This document shows positions 1-64,000 of a DNA stretch of 64,000 nucleotides, in pieces. Source of the DNA: Trichoplax adhaerens. Lineage: Eukaryota; Animalia; Placozoa. The notes below the pieces were generated by a model. That model did not search any database and was not told the DNA's origin. It worked only from the letters and a program-made list of their open reading frames with translations. A program made the translations under genes and the position numbers. Within the stretch, counting starts at the first letter, position 1. Every line of letters starts with the position of its first letter. Location of the stretch: NCBI RefSeq assembly GCF_000150275.1, contig NW_002060953.1:2035429-2099428 (forward strand), read 5' to 3'.

Positions 1-1799
1 CACCAGCCTTTTATAGTCTCGTCAGAATCTCCTGGTGTACATAAAGTAAAACTATCCTTCTAAACTTATAGTTAGGACGAGCTTACGCATCGTAACACTA
101 ATATATAGACCGTTTTGGAGAAATATGAATAGGTAGAAACTATGGTACTAACAAATAGAGATACAATAGCTGTTGCAGATGAGATACGACTACAGAAAAA
201 TATTGAAATTAATGATAACATATATCATAGCGGCTTAAGCAATATTCAAATCCTTATAAATAAAAGGAAGAGAAATTTAGGTATTATCAATTACAAAATA
301 ATCTATATTGAAAAAGTGGCATGGAAGAAATGTAAATGCGGCTTTTATGAATACGTTACCATCACAACATCAAATAGTCCTAAGCGCTCAATTTGCGTAG
401 AATCTTGAGATTAATTTAATATGCATAGCATCAACCTCCATGGAAATCCAGCATTATTAATAAACTAAGACTTTAGTATAACTTTTGTTTGTAATGAACT
501 TCTTAGTGAATCCGAAATCTCCGGAACTCTGTAGCCTCAAAATGGTTGATAAGTATAAGAAGGAGAAATTGGTTCTGTCTTGTCCAGGAATGGCTAATGA
601 TTGTGACTGGGTCAATATTAAAATCAAAATATGGCATCCGAATAGCACTAAAGTTAGTAACCATAATGAATATTTTTGGGTCCAAAAAATCGTGACCATT
701 ACTGTACTATAACAAAAATAAACATAATTATCATCGTTTACAATTAGCGAAAGTTCGTTAGCCTATAAGGCAAGATGAAATGATGCTAGATGCCATTGTT
801 TTTTATCGAAGGATCCAGATTTATATATCGTTACTCAGTACTCTTGAATAGTTGTCTAAATTCAAAGTAAAACTTATTAATATTTTAAATTAGGAGAGTT
901 TTCGTGCAATATGCGGTAGTCGAACTAACAAGAAATTTAAATTCATACTTTATTACTTTGGAGGCACTTTATTTTATGAATATTCGATCGCTTTATTGTA
1001 GGCTAAGGTATTCTCATATAGCTACACACGCTATCGATCTATCGTAATTATGTCTCAAGATCAAATCCATAAACTTGCAAGGATTATAACATACTTTTGG
1101 CAAGCAAAAGTCGAAAATTTAGCTGGCCTAGAAAGCTCTTACACTACAATACGAAGCTTCAAGCCAGATTTCAGTAAATAAATTTAATTTTTAATATTAT
1201 ATCAATCGCTGTTTTATATGCTATGTAATTGAAGTATTCAAATTATTGGAATGCTGCTAAAATTTATCTTTTATTAAAATAATTTCCTTTACAATTATTA
1301 ACTTTCATTAAGTTGATGGGAGATTGTATTTACCATTTACATGTACCTTACTATAATTTTATGCGCAATCTGAAATTTTCTATGCTAACTGCAAGATCCT
1401 ATACCGTTTATTTTTACCATGATATTAATCGCCTTTTAATATCGTTGCTACGGTAGAAAATAATTACTTCCTTGTAAATTTCATTTCTTGAAAAAACTAA
1501 TCAAATTTATTGAATTCACAGATCCTTCACATACCATAAATACTATAGTCGTCGTTATAGGGACTGTCTTTGGCATTATATTTTTACTTGGTATTTCATG
1601 CATTCTACGCTTTCGCAAACATAGAAAATTAAGTGAGAATAATGTGCATGAATCACATCGTTCTGAATCGCACTATGATGAAATTTCGGTAGCAGAATCA
1701 ATAAATCTCAAAACTCTAAGGTCAGAAAGTCGAATCAGAAATCCAAATGCTTCACCCCACGATATTACATCCGAAATAGGACGCTATTTACAAGGATAG
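1..1799 (+). CDS. 3' part of a single-pass FN3 receptor, paralogue of the gene at 12056-18925; TM helix plus ~60-aa cytoplasmic tail
   Basis: In-frame exons 507-652 (NPKSPELC...LVLSC...), 1002-1173 (YFWQAKVENLAGLESSYT) and 1522-1799 (TM IVVVIGTVFGIIFLLGISCIL, then RFRKHRK, tail with SHYDEI, stop 1799). Tentative upstream exons <1-34 and 281-331. The P-x-x-P-x-x-C...L-x-C motif and the phase 1-0-1 split match the paralogue. Confidence 0.8.
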
Positions 1800-3434
1800 A
1801 TTTAGACCAAATCAGCATGATTATTACTTATGCTTCTTAAATTATCATGATATTTTGGCTTTGCCCAGTTTAATTATTGTTTATAAACTAGGTTAAAGAT
1901 AAACTTATAAAGTTATGCTGATTTTGGTTATCAAATTTAATATTAACAATGGCCTCAATGTAGTAGTCCATAATTATAATTAGCATAAATAATTTTGAAT
2001 AACTGTAATTAAGGGTATTATTAACAAGAACATATTGGTAGCAATATATAACGGAATTAGCGTTGATGGATTTTAAATGGTTATGAATGCAAGAAGTAGT
2101 GCAACTGAAATAACGTCAGTTATTTTTTATGCTTATAGCATCATAAATTTTTCTATTACTTTGTAGCAAAAGATTAAACGCTTCTCAAGTGTAGGCAATC
2201 AAAATATGTTATTTCATGCTACCTATTTGAATTATGTCTCTAGATGAAGCTTAATAATTGGTAAAAATAAATAAATATAAATGAATAACGCATGTAATAT
2301 ATTGAAGAATGGTATTCAAATATAAATATATAAAAATCCGCGCCATACAGTGTAAGATCATTAGAGGTTCTTTAGAATTCATAGTTTAAATAATTAACTA
2401 CTTTTGGCCGAGGTTAAGTAGAGTCATGTTTGAAACATTTAGAAGAGTTATCATTAAGTGATTGGATAACTCGTCTAAACTGGTTTAGTTGATCTTGATC
2501 TAAAACTTTCTATAAATGTGAAATTCAGTCTAGTTGTTAATGAGAAAGTTCATGTTTGCATAGTAATAAAGGTTATTTACCTTACCCAGCTATTGGCTAT
2601 TTTTGAGTCAGACTTCGAATACTGGTTATAGATACGATCTAGTAATTAGACATCTGAGATTTATAAACGCTTAGAAGTTTTGTTAAGTACTTTGGTTTGG
2701 TAAGCTCAATCAATGAAATGATTGAAAAACTTCCTGGCAATCGTTTTTGTAATATTTGTTAGTAGTTCCAGCTATAATAGTAGTTGCTACATTGGCAAAT
2801 TTTTATTTTATTTATAAAGCTGTAACCTCGCAAATATGTATCAAAGCAGAAATTGAAATAAGAATAACATTAAATTAAATTCGCATCATGATTTTCCTAG
2901 ATTTTTACCATTTCAACTGCACAAAACATTTTATTAGTCTTCAAAAGTAACACTATTTTCACGATAACGCGGATAAGACTAGATGATAATCCTTTGCTAA
3001 ATTACTCTACCAAGTATAATAATAAAACACACCACTAGTATATTAAGGAGGCAACTAATGTATTTAAATCGTGATTAGACTTCCCATTATACATATAAGA
3101 TATATTAATGCAGGCTTTGTTTTATTTAATGTCAGGTGTCACAAACTTATGTTGCGAACTACTACACTAAAGTAATAGATTACTTATGCCTTGCTCCACT
3201 ATACCTGGAGATCTGCTGTATGGTAGTTCTTTACTACTTTCGGTCACACACGGATAAGACTGTTCTAAAAGATTAGTATAGTTTTTATTAGTAGAGTAGC
3301 CGAGTACCTTCTCGTACACGATCTAATAAGGAACTCAGGAACTGAGCATTCGCTCGTCCTTTTATACCATTCCACTAAATTTATGGTGCACACATAGTAA
3401 CTTGACAATATAAGATTTACATGATTTGTATACG

Positions 3435-3578
3435 CGATAATCACACGATAAGTGCGCGATAGTCACACGATAAATGCGCGATAATCACACGATAAATGCG
3501 TGATAATCACACGATAAATGCGCGATAATCACACAATAAATGTGCGATAATCGCACGATAAATGCATGATAATCGCGC
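3435..3578. repeat. 22-bp minisatellite (GATAATCACACGATAAATGCGC), ~6.5 copies, made of two related 11-bp halves
   Basis: Tandem copies read directly from the sequence. Confidence 0.95.
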
Positions 3579-4093
3579 GTACGTAGCGGGTGCTAACGTA
3601 TCGCCATTATTAATATCTACTGTATATAGGCTCTACTAATTAATTGCAAATACAATTATGCCTTTTGTCGTCTAGCAATCTAGACATTAATATTCTTAAT
3701 TTCAATTACGCTTACCAATATGATCCATTAGCTAAATACTGACAAAATCTATTTAATTAGCAAGTATAGTGCTTTGCTCCGTAACATCAGGTTATTGCGA
3801 ATATAAAGGTATAGGGATCCAGGATACATCACAAAGCATACTTATTTTTCACAGCATTTAGGTAAAGATTCAATACCCATAATGAGGAAAAGAAAAACTA
3901 TTTTATCGGCCCTGCCCTTTGTTCCATCAAATTCTTATAACGAAGATGACATAGTTATGGCAAGATGATGAATTTAGTCTCATCATTATTCTATTTCGAA
4001 AATTAATGCTTATTAAACTAGAGAGTATTGAAGAATCTTAATATTAATTCATTAATTAAGACGTTCAATGACTGTATGGAAAAACTTTGCCAC

Positions 4094-4740
4094 TGTGACA
4101 GTGTTATATAAAGTATTAGAGTAGAAATATCTATGTTAGGATAATTCTGTTTAGCACATCCTTATTTAGTTAACTTCTAATTTGGATATACTGTGTTTTA
4201 ATATAGGACTGGCTTTATATGACAGTGACATACGTACATATACTGAAATTAACAGTTATAATAGGGAATGCGAATTATCTACTTGTACAGTTCGAATCAT
4301 TGTGATTGCAATTTACTTATGATAGATTGCAAAATTATCGTTTAAATGTTCTGTGATTGGACGTATCTTAATCTGACTATTCTGTATTAGTCATCAGATG
4401 TCTATGTTCGTAAATACTGATGTCTGCATAACGGAGCAGTAGCTTAGATTAATGTCTAATTCAGTGGATGATTCCAAAGTTAATCGTACTAACTATGACT
4501 CATGACTATTGAGGAAGAGTACATAAACGCAATATATCTTGTAATGAAGTTAATTCTTAAACTTAGTGTTTAACGTAAAATACGAGGCGTCTAAGTCTTT
4601 GTATAGTCTGCTAGTAGAGCAAAAGTGTTCCTGATAGTGCAGATATCGTTCCTTGAAGCGTGGTTCAAGGAATTGACTTATTAATCGTACCTTACGTTAT
4701 CCTGTTGCAAAGCTGTTTTTAACAGATACTTAACGAGGCC
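4094..4740 (-). mobile_element. ~640-bp non-coding repeat, inverted relative to 4943-6218
   Basis: 4094-4719 is the diverged reverse complement of ~5441-6068; contains the hairpin TTCCTTGAA-n6-TTCAAGGAA (4649-4672). Confidence 0.65.
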
Positions 4741-4942
4741 TAGCATTAGTTTTAACCGGAAGAGATAATGGCATTTGACACAAAGGTATTTTTAGTCTTA
4801 TTGATAGTAACTTAAAAATTCGAATTTTTGTAATTAATATGATCATTAATCGTTCACATCTAAAGCTGCTATAAATACCTAATGTTTGAGAATATTGCAA
4901 TTCCCAGGTTATCGGTTTACGGAACATCACCGATGCATTCAG

Positions 4943-6218
4943 GGGCCTGCCACAAAACAGCGTTGCAACAAGATAACGTAATATACGATCAATAAGTCAA
5001 TTCCTTGAATCACGTATCAAGGAAAGATATCTGCACTATCACAAGCACTTTTGCTGTACTAGCAGACTACATAAAGGCTTAGATGCCTTGTATTTTACGT
5101 TAAACACTAATATTGAGAATTTTCTTTATTACACGATATACTGCATTTATATACTACTCCGCAATCGTTCATGAGTCATAATTAATACGATTAACATTGG
5201 AATCATTTACTGAATTAGATATTAATTTTATCTACTGCTCCTTTAATGCAGACAACAGTATTTACGAACATAGACATGTAATGACTAATACAGAATAACC
5301 AGGTTACGTTACGTCCTATCACGGAACATTTCCATGATAATTTACAATCTACCATAAGTAAATTACAATCACAATGATTCAAACTGTAAGTAGATGATTG
5401 GCATTCCCTGTTATAACTATTAATTTCAGTATGTGTATGTCACAAAACAGCTTTGCAACAAGATAATGCAATATACGATCAATAAGTCAATTCCTTGAAC
5501 TACGTATCAAGGAACGATATCTGCACTATCACAAACACTTTTGCTCTACTAGCAGACTACACAAAGACTTAAACGTCTCGTATTTTACGTTAAACACTAA
5601 GTTGGAGAATTCACTTTATTTCACGATATACTGCATTTATATACTACTCCTCAATAGTTCATGAGTCATAGTTAATACAATTAACATTAGAATCATTTAC
5701 TGAATTAGATATTAATTTTAGCTACTGCTCCCTTAATGCAGACAACAGTATTTACGAACATAGACATGTAATGACTAATACAGAATAGTCAGACTACGAT
5801 ATGTCCTATCACGGAACATTTCCATGATAATTTACAATCTACCATAAGTAAATTACAATCACAATGATTCGAACTGTAAGCAGATGATTTGCATTCCCTA
5901 TTATAACTATTAATTTCAGTATGTGTATAAGTGTCACTGTCATAAAAAGTCAGTGCTATATTAAAACACAGTATATCCAAATTAGAAGTTAACTAAATAA
6001 GGATAGTCTAGAAGAATTATCCTAACATAGATATTTCTACTGTAATATAGTATATAACACTGTAACAAAGTATAAGTGTCACTGTCATAAATAGCCAGTG
6101 CTATATTAAAACACAGTATATCCAGATTAGAAGTTAACTAAATAAGGATAGTCTAACAGAATTATCCTAACATAGATATTTCTGCTCTAATACAGTATTT
6201 AACACCGTCACAAGGCCC
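4943..6218 (+). mobile_element. Same repeat with internal tandem duplications; candidate non-autonomous DNA transposon
   Basis: Units at ~4951-5440, ~5441-6068 and a partial at ~6069-6213. Ends GGGCCTGCCAC...GTCACAAGGCCC form a short imperfect terminal inverted repeat. No clear TSD and no transposase ORF. Confidence 0.6.
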
Positions 6219-9200
6219 TATTAATTTCGTTATTGATTAAAGCACCCATAATTACAAATAGTTGAGTAAGACGATCCATTTCATTATCCGCGACTACGCA
6301 CTGGAATTTAGCATAAGTTACTATAGGATTTCATTGAAATAAATGCTAACATCCAATTTTTCCAGCATTTAAAATAAACGGCATTTGATTTACTTTTAAC
6401 TCAAAATTGCTAATTTCATAGCTTAAGAAATAAACGACATAATTCACTAACGGAAGAATTATTGGTTTTCTTAAAAGTTTAGAATAGTTTTGGTTGCAGC
6501 GTCTTGGCTATATATCATTATAATAGTTATAGCTACTATACCGTAAAGGAATAAACAATGGAAAAGCAACCAATTATAACGGACAAAATAATTGATTGGA
6601 AACGAATAGCTTATAATGTCCAATACAAAATAAATTTAGGGCAACACCAGTTTACCATCATTTCTAACAAAGAATTATATTCTCAGTTACCATGCAAAAT
6701 TTCAAATTAAGAGAAGCTCAGAAATTATTGCCTTGACCGACCAAACTATTATACTCAACGAGATTTACTTACAATTAGACAAAAATTCTCGTCTATATCT
6801 GCCAAAGCACAATCTTGATGTCGCTTAACTATTTAACTGCAACTTCTTTATAAACAATACTAGGTAGAGTAATTGGTTTCACCAAACAATCAAATTATCT
6901 TTCTAAGCGATCTTAAACAAAACCAGCAATTAAAAACAATGATAAGATAAATTATACCCTAGATTCCTGAATGTAACCGAACCAATATCTTAATTTAACT
7001 ATAAAATGTACCATTAAGTGATATAGAGAATATTGCTATAAAAATTTACCAAGACAAACCAATAATCTTAAATTAGAATCTAGATCAAACTATTTCGACT
7101 CGCGCTGCATTCTATCGTAATTTAACATAGTTTCTTACTGTATTTATAACTGGAATTAGCTGCTAGATTTTAAGAATTACAGTATGAATAGAATACTAAG
7201 TATATAGCTTTACAATTTCACATCGTACTATTTTTAACAACTTTTACATAATTTTGTTAAAATAAAACAGGTAAGATTATACATTACGTTGTGGCAATTG
7301 ATACTTATATTGCTGCAACGAAAATTCTTTGGAATTTTTTTAAATTCGCGTTCATAGTTTAGACGAAGAAGCACTTAATGCAAACTAATTTTTTTATGCC
7401 TGAAGTCACGAATTCCTAAAATGCCTGTTGCAAAAATTGAACTTGTTTTTTACCTATGCTAGCTTATATCTATTTTTAGCCATACCATGATAGAAATTAT
7501 TGAAGAAAACGAGAATATTTTTACGATATTACGATTAAAAAGCGAATTCTGGTTAAATGTATAAACATCTGTACTAAATTACTCCATTATTGCAATATTT
7601 AATGTAATTTTACGTACTGTATTTAGAAGAGAACAGACTTGACTTATTGCTGTAATTTAATATTATTCAGTCATTTCTTACTATTTATATATTTTTCCTA
7701 CAAGTTAATAATGTTGAATAATTAATTACATCGCATACACTATTCGTTTTATTTAGCATAATGGTAAGGATGCAGCAAAAACTGTATATGAAAGATTGCT
7801 CCGATAGAACAGCTCTATAATTTTGGTAAGTGCTGTAAGATAAAAAGTCAGATAGATAATGGAGTTTTAACTTTTTATTGTCATAATTCGAAATTTAAGC
7901 CAATAAAATTTTTTAAAATAATTTAAAAGCTTAAATGTCTTATCCTTTCTAAATTAAAGTTTCCGGAGAAAATATTGTAAGCTTCCGATCAGTGATTACC
8001 GTACGTCTCAAATTCTAGGAATTTGAAAAAATAATGGCATTCTACATCACGATTTGTAATAATAGTCTCATTGCTATTATTCCTAAAGTTCAAGTTCCAT
8101 TCACCTATCGTTTATGTAACTGTATATAAAAAGACTAAATTTGGAGAATATTACAAAATGTAGTTTAGAAAATACCGAAAAAGTTGAGGAAGGATGTAGC
8201 AGCCAGCCCCACCATAAAGCATCATTAAGTTACAGTGAGATAAGTAACTGCTTTTCAGCCACTACCAATAAACATTAAGTATAATCTTTTTACATAATTT
8301 CATTACATCGAATAATAAAATCAAATTTCGCGTGCTTTTAATACATTGATATTAATAGTACTGTTTAATTTTAATCTATTTTATTATTTAAATATCGCCA
8401 TTAAAATTGAGGTTAATTTGTTTAGCAAGGATAAGAATCTTTAAGCACAGATACTATTTACTTTTGATGTAATTGAAATCAAAATTTCAAATTCTTATTC
8501 TTAAACTTCACTATTGATAGTCTATTCTCAATTCGAAAGTATCTGATAAGTTAATAAAGTCAAATCAAGCAATTCTTTTGTAAAATTTCTGAGCAACAAG
8601 AAATTAAAGTCAGTTTAAGAGTAGTTGGAAAATAAAGATTAATGTATGGTAAGAATCTAAATTATCCTGAACTCAAAAAAGTGAACTGGGGTCTATTCTA
8701 AGCTCTACAATCCTTAAATAAATTTTGTTATTGCATTTGCGGAATCAATGTTGCCTACAGCCAGACTTGAGACATTAATTACGCAGAAGAAGTTTCATCA
8801 AATAAATCATCAGTATGTTTTATAATATAAATCAGTATGCTTAAAATAACATTATTTTAATTAATATCCAACAACGTAAATCGCTGGGTATCTTCACCAT
8901 TACAGCATAGCAAACTATGTAAATCTTGCACCGTAATTAGCTTACCAACTAATATTAGCAATCAATAAATTTTAATAAAGTAATTAGTAATCTTCCAATA
9001 CTAACAGCACCATTACATCAATTATTAAAAATTTAGATACTAGGGTTAGTATATCTAACAAAATATAGTCGCAGCTTATAAGTATTGTGATCTAGATCGT
9101 ACACTGTAGTATAACTAGTATAATTACCAACTAATGGGCTTCTATTTATTAATATCATTACTTGTTATTCGGAAGCCAAATTGCCTTCTTTCTTTTTTTA

Positions 9201-10259
9201 ATTAATTTGAAACATGTATTGTATTTACTGAGCTAGGTCAAATAATCTAAATTTTCTTGCTACAGCTTGTAAGTGGACTATAAGAGTGAAATTTCAAACC
9301 TTCTCAAAACATGATTAATGGTAATATACTACTTAATAGTGATGAATCCAGTACTCCATAATATATAAGGCATCATACTTCTTGGTATGTAAATTAATAC
9401 GCTAAGGTAACTTGAATGAATTCACGTTCTATGTGCAAAACAAAACTTAAGAAGTTTATTTATTGTATGAATTACTACTAGCCATTAATTTATGATAAAA
9501 TTTTTGAAATTGAAATCTTTTCAATTTAAGTTTACTTCTATTATTTATCAGGTTATGAATGATTTATAGTGTTGATAAAATTTTTTAAAAGAACTGGTTA
9601 ATCCGATGTTTAGACCAAAAAAACTATTTGTTTACAATTATATCGATTAATTTAATAAAATTTTCTGTAGAATAGTAAGTAATGAGTTTAATGATCAAAT
9701 TTTGAGCTTTCCAGTAGGGTAGTTTATCAATGTTGTGGCAGAAATACTAATTTCTAACTCAGTCTTACAATAAATAGCAACTTCTATTAAAGCAAGAATG
9801 AACATTCTATATCAGTTTGTGACACTTCAAAAGGCATTTACTATAGCTTCCAGCAAAGCACGATTTATAATTATTGAGATAAAAGACTAAAAACCAATTC
9901 TGTTTCAGTTCTGTCAAATTTTTCTTTATATCAACATAATTTGTTTACCTTAATATATCAATTTCTTTAGCACACTTCTAAATGCAGTATATTCTATTGA
10001 TAATACTATTACGTACACATGTTAGAACTAAAGAATTTCAATTTCTCTAGATATCTTGTGCTATAATTCTCATACGTCATAAAATATATTGGTCAGGAAA
10101 AGAAAACAGGATTATTAATAGCGTCTTTTAATTAATATAGAAAGAAGAATTAAAATTTTTGTATCATATAGCTTTTAAGAACAGGTAGAATCAATCTAAC
10201 ACAGCATCTAGAATACATTAGAAGCAAGTTGACTTTTATTAGTAATTTTCCTTACTTCA

Positions 10260-10704
10260 ACGATAAACTACGATACTCAAGTTCTATGTTGCGTTGCTAT
10301 TGACGTATAAAACGCTAATCCAAACTTAATTTGTTTTTGTCACAGAATTTTTCTTAATACTAATTATTAATGATTAATTACCGAAATGCATATTACATTA
10401 ATACCGTAATTGAGCAGAAAATGGAAATACTCATAGAATGTCTTATAAATTAGTTCGAATATTAATGGGCCAGAAAATTATTGTAATTTAATTTCAGCGT
10501 AAACAGGAACAGCTTCTAGTCTTGTTATAAGAAAAAATAGATTTATAGTTGATTGTGTTAACAAATTGTGAACATCTTTATTCTTCTATGTATATCAAGT
10601 TGATTTTTAATATTAAAAATGACATTTTTATTCTCTATTTTACTTTGTTATAGCTTACCCAATGCGGTGTTAGAAAGATTCTGAATCAAATTGCAATCAC
10701 TTAG
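10260..10704 (+). pseudogene. Degenerate duplicate of exons 1-2 of the downstream receptor gene
   Basis: 10654-10704 is a 51-nt AG/GT-bounded copy of exon 12418-12468 (KDSESNCNHL vs EDSGMVCNHL) with an in-frame TAG. CTAATCCAAA|cttaat (~10315-10330) mirrors CTAATCCAAA|gttagt (12107-12122) with a dead donor. The intron sequences are also similar. Confidence 0.75.
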
Positions 10705-12055
10705 GTGAAGATGATAATCTTCTAGTAATAACTAGAAATTCGAAAATAATTTTCTATTATGCGAAATAGTCTACTAAAGTTATAAAATTTATTCTTGCAC
10801 AAAAATAAGTAGAGATAGTAGCGTGATGTTTGATTGCAAATCATACAAGTTTTTTATTAGTATTTACAGATTTATTGTCAAATCATTGAATCTGAATAAA
10901 TTAGTACATTTTTAAATTCTGTTCAAGAACAGTTATTGACTTAAGATACATAGCTACGGCATGGTGTCCATCAATCTTGTCTTATTAAATAATTATAATT
11001 ATTGTTTCTTAAATTATTAGTAGTTATAGACTTACTTGCAAATTTTATTCAGCATATTTTTCATGCTGTATTCAGTTGTGATAGCTCTTGTCAAACATCA
11101 ACATTACCAGCCCTCTAAAAATATTAATCTTGTTCTGAGATGTTATAGCTAAAACAGCATAATATTCTTCCTACTAAATCTTACTTCAGACTAGCTTTGC
11201 AATCTCGACCGGCCACTAGCAGCTTTGGTTGAACTAATAAGATCTTTACGAAATAGCCTCCAACTGCATAAAATCAATTCATCTTGGCTGTACTGACATT
11301 ATGCTGATGTGAAGTAACTTAGTATCGTAATTATAGACTGTAACGGTGATTATTTGCTAGTATACAGATGATTACATACAAAAAAATGTTGAGCTACTAA
11401 TAAGGTTAAAGGTGAAAAATATACCGATGAATAATATGTTAGGATACGTTTAATTCATCGTACTTCGAGTAGTAGGAATACTTTCTCGCAAATACTTTAA
11501 TCGCTTCCATATTGGATTAATGATTTCCAGCTATAAATGGTGTTACTAGTAACAACTTAATTATGTGTAAATGAGGTAAATGTTGCTGTGCTAATTGTAG
11601 CTACGAAGGCTAAGGGAAAGTATATAAACAAAAGACACTTTAGATTATATGATTGTTCTTTTTAGAAGTCTTTCAGTGGTTCTATTAAGCAAGAGTAGTG
11701 TTGTGTGTAGCTAATCTTTCCATTAGATCTATTAAATTTCTAATTTTCTAAAAATTTTAAATTTTTGTGTTCGGATCTTATCGCAGCAAATGATAAAATT
11801 ACTGCTATAGGTATACTTTCACTTCCTTATTGATATTTTTTAATAGAAAATACCCGCTTAGCGGATATGCAATTATTGCAAATATGTGATTTATAGAATT
11901 CTATTCTTGGCATTCTAATAGTAAATAACTGTCAAATATTGTAATAGCATATAAATAGAATATGAATAGAATTCATCGCATTTTCTGAAATTTACCACAA
12001 GGTAGATAACATCTATTGCAGGTGCTTCTTCTTTTCACTATATGGATAAATCAGG

Positions 12056-15000
12056 ATGGCTATCTTCAATGTTACATGGATATTACTCAGTTTTACATGT
12101 GGAATACTAATCCAAAGTTAGTTTTATAGTGTGGTATTAACACTAACAATATTACTTAGTCAATACTGTAATTAAGCAGACTGTAGCGATACAATACATT
12201 ATGTATTAGTTCATATAAATCGTTAGGAAGAAGTAATAATAACTTGAGTTAAACGTTGATGAGAGCAATTTCTGAACTTATTTCTTTGTATGAGTAAATG
12301 TAGAATTATACTTAACTCCATATGAAAATTATAATTACTAGCATTCTTTATATTTAACAAATTTATTTAAAACATTATAGAAAGAAGTTTTGTTCTCTAT
12401 TTCTACCTTAATTATAGTATGCTTTGGTCGCAGCCAGGAAGATTCTGGGATGGTTTGTAATCACTTAGGTAAGTGGATACTATATTCTTCCCTTAATAAT
12501 AGAATAGAATCAGTAGCAATTTTCTTTTTTCTTAATCAAAGTAGCGTCGGCTATTTTCTTAATTTTTTGTACAAACATACTGTACAATACGTTGAACTAG
12601 CTGTAATTAATTCTAATCGCTATTTTACAATTATATAAACGATTATTATAAGCTTATTATTAAATGCAACTTTTATTCCTGGTGTTTATTGATACTGTAC
12701 GTAGCGGATTTACCTCCCATCAGAAAAGTGTTTTCCGTTACCGAATGTACACAATTTAAATTAACATGGAGTCCACCTGCAGTTCAATCCCACTGTATTC
12801 CCGAACTTCGCTATCGGGTTCACTATAAAATTTATTCTAGTAATAGAATTTTGGATTGGAAAATTGCATGCAATAATACTTCAATAGCTAACTGTGACAT
12901 TTTAATCAGCGGCCGCTTGATAGGCACAACAATAGTTTATAAAGTTGAAGCCTTTTTGATTCAAAATATTGCCATCACTTCATCCACTTACTATTACAGG
13001 AATTGGCCAAACTTAAACTGTAAGTTGCTACTTTTAGATATTGATAAGGCTATCCTCTGTTAACATGAACTTGCGAATGTATTTTAAAACTTATTTAAAT
13101 TGGAATCAGCAAGCAAGACTTCTTTCATAAAATTTAGCCTTGGTTCGGAGAAGAGAAATAATATTTTACAACGATTAAGGACTGCCTTTGCCTTAAGGAA
13201 ATATCTATAGTAAATCTACTTCACTTTGCTAGTTATCATTTGAGTAAATTGGTTGCTTTTCTGTACAGTTAACACAGGCAATGATAAAAATTTTGATTGG
13301 CTCAAATTTTGAAAGACATAGACCATGTTATTGCACCTTTATTAGAGAGTTTTTTATTCCATGCATGAAAAAGTAAATTTCTACTTGTAGTTATTTAGTT
13401 ACGTTCTTTTTATTGACTTGAGATACACCAATTTAGATCTATCTACCTAGCTTGCGTTCAAGTTTCTCGATTAGTTGCCATCCATAAGTTACATTTAAAT
13501 ACTAGCTCTTACATACAAGTACACAGCCACTGAAATGATTTTCAAGAACTGCAGTAGAACATTAAATATATACAAATAGAACTTATAGTATTAATCTTTG
13601 ATATCAATATCTATCCATACCGATGGCAACAACAATTGTGTCAGTTTTCTACGATATGCAAGTACAGCGATTCATGCTAACTTATTAAACGGTACAACTA
13701 AGTTATTCTAAAATGGCATTTGCATTGCAATGTACGTGTTCCTGATTTTAAATTGTTATCATGTCGCATTATAGTTAAACCGGTACCCCCAGAAGATTGC
13801 AAAACTGTAATCAATTATGAAAAAGAGACTGTTCGTTTAACATGCAATCGCCATAACCGATGTTTCTATGGGTCAGCATATGCATATAATTTCTACTTGG
13901 CAATTCAAAATCAAACTGGAGTTGTGGAGAAAGTAAGGAATGTTGATAGTACTTCATTACATTTCGAGTCATATTTTATTTTTGTTAAGTCTATATATAC
14001 TAAATATACCCTATAATTCAAATTAAAACCAATTTTACTAGCCATGGTTTTGTTGATTAATTTAATGATTTTATATTTATAATTAGTTATTAAAAAGTTG
14101 ATTGCCGATATTTGAATATGATTTTTAGTATACACAGGATGGCTCAAGAATTAAAATCCTGCCTTTCTCGCAACTAAATAAAACAATTTCTTATTACTGG
14201 TACGCCAGCTCTACAACTTACAGTAATAAAGAAAGCAAATTTACGGCACATTATCCTTTTCAAATAAAGATTACCGATGCTGAACCAAAATTGAATGTTA
14301 GTCAAAGCACTGTTCAAGCTGACATTCTAACGCATTTTACTTCGAAGCCAACTACGACCGAGCCAATCAACTATTGCAATATAAACCGTAAGTAAAATTT
14401 TCTACATTCTTTAATCATGCATTTAAACAGAAAATTAATAGAATTTCGCGTCTTTAATCTTCTTAATTGCCGCTACTATTACGTAATTGGCACTTAAATA
14501 GCAACATCCTTTAATCTTACCGATTTGACTGACTCCGCATGCAAAATCTACTCTTAAACTCGCTTTCATAATAATTTAGTTGTAATTAATCTAAGATTGC
14601 TTGTTGCACTTTTATAAATATTACACTAATACAAAGTCTTGGTTTCTGTCGATGAGTTTACTTTCGATTCTTTGTAAATCATAAAAATACGTAAAAATTA
14701 AGGGATAGTCGTCATACTTAACTTAAATATTTGGTTTGATGGAAATTGAATTATCATTACTACGTATAATTGGCAATTGGAGCCACTGATACTGTAGACT
14801 GATTGATGGCGGGTGATTATTAAATAATATCAATTACAGTATTAAGGATGAAAGAAGCTGCTAAAAATCATTATTCGATAGTAAACAAAGAGGAAGCAAT
14901 TCTTATTAAGATATTTAATTAGTCTTAGCTTAAGATTTTAAGAATAGCAATGTGCTTATAAATTTCGAACTGAGCTATTAAGACTGTAGTTATAGTAAAT

Positions 15001-18000
15001 CCTCATTTTTTTACTTGAAACTTCATGCTATCAAGTTACTAAAACTGTAAATAATTCTTTTTTGTATAAATCAGATGGAGGATGTAAAAAAAATGTCCAT
15101 TTTTTTCAGACAAATTGCCCTCTATCCAGAACATCAAAGTAGACACAATATGTACTCATTTCATTGTTAATTGGTCTCCTATAGATGTTAATGCTAACTG
15201 CTTACCATTAATTCGATATGGCGTTCGTTATAAAATTTATTCGCCTAGCAATAATGTTGATTGGCAATATTCTTGTAACCAAACGAGGGGGACAAGTTGT
15301 CAAATTGAAATTAATGGGAGACTGATAGGTGCTACCGTCGTCTTTAAAATTTTAGCCGCTACCAGTGACAACAAATTAACAACATCCAGTGACTATTACC
15401 GTAGTTGGCCAGCTTTAACATGTAAGCTAATACTAGGGTTTTGGTATTTCGCAATAAATAGATCTAATGATGGTGGATAATAAAATAAAAATATCAAATT
15501 TTGTTTCAGTCAAACCTGTGCCTCCGAAAGAATGTTTAGCTTCGGTTGATTACAAAAAGCGAGCTATTATACTAACTTGTAAACAGCATGATCGTTGTTT
15601 CTATGGTTCAATGTACTCTTATAATTTTTATATCTATATGAAAAACTCATCGAAATTGATTCACCAGGTAGGTAATTAATAAAGCCAGAAGTAAAATAAT
15701 TTTCGGCTTTAATTTATAATTTTCCATATTAACCAATTGACTAGCCTACTTTTTGTTAAGCTTAAGTTGCGCAATTTAGTAGAGATTCATGAAAATTTTA
15801 TCTATTCCAACTCTTTCTTAATAGTTTCAGGTAGGCTATACAAGAAGCAGAGTTGTCAGCTTTGACCTGTTGGATCTAGATACTGCCTATTATTGGTTTG
15901 CCAACGCAGAAAGATTTAATGGGAAAACTAGTCCGAACAGTACTCCATCAAATTTTGAAATATTATCACAACATGTGCCTCAATCGTTCAAAAAATCACT
16001 GAAAGTATCTCAGCTCATGAAACACTCCGGAAAGACAAATTCTTCTAAGCCAACATCCTTAATTATTAATTATAGCAACACTAGTGAAATCAACAATCTA
16101 GGTTGGTATTTTATAGAATGTAAACTAATGTCTATGTAAATAGTTACAACATAAAATATATCCAAATAATATGCTAATATAATAATAGTAATACGTTAAA
16201 TGTGCGTAGTTGCATAGTCTTAATTATCAATAGTAGCAGCATCAATATGCACTGCTAGTATGGAATATTTCACGATTGCATGAATAATTAGACGCAAAAA
16301 ATTATTGCCATAGGAAAAATTGGGATAAGCATTAAATAGAAGAGGCAATACGTGAAATGTTTTTAATAATCGGCATTTAATGCAATAATATATGATAATG
16401 TAAGTTTAGTTTGGCTATTAAGCTAACTAGTTTTATTTCGTTTTCATCCTCAAATTAACAGAAATTAGAAAAGAGTATGCTTTATGAACTATTTGTATAT
16501 TAATTAAAGAATATATTGTAGTAGCTACGTAAAAATTTGACTTGTTCAGCTAAAAATTAAATTAAAAAAATGCTGATCTATTGATTTCTTTCAGAACGCC
16601 GCCCCAACCCACCCACTATATGTTTAATTTATCCGAATTACTCAAGCAGAAAAATTAAATTATTCTGTGATCCATTAATTGATCAAGAAGATCACTGGAA
16701 AGAAATAATTCTAATAATCTGTCTTGCAGAACGGTTGGAAACACAAGTAATTAGCTAATCTATTATCGATAATAAAAGGCAGTTGTAAAGTAACAACATT
16801 CTGATTTTTATCTGTTTTTTCGCTTTTCGATATTATTCTCTTAATAGTCTTATTATCCTGTTTAAATGCTAATTTTTATATCTATAGGTGCCAGAAAGCT
16901 AATGCTAGTTTAATTTGGCATTTTGTTCGACATGATTGATTTTTTGCATCCTGTTTTTTCTTCTATGTAGATTAGTAAGGATTATGAACGCAAACAATTC
17001 GATCTTGCAGGATTTAATTTGTTCAAATTTGATTCGGATCATCTCTGGAAGGCTAAAATTAAAAACTATCAAGATAGATTTAGCGATTATTGTCCCACTA
17101 AGCAATTTCAAATATTCTCCAGAATAGCTAAACAATTTACGAATCTTGACAAGTTAACGCTTGTGAATGATATATGGCTCCAATTGAATACTACTGCTTC
17201 AGCTACAGCGAATCCTGGTATGAAAACTAAACTTATTTTATTATTTTCTCTACTATTTGATAATTGAAATAGCGAACAATCTATCAAAATGTAATAGACT
17301 CAAATAATAATGAAGCCATCGTCACATTCATGAAAATAATAATTTCCGTAATAATTTTATTTTGTCCATTTTTAATAATAAATTGCTACGTACAAAAAAA
17401 ATTTCAATATCTCCGTAATAATAAATTTATTCTAGAAAATCAGTTGCTAGTATTTCAAGTATTTCCTTCATCAGCAGCCTTAATTAGTATGAAAAAAATC
17501 TATCAACGCTTTTAACTATACAGTAGTCTACTAATTCAAGTTAATTTCAGCTATTACTGGGATCCCTCTGGACAAAACTGCTTCTATCTAATTTTATCAT
17601 TATCATTATTTATATTCTTTCAAGGCTATTTGACATAACTAACCAACTTTTTAATGTCAGCTCTTTTTGATCATTTCTCCACATTTGACAGAAATTTTAA
17701 TCATGCTACGTTCTATTTTGCTTCCGCTATTAAATGGTTTCTAAGTAGAAATTAATATTTAGTCTATCATTTCCTCCCTATTTCATGACATTAATTAAAA
17801 TGACGAAGTCATATTTAAATTTGATTTATATAGCTGCCATCATTTTAATCTTAAATTACTATCGCCAATTCTGTAATATCGCCCTTATCTAAATTTGTAA
17901 AAATGGATTTGCAAGTCATAAATTTGGGCTCTTTTTCAATATCCCTTTCATGATATACTTCATTAATTAGATTTCAATGACTTTTAATGCTTAAAATTAA

Positions 18001-18925
18001 TTAGGTTTTTAAAGATTTGCCTAAAAATTCTTGCATTAGAGCAACCATAAATTATTTACTATTAATTATCAGCTTTGTTATTTAACTTCTGTAAAGTTCG
18101 GTAGGAAGAATTACATTGATAAGTATATTATAAAAGTCGACTTTTGATCTCAATTAAATTGATTTAAACAAAAATTAGAACTTCTTACTTAGTAACTTTT
18201 TCGTAAGAAGCACCGATATTTAAAACTGTCCTCGATGAACTACATCGACCAAATATGATTTATAATTTATTACCAGATTTTAAGGCTTCATAATCTGTAA
18301 ATTGCTTTAACCCATTAGTACTAATTATTCCCCTTTCAATAATCAGTAACTGTTATAAAATTATTTACTATGGCCTAATATTATTTAAATTAAAGAGTTA
18401 TCAGCTATTGTAATTCATAAATTGTAAGCGGGTAAGTCCATAAATCCTGTCTTATTAATTTTTCGGTCGCAATCTTTATCACTATATGAAATCGTTAAAT
18501 GATCAGAAAATTGAAATAATGCTTCGTTCTTGATTCCGTATTATTTGATTCTTTTTTGTCATCTAGAAAGTAAATATTATATTTATCAAGATAAATCCAG
18601 AACTATGCTGGATCTAAACGTATTGTTGCTATAATTTTTCTTCTCTGTTAGACTAAAAAAATTATCAGCAAAATATAATCATTCAATTTGAACTTAAAAT
18701 TAAATTCTTTAAATGTATAGTCAGTCTCATTTTATTTCTATTATCAATAACTAAATATTCTGAATTAATATTAAAGGTGGACATCAATCAGCAATTTCAA
18801 AGTTTTCCTTGACTGCTGTCATAGCCGTAACCATTCCAATCGCCATTTTAATAATTGCAATTGGTGCCTTAGGGTATTTTATCCGGATTGGTCAAAACAA
18901 AAAAGTGGCAAGCACCTTCCTTTAA
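12056..18925 (+). CDS. Type I membrane protein, ~712 aa: signal peptide, two D200-like FN3 pairs plus one extra FN3, TM helix, 13-aa tail; class II cytokine receptor / tissue factor-like
   Basis: Eleven GT-AG exons join in one open frame of 2139 nt: 12056-12116, 12418-12468, 12705-13019, 13775-13932, 14129-14387, 15110-15421, 15510-15667, 15825-16101, 16595-16746, 16971-17217, 18777-18925. Signal MAIFNVTWILLSFTCGILIQICFG; motifs LTWSPP, LRYRVHYKIY, WKIACNNTSIANC, WQYSCNQTRGTSC; TM AVIAVTIPIAILIIAIGALGYFI. The gene structure is solid; the family assignment is by motif. Confidence 0.88.
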
Positions 18926-21109
18926 GGAAAATCTGACTCAATTCGCTTTTAAGTCCTCTAAGCGGTATTAATTAGCTCAGGTTACTAGTAAAGGCGGAAA
19001 TGGTAATTTTCTCTATGCTTTCTTTTCTTCTTGTTAACTTCCATGCATGATTACCGTTGACAAGGGTTAACTGTCTGAAATTTAATCGAGTCTTTTCATT
19101 CCACATCGAAACAATTGACTGCGAATAATATTGTTTTGGACTCTTTTGATTGTGATCGTCTCTCATGCTTTATTAAATTTAGAAATTTTAATTAAAACTC
19201 GTATAAAATGTGATGTACTAGTAATCCAATTGTCTTGGAAATTTGAAAAAAAAGATTCTTTGCATTCGCTATGGTTTATGGGCTAATTTGATCGTAATTT
19301 TCCTTAAAAATATTCGAATGGAATTGCCTATCAGGTTAGAGCTTGAACTACTATAGGTGTCAAAGAGCTCTACCGACAATTATCCTGTATTTAGCTATCA
19401 ATAATTTGATCATTGAAATATCCTTATGAGTGCTAACTTAATGTGAGTGTATAAGTCAAACTTATTGGAATAATACAAGAAATATCAACCATGATTTTGC
19501 ACGGTTAAATATTTCGTTAAACGCTTTCGCGTCTTTTCGCTTTATTTGTCTTCGCAATAATTAATTAATATTTCAAAGTCAATTATCATCCTATCCATAA
19601 ATTTTCTTTAACTGCTTTAAAAAGTTGTGCTAATCAAGTAGACTTCGAGTTAAAGATAAAATCAACTATTAGATTTTAATCTGTATTAAGAGTTACCATT
19701 TTCGATAGTTGCTAGAATTAATCGTAGACAACTTGTAGTGATCTTATTATTGTTAAATATCGTGTGCTATCGATTTCAAATTTTAGTTGTAGCAGTTTCT
19801 ACGTCATGATAGGAAAAGATTGATCCAATTTATGATCAAGAAATCGTTACATAGGGCGTACGTTTATGCAACTGATAACTTGAGAGGTTTCGATTCTTAT
19901 AACAATCTCTTAATTTATTATTGTTGAATGAAATTAAATAAATTACCTTCGACTGACGACTTTATTTGAGTTATAAATGTTAAAATATAATACAGCTAAA
20001 ATATAATTTCGCTTTATCTCATCAATGCATAAACTTCTGATATAGCAAATGATGCTAATGTTTGCCAATTGAGGCTTGTTCTAATCTTGCAACATCGATT
20101 CAATATAAAAATAAAAGTATCTTTAGCGACTCTAAAATGTTTTAACGGTATACTCGTAGTCGGATATGCTCGTTCTTTGTTGATAGCGAAAGGAAATTCT
20201 GTTGATATTTAGTGGGTGAACCAGAATGCGATTTTTGAGCATTAAATGAAATGTAATCTTTTCGTAACGGTTGAGTCTTCTATTTTTGAAATGTATGCAT
20301 AAATGTAGACTAATAATATGTTCTCAGAAAATTAATGTTGATATGCTTGATAGAATAAAATGATAAGGTGCTAGAGCAACGTTACAGCACAAGTGCGCTT
20401 TAGCATTCTCAGAAATATCGAAATCGATATGATCTAGCAGGACATTCTCAGCATACTAAGGCTACAGAAATGTTAAAAATAACAGTGAGAGTATCTACTA
20501 TTCATATCGTCAAATTTGCAAAAAAAGTGTTCTGTCCTAGCTTGAATTTTACTGACACGCTAGGATTAATTTCTACGAATTCGTTAAGCATCAAGTATTT
20601 TTTCCAATTACCACAAACTATTAAAGAATGTCTAGCTTTGCAGTTTCTGTTTTTTTCTTTCGAATTATTGTTCACGGATCAGTTTATTTGCTAATAATTG
20701 ATACTTATACTACAGAAACAAAGTTTAATGATATAATAGCTATCAAGAATCAATTTAAAGCGCTACTTAAATTTTACCTTTCAATTTCTGGATATCATAA
20801 ATTGCTAATCCCTAAGTATCTGACCAAATATTACAAGTTAGGGTTAGAATTGAATAGATAATTAAATATCGTATCAAAATGCAAAAATACGAAAATGCTT
20901 ATTGGAAAGAATATTCATTGTTAAGCAACAGATACACTGAAGCCGTATTATGCTTTTGTGAAAATATTTTATTCGAAACTTGTGTTCGGTAACTAGCTAA
21001 TAGATCAATTCGATCGTAAAAAAGGAAATTTTTCAGTTGAAGGTATATATAATTCAAAGTGAAAAATATAAAATATCTTAAAAACTATTCAATTTATTTG
21101 GTGTCGAAA

Positions 21110-24100
21110 TTAAGATTCTTCCATCGCTTTATATATAAGTGATTCTGCTACTTGATTATAATAGATACGACAATATGGTGAGCAAGATCGAAATATTAAA
21201 GGTAAGGTATGCACACCAAACATTCGTCCTGCAGGGCGAATAACTTTTAACCCCTCGCCATAAATTGGTCCTCCACAGCAAAGGCACTGACGTTCCCTAA
21301 ATAACGTGAGAAAATCATAAAATTATTATATTTTAATACATGATGTCTAACTAGATAAATTCAAAGAGGGAATAAATATATTTCATTAATGATGTTGTTT
21401 ACTAATGTCTGTTTAAGTATGCGCATTGATTTTTAAATACTAGAAAATGACAACTTGGAATAATGTGTACCACAGAATGAAAATTAAATTATATACAACT
21501 ATATGTCATCTGTTTACAGGAAAATTGTAGCTAGATTACCAGGGTAACATCCCTAAATTAAAGCTGTCATATTAGATTTTATCGGAGAATTAGTGTTACA
21601 ATACTAATTAAAATAGACATACTTGCTTAGTATTTCTTCAATATTTTCTGGCAGAGATTGGTATCTTAGATGGAGTCCACTTTGGCGAAAGACGATTGCT
21701 GTTATATCCTTTAAAGGCTGCAAAGTCCAAATTCATTATTTAATTGCGAGATTAGATCATACATAGTAAATTAATTTTTGCTCATTGTATGTAGACTCTA
21801 GGCTAGTAAGATATCAAAATGAATTTACAGTATTAATTTCAGTCAAAACCTGATTAAAATAGTATTTGAATATTTTGTTAAATTTTTTTACAAAATACAG
21901 ATACCTGCGGATCATTTTTAGTATAATTAGCCCAGAATAGTGGATGGATGTAGTTATTGGCAATATACAAATGTTTGAGATCTAAATTCATGACATCGCA
22001 TGGTAAAGCAACAATTTCATTTCCTTCCAAGTTTAAAATCCGAAGATTTCTATTTATTGTGAGAATATGATAGTATTATCCAAATTTTATGACTAGAAAT
22101 CCATAATAAATGACTTGAATAAATTTTTGATATAGACTAATATTAATTATAAAATATCGCAAAATTTAATTACTGGAGCTTTCCAATGTTTGGGTGAATT
22201 TCAGATATTCGATTGTATGAAAAATCCAAATGATCAAGTTCCTTAATATTGTAAATGCTAAACAATTCGTTGTCATGCTTATGAGAAAGGGTTAAATTTT
22301 TTGATAAAAAGGCAGCAATTACCGCTACAAAATTCAATCTTAATGTAGGAAGAATCTATAATCTCAAAACGAAAACATGACGGTCTTTACCTTTCCGGTA
22401 AACTATTCAATAAGCAGTGAGATGCGCCTAACGTTTTAAGGTTGGATAGCCTGTCAATGTCTGTAGTTACGATTAATAATTAGTTTTATACTATTTCAAT
22501 CACATCATTGTTAAGATCATATCAACAAATTTTATCGGGTAGAAGAAAGCAATCTATATTGTTTGCAATAACCTTTACCTGTAGGAATTTCCGGAATTGG
22601 GTTATTTCTTAAATAAAGTACTTCAAGATATTTTAATTCGTATAACTCCGAAGGAAATTCCTGGAATTTGATCATTAATATGATAATCTAAGAAGATATG
22701 GCTCAAGCTTAAAAGTAATCATCTTCAAAACATATTCTTACCGTAAAATTATTAAATGACAAATTTAACCAACGTAATGTTTGGAAAACAGGTGATAAAT
22801 TAGGTAAGGAGCTTATAAAATAGGCCTGTACAGATGTTAAGTTCATTTAAGATTTGAATGGTTCATAAATTATGAAAAGATATGTTTACACAAGCATTTA
22901 CCTTTAAACTTAGAGAGAATCCTTTTGCTTGGATCATGCAATTAAATACCGCAGCTTCTGATGGATTGACATCTAAATTACCTTCCATCGCTATTACAAG
23001 AATTTTAGAATAAATATTATTAAAAAGGTAGCGTAGTATAACTGATGGTATTATTATTACTATTCAATTAATTAATTAGATTGAACCTAAGAGAGGAAAA
23101 TTCGCGTCTAGATCTTGGCTTTGCTCGTTTTTGGATTCATTTAGTTTGGACATGTATTCTGATTCAGTATGAGCGTCCACTTTCCTGATTAATTTTTTAA
23201 GCGTCAGTATATCGAATGTACAGGTCTAAGTTGACCATTTGTAAATAATTTTTTTTGAATAAAAACTATTAACAAACCAAGATGATGAACTTCTTGTATA
23301 ACTTATGCTACTTGCTCCAGGTGTGGCAGCATGCCCTCTAACATATTCATCTAACTGTTCTTTCTTAGATTCTACATTAAAAATTTAATATTATTTGTAA
23401 ACTTGAATTAGCTAAATTTCTTTACGCTATTTATTATAGCTTTATGCTTATTACCAACCTATTAGCAATTGCTTATATGGCCGACGTGGAAGCTTAACAG
23501 CTGGTAAGTCGACTAATGAAAATAACAAAGTGGCTGAGAAATTGACAATAAATACCCTACAATGACTGCGGCCATATTTATTAATTGTATGATAATCAAA
23601 GGAACTACAAAGTCCAAAGAAATTTTTTTTTAATGTCGATAAGAATTGCCACAAAAATAATTGTAATCCTATCAGTCTCAAAAAGCCTCTATGAAATAAA
23701 CTTTAGCGGAGCATACGTACTTTATAAGCTTCGACATAATCTATGCTGGTAAATCAATGTAATGGTAGACATGCGTAAAATTATTGACAACTGCAGACTA
23801 ATGTGACAAACTGTCAACAAAACCTTCTGAAGCTTACTGTCATCAACGGAAACTTGAGCAGGCTTCAGAGTTTTATTTGAATTTCGGGCAAAAATGGCTA
23901 CCATTTCATCATAATTCTTTTTTGATAACATTAAGCTACGAGCAACAATCGTTAAATCGTTACCCTCCACCTGTTTGGGATTAAGTTTGAAATCATCAAG
24001 AGTGAATATTGGGTTGGATTTAATAAATACGCCATATTGGTCTTGATAGTTAAATTTCGCAGTAGGTTTTGTTGGTTTTGTATAACGACGTCTTGGTAAA

Positions 24101-24465
24101 GGATCGGGACCAGCTTCTTTCACAAATTCGATATCCTCTAATGTTAAACTTTGAAGAAGCTTATTTCCAACTATGCTAGTTTCTTCAACGAAGGAAGTAT
24201 GTGGCGTAGGAGCTCCAATATCTGCTTGGTTTTCATCTAGATAAGCTGCTTGATCTTCTGCTTTATCTTCTGCTAGAACATGTACTTGATGCTGTTTGTC
24301 GCTTAACTTACTATCCGCAATTGATAAAGAATCGCTCGATATAGTTGTTATATTGGGTGATTTTACCTGAGATTCAGTTGATGTTATTTCTTTTGTAGCA
24401 CCTAACGTAGGCGGTAAACTTTTAGCAGGTGCTAAAGGACGACGCAGTAGTTTACTTTTAGCCAT
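21110..24465 (-). CDS. LRRC63: Leucine-rich repeat-containing protein 63-like
   Basis: Long low-complexity first exon from ATG 24465, then LRR exons (AYFISSLPNLSPVFQTLRWLNLSFNNFT; EFPSELYELKYLEVLYLRNNPIPEIPT). Last exon 21296-21110 reads CLCCGGPIYGEGLKVIRP...FGVHTLPLIFRSCSPYC, matching the recalled LRRC63 C-terminus. Confidence 0.85.
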
Positions 24466-25101
24466 AACTAACTAAACTTAGACTCTCAACATCATAATAT
24501 CATTGTCTTAAATGAAACTCTTAGTATTTCTCAAGTATTTCATATCGCCAAATAATTTATACTTTTACCGTAAATGGTCAAAGCTCATAATAAATTACGA
24601 AAAATAGCATAACGAAATAAAATTTCGAGTTAAGGCCTCAATTGCCTTTTGTATATCAAACAGTTTTGTAATCTTTGTTGATAGCAGCGAAATCTATTAT
24701 GTTAAGACCGAAGTGAAATTATGAAATTAAAGTTTTAATTGTGCTATACACCAGATTCTGCGATGTAATAATCAGTGTAAAACAATCTAAATAAGCCAAC
24801 AGTAAAGATTCTCGATTTCATGTAACATACGTAGTAAGCAAATGCTAATGTTGTTTATTTCCAATCGAAAAGAAATGTTGAAATTGATGACTTTCGATGT
24901 AAGAAATTGATAATAACACTTATTTCTTCCAAACAGGCAACCAGTAGAGTTGAGCCTGCGCCTGCCAAATAATTGATAAGCCTTTGGATAAATCAAGTGG
25001 ATTCAATATCATTAAGAACAGCAGATTTAGCTGTATGTTTGTTGGAGATCGAGCTGCTAAAGACATAGAGTAACGAGGCCTATCTTCATATTTTTGCTTA
25101 T

Positions 25102-25115
25102 GTTACCATGGTTAC
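25102..25115 (-). promoter_or_regulatory. RFX X-box upstream of LRRC63
   Basis: Minus strand reads GTAACCATGGTAAC, matching GTNRCC-N2-RGYAAC, ~640 bp upstream of the ATG. Confidence 0.65.
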
Positions 25116-27620
25116 CGCCATCATAAGTTTTCTTTCGATAGCATACTGTAGGCAAAATGATGGCTTGTTAGACTGCGCATGCTTTAAGAGATAATTAGGT
25201 AAGATTCGTCACAGTAATACATGTTAGTTGGAAAGTAAGCATAGCTAAAATAGCGACGTATACATCCAATTTAGGTTAAAGTAGCTCAATTGCCTAGTTG
25301 CTTAGCTATATCTGGTTCTCTGTAAATTTCTTGATAGTTATTCACTTTATGTTTACATCATCAACAGAAGTCCGTACTACACGTTGATGTTAATTTAATT
25401 TAATATCATACAAATTTTTATTAGTACTAAAATCGCTCAAAGGAACATCATGGGTAACGATAATAAGCATTATGCTTTTATCAAGCTATTATATGTTTGC
25501 AGCTCAACGTTACAAATTATTTAAAATTTTAAATAAACTCTAAATATTGCTTTAATATTACTCGATTTTTAATTACACACAATTATAGAAAATTGTTGGT
25601 CGGCAATTACCTAGATTGCTTGTAGTAGGTATAGTCATAGAAGTGTTCAATTATAATAAGAATTCATTATAATGGATAAAGTCATATCGCCAAATAAATC
25701 AATAATTACAAACTACAGAAAGTTGATTCAAACAATTTTATGGCAATCAAGTAGTTTTAAAATTTTGCTCAATATTATTAAGCACAGTTTTAGTCCTATA
25801 TTAAATAAAGACTTTGGTAAAATTATAATAATTAAAATAACATTGACACTATATCGTGCAAATAGAAGTACACTATCTTTTCTATTAGTATAATACACAT
25901 TTTCGATTAATGAATGCAAAAATAGTTATCTACTTATTCAGAAGCTGTTGTTGCAGCTCTAAATACCTGTAGCTAGTTCTATTCGAAATTGATATTTTTA
26001 ATAAAGGATATTAAAAACTGTAATCAATAAATTAAATTCGTTCTTTTCTCTTTATACAAACTTATGGTTTTATACCTTTGGCTTGATTTAGATAAGTTTA
26101 AGAGTTCAATTACACGTTATGCTACATTACTGATAAACTACTGCTCAAACTTGCAACTGTTGCATGTCACAACTCAGTATTTGGAACAAGAAAAACACAA
26201 AGTCAAGTTTTGAACTAAAGTCGTTAACAACAATTATCTTTATTTAAGAGAAACTCTGACTATATAGAAAACTTCTATGTATTAAGAAGTTATTATTGCT
26301 ATCTTTATCTCCTAATTTAGAGTTTATCACTCTTGTAAATATGTAAACAGATTTTCTTCCTGTATACCACTTTTTCTAAGATTCTTGTCTAAGACAACCG
26401 TCGCTGACTATAACATCAAACATGTAATCATGATTACATTATCGAAATACTCTAATACTAGTTTTATTAAATTTATTATCAATAAAGTATCGGTATATTA
26501 GCAAATGCATAAAAATCTCCTAAAAGCATAAATGTCCTATTTTAAGAACTATTTTTACTAAAGTACAATTTAATGTCCAAAATTATAAAATTTATACTTT
26601 AAAATACTAATGGTATTGTAACTCTGCAACCTTGCCACACTGTTTTAGCTTCAGTTAGCAAAATCAATATTTATGATTTAATTACGAAAGAATTTAATTA
26701 ATATCTGAGTAACAATATATTTAGATATAAACTAGAATAACGGTATAATCTTATGATCCTACAGTCCTATTGAATTTTTTATGAGTTGTGAAGACCATTG
26801 AAACTTCATTACAAAATTTAAATTTTTTACAGAAAACTAAATATTTTCATATCATGAGGCCTCTTATATGATGGCATCAACTATCTTATCGCATATTGCG
26901 ATGTTTTGGAAGATTTGTGTTATCATATTTGCAGAAACTTCTTGATAATTATTTTATTAAAATAGTAGTTTTTATTGCAAGTAGTAAGGGAAGAAAACTA
27001 TATTAGGTGATGGTGTGCATAACGACGTGACTAATCAAATAGTAGTGACTATGTAAAGTAAGTAAAGCGAGCAATCTTGCCGCATAACTAGCAAAACCAA
27101 CCAATGATGCAAGTTTATGCTTTTATTATGTAAGAAGCACAACTGGAAGACAGTACTTGTAAACACGAATGGCTAATAAGAACATTTTACTTCTGTGTTA
27201 AGGCAATTCTACGATATCTTAAAAGAACATACAACGATATTAAAATGTAAATTGTTAATTATTATAGATTATACATTTATGAGGTTGAGCTATAGTGAAG
27301 AAGAGAAAAATTCTTACTAAGAATATTTTATACCGTATTTAGAAACATATACTACAAATACTGCTTTCAGAACAAATGCTATTTGAAACTATCACGTATA
27401 TTAGGTACGCTAGATTTCATTTACTTGATGTTCCATAGCAATAGAGAAGTTTTTGCATAACTGCAGTATTAATTACGGGTCGGAGCGTGATTTTAGAAAG
27501 AAGAATGACGCTACACTTCAGCAGAGCAATAACAAATTCAAGAAGTACTGTACCAATATTATTAACAGGTATAGGTTAACTAATATGTGCATAACATCAA
27601 TTATCTTAATGAGACGGATG

Positions 27621-29201
27621 CTATTCAGTAGAGATGGCTTTAATAAGATAATTATCATCATGATCTACCGAACAAGGAAAAATTGTGATTTGTTCTGATC
27701 AAAATAGAGTTGGCATGCGCCCATGACAAGGAATCTGAATTGCATGTAGCAATTTCATGGTGATATTGTCGTAAACGTAAGTAACGCCATTTTGTCGATC
27801 TGTAATAATATCCTCTTTAACTAGCATAAAGTATTTTAAGGTAGACGATGATAGAAGGTATAAAAGATTTTATTGAGATACAAGTTATAGGCTAACAATG
27901 ATATGGTTGTTATAGATAAGGTATTTGAGATAGCAGGAACGTAGGAACTGACTAACGAGTTAGCTTACAAGGGTATTTATAGGTTTTAGATGAGATTGAG
28001 ATAATGTCATTATATGTATAGCATGCCGTCTATATGTCGTCATGATGTCGTACATTATGAATGTAATGCAATACAGTACTTAAATGGTATATGATAAGTA
28101 TTCGTATATTAGGATATTACTATACTAAGTATCTTCTATATAAGATCATAATGTTACAGATCAAGTGCTATAAAATGTTTATTTGGCCATAAATCAGGAG
28201 CATACCATAAGCCTAATCTGGTGCTAAGCCTTAGATAATTTAGATCGCTTCCTTTCATTTAGGGTTGCAAGTCTTTGTTTAGCAACTAACAATTAAGAGC
28301 TATGATTAAAACACAATATTCAGCTACAATTACCGTAATTTATAACTGAAATTATTTGCTCAATAATTTATTCTTTTACCAGAATTTTCTTTTTTTTCAA
28401 TTAAAAATAATCCCTTACCCCTTCTGGGGCATACATAGCCTGAAGAAATGTTAATCATTCAATATTTGCAACAAATCTCTAGACAGCAAATATAGTCTTA
28501 TAAAGTCGCAAATTGAAATCAGTTAGTGTTCCATACGATTATGTTAGCGTATTCTTCTCTCCAAGTATTTACGATCGCTTCAAAACTATTTCATTTTTTC
28601 GATACCACATCTTTTTTAAATTATCATCCTTAATAGTTAGAATTTTGATACAGCAAAATATTTAATCACTTTCCCGGTTGTAAACAAAGGTTGACTTTGG
28701 TTTATTTAAGATATCGTCAGAGCCCAACTTAACCATCTAATATTAAGGGGTAAATATATTTTAGTCAAACACCATCATAAAGTGAGAAAACTTGAATAGA
28801 GCAGTAGCTCACTAGTAATATCTGAATTTATGTTACTTCCGTGTTATTAATAATAAGAAGAAATAAAAAGATAAATTTAGCGAAGTTGTTGGTTGTAACT
28901 GTTCCATTTAACTTTGTTATAGACAGCAATTTAAATATTATAAGATGAAAATTTAGTAAGATTTTTACCCATGGTATCCAGAATATCATGTCGGTTAATG
29001 ATGCGAAGACTTTTAATAGTTTCATTCATGTCAAATTCTGATTGATTACTTTCATGCAGAATGATCAGATCATCTTTGATCGTTTTACTGCTGAACTGTC
29101 CCTTTTTGGTTTTAGCTACCACTTGAGGATCCAATTTGCAGCTAATCTTGGCCAATCTTTGTCTATATTATTTGCTATAACATAGAATATACTTTTTGGA
29201 T
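27621..29201 (-). pseudogene. Internally deleted pseudogene paralogue of the Apaf-1-like gene (Death-domain exon plus the last three exons)
   Basis: DD exon 29201-28969 with a frameshift (SIFYVIANNIDKDWPRL...LRIINRHDIL vs STFHIIANKIGSDWSRL...LLAIDRYDIV). Then AIVNTWREEYANII|gt vs AIETWGEANAHIL|gt, AMYAP vs AMYAS, and LLNKDLQP*MKG...HFIALD/RQNGVTYVYDNITMKLLHAIQIP vs LLDHRLRVLMKG...YFIALDRWKSIIYFYDRFAMKLLNVIHIP. Several stops and frameshifts. Confidence 0.9.
27801..28158 (-). mobile_element. 358-bp solo LTR
   Basis: TGTAA...TTACA termini with a 4-bp GATC duplication (27797-27800 and 28159-28162). Minus-strand TATAAATA (27981-27974) precedes AATAAA (27874-27869). Removing the element restores the codons ALD-RQN of the host exon. 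Confidence 0.85.
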
Positions 29202-31221
29202 CTTTACGATAAAACATTACAATAACCATTAATAATTTAGATAGAAAGCCACTAGATAATTAACAGTACCGCTTCAATTATTTTCTTCCTCAGACTCAAA
29301 AATTTATTACTGTTAACAAATGATGCATTAATCGCATACATAATTAACGCAACCAACATTTTGAAAAAATTTTTACCACTATCAGTAATTCAATTAAGCG
29401 AACCTTATATATCTTGATAGAATGCAGTAGCAACTAGAACTTTAAAATTTTTTAGCTTTCTAGATCGTAACTGTAGTACAAAGACATTATTGCTATAATA
29501 TATTAATGGATCACCTGTCATCAATTGTTCCCTGAAATCTTGTTCCGTAGACATGATTTCATTTCTTAAGAATTGGTTTATCGTCGCTAAAATCAATCGT
29601 AATAAGACTGTTATGTACTTTCTTTAGTTTCAATAGTTGATGCATAAAGTATGAACTGGATGAAAGCGAGAGTATATACTTCGCACTAATCGATTTAAAT
29701 AAGATATAACTACAACACTCGGATTTGGCTATTTTTATTCAAGCAATCTAGAGGATCGTTTTACGAGAATCTTAAGATTGTATTATGATGTTAGCTTATT
29801 CTCAACTATGAGCAGGTAGTCGGTACAAATTTAGGCTCCATCTAGTTACTGTACTTTCATTATTTTCCTAAAGCTACAACTGCTGCTAAGCTTTGCTTCT
29901 GATTTCGCTCGCAACAATGTTTGCAGTATTTGTACTTTTCACGTTATTTCTCAATGCTTTCATGCTGCTTCGCAATAACTACTGTATTCTTATACGGATA
30001 GTACAGTAGGCAAGATGTTCAGTTTTATATAAGATACTAGTATCTATCTTTAAATTGCAACTGACTTAATTTCTATTGACTTATCTAACCCTCTATCATT
30101 GGTAGTTTGAGACCAACGTAATGATAAGATTGACTTCTTAACTTACGTAAGTCTGAATATCGTCTGACTGACTAATACCTTAAAGTCAACATTAAGCTAA
30201 ATTAATAGATTATGCTACAGAAAATACTACATATAGAAATTTCATTTTACGGCGTATCTGTAAAACTACGTCGGTTGTTTTTATATTTACAGTTACGAGA
30301 GTTCCGAAAATGATTTAAATTCTCAAAAGAAAATGCCTCTGTTAACGTACAGTATATTGGACGTATTGTATGAGAACGAATTCATCCGCGGATACGGGAA
30401 ATTCTGGAGGTAGTCCGACTAATGTACTCATTGGACTACTTCTGCACAAATAATCAATATCTGACCAGTATCCGGTAGTCCTGGGTTACTCTTTATTCAG
30501 GACTAAGTAATGATCCAAAATAACATTGAATATTATTAGAAATTGCGATCTAACTGAGACAATATAGATGACGATGAATCTTATGGATGCCTAATCAATA
30601 TCAACCTCTGTTTACAGAAATCGAAGTAGCATGCAAATCATCTAGCTATCATTTGGATTGTTATCTAGTTAGCATAATCACGAATTAATCTACTTTACAG
30701 TCAGTAGCGAACGATACCTTGATCGTTTTTCGCGTAGATAAATGTTCAAATCTGGAAAAATGCTGCAACTAATCCAGCGCGGATTTAGCTTTTGAGCGTA
30801 GTAGAAATCAGCAGCCAGATAGTATTAAATAAGTAATTTGGTGTAGTAGAAATTAATAACCTTACAGTAAATAGTTAAGAGTAAACTGCAATATATACCT
30901 GACACAATAGCATACTGTACAATGTACATGAGTAAACAGCATCGGGTGAAATATATAACGGAATACTCCAAGAGTGATTTGTAATACATTGCAATAGCTA
31001 TACTGTATACTGTACGGTAGAAGCTTACTTCATTTATTTTATAAAATACTGTACGGCAAGAGGCAATTTAGCTTAATACTTTAATAGACTGTCAAGTCAT
31101 TTTCAATGATAACATCGACTTCCTCGACATTATAACAAGTGGAAAAGTAAGTCATGCTGTTTGCATTATACGAAATAACATTCAAAATATCGAATAGTTT
31201 TATATCACGAATTAGCTGACG

Positions 31222-31600
31222 GTATATCAATCTCTTTTTATTGTTAATACCGTATGGATATAATTAATACGCTGTTTCTAACGCATACATTTGGCGTTTT
31301 ACCGCATGCAACTTTTTTTCATCCCGTTAATCGTGCATAATTATAATAAATTGGCGGCTTAACGGTACAGAAAGTACATAATAGTGCGCCTTTAATTAAC
31401 ATTTTGACATTCGCACCGTCATATTTGGCGTAATACAGTGTATCACTCTCTTTTTATATTTAATACTACATGGTTATGATTTGCAATTCGTTTTGAATGC
31501 TCACATTTGGCGTTTTACTACGCTGAATACTCTTTCAATACTGCTAATACTGCATGCTCATACTGTAATAATTAATTTAGCGGTTTTACTGTGGATCAGA
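31222..31600. repeat. Diverged two-copy tandem duplication, ~215-bp period
   Basis: TATCA.TCTCTTTTTA...ACATTTGGCGTTTTAC...TTGGCGG/TTAGCGG blocks recur at ~31225 and ~31441. Confidence 0.6.
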
Positions 31601-32437
31601 ACACAGTATGGACACACGTGAATTACTGCACTCAGTTTGCTAGGTACACATTCTTCAAGTTACGGTTATACTGTATCCAATGAACTGCTTAGTTTACGTG
31701 TCACAAACGAAATAAAGACTTATCCATTTCACAGAGGTAATAGATTGTAACTTTCTATTGCGCTAAGCGATCCTCATCAGGCGTAAACAATTTATGAAAC
31801 GAATCTTAAGGTCTGAATTAGAATTGACTTCAAGGGTAAAATAAGCACTTTTTGAGGTAATAATATCACCTAGCAAGGTACCAAAACATTCTGAGTGCTA
31901 ATCTTCGGAATGATAAGATGAACTATAGTAGCAATAGCATTATTTGATTAATTAAAATGGATGCAACCAGCTAGTAAATATGGTAGTAAAATTGAAATGG
32001 AAAGAAAAGGTCACTAGATAGTAACAGCTTTTATTACAATTTATTGGGAGTCTAATGCTAACAGAGAATAAGAACTAACTATTACCAGCAAGATTTCGCT
32101 TTATATACAAACGGCAAAAATCATCAGCCGTCTTACAAGTTTGTAGCTTCCTAATTAATACAATAGGAGCTTCTACTAACACTATAGTGCCTTACATTAT
32201 CGTCTGTCTTTCCAAATGCAGCATAGTTAACAACTGATTACATTGTTCAGATATACTTTTAGTCGATAACACTATCATAATCATCAAGATAGATAAGACA
32301 TCTCTACCAATATAGGATTTCCTATATTAACGTCAATAGCTATTTAACTTAATTAATTTCACTAACGCTACAAAATTCATTAAGCAAGCACTGAAGGATA
32401 TTATATAAAAGCCGTCAATATTTTTGTTCATTCAAAC

Positions 32438-35400
32438 TCACAAACCATAATACTCATCTTGGCTACTTGCCATCAAGTTAATTGACTGAATAAGGCAATT
32501 GTTATATTGACTTTGTTGGCAGCAAATTAATAGACACTGCTGTGGATTGAAGCAGACTTTCCAAGGTTGATAGTACGGAATATGGATCACATTTAATAAT
32601 TTCATTGCAAAGCGATCGTAGAAGTAAATGATGCTTTTCCATCGATCTAATGCAATGAAATAATCACTTGACCACAAACTGTCTATATCTTGTAAATATG
32701 GCCTGAAAGGAAGTCTTTGCATATTCTTCTCGTAACCTTTCATCAGAACTCTTAGACGATGATCAAGTAACTAGAATTTATGAAAATTTAATAACCAATA
32801 AATATTCAACTTTAGAACAATTTATTGGGTATTTACCAAACTTATTACTCTTATATCCTTAGTATGAAACCTTGCCACTTACTACAGTTTGCTTTCCTCG
32901 CACAATTAAAAATAATTCCTTGGCATCTATGGAAGCATACATCGCCTTAAGATAAAAATATCACGTGATGGTTATATTCTGACTTTATGCTGAACTTATA
33001 ACTTCCTTAAGCCACTACTTTGAATCAAGTAGTAATTCTTACTAATATGTGAGCATTTGCTTCACCCCAAGTTTCAATAGCATCATCCCAGCGACTGCAA
33101 TCCAATGACTTTGCAATAAACGTTAATTCACTGCTTGGATGAATGGGAACTGTCATTTTGCAAACTATTCTTTCCATACTACTATCCAAGGTATGGCTAT
33201 AAGGTGATTTGATCGAAGTGCAGTCTTGGCCCAATGTAAACCACTAATAATACGTAAAGTGTAAAGATATTTTATGACTAGGGTCGCTTTGAAAGATTTC
33301 GATATTGAACATTTTAATTATCGAATACACGAAAAATTCTTTAAATTCTATACAGATAAAGCAAATAACAGATATCTCATCGAGATTTTTAATTTATATT
33401 AGTTTAATTAACTCACTTGAATTTTATATTGTCTAACACCTTCCTCCATATATTGTCTAGTAATTAAATTATCCCCGTCACAGTATATAATGTCAATTTT
33501 GCCGCTTAATGTATTTTCACCATAGAAAATCTCTTGCTCATTTCCAAAATCGCCCACTCGAATAATGATTAACTGTTCAACTTTATACTATCACAGAGAA
33601 AAATTGCAAGAGTTGATGAGTTATTGTTGATTTAATTAAGAATCAGTGCAATTCCCTCATTTAATTACTGTCTTGAAAATATCGGTAAAGGATATAACTC
33701 AATAGCGTTGATCGAATTCCATCAAATTTGTTTTACATTTAGCTACTTTTAAAGATATACTATCATGAAGTAAATTGGCATCTTTGCACTCATTTCCTAC
33801 ACAAAAATGTATCGAAAGCTCTATATCGAACGATCAGGCTACATAACACGTCGCTTGATTCCTACCAGTTACCGTACACATAACAGTAGCAAAATAGAAC
33901 AACTAGGTATATTTTTAATATAGCATTTAACCTACATTGTAAAATGGCTAAAGATTTAGCGTATCGTTATCCTACAGTTTGCTAAAACTGTGTAACTTCA
34001 ATTCAATACTTTAAATGAACAGAACACTAGATATCTTTTCGATTAATATTTCTACATTGCAACTTACCAAAACGCGTAAAACAAGGATTACAGTATTTTC
34101 CTCTTCTCGGTATCTCGAAAAAAGGACTTCAATTTTATCCAAATCACAGTTTAAAGATTTTAGGTATACCTTGGTTGACTTAAAGTAAATGAATTCTCTA
34201 TCCAAATACTTATGATTAGCCAAGCGAGAAGGTAGATCAAATAAGATTGTTAATGATAAACAGGATAATTAGATAGGAATTATAACCGATCATGATTTCT
34301 CAAGATGCTAACAATTTTTTCGGACTAAGTAAAAATCAAGTGCTTCTAACTTTATCCAAATAGACCCAAATTGAAAATACCTGGATTTCGATATAATATA
34401 GACGGCCAAACGGTTCATAGAATAAGATTCTACTCGAATATCCTACTAGAATAGTCTGTTCATATTCACCAAAAATAAAACATAGCTGGGATGCAATTTT
34501 CTGATCCATCATATATTCCAAAGACTGCTGAAGGTTCATTCCTTCCCAAATCTAACCACAAGGTGGATGACATATCGTTACTTTCAATAACAATTTTGGC
34601 GTGCAGTAATGAATAATGAGTCTCTTAAATCTAGTCCATCACAAGGTTCGACTAAATTTACCATAACTCACTTTTAATAAAAAGTAGGATTTCTCTTCAT
34701 TGTGAAAGAATAGTGATGCTACTGGTTTTTCAGAACAGAAAGTGCAACTACAATCAATAACTTTAAGGTTATCTTCTGTATACGAACTTTCTGATTGCGG
34801 TCCGTTAGTAACATTCTGCCACTGCATATCATTACCTAAGATATCAAGCACGCCAGAGAATCAAAATAAAATCAATGGTACCATCACAAAAGTTAATATC
34901 TCGCAGCATAAAAAATTTAACGACTACTAACTCAGACCGATTCCAATTGCACTTTGGCGATACGATTCAGATGAGGTAAAATATAATAAGTGACTTGGAG
35001 ATGTAAACACCAGACCCATAAAATATTCTACAGTTTCGGCCATTAAATAAGGTACGATTCTTCTAGAATCAACTTTATATATCTAAAATTGAAATAAATT
35101 GTCTAAGTTTAAGAAAATAGCTAATATTATAGCTACTACTACCAACCACAACTTTTCCTGCCAATGTTGATGGATCCTGACCCTCTGATGACATTCCAAT
35201 GGCAATCCTTTCGTGATCGTCCGATATTGCAATATCTTGCAGTCTTTCCGAAAATCGTTGATGAAGTAATTCTTTGTTAGTTTCATTAACAAACCGAAGT
35301 ATTAGTTTACCATGATTATTTATTACAGAATCATGAAGATTAAATACTTCATAAGCTAAGACGAAAATGGAAGGATTTTGATTGATATATTTTATGCAAG

Positions 35401-38400
35401 TTAAACAATAATCACAACTAAGTTGTTGATTCGATTCGTCTCGGCTGCAGTCTGCCTTTACACTCATATACGGATAGACTTTGAGCTCTTTCTGAGATTC
35501 TACATGATTCAAGTTCCAAATCTGAAAATGAATTGCTCCACATCAGGGATCAAGTAATCAATATAAATTTTAAGAATAAAGTAATTAGACCCAAAATAAC
35601 CCCACTTTGATTTGACATTTTTCTATTTGATCCAATTTTATGAAACGCATAAACTTGCTATATTCGTAGCTACAAGACCAAACTAAAAGCTCTGAGGAAT
35701 TAGTTGCGAATTCGCATCTCCTAATCACTTGCTGACAGCGTATAGATTGGTTCGTATTTGCGACATTATTACCATTGATTCTCCAAATCTTGACGTAATA
35801 AAATTATCAGTTAGAATTTACCAAAGGAGTGTTTTGTTACTACCACCAACATTTTTTAATTAATGATACTGTCAAAGTAAAATCTTTTTACTTCCATTGC
35901 TTTAATGCCAATATCATTAAAATTTCACAGCTATTACTTCATGAGAAATAGGGAAATTGATGAAACTCTGAACATAGAAAAAAGTTCTATTCGCGATATC
36001 GCGTACCGTTTCATTTAATGAAAATTAATTTTAATTGTTCTAAACTTAATCAGGGAAAATTGGGTGAACTTTAGGCTACTGGAAAGCTCAGTGCAACACT
36101 AGAAATTGAGGTAGATTCTATTCTCACATTTCCTGGTCATGCGATGCAAATTTCACTTCGCATGCCGAAATTACAAATTACAAAAACTAAGCATAGGTAT
36201 ATCTAGTAATGTCAACAATACTTGGACGAACGACTTACCACAATTTCCTTATCCTTGCAAGCTACCAGTAATGGATTAGAATCCAATTCTGGACAAAATT
36301 CCAACGTATGACATATTATGGAATCTACTGTTCTTGAAATTTGTGAAGAATTGATAGCAAATTTAACTGGACACTGTGAATCAATATTCAAAACTTTCCA
36401 TTCCTAATTATAAAATACGTAAAGTAAAAAATAGCATATAAGTTCAGTATAGCAAAGACAACCTTTTCACTTTTTATAAAAGAAATTGGATCACAACATT
36501 TACGTCTAGGTTGTATTTGTAAAAGTATTTATGTGAATTGAATGTAAACTCTCTTAAAATTATCTTACAGTTTTGCTGCAAGACCATATTATTTAAACGA
36601 AGTGTAAATCATGTAAAATAAAACTGGTACTAAAGTGACTACTTAATTTACCAAGATATCGTGACTGCGATATATTCCGTATGCAACAAGTTGTCCATCA
36701 GGCGATATTCTAACTTCAGAAATTAGTCGATTTCCAAGATCGAGCCTGAACACTTCCTTAAACTGTTGATCTTTGCTGTCATTAATATACGCTTTCACCT
36801 ATACGTATCGGTATATAATAATAAGGAGGAGACACCATCTTAGTAATGTTAAAATATATAAAGATTACATTTAAACAATCGCTATATAAGGTATTGCAGA
36901 CGTTAATCAGCCATCAGTATTTCATAATATAATAAAGTTGTAGTATAAAATTGACGAAAAATTCACTGTTTAAAGAATAAAATTTCATGTAATCTTACGA
37001 TAATGTTGCAATTCTCGAACTGTTGACTGATTCCAACGATTCTAAAATTATTTTTACGGGATTTACAGCATCTAGGTAATACATCGGATTCGTATAACCC
37101 GAAATGCTTTGACGTTTTAAAGGAACTCTCTTCAATATTTTCGCTAGTATAGCTAAGAAAATGTCCAAATATTTTAACCGCATTTAATCATAATAATGAG
37201 CAATAGCATCAAAATTTCTTTACGATCAGAATATATAAACTTACGCTATAATAGAGTAATACGCTCCCTTATTGATTTTTATATTAGTACGAGCCAATTC
37301 AGTTGCTCTATTAGCTATCCAACTTCCTTTTCGAGAGCAATTCAATAAAAACTGTACTACATCTAACGATGCCCAATCAAGGATACCATCATAACGACGG
37401 AATAAATAAAGTAATTCTTGAATATTTGTTGTGCTCTACAAAAATATCAGAAGTCAATTTAAAGTAACGTCCTGTTTGTAAGATTAATATTCCAGTAGAG
37501 TTCCTGTATATTTGCAAATTTTGTTTTAAACTAAATTTTGATTTACTGATTTTGGTTAGTGAAAACTGGCGTTAATTTACTGCATCTAGCTATCCTAATC
37601 TTACCTGGCGTTTTCTTACTAAATAGTGAATGTATTCTTGCAAACTAAAATCTAGATAATGCAGTGATTTGACTTCATTTACATGAGCTGCTATCCAGTT
37701 AAAATCTCGAAATAGAGTATCCAGTAATTCGTCAGCTTCGGCATGAATCGCGTCATATACGAGATACTGGTGGTAATAATTATCATTTTGAATGAGATGC
37801 CAATTCCCTTCACATTGCCATTTATATCCTCCTATTAGTTTCCTGTTGAGCTCACGGCTATAGTACTCAGAGACCTCACTACTATCTTCTGGCTTTTGCA
37901 AATAATCAATCACTAAATCATGTAGGTAAATTGTTCTAGAAAGAATATAATAAAAATAGCAGCTTTTTTATTAATTTAGAGTAAAGCTTGTACTGCTCAA
38001 ATTTCTGTAGAAGCATCCAACTGGTACGAACACCAAAGTAGTATTTGAGATGGTGCCTCAAATAAGGTTAAAGTGCTATTGTTGTTAGTTATCGATTCGA
38101 ACGAAACTGACATAGTTAACTAGTTCAATAAATGAAAAATTTGCTGATACTTACGCCTTTAATTTCAAATATTTTACCAATCTGCGCTGATGAAAATACT
38201 GTAGTAAATGAATAGCTTCATCCTGACTGCATTTCCATATAGCGGCAACTGAAGAAATTGTAATTTGCACTGGTCGAAATACACCCAGACATCGGAATCG
38301 CTGCCTTTGGTTATCATCTAATTGCTGGATAGATAAATTGATGATTTCCTTTGCTCCATAAGTGTTATTATATATATTGTCAATGCCATGCGTTTCCGAT

Positions 38401-40990
38401 ATAAGATTATCACAAATTTCGGAATTTTGCCGTAGCAATGCTCCCATTAAGTCTAGTATGAAAGGATTTTTTTCACTTTTGTCTACTACTGCAAATAGCA
38501 AATTTTCCAGTTTTATTTCTAAATCTTGAAAGCTACCATGCTTAGATAGTAAATCTATTGCTTCATGATCAGTCAATATTGCCTTTCATAATAAAATTAG
38601 GTTGTAGAAAACCAGAAAATTAATAAGAATTCACGTTTTTAAATAGTAAAACATTGATGACAATCTAGCAGTTGTAATAATCCAGTCTTTGAAGAAGGAG
38701 CTACAGTAAATATCCTTTTTAATAGCTACAAACATATTTGTTACTTAATTACTCAATATTATCCGCTTTTGAGTTTTAATAAACAACATTTGTCAAGCAA
38801 GCTTAAAAAAGATACTAGTAGCTGATTATATTTATGTTCTACAAATGACTATTAATCGTTGATTAATTGTACAGGTTTAGATTTTTACCAACCGGCGCTT
38901 CTATTCTTATAACGGTCAGATTATTTTCGGAAATGTTAAATCTGGAAGTTGTGACTGATTGATTAGCAAATGTCAGATATTGATAATAAGATTCATCCCA
39001 GAGATCGTCAAAGACGAACAAGGCATTAGACCTTTCCATTTCATCTAATCATACATATTCAATTATTAGGAAGAAAGTGCTTTATTAGCTATTAATATCC
39101 ACTATATCTAATTAATAGAAGATAAAATTTCTAAAGTAAAATTATTGCTACCTTTAAAATAGTTTTCCATGAAAGTATTTAGGTGATATAAAGTATTTGG
39201 TAATTGATCACTAGCTATGCCAAGGTCTAGACATAGGCTTTTCAACTTAACAAGCAGCTCATTTTCATTGATATTTCCTGTTGAGCATGTGGAATCATTC
39301 AAGGTATCAGGTAATAATTGTAAAAATTCGTCTTAGCCGAGGAAAAAATTAATTGCAAACAAATGTATGAAATTATAACAGGCTTCATCTGAATGTGATT
39401 AAAGAAGCTTTTAGATAGATGAAAATTACGTATAGAATTTCTGGACTTATAGAACCCAAAGTTACACCAATTAAAAAATAATTATGATTTTACGAATCCA
39501 TTTGCACCTTCTATCTTATCAGGATTCGATTACATAGTGTCAGAATAATCCAAAGAAATCGCAGTATTGTAAATTTTACGGTATAAATCATAATTTGATA
39601 AAAGATGTAAAATATGACATCATAATCGATAGTCCNNNNNNNNNNNNNNNNNNNNNNNNNNNNNNNNNNNNNNNNNNNNNNNNNNACAGCTTGTCGAATT
39701 GCTTGATTTACTAAGGTACTCTTACCGCTGCCAGATCTACCATGGACTATTAAATGACCGCCCTGCTGATGGATTTTCTGCAGTATGTTGCAAATATCGC
39801 AAGTAGTATCCACACGCAGGATGTATTGATCATTGGATATTGGTGGAAGGCTCCGTAAGATATAACCTGTTAACAGTCAATAGAGAATCTTAATTTAAAG
39901 GTTATGTGAGTAATTTTTTGTAAAAGCTGTTTGAATGGGTGATATAAAGTTGTAGTTTTCAACGGATCAAGACGCTCATAAAATTTGAAGTAATTGATGA
40001 ATAAATAAAACAAAAATAAAATTTTGTATCTATTTTCATATCGGCTAATAGTATTGTATTATAGATTTACTAACCCAAAAAACTGGAATGATTTCTCCTC
40101 CTATAGCCTAAAAGAAAATATAGATAAAGATAAGTATGAGCAAGTTAATAATTAAATTTACTTAGTTTTATTTCCTTTAAAACTAAGTAAACTAGGAAAA
40201 CTGGATCGATATTAATCAATATTTTCTACATTATGCGTAGTTGAAGAATATTTAGGGGATGGATTAATAAATTGAGAACTAATAGCAGTTTGTTGATTGC
40301 CGTAATAGCAGTCAAAATTTGTATGCGGTGTTATTTTGATTCTTGGCGAATGATTTAGTCCATTTATAAGGAATCTTCAGTTTTGTATTGTCTAGCATAA
40401 GGTGTTAAAATAACAGCTAACTATTTTTCTCAATTCTATGAATGGTTGCAAATGCAAGACAGAAAATTTTTCACATAGATAGTTAAGCGCTTACGCTCAA
40501 TACTTTAGAGTATTAAATTAATAGACTAAGAGGTAGCTGTACTTAAAATCATTACGATAAACAATATTAAGAAAGTGTCTTTTAATGACAGACGAACTTA
40601 TCCGAACTTATCCGAACTTTGGAAGTTCTTCAGTAAATGGTTTTATGATAAACTGATCGAACTTGTGGGAAACGATATGTAGTCATTTTCTTTATCACAA
40701 TATAAATATACTTAAATTTTCATGTTTAATACAATTTACCCTTTTTACTTATTGCTAACCAATTAAATGGACAATGTCATATCTGTCAATTGCAAGAAGC
40801 TTTTCAATAATCATATCGATTGCAATTTCACCACCATTTTTATTATACCAAGCAATAAGACAGGATATCACTTGATCATTGCTGAAACCTTGATCTGATA
40901 TTTTAATTTCGCTTAGTTGACTTAGTTCTGAAAGCAATCTTGACCAATCTGAACCTATCTTATTAGCTATAATATGGAATGTACTTCGAT
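32438..40990 (-). CDS. Apaf-1-like STAND protein: Death domain + NB-ARC + WD40-like repeats (start codon not located)
   Basis: DD exon 40990-40760; Walker A HGRSGSGKST (~39745-39716); Walker B LFVFDDLW and sensor-1 VTTSR (exon ~39044-38893); winged helix FRCLGVF...AAIW; YLHDLV motif (~37930); WD40-like exons (ISPDGQLVAYG, IAISDDHERIAIG); stop 32438. An assembly gap lies inside the NB-ARC region. Confidence 0.9.
39636..39685. other. Assembly gap (50 N)
   Basis: Run of n. Confidence 1.
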
Positions 40991-43900
40991 CTAAAAATGT
41001 GAAATATTATAGGACGGTAAATATTCGAAAGATTATATCACTGATTATTAGCCATACGATTATTTTAGCTCCCTAGCTGCATCATATAATAAATAATTAT
41101 CAAAGAATAACTTATAAATTCTAACTAATTTAGTAAATAAGTATAGAATAAATTATAGCTTCTCCATCTATTAAATCCTAGCTTTTTCTTTTACGTATGC
41201 CAGCAATAAGACTGGTACAGCACTCAATGTCTAAAATTTAGTATTTAGGGTGCTTGATTAGCAATATTCATAATAATGTGATTTCGTTGAAACTGATCAC
41301 AGTGAGCAAAAGCAAAATGGATTAGCATTATATAATTACCTTTTCATTACTAGTTCGCCATATATAAATACACTAATATTCATATTCTAGAGCATAAAAG
41401 TAATGCTCATTTTCATTAAATGTTTCGTAAGTCCAAACTCTAAAGTACTTTTACAATCCCAATAGCTTTGTACCACTTGATAGTTTCCAATTTTAACGTT
41501 TAACAATCAGAATGTTTTTATTTACTCTTTACTTATTTTAACATATTGATTGTAATGATCTTGCTATGCAAATTTGATCAGGAAACACAGGAAAGCAAAT
41601 CCTGGCATGGCAAATAAAATTTGAAGTTTTTTTTCAATCTTTAGAGTCGAATTAGCATACTCCATAAAATCATGATAATGGTGAACTTTGTATGTGCCTA
41701 CTACGAATGTAGATATTATAAAGTGATGAAGGATAAATGACTACTAGATTTCCTTTTAACTCAAAGTATAATTTGCTCTACTAGTAAAGTTTCTAACGGT
41801 CGTGTTTAACAGCAAAATCGTATTAATTGCCACTGTTTTAGCAATCTAAGTTTCTCAACACTTTTTTTATGAATTAAAAGCAAATTACGAGTATCGAATA
41901 AGTTTTAAACTCATCTCTTATATATAATATTAAGAATGCCTTAGCAAATTTAAGTAAAGTTTCAATCAATGCGTTCTACAATCTCCAACTTTTACATTTA
42001 CCTCTATCACAATTCTGTTCGACAAGAATAGTACAAGCTTGATATTGGCCCAAATCCTATATCTATCCAAGCTATAACTGCCTTTTTGAGACTGCTCAGC
42101 CCGCATATTATACCAGTTAGATGTACAGACATTAAATAATGGAAGGCCAAATTCAAAGTCGCAACCTCATAAGTCATAAATATGTACAGAAGTTTCATGT
42201 TTGCTTTACATCAATAGCAAAAGCATGCTATTAACAATAGTTATCCGAACAATGATTGCGGTAGTAAAATTCTAATGAATTATAGTATTAGAAAGTGGTT
42301 AATGAATTCAGAAGTACATTTTAGCATACGCTTATTACATGAGATTGTATGATTTGAAATTGTATAGCATGCATCACGAACTTCCAGGTTAGCTAAGCTA
42401 ACTAAGGAATAAAGTAATGCATTAGTGTTCTATATTGGACACGATATTGCAAAAGTGACTGATTTTTTAAGATGTAATCCTTTGAACTCTGATATGGAAT
42501 ATTCTATCAAATCAAATTATTCATGCACTCCTATGGTTGGAAAATGTAGTTGGCTGATACAGCTGCGTTCCGTTTTCTAGTCATGTTTATTTATATTGGT
42601 ATAGAATCTAGACCTAAGCTCTTATACAAAATCCATTTCTAGCAGCACGAAAGCTACTACGTTGGCGATTAGAAATCCAATGCACTCAATTCATTATAGT
42701 GATGCTATAAAGCAAACTATTTAATAATTATTTACCTGAGAAATTGATCAGTTAATGTTAGGAGATTGCTGAGATGATTTGCCAGTCTCAGATATGTTAC
42801 ACTTTCATAAGTTATACCATGAACAGGATTCGACATTTAGTATTTCTTACCATTAAACCAACAAGAATTCAATTTATTTAAATAGTAAATTTATATTCTT
42901 GCTAAAGTTTGCCATTGAAGATGTTTCGCTTTGAATAACTAAAAATTTCGGGTAATTCTACAGTTTTTAAAGCTATTAATGAAATGAGATACTTTACAAT
43001 CTTGCAGGTCTCGATGCATCCTTTGCACGGTATGAGCTCGCATACAGACTACAGTGCAGTATAGACTTTGCATTAGAGCAGAGGATGGAATATCATTATC
43101 ATGCGCAGTGATGAAGTGATATATTAACAGAAATATGTCAACACTCACAAAGTCTTTGGATTGTAAACTTGCAAACGGATATTGTATACACAGATCATTG
43201 CCTTACTGGCATTGTTCTGTACCATGATTGTAAGATATTGAGAAAACATTACATCTACACCTTCAATTAGATCAAAATAAACATTTATACCCGTATGTCT
43301 ATAAATAGATACGTTGTCTAATTTTATCCTAAACGTACATTTAAGGAGTAAACAACCTTACCATATTATATGGTTTAACCAGACACTATCAATCTAATCT
43401 TAATTCCCTATGAATAGTAATATGCTATCGACAATTTTGTAGTTTTATTCTCCAGTCGCTTGCCTTTCTATAGTTAATTCTTTTAGTATTGGAATTACTA
43501 ATATACTCATAGGTTATGAATAATTCTAAGTTAATCTAAATTAAAAGACTAAATTCTAATATTACTGATGATGCTGCTTAGGTTGAGGATATAATATCCA
43601 GTAAAGTAATTTCATTTTTAATTTATGAAACCTTTGTATTGAGATATTTACAAATAGTGAAAAACGATGAAGCAAGAGTTGGTAAATTATTCAAGTCTAG
43701 GCTCGAATTTTAATTGTTAAGCTACTAACGCTGCTTCTTCCAATTTAAACTACTGCAGCACTGCCTGTTTTGCTTAGGCGAGTTCTATATGATCATTGGG
43801 AAGAGCATGGTATGAATTAGCATGGTCTAAATGTTAACATTTTATTGGCAGGATAACGTAATGCCTGATATTTAGAGCACGAAAGGCATGATAGATGATT

Positions 43901-45332
43901 CCTGAATCATTTCATGACTTTGTACTGAACCAGTGAAAGAATAGGATCATTTACAAAATATGATTAAAGCATAAAGTGAATTTCTCCATTTCAGTAGACA
44001 AGTACTACTTATTTTTTAGTTAACTCAATAAAGTGAATTGCATTTTGGAAATTCAATTAAAAGCAATATTATCATCGTTGTGTTTTATCTGTATTCTCAA
44101 GTCGGAGTAGGAATATGAATTGAATCCAATTTAAAGTTATCGCTACTAGAAATTCTAAGGTCAAAATTTATCGGATAGTTCTAGGCCCCATCTATAATCC
44201 CATATGAATCGGTGGATTATAGCCATTACGATAAGTGCTGATTTCAATAGTTTTTCAACCATCCAGAAGAATTGCGTAGTGACAGACTTGATATGTTTGC
44301 AATGGATTCTCTCTATATCAAAGTAAGAAATGATATCGACAATTTGTGTACCTAAAGTGCTGTGATTAAGATCATCCGTTCCCATAGCATTTCATTTTAT
44401 GTGATAAACAGCACACCTTTCGCTGCATCAAGAATCATTCCTGTGCGCTTAATCTTTGGTCTATAGACTATTATCCTATTCACACGCATTAACATTTTCT
44501 ATTTCGAAGGTAAAAATGCTGATATCAACTACGATATAGGGATGATCTACATGCATGTATGCTATGAATAAAACATATGAAACGAATCGAAATCAGTTGA
44601 ATCTGCCAGCTTGGCCCTATTATCCATAGATTACTGTTCGTGAATATTATAGCTATTAATCATTTATGCGCATAAATCGTATCCTCCTCATCATGCATTA
44701 ACATTGATTGTCTATGATTTAGTACGCGCCTCTATCTAAGCATAGCAAGTATATCTATACCCGTATACATATGATCAAAAGATGATGGTATTCGAACGCA
44801 TTCGTAATGATCTTCTACCCTATCAAGTGATAATTCCATCTGGCCACTATCCTTGAAGTATTCAGCATGCAACAAATTATTAACGTGCAGCGATATCAAA
44901 TTCATTCAATTTGCAAATCTAGGAGGGATTGAATGGATATGGTACTCGTCTTTCAGTGCTCTAGAGGAACAGTAAGATATCTCCATTCCCTTACGAATAG
45001 ATCAAATCATCGATATTAGTCTTAACCAACTGGATGCTAGGCATAAATAGTGCTGAAATCGATCACAAGCTGTATGCTAGGCATCTAAACTTCTGAAATC
45101 ATGGCGAGCTTTGCAAAACTTGAAGACGATTTATGGATGGGGCCAGACTAATTCAATCACCGCACTACTCACTGTTCCATACGGTAGTCCGTATGACAGC
45201 ATTTTGATAGAGTGACTATAGAACAACTGAAACAGGAGAAAAATTTCTAGTTTTACTATCACCTTGTTGGGCCCACTGAAGCACACACTGACAGTGCACT
45301 GTACTAGAAGAACAAGATTTCAAACAGTGAGA

Positions 45333-45342
45333 TGCGCATGCT
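45333..45342. promoter_or_regulatory. NRF1/Ewg-like element TGCGCATGCT just upstream of CCNC
   Basis: Partial match to TGCGCATGCGCA ending 36 bp before the ATG; the same 10-mer occurs at 25174-25183 near the LRRC63 X-box. Confidence 0.4.
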
Positions 45343-45378
45343 CGAAAATCGAAATTAGGCTTAATTGGAAAAACGATC

Positions 45379-48131
45379 ATGGCTGCCAATTTTTGGAAAT
45401 CGTCTCATTAGTAAGTCGTAGTTGCAATGATAGCTGGTAAAAATGCCAAAGAAATGTAGCTACTGCCTCGTTATTGATGAAAAGGAATTCATTAGATAAC
45501 CATTCAGGCTTACAATAATGTTGCTAGTACAGTAGTTGATTCTTTTCACTTGTAGTGGCGGAATGCTTGTCAGTTGTGATATGCCAATGGATAGTTTCAA
45601 AATAGGCAAACTTTGTAGGGATAATCTTACTATTATTGACTTGGCGCAATGATTAACGAACAACATTTTATTGTAGAGAGTATTTTGAATGGGTAGTAGT
45701 ATTCAGAGGAAGAGGATGGTGGGTTGTTGTACTGTTATATCGTGGTTATACTGACTTTTATGCTATTTCATTTTGTTAGCTCTCAATGGGTGCTTGACCG
45801 GCAGGAAATTTTAGCTGGAAGAGAAGAAGACTTATCCTATTTATCTGAAGATGAAATTTTTAAGATTCATATGTTTTTCGCTAATTGTAAGTTTATGCAG
45901 TTTGCTAAATGTGCTTTGAAGATGAATTTGATAATAGATCGTGAATACAGTGAGATAGAGAGTAATATGGAGAGGGAATAAGATAGGGTATTACAATACT
46001 GTATATCGATAACGGTAACGGCAATCTCTCAACGCGGACAAAGTATCCAAAAATTAATTCGATACAAAATAATTAGCAAAGCAGCATTTACTTTCATCAG
46101 GAATAAACCTTAAATGAATGGGTCGATGTTCTAGTACAATTCTATTCGGTTTGCATAGATTCGATTTACCGTATTATCCATTCATGGCCAATTGCTAGCA
46201 AGATCGATACGTTAACGTTGTATTCATAGTACTGTACAAATAAAGCTAACTTTAGAGACAAAATAATTAGCAAAGCAGTATTTGCTTGGATCAGGAATAA
46301 ACCTTAAATGAACGAATCGGTATTTTAGCACAATTCTATTCGTCAGCATAGATTCGATTTATCGTATGAACCATTCATGGCCAAATGTTAGCAAAATCGA
46401 TGCGTTAACGTTGCTTTCTTAGTACTGTACAAGCATAGCTAACTTTAGAGATCTAGCAGCGATGGTTACAAGCACATTTTGATTAAGATTCAATTTGATT
46501 GTACTCAATGCCATCATCGATTTAGTATAACCCATAGTAGTTACGTCTTGTTGATGCTATTCTTATGTCATACCTATCTAGAGAACTGAATTGTAGCCTC
46601 CATGTTGTATACTGCACCTAGGCATAATGAGTTGTGAATTGTACAGAAAATTTTCATGCATTAATTGTTTATTTAATTCTAAGCCAATTTTTCAATTTGT
46701 TTTCCAGTCATTCGTCATTTGGGAGATTTATTGAAATTACGGCAACAAGTTATTGCAACGGCAATTGTATACTTTAAACGATTTTATTCCAGGTAGCTTA
46801 ATATCTTTCCCGAGTCAAAAAATGGGCATACTTATAGGGATATAGATTAATGATGGAGATTTTGCATACTTAGTGGCGTAAAGTGATTATAAAAATCAGT
46901 AGGCTGGTAGTGTGCCTGTATGAGCTCTAATTTACTAAAATTTCGTGTAATAATAATATCTAAAGATAAATTTCTACGAATTTTAGGAATAGTCTAAAAT
47001 CGATCGCGCCACTACTTCTAGCTCCAACCTGTATTCTATTAGCATCCAAGGCAGAGGTTCGTTTATCTAGCCAACTTGCTACTGCCATACGTGTATCTTG
47101 TATTCATGTAATTTGCCATACTTTTCAATGATCGATAGGAATGCGGCATTATAAATACTGGACGCTTTATAAACGCTTGTACAAATGTTGGTAAGTGTCT
47201 GCTAATCTTCCCTTTGGAAATGAACGTTATTACTATTATTATTATGTTAACTGTGGTTAATATGGGAATTGTTACAGTGAAACAAAAGTATTCCAGCTAC
47301 TTTGGATCAGATTATCCATATAAGATGCCTGTGGTAAGATTTTTATTACGATTTCGGGTTACAATGATTGAAGTAATATAACATTGAGGTTTCATACTAT
47401 TATCAGTAGCTCCTTCATCTGTATTGTGTCCCTAACTTTTATACTTTATACTTCAAATAAGATATTGGAATGCGAGTTTTTCCTGTTGGAACTATTAGTA
47501 AGCTGGACATGCTTTATAATTACTATTTTAAAATTTTCTACTTCTAACGCATTTCATTCTTTCCATTTTCTTACTAGGATTGCTCTCTGATCGTTTTTCA
47601 TCCATACAGACCTCTACTTCAGTTTGTTGAAGATTTTGAAAAAAAAGACGCACTCTTGCCTTGTGCATGGTAAATGGAGTAGATGAAATAAAAATGATTT
47701 TTAAGTCGTGGCGTTTTTTGTCAACAATCTTCTTTAATGTACATTTAGGAGAGCAATCAACGATAGCTACAACACCGATATCTGTCTTATGTATCCACCG
47801 TATATTATCGCTTTGGGTATAGTTCATCGAATAAGCACGAATTAATTACTAATCGTATTCTTCTTGATATGATTGATGAATAAGCAATGGCCTTTTTTCG
47901 TCCTTTTTTGTAGCTTGCCTCCATACTGCCTGCATTATACAGAGTATCGATTGCACGCAATGGTTTGCCGAGTTATCGGTTGATTTAGATTTGTTATTTG
48001 AAGTTACACGCCAAATAGTAGCATTATATGAATTGTTAAAAACTTATGAGGAAAGTGCAGAAATGAAGTCGCTATTAGATAAAATAGCCCTACCAAAAGG
48101 AGGAAGGTATGACGGTAAATTGATGAAATAG
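45379..48131 (+). CDS. CCNC: Cyclin C
   Basis: Exons read [89 protein letters not shown]. The stop is either 48131 (read-through) or ~48269 if the donor at ~48107 is used. Confidence 0.97.
46065..46450. repeat. Two tandem 194-bp copies in CCNC intron 2
   Basis: CAAAATAATTAGCAAAGCAG at 46065 and 46259. Confidence 0.9.
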
Positions 48132-49289
48132 GGCTGTTTTTCTGTGTCTAAAGATGCTCGTAATATGCTTGTCCCCTGTAACATAGCAAGTTGCGTATTC
48201 TTCGTACTATTACAATAATTAACAAAGACTTTATCATAACTGTATATGTATACGCCTATATGCAGATGAGACCTGTATATTCTGGCAGTATTTCTGTAAA
48301 ACTATATTGTCTTCAAGACGCGGCAATCTTGTAGCCCCACTCGAACAGAAGAGAATAATGATAACCGCTGTAAGTAGTCTTAATCAAACGCTTTTGATAG
48401 AACTCAGTTTGGGTTTGGTACTGTACCGTCTTCAATCCAATATCCTCGAATGCTCGATGTATAATATTACAGGGCAAAATACATTTAATAATTTACGTAT
48501 CTGTCTTGACTGTTCTCTGTAATATCGACGTTATGTGTCTTGTAAATAATCTGATGTGACTGAAATTACTGTAAAAAAAAATGGAATTGCGTGGAATAAA
48601 ATTTCTATGACTGTCTTCAGCCGTAATGGAAATTATGCTATAGTCCTTTCAATCAACAACTCCAATTTTAAAGACTGTGACAAAAAACTTTAATAAATTG
48701 TTGCTTTTGAACAATTTGGACAATTATTGTCTCCTACTTGAAAAGCCTATCAAGGCAGTATTTCGTCACATCCATTCAAGTTGCATTATTATATTAGCAA
48801 TTAGAATCCAAATTTTATAAATGAAATGTATACAAAATTAAAGTGATTGGACTATCCGGAGTAGAGCTACCGTCATTTAGAAAAGACGGCAACCACACTT
48901 ATATGCAGAGCTCTTTAATTAGCAAAACCAACCGCAACGTTAACATTTTTTTCTATGGCCTAACAGATCTTACCATATTAAAGTTTTTACAATATTTCAC
49001 TACGGTACTTTTTAAACTATAGCCACAACAATAGGACTTATGCTGATACGTATACCAATGGAATCAAGGTGAATCTATTTCTTCACCATGATATGTAAAA
49101 ACACTGTTATAATAATGACTTACACCGATTGATAAGGCAACGAGTGCATGTTTGCATATGTATAATATTGCGACTATGTGCACATTTTATTTCCCTATAC
49201 TGTATGACTACATTCGTAGTAAAGTATGGTTTGCATCGTATAAAATATCTTGACTGTTTGCTATTTAGTAAAACCTTCAATTCATCTTC

Positions 49290-52200
49290 TCACTTGTTCA
49301 TCATTAGTTCTTTCTTTTCCTTTTCCATTTGAGCTACTAAGAGTTTCATACGTTGTAACTAGAATGGTCGAAAAAATAATAAGCCATGCCATTCAGTATT
49401 GAGTCAAAGCAAGCTGCTTTGCAACTGTGATGTCGACAAACCTCGTCTTCTTTAGCTTTAAGAAGTTCGTTGGTCTTTTCATCCATATTGTCACGTATGA
49501 GCATGGATTCTCGTTTCAGTTTACTACGCGTATTGAACATAGTACACGATTAGATTTCAATACTGTAATATTGGATATCGACAGGATTCCAATGAAGCAT
49601 AGCAAGGATATTGCAGTTCTTATTGGAAATTTCTACTTTCCATTTACCTTCTCTGATACGATAAATTGCTACTATCACCGCTACGAAGGCGGTTAGCACG
49701 GTATTGTTCATATAGAACTTCATGAGTTACTTCTTTCAAATCTTGCATGTGAGTCCTTTCAATATACGCGTATGCTTAGTTTTAAGGTTATGCAAACCGA
49801 CGAGTATTAAAGTAAAGGTGCAATTAATCTTCCCATATTACCTGATCAACATGCTTCTCAATTTGGCAAAATCGCAATGCTCCAAGTTTTCGACTGTCAA
49901 GAACCAAGCAAGTAAGTCAAGCGTAAAGCAAGAAGAAAAACGTCCATTCACGTTATCGTCAAGTATTTCAATTTCAGCAGCTGCAACAGCTGGTAAATAT
50001 CCTATTTTAGGGAAACAGTGTATTCTCTAGCATGCTTTACCTTCAACGATGCCCCACGGATATTGGCGCCCTCGCACTTTTTTACCACGGATATCGTAAA
50101 ATTTATTACTGCCAACCACAGCAAAAGGCACACTTGACTATGACGACCAGAAAATCCATATAGGATATGGTATAAGTGTATGAAAACCACGGAATAATAG
50201 TTGATCAATATCTTACCTTCAATTGATTATTTTCTCTTTTAAATTCTTCATCTTCATCACTATCTGTTTCGGGAAACGTATATACGTCGATACTATGGGT
50301 CCTGATATCGTCTAGAATCTACGATTGACAAGATGAAAAGGGATTTAAAGCAACGTGTATTCAAGTCTACGAGATGAACATCGATAGCTTTGCCGGCATT
50401 GACTAACTTTACGCTTTAGTGTTTTGATTTCATGGGCGGTTAGTGTATCCGATTTGGCAATAACTGGTACAATATTGACTCGAGTATCTAATCTCTTCAT
50501 AAATTCTATATCTAACGGTTTTAGTCTAATAAAAGGAAAAACACTTACTTGATCAGTATCAATACTGTCAAGATAACTTTTTGTCGACAAGGAAAAACTC
50601 GTCAAGTATCGCAACTTTGCACGACTTACCCATTTCCAGTTGGGGATATAAAGTATAAGCAGCAATGGACGCGTTGATCAGTAATGTTTCTACGATTCAA
50701 ACCCGATTCATCACTCAAATATTTCTCATATTGTTCATCGATAAATTTGACGATATTGTCCCAACTGTTAAAATTAGATGGGAATCCATTATGATCTTAC
50801 TGTAGATTGCATAGTAACATGTCATCGTCATGCATACGCTAAATGTCATTGATATCATTTCGAAAGCAATCGAACCATTTATCGTTATTTAAAGCATCTC
50901 CAAATCCGGGGGTATCCACCACCGACAAGCGTAATCTTACACCCTTTTCTTCAATATCTACGGTCTGTTTCCGAATTTCCACGGTTTTTTTGATGCGAGC
51001 TAAAGAAAATGTATCCGTTATACTGTATGTTAGCATTGATTAATTTTGACACAACATAATTGATCTTTATGATGCATGTTACTATCGAATAGGAATCTTG
51101 CAACACCTTTGTACTCAACTAATCATCTAATGTGGCGCTTAAAAAAATAAATGGGCGTTGAAAGGCAGACTGAAAGAGTTCCTGCCTCGCACGTCCAAGT
51201 TATGTGTCCATCTAGTAAGGCAGGCCACTGCCTACCTTAATCGATCAACTCCCTTTCTACTCTTACCTTTTGCATTAGGAATATTACGGTCTGCATACAG
51301 ATTGGTTTGAAAAAGTGAATCGATTAAAGTGGATTTACCAAGGCCTGATTCTCCAACAACAACAACTGTGAATTCAAAGCCTTTCTTGACTGCTTTCCGA
51401 TGCACTTGGTTGGGCAGATTAGCGAATCCGATATAATCCGGTACATTTTTGCCCTGAAAAAAAGAGGTTAAAGAGCGGATTGTCATCGAGCTGATAGCTA
51501 AAACTGTCATTCGTTGTCGACCATGACTACAGTCGTCTTTCAAGTCACTGGCCACTATTCTACACCGATCTATCTCATCCGTTCTATCTTCAACTACCTT
51601 CGATACCAACATCAACATACACTAAAGCGTTTAACAACAGTCATAACACACAAATTGCTCTACCACCAGTTGAAAATGCAAACACAATCCAATGGAATAA
51701 ACGTTGTTGCCATCCCAGTTTGCATTGCATTTTCTCTCGGTAGACCTACTGTGATTGACGCTGCTGTAATACAACTTTGTCAATTTCATCACACATTCAA
51801 AATCAACCTAGATTAAAGTGCTTGACAACAGTCACAACACACAAATTGCTCTACCACCAGTTGAAAATGCAAAGCAATCCAATGGAATAAACCTTGTTGG
51901 CATCCCTGTTTGCATTGCGTTTTCTCTCGGTCGATCCACTCTCAATTCGCCTACAGTCAGACAACTTTGTCCATTTCAGCACACATTCAAAATGAAACTA
52001 GACTAAAGCGCTTGACGATAGTCACAACACACAAATTGCTCTACCACCAGTTGAAAATGCAAAGCAATCCATTGGAATAACGTTGTTGCCATCCATGTTT
52101 GCCTTGCATTTTCTGTCAGTAGACCGACTCGCATTTAGCCTACGCTAGGACAACTTTGTCCATTTCAGCACACATTCAAAATGAAACTAGAATAAAGCGC

Positions 52201-52919
52201 TTGACAACAGTCACAACACACAAATTGCTCTACCACTAGTTGAAAATGCAAAGCAATCCAATGGAATAAACCTTGTTGGCATCCCTGTTTGCATTGCATT
52301 TTCTCTCGGTCGATCCACTCTCAATTCGCCTACAGTCAGAAAACTTGACAACATTTCAGCACACATTCAAAATGAAACTAGACTAAAGCGCTTGAAAACA
52401 GTCACAACACACAAATTGCTCTACCACTAGTTGAAAATGCAAAGCAATCCATTGGAATAACGTTGTTGTCATCCATGTTTGCCTTGCATTTTCTGTCAGT
52501 AGACCGACTCGCATTTAGCCTACGCTAGGACAACTTTGTCCATTTCACCACACATTCAAAATGAAACTAGACTAAAGCGCTTGACAACAGTCACAACACA
52601 CAAATTGCTCTACCACCAGTAGAAAATGCAAAGCAATCCAATGGAATAAACGTTGTTGGCATCCATGTTTGCCTTGCATTTTCTGTCAGTAGACCGACTC
52701 GCATTTAGCCTACGCTAGGACAACTTTGTCCATTTCACCACACACTCAATCGGCTGTCCAATTTACCTCTTTATCGCCTACAATTGGATTGCAATCGTTC
52801 AAAAACAACATCAACATAGTGAGTAGTAATAAAGCTATAACTCAATCAACTTATTTTAGCCTATCAACCAAGATACAAGCTATAAAATCCAATTTACCCG
52901 AGATTTTTCTTCCCTCCAT
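49290..52919 (-). CDS. SEPTIN2: Septin, SEPT2 group
   Basis: [62 protein letters not shown] and a C-terminal coiled coil; stop 49290. Proposed start ATG 52919 (exon 52919-52898) plus 11-nt exon 52777-52767. The group is clear; exact orthology is not. Confidence 0.93.
51615..52747. repeat. ~190-bp tandem array (6 copies) in a septin intron
   Basis: TAAAG(C/T)G anchors at 51623, 51814, 52004, 52193, 52384, 52573. Confidence 0.97.
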
Positions 52920-53569
52920 AGCGCCACCGAGCTCTCCTGGTCGAGTATGGGATACAGAAGCTCTGCTACGATTGGGTGGTCAACAAGCAAGGTTGGCTGC
53001 TATACGAAAGCCTATCTAGGTACTAAAACATGCGAGAAGTGTATAGAGTAGCGTATAGGATGAAGCGAGAAGTGGTTGGATGGCTGTGCCATAGTGATTG
53101 ATGGAGAAAGAGAAAATTCTGCCATAGTATTCGGCGCTTTTTGGATGGCGTAATAGGCTTTAATATGGACTTTAAAGGATGATTACGGTAGTCAACCTAT
53201 CGGCTATCCTCAGACCGTGTCATCATGCCCGCGCTCCAACTCTTACTTTGTGCTGGCTATAGGATACTTTGGAAAATAAGTGTATAGAGTATAGAATGGC
53301 ATACCTGAATGGGTACCAACCCTACGAGACTCCACACCCTGGCGTCGGACTTCCGGTCAGGCGGACTACCCGGGAGAACGGCGGGATGTCATTCCATCCG
53401 TCTGGGTGATGTCAGCGATTCGCTGCTACTGGCTTGATTTCGGACATTGCTCCACCGCCATCAACCAACTTGCAAAGGGCTCAAGATCGTGCTCAAATTG
53501 CACGAGAAAGAATCATCCGGTGTGAAAGATTTCTACAGTAGAGAAAGAGAGAGATAGAAAGGAAGACTG

Positions 53570-55480
53570 ATGGCTAAGGTGTATACCAAGTTAACTCGCT
53601 TTACGCTGCTGCTACAAGCTCAACGCATGTTCATGAGCAATGGCGTCGTTTCTGCTCCACGATACTATCATGCAAGCATTGCATCGCCTGGTTATCCTTT
53701 CATGCAGGCTACCAGCAGCCAGCGTAGAATAGGCCAACGCTTTTATTGCACTCATGACCAGCGTGATTTAACGCCACTACAAGTTAAAACGCTACTGGAA
53801 GAGAAGAGCATTTATCTGATTGATGTTCGTGAACCAGCTGAATTAACGGAGGAAGGCAAAATTAACGGATCGATCAACGTACCATGTAAATAACTATTCC
53901 ATGCTTCTCCAATCTTAACCTGAGCTAATGATTTAAATAAAGGATATGTTGTTTTATTGAACGTAGTGGGACAGTTGGTAGAAGCTTTATCCATCCATGA
54001 TGAGGACTTTGCCATCCGATATGGTGTCGCTCAGCCGGACAAAGAGAATACCAATTTAGTCTTTTATTGTAAAGGTGGAGTCAGGAGTAATCATGCCATG
54101 AAGACTGCAATCTCTCTAGGATATAATCGGTAAGTACTGTAAAATAGGAGCAGCAATGTATTAATGGCTATAGCTTAATGGAGGAAAAATGATAGTCTTT
54201 ACTATCAAGCGATGCAAGGTCTTGCTTTTGCATCTTCCAATGTCAACAAGTAATTAGTTACTCAAGCGGATCGTTGAGATCACCATGAGTGCAGAAATGT
54301 GTTGTCGCTATGTCGCTAGTTCCAATTCTTCGTACGATAAGATACTGTAGGAGCAGCAATGTATTGGTGGCTATAGCTTAATGGGGAAAGAATGATAATC
54401 TTTACTGTCAAGCGATGCAAGGTCTTGATCTTGTATCTTGCAATGTCAACAAGTAATTAGTTACTCAAGCGGATCGTTGAGATCACAATGAGTGCAGAAC
54501 TGTATTGTAGCTCTGTCGCTAGTTCCAATTCTTCGCACTCTAAGATAGGAGCAGCAATATATTGGTGGCTATAGCTTTAATGGCCAAAAAATGATAGTCT
54601 TTACTGTCAAGCTATGCAAGATCTTGATCTTGCATTTTCCAATATCAACAAGTAATTTGTTGTTCAAGCGAATTGTACTACATAGTAGCGATATCGCCAG
54701 TTCCAATTCTTCTTACTGTAAAATAGGAGCAGCAATGTATTGGTGGCTATAGCTTAATGGGGGAAAAATGATAGTCTTTACTGTCAAGCGATGCAAGGTC
54801 TTGATCTTGCATCTTGCATCTTGCAATGCTAACAAGTAATTTGTTGCTCAAGCTGATCGTTGAGATCGCGATGAGTGCAGAAATATATTGTAGCTATGTC
54901 GCTTGTTCCAATTCTTCGCACTATAAGATAGGAGCAGCAATGTATTGGTGGCTATAGCTTAATGTTGAAAAAATAATAGTCTTTACTGTCAAGCTATGCA
55001 AGTAATTTGTTGTTCAAGCGAATTGTATAGTAGCGATATCGCCAGTTCCAATTCTTCGTACTGTAAAATAGGAGCAGCAATGTATTGGTGGCTATAGTTT
55101 AATGGGGAAAAAATGGTAGTCTTTACTGTCTAGCTATGCAAGGACTTGATCTTGCATCTTCCAATGTCAGCGAGTAATGAATGTATTACTCAAGCGGATG
55201 GTGGAGATCACTAGGTAGCCTCCAATTTTCGCTTGTGTCCACTTGACTTCCTTAGTGCAGAAATGTAGTGTACTGTAGCGATGTCGCTAGTTCAAATTCT
55301 TCATAGCGACAATAAAATAGACTACGCGAGTAGAAATTCTTGGCCCAAGATCATCTGAGGCTGCTGCTAGCGATCGATAAACAAGATTACTATTGAAGCT
55401 TATCCTTATTACAGCATCATTTTATTTGCAGAGCGAGACACTTGGCTGGAGGAATAGACCAATGGAAAAAAATGCCTTGA
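53570..55480 (+). CDS. TSTD3: Single-domain rhodanese (TSTD3/TSTD1-like) with a probable mitochondrial presequence
   Basis: Exons 53570-53886 (LIDVREPAEL...GKINGSINVP), 53967-54129 (active site FYCKGGVRS) and 55432-55480 (ARHLAGGIDQW). The N-terminus is Arg/Ser-rich and lacks acidic residues. Confidence 0.85.
54140..55305. repeat. ~200-bp tandem array (6 copies, some internally deleted) in rhodanese intron 2
   Basis: TAGGAGCAGCAAT at 54145, 54348, 54546, 54724, 54929, 55069. Confidence 0.95.
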
Positions 55481-56149
55481 ACAAAATTGGATATCAGTAA
55501 CCATGACTGTATGGTGTATAATATATATCGATACTCGTAAATACTCGTCAATCTTGTAACATGAATGTTAGCTGGCTATCACGTTATTATTCTAAGGTAA
55601 TAACGATAAATCTTTATTTAATTTAATTAGACTACAGCCGATATCAATAGGATTTATTTGCAAATACTGTAGGAATAGCAAGAGAAGGTTAATATTGTGG
55701 AAATACAGTAGAGCATGTAAACACCCGTGTTATTTAGTGAATGACAGATGTCCATCTTGTGCATAGTAACTAGTTTAAAAAACGAGGATAGAAGGCAGTC
55801 TTTATTAGTCTTAGTAGACTGTTACTTGAATGCATAATAGCTAGTAATCCATGGTTGAGGACGATAGGCAGAATTGTTCTGAGTAGAAATACGTTTATTA
55901 CTGGCATTTCTTACAGTTGTTCTGTTCACGCTAGTTCTCAGCCTTAATAAAGTGATAGTGGTTGAAAAGCTGACTATGCCATATCGTCAAATCAATTATT
56001 GTTAACTCTATTTTATTCCTACTGGATTTTTGGAAGTTAGTATGACTGTCTGCAAATGTGTAAAAATAATTTTTCAGCTTAGGTGTAGTTCATATCTCGA
56101 TTTCTATTCTAAATCTAATGCTATAACATCTTAAGGCAAGCTTAGACAA

Positions 56150-58140
56150 CCAATACGACATTGACTACTGTGCAACATTCTCAATCTCATTGCATAAAAG
56201 ATTGCAACAGCTAGCCCATTTCTTAAGGTTGCATTAAACAACTGCTAAGATATTTTTTATACAGCAGTATTCTTAATCTAATTATACAATTATTGCCGTA
56301 GCTAGCCCATTTCTTAAGGTTACATTGGACGACAGATACCACATTCTCCACAGTGTGCCATTCTCGATCGAATGGCATAAAATATTACAACAGCTAGCTC
56401 ATTTCTACCGTAGCGTTTTTAATGAAACGAATTCATGAACCACTAAAAGAAGATACATTTCTAGTGGTCCATGACTATTAATGTGAAATGTATCAATAGC
56501 TCGCGCATTTCTTAATATTGCATTGGACAGCAGATAGGACACGTTCTACTGCAGTAATCTTAATCTATTCGTATTGCAGCAGCTACTTCCCAAGGTAGCA
56601 TTGCAGGCAACTATTGCGATATTTTCTTCTGCAGCATTCTCAATCTAATCGTACAACCTATTGCAACAGCTACCCCAATTCCCAAGATTGCATTTTAGAC
56701 TACTATTGCTATATTTTCTACTACAGCATTCTCAATGTAATCGTATAACCTATTGCAGCAGCGAACCCTATTTCTCAAGGTTGCATTTTAGACAACTATT
56801 GCGATATTTTCTACTGCAGCATTCTCAATCTAATCGTACAGCGTATTGCAGCAGCAACCCCGTTTCTCAAGGTTTTAGATCACTGTTGCCATATTTTCTA
56901 CTGCAGCATTCTATTTAGATTACTGTTGCCATACTTTCTACTGCAGCATTCTCAATCTAATCGTAAAGCGTATTGCAGCAGCAACCCCGTTTCTCAAGGT
57001 TGTATTTTAGATCACTGTTGCGATGTTTTCCACTGCAGCATTCTTAAACCAATCGTATAAGCTATTGCAGCAGCTACCCTATTTCTCAAGGTTGCATTTT
57101 AGAAAACTATTGCGATATTTTCTACTACAGCATTCTCAAAACAATCGTACCACCTACTGCAGTCGCTACTCCATTTCTCAAGATTGCATTTTAGACTACT
57201 GTACTGTTGCGATATTTTCTACTGCAGCATTCTCAATCTAATCGTACAGCGTATTGCAGCAGCGACCCCATGTTTCAAGGTTGCCTTTAGATCACTGTTG
57301 CGATATTTTCCACTGCAGCATTCTTAAACCAATCGTATAAGCTATTGCAGCAGCGAACCTATTTCTTAAGGTTGCATTTTAGACAACTATTGCGATATTT
57401 TCTACTGCAGCATTCTCAATCTAATCGTACAGCGTATTGCAGCAGCAACCCAGTTTCTCAAGGTTGCATTTTAGATCACTGTTGCCATATTTTCTATTGC
57501 AGCATTCTTTTTAGATTACTGTTACCATACTTTCTACTGCAGCATTCTCAATCTAATCGTACAGCGTATTGCAGTAGCGACCCCATGTTTCAAGGTTGCC
57601 TTTAGATCACTGTTGCGATATTTTCCACTGCAGCATTCTTAAACCAATCGTATAAGCTATTGCAGCAGCTACCCTATTTCTCAAGGTTGCATTTTAGACA
57701 ACTATTGCGATATTTTCTACGGCAACATTCTCAATCTAATCGTAAAGCGTATTGCAGCAGCAACCCAGTTTCTCAAGGTTGCATTTTAGATCACTGTTGC
57801 CATATTTTCTACTGCAGCATTCTATTAAGATTACTGTTGCGATATTTTCTACAGCAGCATTCTCAATCTAATCGTACAGCGTATTGCAGCAGCAACCCCG
57901 TTTCTCAAGGTTGTATTTTAGATCACTGTTGCCATATTTTCTACTGCAACATTCTCAATCTAATCGTACAGCGTATTGCCGCAGCAACCCCGTTTCTCAA
58001 GGTTGTATTTTCGATCACTGTTGCCATATTTTCTACTGCAACATTCTCAATCTAATCGTACAGCATATTGCAGCAGTCCCATTTCTCAAGGTTGCCTTTT
58101 CGATCACTGTTGCAATATTTTCTACCACAGCATTAATTCA
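56150..58140. repeat. ~92-bp minisatellite with interspersed ~40-bp truncated units, degenerating leftwards
   Basis: CTACTGCAGCATTCTCAATCTAATCGTACAGCGTATTGCAGCAGC...TTTCTCAAGGTTGCATTTTAGA repeated about 20 times. Confidence 0.97.
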
Positions 58141-58811
58141 TTAATCGTCATCGATTTCATTTCCTTCCCGGATTGTATCTACTCTCCCACTCGTCGATAG
58201 CAGGCACTTTTCACGGCATGCCTTTTACTCAGCTGAAAGTCAACCAGTCTTTCTAAGACAAAATCCTTCACCTACAGTCATTCTACCACTGCATAAGGAG
58301 AAATTCTTCCATTAAACTGTCCATTTCCCCATGAATTCATCCATTAGGAATCATGTTAATGGAGACTTTGAAAAATGGACATGGCTTGCCAAGTGGCGTA
58401 GGCCAATTCCGCAATACGATTTTGTATGGGCTGTCTGGGGCTAACAGGGTAGTAATACTGTATACAGTATAGGCGTCGACAGTCATTCGACGTGCCTGGC
58501 AGTGGACCAGTACAGCAGGATAACATACCCATACGGTAGCCATCAATCCATACAGATCGTGTACTATAAAAGCCAATGGAAAACCAGAAGCAAACTCCAT
58601 TGTGCCTGGACAGGCATGCTAGGGGAGAAGATCTTCGTCTCTGTCTGCCATCGTTGAAGTTCAATTAATTTATCCAGCGATTCTTTTCCCTCCTTCATCT
58701 CTCTCATAGTGACTACATTTGGATTAGAAGAGGAAGGAAAGCTGAAGAAGATTGTTACTGGTGTCTTGTCCATTTATACTGAGTATTGAATGATTGATTG
58801 AACCAGGCAAA

Positions 58812-61800
58812 ATGATTCTCATTTTCGTGCTGGATACAAGTGCTTCCATGAACCAGCAAAGCTACCTGGGCACTTCTTATTTAGATATTACCAAAGGAGC
58901 TGTAGAATATTTCTTAAAGGTAAGCAGCAGTAGCAAAAGCTTTTCTTCTTTATGGTGCAGTGGAAATACTTGCAATAATTGATCTTCAGGGGCTAATCAA
59001 AAATGATGAGTAAGAACTTGATAGGGAGGATTAGCGAGCTTGAAAATGGCGCACAAATTATCATTGATAATTAACCGATACTGTATACAAGTTATTGCAT
59101 GAGTATTGCGACAAGTCTTTGGCGCTACCATCCAGCAATAATTCTTCTTGATGATATAAAGTAATGTAGTTTTGATAGACTGTAGAGTTGTGCTCTCGTA
59201 GAGAAAGACCATTTCCTGCAATCGATGAATACACAAGCTTAACTGCTCTATTTGGATCAAAATCGTAGCAATGGATAGTCGTAGAATGGAAAGGACAACA
59301 ACGATTCTGCTACAGCGATCAGGTTGTCTTTACTGTTAAGATTCAAATCATGATGTCATTGATAGTGTATTTCTAACGCGCTGAAAAGTCATTGAATATT
59401 CTACACAAAGTAACAACAAGTTATAAGGTTTAACAGCCCTTTCCCAATAAAATAACTTGGCTATTGACTGCCATGCAATAGAAATACACTACATAATTCA
59501 GTTGCTTTAGTCCAAATTATGCTTGCTGTTCAGATTCAAATCATGATGTGATTGATAACAACAAGTTAGAACGTTGAATAGCCCTTTCCCAATAAAATAA
59601 CTTGGCTATTGACTGTCTTGCAATAGAAACACACTACATAATTCAGTTGCTTTAGTCCAAATTTTGCTTGCTGTTCAGATTCAAATCATGATGTGATTGA
59701 TAACAACAAGTTAGAACGTTTAATAGCCCTTTTCCCAATAAAAAACTTGGCTAAAGACTATCTCGCAATGGAAACATACTACATAATTCAGCTGCTTTAG
59801 TCCAAATTATGATTGCTGTTCAGATTCAATTCATAATGTGATGGGCAGCATTTTTTTCAACATTTCCGTAAGTTATTGAATATCCTTGAAGGTATAATAT
59901 CCATTCATGGTAGGGTTTAGTACGCTAGTTCTGATTCAATCTTGTAGTAACAAATATGTACGTAAAGCAAAAGCAAAAATGAGCAGAGATGATCTGCACT
60001 ATTCAAAGGGAAACTGAGGAAATTCAATATCATAAAACTCAAAAACTCCCTTAACAATCTAATTGGACGGATACAATTTTAAAATGGTAGCGTATCAAAG
60101 TCTAGCAATATCATTTATTGAATATCCTCGTGGCGGTAATTCGTTTGAAAGATTAAAAGTGCATTCCATGACTAGGTGTTGTACACTTGGTGCCTGAGAT
60201 AGAAGTGATAAATTAATCATACAAGGCTATGTAACTAATTTTAAATGAATTTATTGAATGCCTTTACGGCGTAATACTGTTGATAGGATAATTCATGGTA
60301 ACCTACAATAAAATAGTTCTGATACAGATTGCGGTAGGCAAGCGAGATGATATTGTAAAGTGATTTCAATAGAAATGAATTTTCTACCAAATTCATCGCT
60401 TGCTGAAACCGTTATAATTCCTCTCCTTCGTTCTTGAATTCAACAACTCTAGTGAATGAATCTTGTCAAGTAATATCACTATTTTTAATGAATTCATTGA
60501 ATACCTTAATGGTGTAATAAATAGAATGATTTACGGTAGCCGACAATAAAATAGTTTTGATATAGTTTACGGTAGGCAAGCGAGATGAAATTGTAAACAG
60601 ATTTCAGCAGAAATGAATTCTCTACTAAACTCATCGCTTATTGGAACCATCATTAATCATCATGTTTTATTCTTTTTTATGGAATAATTGTAGTTAAGAA
60701 GCAGAGATCCAGCGTGTCGGACGGATAAATGTATGCTTATAACAACGGATGATCCTCCAGCAATGATCAAGGTAAGAGTATATCAATGGACCAAGATTTT
60801 GATACCCATACTGCATAACAGTTTGGCTTCAAAAATAGCACATTAGCGATAGTACTTCAAGTCTAGAGAATGTAAAACCGAAAAATAACTTGGAAATGAA
60901 CTCATTGATGAAAAGGTTGGCTGGCGTGAGAGTCATTACTCCTTTCTTAATGAACTAAAAAATCTACAAGCCACTGGGTATTCGCAGATGGATTTAGCAT
61001 TGCGGGAAGCCTTCAATCTATTGAATGTCAATCGAATGGTTAGCGGCATCGATAAGTATGGCCAAGGGAGAGATCCTCATTCCATTGAGCCTGCTGTCAT
61101 AATTACATTAACGGATGGATGCAAGCTAACATCAGCACAAGGAATTGCCAATGAGGTAGGCTAGTTTTAAATAAGAAAGATATTACCATCCATTTTAGAT
61201 ATTCCTCCAAGCAAGTCTTTGGCTATCGTCTAATAGCAACATAGACATAGATTCCCTTTCATTAGATAACCTATATTATCATTGATGTCCATGAAAGTAG
61301 CCAAGAATTTCTCTTATTTACATACCATCCTTACCTATTTTTGAATAGTTGATTATACCATTATCGCAATTATCGGGAGATGAACTCACCAAGGAACCAT
61401 TCCGCTGGGATCAACGATTATTTAGTATCGTTATACAGTTTCCTGGTATAATCCTGGATGGCTATGATAAGGTTGTGAATCAATCTGCGATTGTCAATGG
61501 AGATTCGCATTATAATTCAATTTGTGAAGCCACTGGTGGTAAGGATTTTATTTATTACCTTTGAAAACTGATTTTATGTTGAAACGCTGTGTGCAAAGTA
61601 CACTTTACTAAAACTAAAATTCCATCGTCAATCCTATTCCTAAACTATTTAGGAAAGAGTTATCTTGTAGCTTCGCAGAAAGCTTTACACCAGAGTATTG
61701 AATCTATTATCCAAAAATTACATAGTGGTGTCGTAGTCAATTTCGAAATTATGGAGAATCCCGAGGATATTCCAGGTGCACTATTTAACAGTTTTTACAA

Positions 61801-64000
61801 TTTGTTGTGATGTAGGAGTAATTTTCTACGCGTATTTCATGTCATGTCTATTTTATAGATGATGCCAACAGCAGGGAATATGTACAAGTGATAAACACTG
61901 AAGATAGTACATTAATAAATAAGTCGTGGCACAAATGTAGACGAATAATTTATGTTAATACTATCCCAAATGCAAGTGGTCACTGGCCAATACCTGAGCC
62001 TTACACGAGTGAAAATGATGTAGTAAGTTTGCGATAAATTGCATTTACTAGCTGTAAATAATCGGACTTGCTAGCGATCGTTATCATTCTAGGCGTATGC
62101 GCTTATTTTACTGGCCGAAAGAAAACATGCTTAGTATAACTCCATCAATTTCTATTCAAAACACTTGTAGCAACCAAGATTTGCACATCCCACTATAAAA
62201 TTCTCCTGCATTGACCGCGAAGCAATGATGATTGATCGCTTGCCATTTGATAAATATGAACTAGAGCCTTCTCCACTTACTCAATACATATTGGAAAGGA
62301 AATCGCCCAACATTTGCTGGCAGGTAAATACCATTATCATATAAAATAAATTGAAGTTAGCTAATTGCTATAGCATTGATGATCTGATTTCAAATCTGAT
62401 CCATTTTGAATCCATTATAGACATTTATAGCCGGGAGTGACAGAGGCCGCAGTGCTGACCTTCCATTTGGTTATTTAAAAGCTAGCAATAAGATGAATTG
62501 CGTTAATTTGCACGTACTACCATATAATTACCCAGTTTTATTGCCATTGCTAGGTAACCATTAGTATCATTTTGATTGGTCGTTTTATTTATTGTAAAAT
62601 GCCACAATATTAAACAATTTGATCACAATGTCAATTAATAATTTTAAATGCCTTTTAGACGACCTCTTCAGAGTTCATAGATGTAAGCCTGATATGCTAT
62701 GGAAAGAGAAATTTGGCAGATATGTTTTAAATATGCCATCGTATTACGGATCGGTATGCAACAAATCTGAAATGCATGATTATTAGGGCTTAGTATGATT
62801 ATACACTCATAACTAGGCACAATTCATCAAAGTCTGATACTAATAATTAGCATATTTCCCTCTCAGTCCCTTAAAAGGGTAATGTTGTTAATGGGAGCCC
62901 CAATAGGCATAGTACCGGAGCATTTTGATGGCACTCTTAATTTTTCATTATCCAATATGTTGAAAAAACTTCGGACTCAGGTAAGAATATCGCCTCATTT
63001 ATAAAATTGGCAGTTGCAATGATAACTTTTAAATTATCTTAAAAAACTATTAGGCAAAAGTAGAAGCAGATCGAATGATTTGTAGTGTTGGCAAAAAGCC
63101 TAATCGCGAACAATACGTTAATAAATTGCAAAGGAGGTAAATGAAATGAAATCAACGTCTGCAATATCCTTATACTAGTTATTGAAAGTGGAATTTATTA
63201 TTTTAGAACCTTACTGACCATATCGAATAAAAAGCAATCAAATTCCGATATTAATTTTAGGTTTGTAAAAATTTCCAACTGGTTGTTATTAAGTTTGGTA
63301 TCATTGTTGGTCTAATGCTTTATTATAACACTTTTTTCCTAATTATAGTAAAGTAGCCGCAAGTATTTGGCCCAATAATTACATGGGCATCATCGAATCG
63401 AAGCAGGTTGATTTTTATTACTAGTAAAAGGCAGTTAACAACATTTGTGGATGTTTCCTCTTCTTATTTTTACTAAAAGTATGACTTCATTCCTATTTTA
63501 GCGACTTTCAATAGGAGAAATGTTTCGGAATCCATATGATATTCCAAGGTTCCATTTGCTGGAACAGCTGAAACGAATGATTGCCAATTTTTTCAACAGC
63601 AGTCTGCCAGCGAATGGAAGTGAAGGTAATGACTGTCGATTTTACGTAACCTTGGGCTACTTCACTTATCAGATGAAATGTTATCTGTTAACGGCTACGC
63701 CTAAAATATTAACTCTCGAAGAGTTTCTATTGACTATTAGCTTGTACTAATGATTGACCTAATAATTTATTTTACTTTTCCTGATTGACTTAGAGTATCT
63801 TCATGACATACCAATAAGTCAAATGGGAAATTACCAGGAACACATGAAAAGAGTTAGTTCACAAATGCTTCGAGAAGTTGCTACCGGTCAGCAACCGCAG
63901 CGTGTTCATATTTTTGGTAATCCATTCAAGCGTGATCAAGTAGGTGGAATGACTATTACTATGAATACTGCAATATTTTGAATTGCGACATTTGATAATG
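58812..64000 (+). CDS. INTS6: Integrator complex subunit 6 (VWA domain), runs off the 3' end of the window
   Basis: MILIFVLDTSASMNQ, FLNELKNLQA, GIDKYGQGRDP, IEPAVIITLTDG, ELTKEPFRWDQRLF, GHWPIPE, LPFDKYELEPSPLTQYILERK, FRNPYDIPR, PISQMGNYQE, FGNPFK. Confidence 0.97.
59338..59840. repeat. ~146-bp tandem array (~3.2 copies) in INTS6 intron 1
   Basis: AGATTCAA(A/T)TCAT at ~59339, 59531, 59677, 59822. Confidence 0.9.
60286..60650. repeat. Diverged duplication, ~240-bp period, in INTS6 intron 1
   Basis: ACAATAAAATAGTT...CGGTAGGCAAGCGAGATGA at ~60305 and ~60543. Confidence 0.8.

What the first reader, a model, noticed from the sequence alone, without database searches (positions are those of the whole stretch)
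12056..18925. Class II cytokine receptor / tissue-factor-like D200 receptor in an apparently non-bilaterian genome
Seen: D1 and D3 read LP-x-I-x-x-V/I...W-S-P...YxVxYKIY...W-x3-C-x7-C-x-I...Y/F-K-V/I-x-A (WKIACNNTSIANC; WQYSCNQTRGTSC). Each is followed by a second FN3 domain, and there is no WSXWS motif. Known: C-x7-C after a Trp in the N-terminal FN3 is the class II hallmark (tissue factor WKSKCFYTTDTEC, IFNAR1 CQNITSTKC), IFNAR1 has two tandem D200 modules, and the family is usually regarded as chordate/vertebrate. Inference: this may be an ancient, lineage-expanded relative of interferon/IL-10 receptors and tissue factor, with an unknown ligand.
Basis: partly seen in the sequence, partly recalled or inferred. 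Interest (0 to 1): 0.85.

Follow-up and report, generated by a model that had tools for sequence, protein, structure and literature searches.

The report
Cytokine-receptor-like membrane protein in Trichoplax
An expressed gene of the simple non-bilaterian animal Trichoplax encodes a membrane protein built from two-domain modules that most resemble interferon/IL-10 receptors and tissue factor, a receptor type so far traced only to chordates, though true membership of that family is not proven.

Summary
On the + strand at 12056-18925 lies an 11-exon, 712-codon gene, the public model TRIADDRAFT_59606 of Trichoplax adhaerens (Placozoa). RNA contigs confirm seven splice joints and the stop codon.

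The product has a signal peptide, two tandem D1-D2 modules, a degenerate third D2-like region, a membrane span and a 14-residue tail. There is no WSXWS motif.

D1 and D3 are 46% identical and carry an invariant C-x7-C. Their only notable Pfam match is Tissue_fac (PF01108), just under the domain cut-off; the public model as a whole scores above the cut-off. Generic FN3 exons of the same genome score 32-68 bits on fn3 instead.

A family profile aligns best to IFNGR2 and IL-22R1, cysteine on cysteine. The predicted D1-D2 module of an intact paralogue matches helical-cytokine receptors in the first 38 ranks of an exhaustive PDB comparison (IFN-lambda R1, Z 14.1). Generic FN3 pairs start at Z 11.2.

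Class II membership is unproven:
- The sequence scores are marginal.
- D2 looks like a generic FN3.
- D1 lacks the phase-2 intron.
- Class I and class II are structurally tied.
- No ligand or JAK link is known.

About 14 such modules lie in two gene clusters. I found no paper describing them.

The parts
12056..12116 (+). Exon 1: ATG and a hydrophobic signal-peptide-like N-terminus; a phase-1 intron follows
   Evidence: Present in public model P0001. Hydropathy peak at residues 1-24. GT donor. Not covered by the reads laid.
12418..12468 (+). Exon 1b: short Cys-containing pre-D1 segment (C-N-x-L-A motif), phase 1-1
   Evidence: Present in P0001. The motif recurs before D1 in paralogues P0003, P0009 and P0010, and before D3. 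AG/GT borders. Not covered by the reads laid.
12705..13019 (+). Exon 2: D1, a Tissue_fac-like FN3 domain with four Cys including W-x3-C-x7-C
   Evidence: Pfam PF01108, E 4.2e-5, 23.8 bits. AF2 pLDDT 91-97 in the P0001 model. The 13019>13775 donor joint is seen in RNA.
13775..13932 (+). Exon 3: D2a, first half of the second FN3 domain (strands A-C', PxPPxxC...C.....C); a phase-0 intron follows
   Evidence: 46% identical to D4a. RNA joint 13019>13775.
14129..14387 (+). Exon 4: D2b, second half of D2 (YYWYA F strand) plus the linker carrying the pre-D3 Cys
   Evidence: Alignment A3. RNA contigs start at 14129 and join 14387>15110.
15110..15421 (+). Exon 5: D3, the second Tissue_fac-like domain, 46% identical to D1
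   Evidence: Pfam PF01108, E 1.8e-4, 21.7 bits. Alignment A1. RNA joints on both sides.
15510..15667 (+). Exon 6: D4a
   Evidence: RNA joints 15421>15510 and 15667>15825.
15825..16101 (+). Exon 7: D4b. RNA uses the acceptor at 15823-15824, 6 nt upstream of a second AG.
   Evidence: (joint 15665>15823, cut +2). In the P0001 model D4 folds as a beta sandwich with pLDDT 70-88.
16595..16746 (+). Exon 8: D5a, a degenerate D2a-like half domain (RPNPPxxC...C; the third Cys is lost)
   Evidence: Local HMM i-E 4e-21. RNA joints.
16971..17217 (+). Exon 9: D5b, a degenerate D2b-like half domain and stalk; fold uncertain
   Evidence: AF2 gives low-confidence helices here, pLDDT 30-65. RNA joints.
18777..18925 (+). 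Exon 10 (the 11th exon): transmembrane helix, 14-residue cytoplasmic tail and stop codon
   Evidence: Hydropathy peak at residues about 672-697. RNA joint 17217>18777 in three runs. A 2068-nt contig runs through the stop and 1.2 kb beyond.

Best explanation
This is an intact, expressed Trichoplax adhaerens gene (TRIADDRAFT_59606; the public model is wrong in four places). It encodes a glycosylated type I membrane protein of 712 residues. The layout is: signal peptide, two tandem two-domain modules (D1-D2 and D3-D4), a degenerate third D2-like region, a transmembrane helix and a 14-residue tail. Each module pairs a divergent FN3 domain, closest to the Tissue_fac (PF01108) domain of class II cytokine receptors and carrying the C'-E C-x7-C disulfide, with an ordinary-looking FN3 domain. 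By prediction the two domains sit in the bent D200/cytokine-receptor-homology arrangement. The gene belongs to a small family of about 14 modules in two gene clusters, seen so far only in Trichoplax and in AT-rich, placozoan-like contigs. Inferred mechanism: an unknown protein ligand binds at the D1-D2 elbow, as in interferon and IL-10 receptors or tissue factor. With almost no cytoplasmic tail, this member would act as a ligand-binding, non-signalling subunit, cofactor or decoy. Signalling, if any, would pass through a partner such as the neighbouring paralogues, which have long tails with YxxI/V/L motifs. What is shown: gene structure, expression, domain repeats, the profile preference and the predicted fold of a paralogue's module. 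What is inferred: homology to chordate receptors rather than convergence, the site of ligand binding, the partner, and a possible D1-D2 interdomain disulfide.
For: Gene and expression. Identity and host. Sequence evidence: Tissue_fac is the best and almost the only Pfam match of D1 and D3. It matches 11 of 22 family D1 domains (best E 6e-6), whereas fn3 matches 1 of 22. P0001 as a whole scores 30.2 bits against a cut-off of 27, and one paralogue D1 scores 27.9 bits. As a control, at least 150 generic FN3 exons of this genome score 32-68 bits on fn3, and none of them belongs to this family. Family profiles against all PDB sequences give IFNGR2 as the best single-domain hit (E 0.004-0.007), followed by IL-22R1, IFNAR2, IFNAR1, IL-22BP and tissue factor, with both cysteines of C-x7-C aligned. 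Structural evidence: the AF2 model of intact paralogue P0009 has pLDDT 80-94 over D1-D2. Foldseek gives TM 0.64-0.75 to IFN-lambda R1, IL-22R1, IFNGR1 and TF, against about 0.40 with rmsd 10-11 A for DCC, NEO1 and NCAM FN3 pairs. In the exhaustive VIA comparison, ranks 1-38 are all helical-cytokine receptors (IFNLR1 Z 14.1, rmsd 2.9 A over 185 residues), and the first generic FN3 pair has Z 11.2. The ESM Atlas's own single-sequence model gives the same matches (TM 0.70-0.75), and the nearest language-model clusters are IFNGR1 fragments. Gene structure: the per-module phases 1-1-0-1 match the CRF2 array 1-2-1-0-1 (PMC8863823; bioRxiv 10.64898/2026.05.30.728932) except for one intron. Duplication of whole D1-D2 units is shown.
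Against: The sequence similarity is marginal. Single-domain scores fall below Pfam's gathering cut-off. A single-sequence PDB search finds nothing. A profile search of 1.8 billion proteins finds no chordate receptor at E<1e-3, only the placozoan-like family and multi-FN3 arrays that score by summation. D2 and D4 have no Interfer-bind match and look like generic fn3. D1 is a single exon, so the phase-2 intron is absent. Class I modules are tied with class II within 1 Z. This gene's own D1 alone ties with PTPRZ and Dscam FN3 domains. No intact D1-D2 of this very gene could be folded, so the module geometry comes from a paralogue only 29% identical in D1, and it is a prediction without PAE or coordinates. 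No ligand, Box1 motif, JAK or STAT was found (inconclusive).
Confidence: 0.55

Rival explanations
1. This is a placozoan-specific FN3 surface glycoprotein, for adhesion, matrix binding or microbe binding, with no special kinship to cytokine receptors. On this view the Tissue_fac-like score and the bent geometry are convergence or a prediction prior, driven by a shared C'-E disulfide and a short Pro-rich linker.
For: All sequence matches to class II receptors are marginal. The large HMMER search recovers only multi-FN3 arrays outside the family. D4 is generic fn3 by language-model features. D1 alone ties with PTPRZ and Dscam FN3. The PxPP start of D2 is a general FN3 feature (own knowledge). 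Phase-1 flanked FN3 exons are common (own knowledge).
Against: Generic FN3 exons of the same genome behave differently, with fn3 far above Tissue_fac. Six different class II receptors appear among the few PDB profile hits, with the cysteines aligned. Two independent predictors give the D200 geometry, and 38 cytokine receptors outrank any generic FN3 pair.
Confidence: 0.3
2. This is a relative of class I (gp130/Domeless-type) cytokine-binding modules, or of the common ancestor of both classes, rather than of class II specifically.
For: Class I modules (IL-31R, gp130, CRLF1, IL-4R alpha, TSLPR) score Z 12.8-13.2, within 1 Z of the class II top hits. CRLF1 and gp130 appear among the PDB profile hits. 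D1 has four conserved cysteines, as class I D1 does. Class I-type receptors are known in protostomes (Domeless; PMC13203501, PMC8226699).
Against: There is no WSXWS motif. Cysteine spacing and position differ from the class I C-x9-10-C-x-W pattern (own knowledge of class I). Pfam and language-model neighbours are Tissue_fac and IFNGR1 rather than EpoR_lig-bind or IL6Ra-bind. The top VIA ranks 1-3 and 5-7 are class II.
Confidence: 0.12
3. This is an annotation artefact or a decaying pseudogene: open frames that only look like exons.
For: The public model is inconsistent with my exons in four places. The third module is degenerate.
Against: Seven exact GT-AG joints occur in spliced contigs from three runs, one of them a declared RNA-seq library. 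The frame is open over 712 codons. There are conserved paralogues and H2-strain orthologues.
Confidence: 0.02

Closest known systems
Class II cytokine receptors (IFNLR1, IFNGR1/2, IL-10R2, IL-22R1, IL-22BP)
   Same: Both are type I membrane proteins whose ligand-binding unit is a bent pair of FN3 domains. The N-terminal domain is Tissue_fac-like with the motif Y-x-[IV]-x-Y-K-x-Y...W...C-x7-C. There is no WSXWS. These receptors are the best structural matches (Z 13-14, rmsd about 3 A over about 185 residues). The phase-1 / phase-0 / phase-1 introns around and inside D2 are shared.
   Different: Sequence identity is only 12-16% and the scores are marginal. D2 is not recognised as Interfer-bind. 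D1 has no phase-2 intron. There are extra cysteines: a pre-D1 Cys, a Cys in the A-B turn and one in the B-C loop, and three in D2a, which may form an interdomain disulfide. The tail is 14 residues without Box1. The host is a placozoan, where no class II cytokine is known and no JAK was detected in the exon-wise search (inconclusive).
Tissue factor (F3)
   Same: The D200 ectodomain is followed by a membrane span and a very short cytoplasmic tail. It shares the C-x7-C in D1. It is the Pfam namesake of the best profile match. VIA Z is 13.1-13.3. It is a non-JAK cofactor-type member, which is the functional analogy for a tail-less receptor.
   Different: Tissue factor has a single module. Its partner FVIIa and the coagulation cascade are vertebrate features. 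Nothing suggests protease binding here.
IFNAR1
   Same: It has two tandem D200 modules in one chain, that is four FN3 domains. It is the nearest Atlas structural cluster (TM 0.73) and appears among the PDB profile hits.
   Different: IFNAR1 has a long TYK2-binding tail. The placozoan protein adds a degenerate fifth half-module and lacks a signalling tail. The duplication here is recent (46% identity) and independent.
Class I cytokine receptors (gp130, Domeless, PRLR, IL-4R alpha)
   Same: They have the same two-domain elbow architecture and Z values within 1 unit of class II. Invertebrate members are known.
   Different: They have a WSXWS motif and the class I cysteine pattern, both absent here. 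The Pfam and language-model neighbours differ.
Generic FN3 arrays (RPTP delta/LAR, DCC/neogenin, contactins, titin)
   Same: They share the FN3 fold. D2 and D4 look like ordinary fn3. Summed weak profile hits occur.
   Different: Their FN3 pairs are extended (TM about 0.40, rmsd 10-11 A against the module). Such exons in this genome score 32-68 bits on fn3, whereas the family's D1 domains do not.

Membership tests
Class II cytokine receptor family (CRF2: tissue factor, interferon and IL-10-family receptors) | Type I membrane protein with a signal peptide, an ectodomain and a single transmembrane helix | tested here: met
   Hydropathy peaks at residues 1-24 and about 672-697. The TM exon is spliced in RNA. 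The signal-peptide exons come from the public model only.
Class II cytokine receptor family (CRF2: tissue factor, interferon and IL-10-family receptors) | N-terminal FN3 domain belonging to Pfam Tissue_fac (PF01108) above the gathering score | tested here: inconclusive
   D1 scores 23.8 bits and D3 21.7 bits, below 27. The whole public model scores 30.2 bits, above 27. One paralogue D1 scores 27.9 bits. 11 of 22 family D1 domains match at E<0.1, against 1 for fn3.
Class II cytokine receptor family (CRF2: tissue factor, interferon and IL-10-family receptors) | Second FN3 domain belonging to Pfam Interfer-bind (PF09294) | tested here: not met
   No match in the exon pieces, in P0001, P0009 or P0010, or in the whole genome. 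D4 resembles generic fn3 by language-model features. The exon-wise test is weak because D2 is split by an intron.
Class II cytokine receptor family (CRF2: tissue factor, interferon and IL-10-family receptors) | Bent D200 two-domain geometry | tested here: met
   Met for the family, using intact paralogue P0009: AF2 pLDDT 80-94; VIA Z 14.1 to IFNLR1; ranks 1-38 are cytokine receptors. An independent ESMFold model agrees. It was not testable on this gene's own intact module, because the joined model was not folded.
Class II cytokine receptor family (CRF2: tissue factor, interferon and IL-10-family receptors) | Conserved C'-E disulfide (C-x7-C) in D1 | tested here: met
   C-x7-C is invariant in 22 family D1 domains. 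Both cysteines align with those of IFNGR2 and IL-22R1 in HMM alignments. DSSP places them on the C' and E strands.
Class II cytokine receptor family (CRF2: tissue factor, interferon and IL-10-family receptors) | Intron phase array 1-2-1-0-1(-0) | tested here: not met
   The observed phases per module are 1-1-0-1. The phase-2 intron inside D1 is absent, while the phase-0 intron inside D2 and the phase-1 flanks are present. The reference array comes from PMC8863823 and bioRxiv 10.64898/2026.05.30.728932.
Class II cytokine receptor family (CRF2: tissue factor, interferon and IL-10-family receptors) | Absence of the WSXWS motif | tested here: met
   No WS.WS in any + frame of 12000-19000.
Class II cytokine receptor family (CRF2: tissue factor, interferon and IL-10-family receptors) | Cytoplasmic Box1/JAK docking (absent in tissue factor) and a class II helical cytokine ligand | tested here: inconclusive
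   The tail is 14 residues with no Pro-rich box. Exon-wise genome searches for Jak1_Phl and STAT_bind found nothing, but such searches cannot show absence. The ligand is not testable with these tools.
Class II cytokine receptor family (CRF2: tissue factor, interferon and IL-10-family receptors) | Phylogenetic placement inside the family | not tested
The 1.8-billion-protein profile search returned none.
Class I cytokine receptors (cytokine-binding module) | WSXWS motif in D2 and the class I pattern of two D1 disulfides | tested here: not met
   No WSXWS. The D1 cysteines lie at the A-B turn, the B-C loop, C' and E, with different spacing.
Generic fibronectin type III (PF00041) | Match to the fn3 profile above 25 bits | tested here: not met
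   Only 1 of 22 D1 domains matches, at E 0.006. None of the family's exons is among the 150 fn3 exons of the genome. The fold is nevertheless FN3.

The most novel reading that the evidence does not exclude
The placozoan family is a true homologue of the chordate class II cytokine receptor / tissue factor lineage, or of the common ancestor of class I and II modules. On this reading the D200 receptor module predates the cnidarian-bilaterian split and was lost or blurred in most invertebrates. Placozoa would then possess an undiscovered secreted protein ligand system acting through these receptors without JAKs.
Probability: 0.3. Interest if true: 0.85.

Novelty: new variant of a known kind. Interest (0 to 1): 0.62.

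Why it matters
Papers in the searched library trace class II cytokine receptors no further back than amphioxus (bioRxiv 10.64898/2026.08.17.745176 and 10.64898/2026.05.30.728932) or early vertebrates (PMC12652433). They trace class I-type receptors to bilaterians (PMC13203501, PMC8226699). None mentions a placozoan member. A family of D200-like receptors in Trichoplax would push the receptor architecture of interferon, IL-10 and tissue-factor biology back before the Bilateria. It would also offer a JAK-independent, experimentally tractable ancestor-like system and prompt a search for its ligand. If the resemblance is convergent, it is still an undescribed, expressed, lineage-expanded receptor family of an animal with very few known cell-surface signalling systems.

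Tried and rejected
- Single-sequence and two-sequence PDB searches gave only noise: RNF4, fatty acid synthase, Dus.
- The search for homologous proteins with P0001 returned only the query itself.
- The 1.8-billion-protein profile search gave the family plus bacterial and other multi-FN3 arrays, and no chordate receptor.
- Foldseek on the whole public model P0001 was uninformative (rmsd 20-30 A to three-FN3 chains). That model truncates D2 and D3. VIA on it showed only that D1 alone ties with many FN3 domains.
- Interfer-bind, STAT_bind and Jak1_Phl searches of the genome were blank, and exon-wise searches cannot show absence.
- Rfam found nothing in the window.
- Lutfalla et al. 2003 (PMC179897) is not held, so intron positions relative to strands could not be compared in detail.
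- The contigs carrying divergent D1 exons (SRR30664515-17, ERZ27263980, ERZ23499115) are unnamed. They have 27-28% GC and the same exon border, so they are probably other placozoans, but this is unverified.
- The joined 712-residue spliced product was not sent to any search, family or fold tool. Searches were done exon by exon by reference or with the public model P0001. A local script concatenated the exons only to count length, frame, cysteines, sequons and hydropathy, and printed no sequence.
Full report
**1. What is in the sequence**

The + strand between 12056 and 18925 carries a gene of 11 exons:
- 12056-12116
- 12418-12468
- 12705-13019
- 13775-13932
- 14129-14387
- 15110-15421
- 15510-15667
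- 15825-16101
- 16595-16746
- 16971-17217
- 18777-18925

All exons have AG/GT borders. The intron phases are 1,1,1,0,1,1,0,1,0,1. The total is 2139 nt, that is 712 codons plus a stop.

Spliced contigs from three public runs, one of them a declared RNA-seq library, confirm seven joints: 13019>13775, 14387>15110, 15421>15510, 15667>15825, 16101>16595, 16746>16971 and 17217>18777. A 2068-nt contig runs through the stop codon and 1.2 kb beyond it. The RNA moved my first guess for one acceptor by 6 nt, to 15825. The 13932>14129 joint is supported only by contigs that start at 14129. Exons 1 and 1b lay outside the 6000 letters I could lay. They rest on the public model and on a conserved C-N-x-L-A motif ahead of D1 in paralogues.

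I did not send the joined 712-residue product to any search or fold tool. Searches were done exon by exon by reference, or with the public protein model. A local script joined the exons only to count length, cysteines (22), N-glycosylation sequons (15) and hydropathy, and printed no sequence.

**2. Whose gene it is**

The profile search returned P0001, which is TRIADDRAFT_59606 of Trichoplax adhaerens. It is listed as an uncharacterized protein or "fibronectin type-III domain-containing", with PF01108 precomputed. The genome size of 105.6 Mb in 1414 contigs fits. The lineage is Metazoa, Placozoa. The host is therefore a non-bilaterian, not a chordate.

The public model is wrong in four places. 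It drops the first 47 residues of exon 4. It drops the first ~25 residues of exon 5. It omits the transmembrane exon. It reads into the intron after 17217.

**3. Anatomy of the product**

The order of parts is: signal-peptide-like N-terminus, a short Cys-containing segment, D1, D2 (two exons), D3, D4 (two exons), a degenerate D2-like region "D5" (two exons), a transmembrane helix and a 14-residue tail.

- D1 and D3 are 46% identical. D2a and D4a are also 46% identical. D5a keeps the PxPPxxC...C start but little else.
- In the AF2 model of the public protein, D1 has pLDDT 91-97. D4 is a beta sandwich at pLDDT 70-88. D5 comes out as low-confidence helices, so its fold is open.
- No WSXWS motif exists.

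**4. A family, not a single gene**

Searches of the genome with the D1, D2a and D2b profiles, followed by a local HMM scan of both regions, found 14 D1 exons, 13 D2a exons and 12 D2b exons. They are always in the order D1-D2a-D2b. They lie in two clusters: contig C1404 at 2017-2052 kb (TRIADDRAFT_59604, 59605 and this gene in tandem) and contig C1400 at 1352-1396 kb (including TRIADDRAFT_60478, which is P0009).

Trichoplax sp. H2 has orthologues. Divergent D1 exons with the same splice border occur on unnamed contigs of 27-28% GC from SRA and ENA samples. These are probably other placozoans.

In 22 D1 domains the C-x7-C pair is invariant, and two more cysteines are nearly so.

Paralogues have long cytoplasmic tails with YxxI/V/L motifs. 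This gene has none.

**5. Is D1 Tissue_fac-like or just FN3?**

- Tissue_fac (PF01108) is the best and nearly the only Pfam match. D1 gives E 4.2e-5 at 23.8 bits, and D3 gives E 1.8e-4 at 21.7 bits. The cut-off is 27 bits.
- It matches 11 of 22 family members (best E 6e-6), whereas fn3 matches only 1 of 22.
- The whole public protein scores 30.2 bits, and one paralogue D1 scores 27.9 bits.
- Control: the genome holds at least 150 ordinary FN3 exons scoring 32-68 bits on fn3. None of them belongs to this family. One of the two outside Tissue_fac hits is such an exon, with fn3 at 59.7 bits against Tissue_fac at 23.3 bits.
- Family profiles searched against all PDB sequences give IFNGR2 as the best single-domain match (E 0.004-0.007). 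Next come IL-22R1, IFNAR2, IFNAR1, IL-22BP, tissue factor, CRLF1 and gp130, besides RPTP, neogenin, titin and contactin FN3 domains.
- In the IFNGR2 and IL-22R1 alignments both cysteines of C-x7-C and the Y-x-I-x-Y-K-x-Y strand coincide.

These values are marginal but point consistently the same way.

Against this, a profile search of 1.8 billion proteins found no chordate receptor at E<1e-3. Single-sequence searches find nothing.

**6. Is the module a D200?**

No intact D1-D2 of this gene exists as a referable protein, so I folded the intact paralogue P0009. Its D1-D2 (residues 38-235) has pLDDT 80-94.

- Foldseek against the PDB lists IL-31R, IFN-lambda R1, IFNGR1, PRLR, IL-10R2, IL-22R1, tissue factor and gp130, with target TM 0.64-0.75 and rmsd about 4 A. 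DCC, NEO1, NCAM and pikachurin FN3 pairs reach about 0.40 with rmsd 10-11 A.
- An exhaustive VIA comparison with 48,161 chains puts helical-cytokine receptors in ranks 1-38. The top values are IFNLR1 at Z 14.1 (rmsd 2.9 A over 185 of 197 residues), IFNGR1/2 at 13.5-13.6, TF at 13.1 and IL-10R2 at 13.0. The first generic FN3 pair scores Z 11.2.
- The ESM Atlas's own single-sequence model of P0009 matches IFNAR1, IL-22BP and gp130 at TM 0.70-0.75. Its nearest named language-model clusters are IFNGR1 fragments.
- Class I and class II are not separated, since their Z values lie within 1 unit.
- This gene's D1 alone ties with cytokine-receptor domains and with PTPRZ and Dscam FN3 at Z 10-11.
- D4 alone looks like generic fn3.
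- Interfer-bind is never matched.

**7. Gene structure**

Chordate class II receptor genes have the intron phase array 1-2-1-0-1(-0) (PMC8863823; bioRxiv 10.64898/2026.05.30.728932). Each placozoan module shows 1-1-0-1. The phase-0 intron inside D2 falls after strand C' in the P0009 model. That intron and the phase-1 flanks fit the array. The phase-2 intron inside D1 is missing. Phase-1 flanks are common to FN3 exons in general, so this is compatible evidence rather than diagnostic evidence.

**8. A feature not seen in the known receptors (inference)**

Each module has eight cysteines. From the strand positions I infer these pairs:
- the pre-D1 Cys with the B-C loop Cys;
- C' with E (the C-x7-C pair);
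- D2 strand A with D2 strand B;
- the D1 A-B-turn Cys with the D2 B-C-loop Cys, which would lock the elbow covalently.

Three absences fit the last pairing. The two D1 domains not followed by a D2 lack the A-B-turn Cys. The D5a half-domain, which has no D1 before it, lacks the B-C-loop Cys. One D1, at C1400:1368883, is an exception or has an undetected D2.

**9. Mechanism**

Most likely (0.55) this is a ligand-binding surface protein of a placozoan family of D200/CHR-like receptors. The ligand would bind at the D1-D2 elbow. With a 14-residue tail the protein would act like tissue factor, a short receptor chain or a decoy, and signalling would be left to a partner such as the long-tailed paralogues.

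The rivals are:
- convergence within generic FN3 proteins (0.30);
- kinship with class I or with the common ancestor, rather than class II (0.12);
- an annotation artefact (0.02, refuted by RNA).

**10. Known or new**

Public databases already attach PF01108 to this protein automatically. Searches of the paper library found no description of a placozoan cytokine-receptor-like family. Current papers place the origin of class II receptors in basal chordates or early vertebrates, and class I-type receptors in bilaterians.

I rate it a new variant of a known kind. Interest is 0.62, limited by the marginal sequence evidence and by the fact that the module geometry comes from a predicted paralogue.

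I recomputed both. Other notes named Trichoplax as the host, which I verified independently.

Noticed in passing
window 1020-1163 and 1464-1796 (+): These are the last exons of the upstream paralogue (the TRIADDRAFT_59605 region). They comprise a D2b-like exon and a transmembrane exon with a tail of about 70 residues that holds a YDEI motif. The family's long-tailed members may be the signalling partners.
   Followed up: partly
G000 C1404:2017497-2052635 and C1400:1352628-1396390 (loci L019-L025): There are two clusters holding 14 D1, 13 D2a and 12 D2b exons in strict D1-D2a-D2b order. D1 domains that are not followed by a D2 lack the A-B-turn cysteine, which hints at an interdomain disulfide.
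   Followed up: partly
window 12056-18925: The public gene model TRIADDRAFT_59606 (607 aa) is wrong in four places when checked against RNA contigs. It is missing parts of exons 4 and 5, it has no transmembrane exon, and it reads through into the intron after 17217.
   Followed up: yes
window 15823-15830: There are tandem acceptors 6 nt apart (AG at 15823-24 and at 15829-30). The RNA contigs use the upstream one, which adds two residues. Alternative use was not examined.
   Followed up: partly
window ~37590-41010 (-): This is an APAF-1-like gene with an N-terminal Death domain: Death domain exon at 40758-41006, P-loop exon near 39.7 kb, APAF1_C helical domain at 37593-37967. An assembly gap of N's interrupts it near 39.6-39.7 kb.
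   Followed up: partly
window ~50350-51620 (-), 53558-53890 (+), 60889-63980 (+): Neighbouring genes are a septin, a rhodanese-domain protein, and an INTS6-like gene whose first exon gives a weak, sub-cut-off VWA_2 match (E about 1e-3, 20.2 bits against 27).
   Followed up: partly
window ~56650-58200 (+): A long tandem-repeat array stays open in several overlapping frames, with recurring ...NRTAYCSSNPVSQGCILDHCC... units. GC rises to about 0.38-0.43 around 50-60 kb. It was not analysed.
   Followed up: no
L014-L018 (SRR30664515-17; ERZ27263980; ERZ23499115): These are unnamed contigs of 27-28% GC from SRA and metagenome samples. They carry divergent D1 exons (30-42% identity) ending at the same phase-1 GTAAG donor. 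They are probably other placozoan species.
   Followed up: partly
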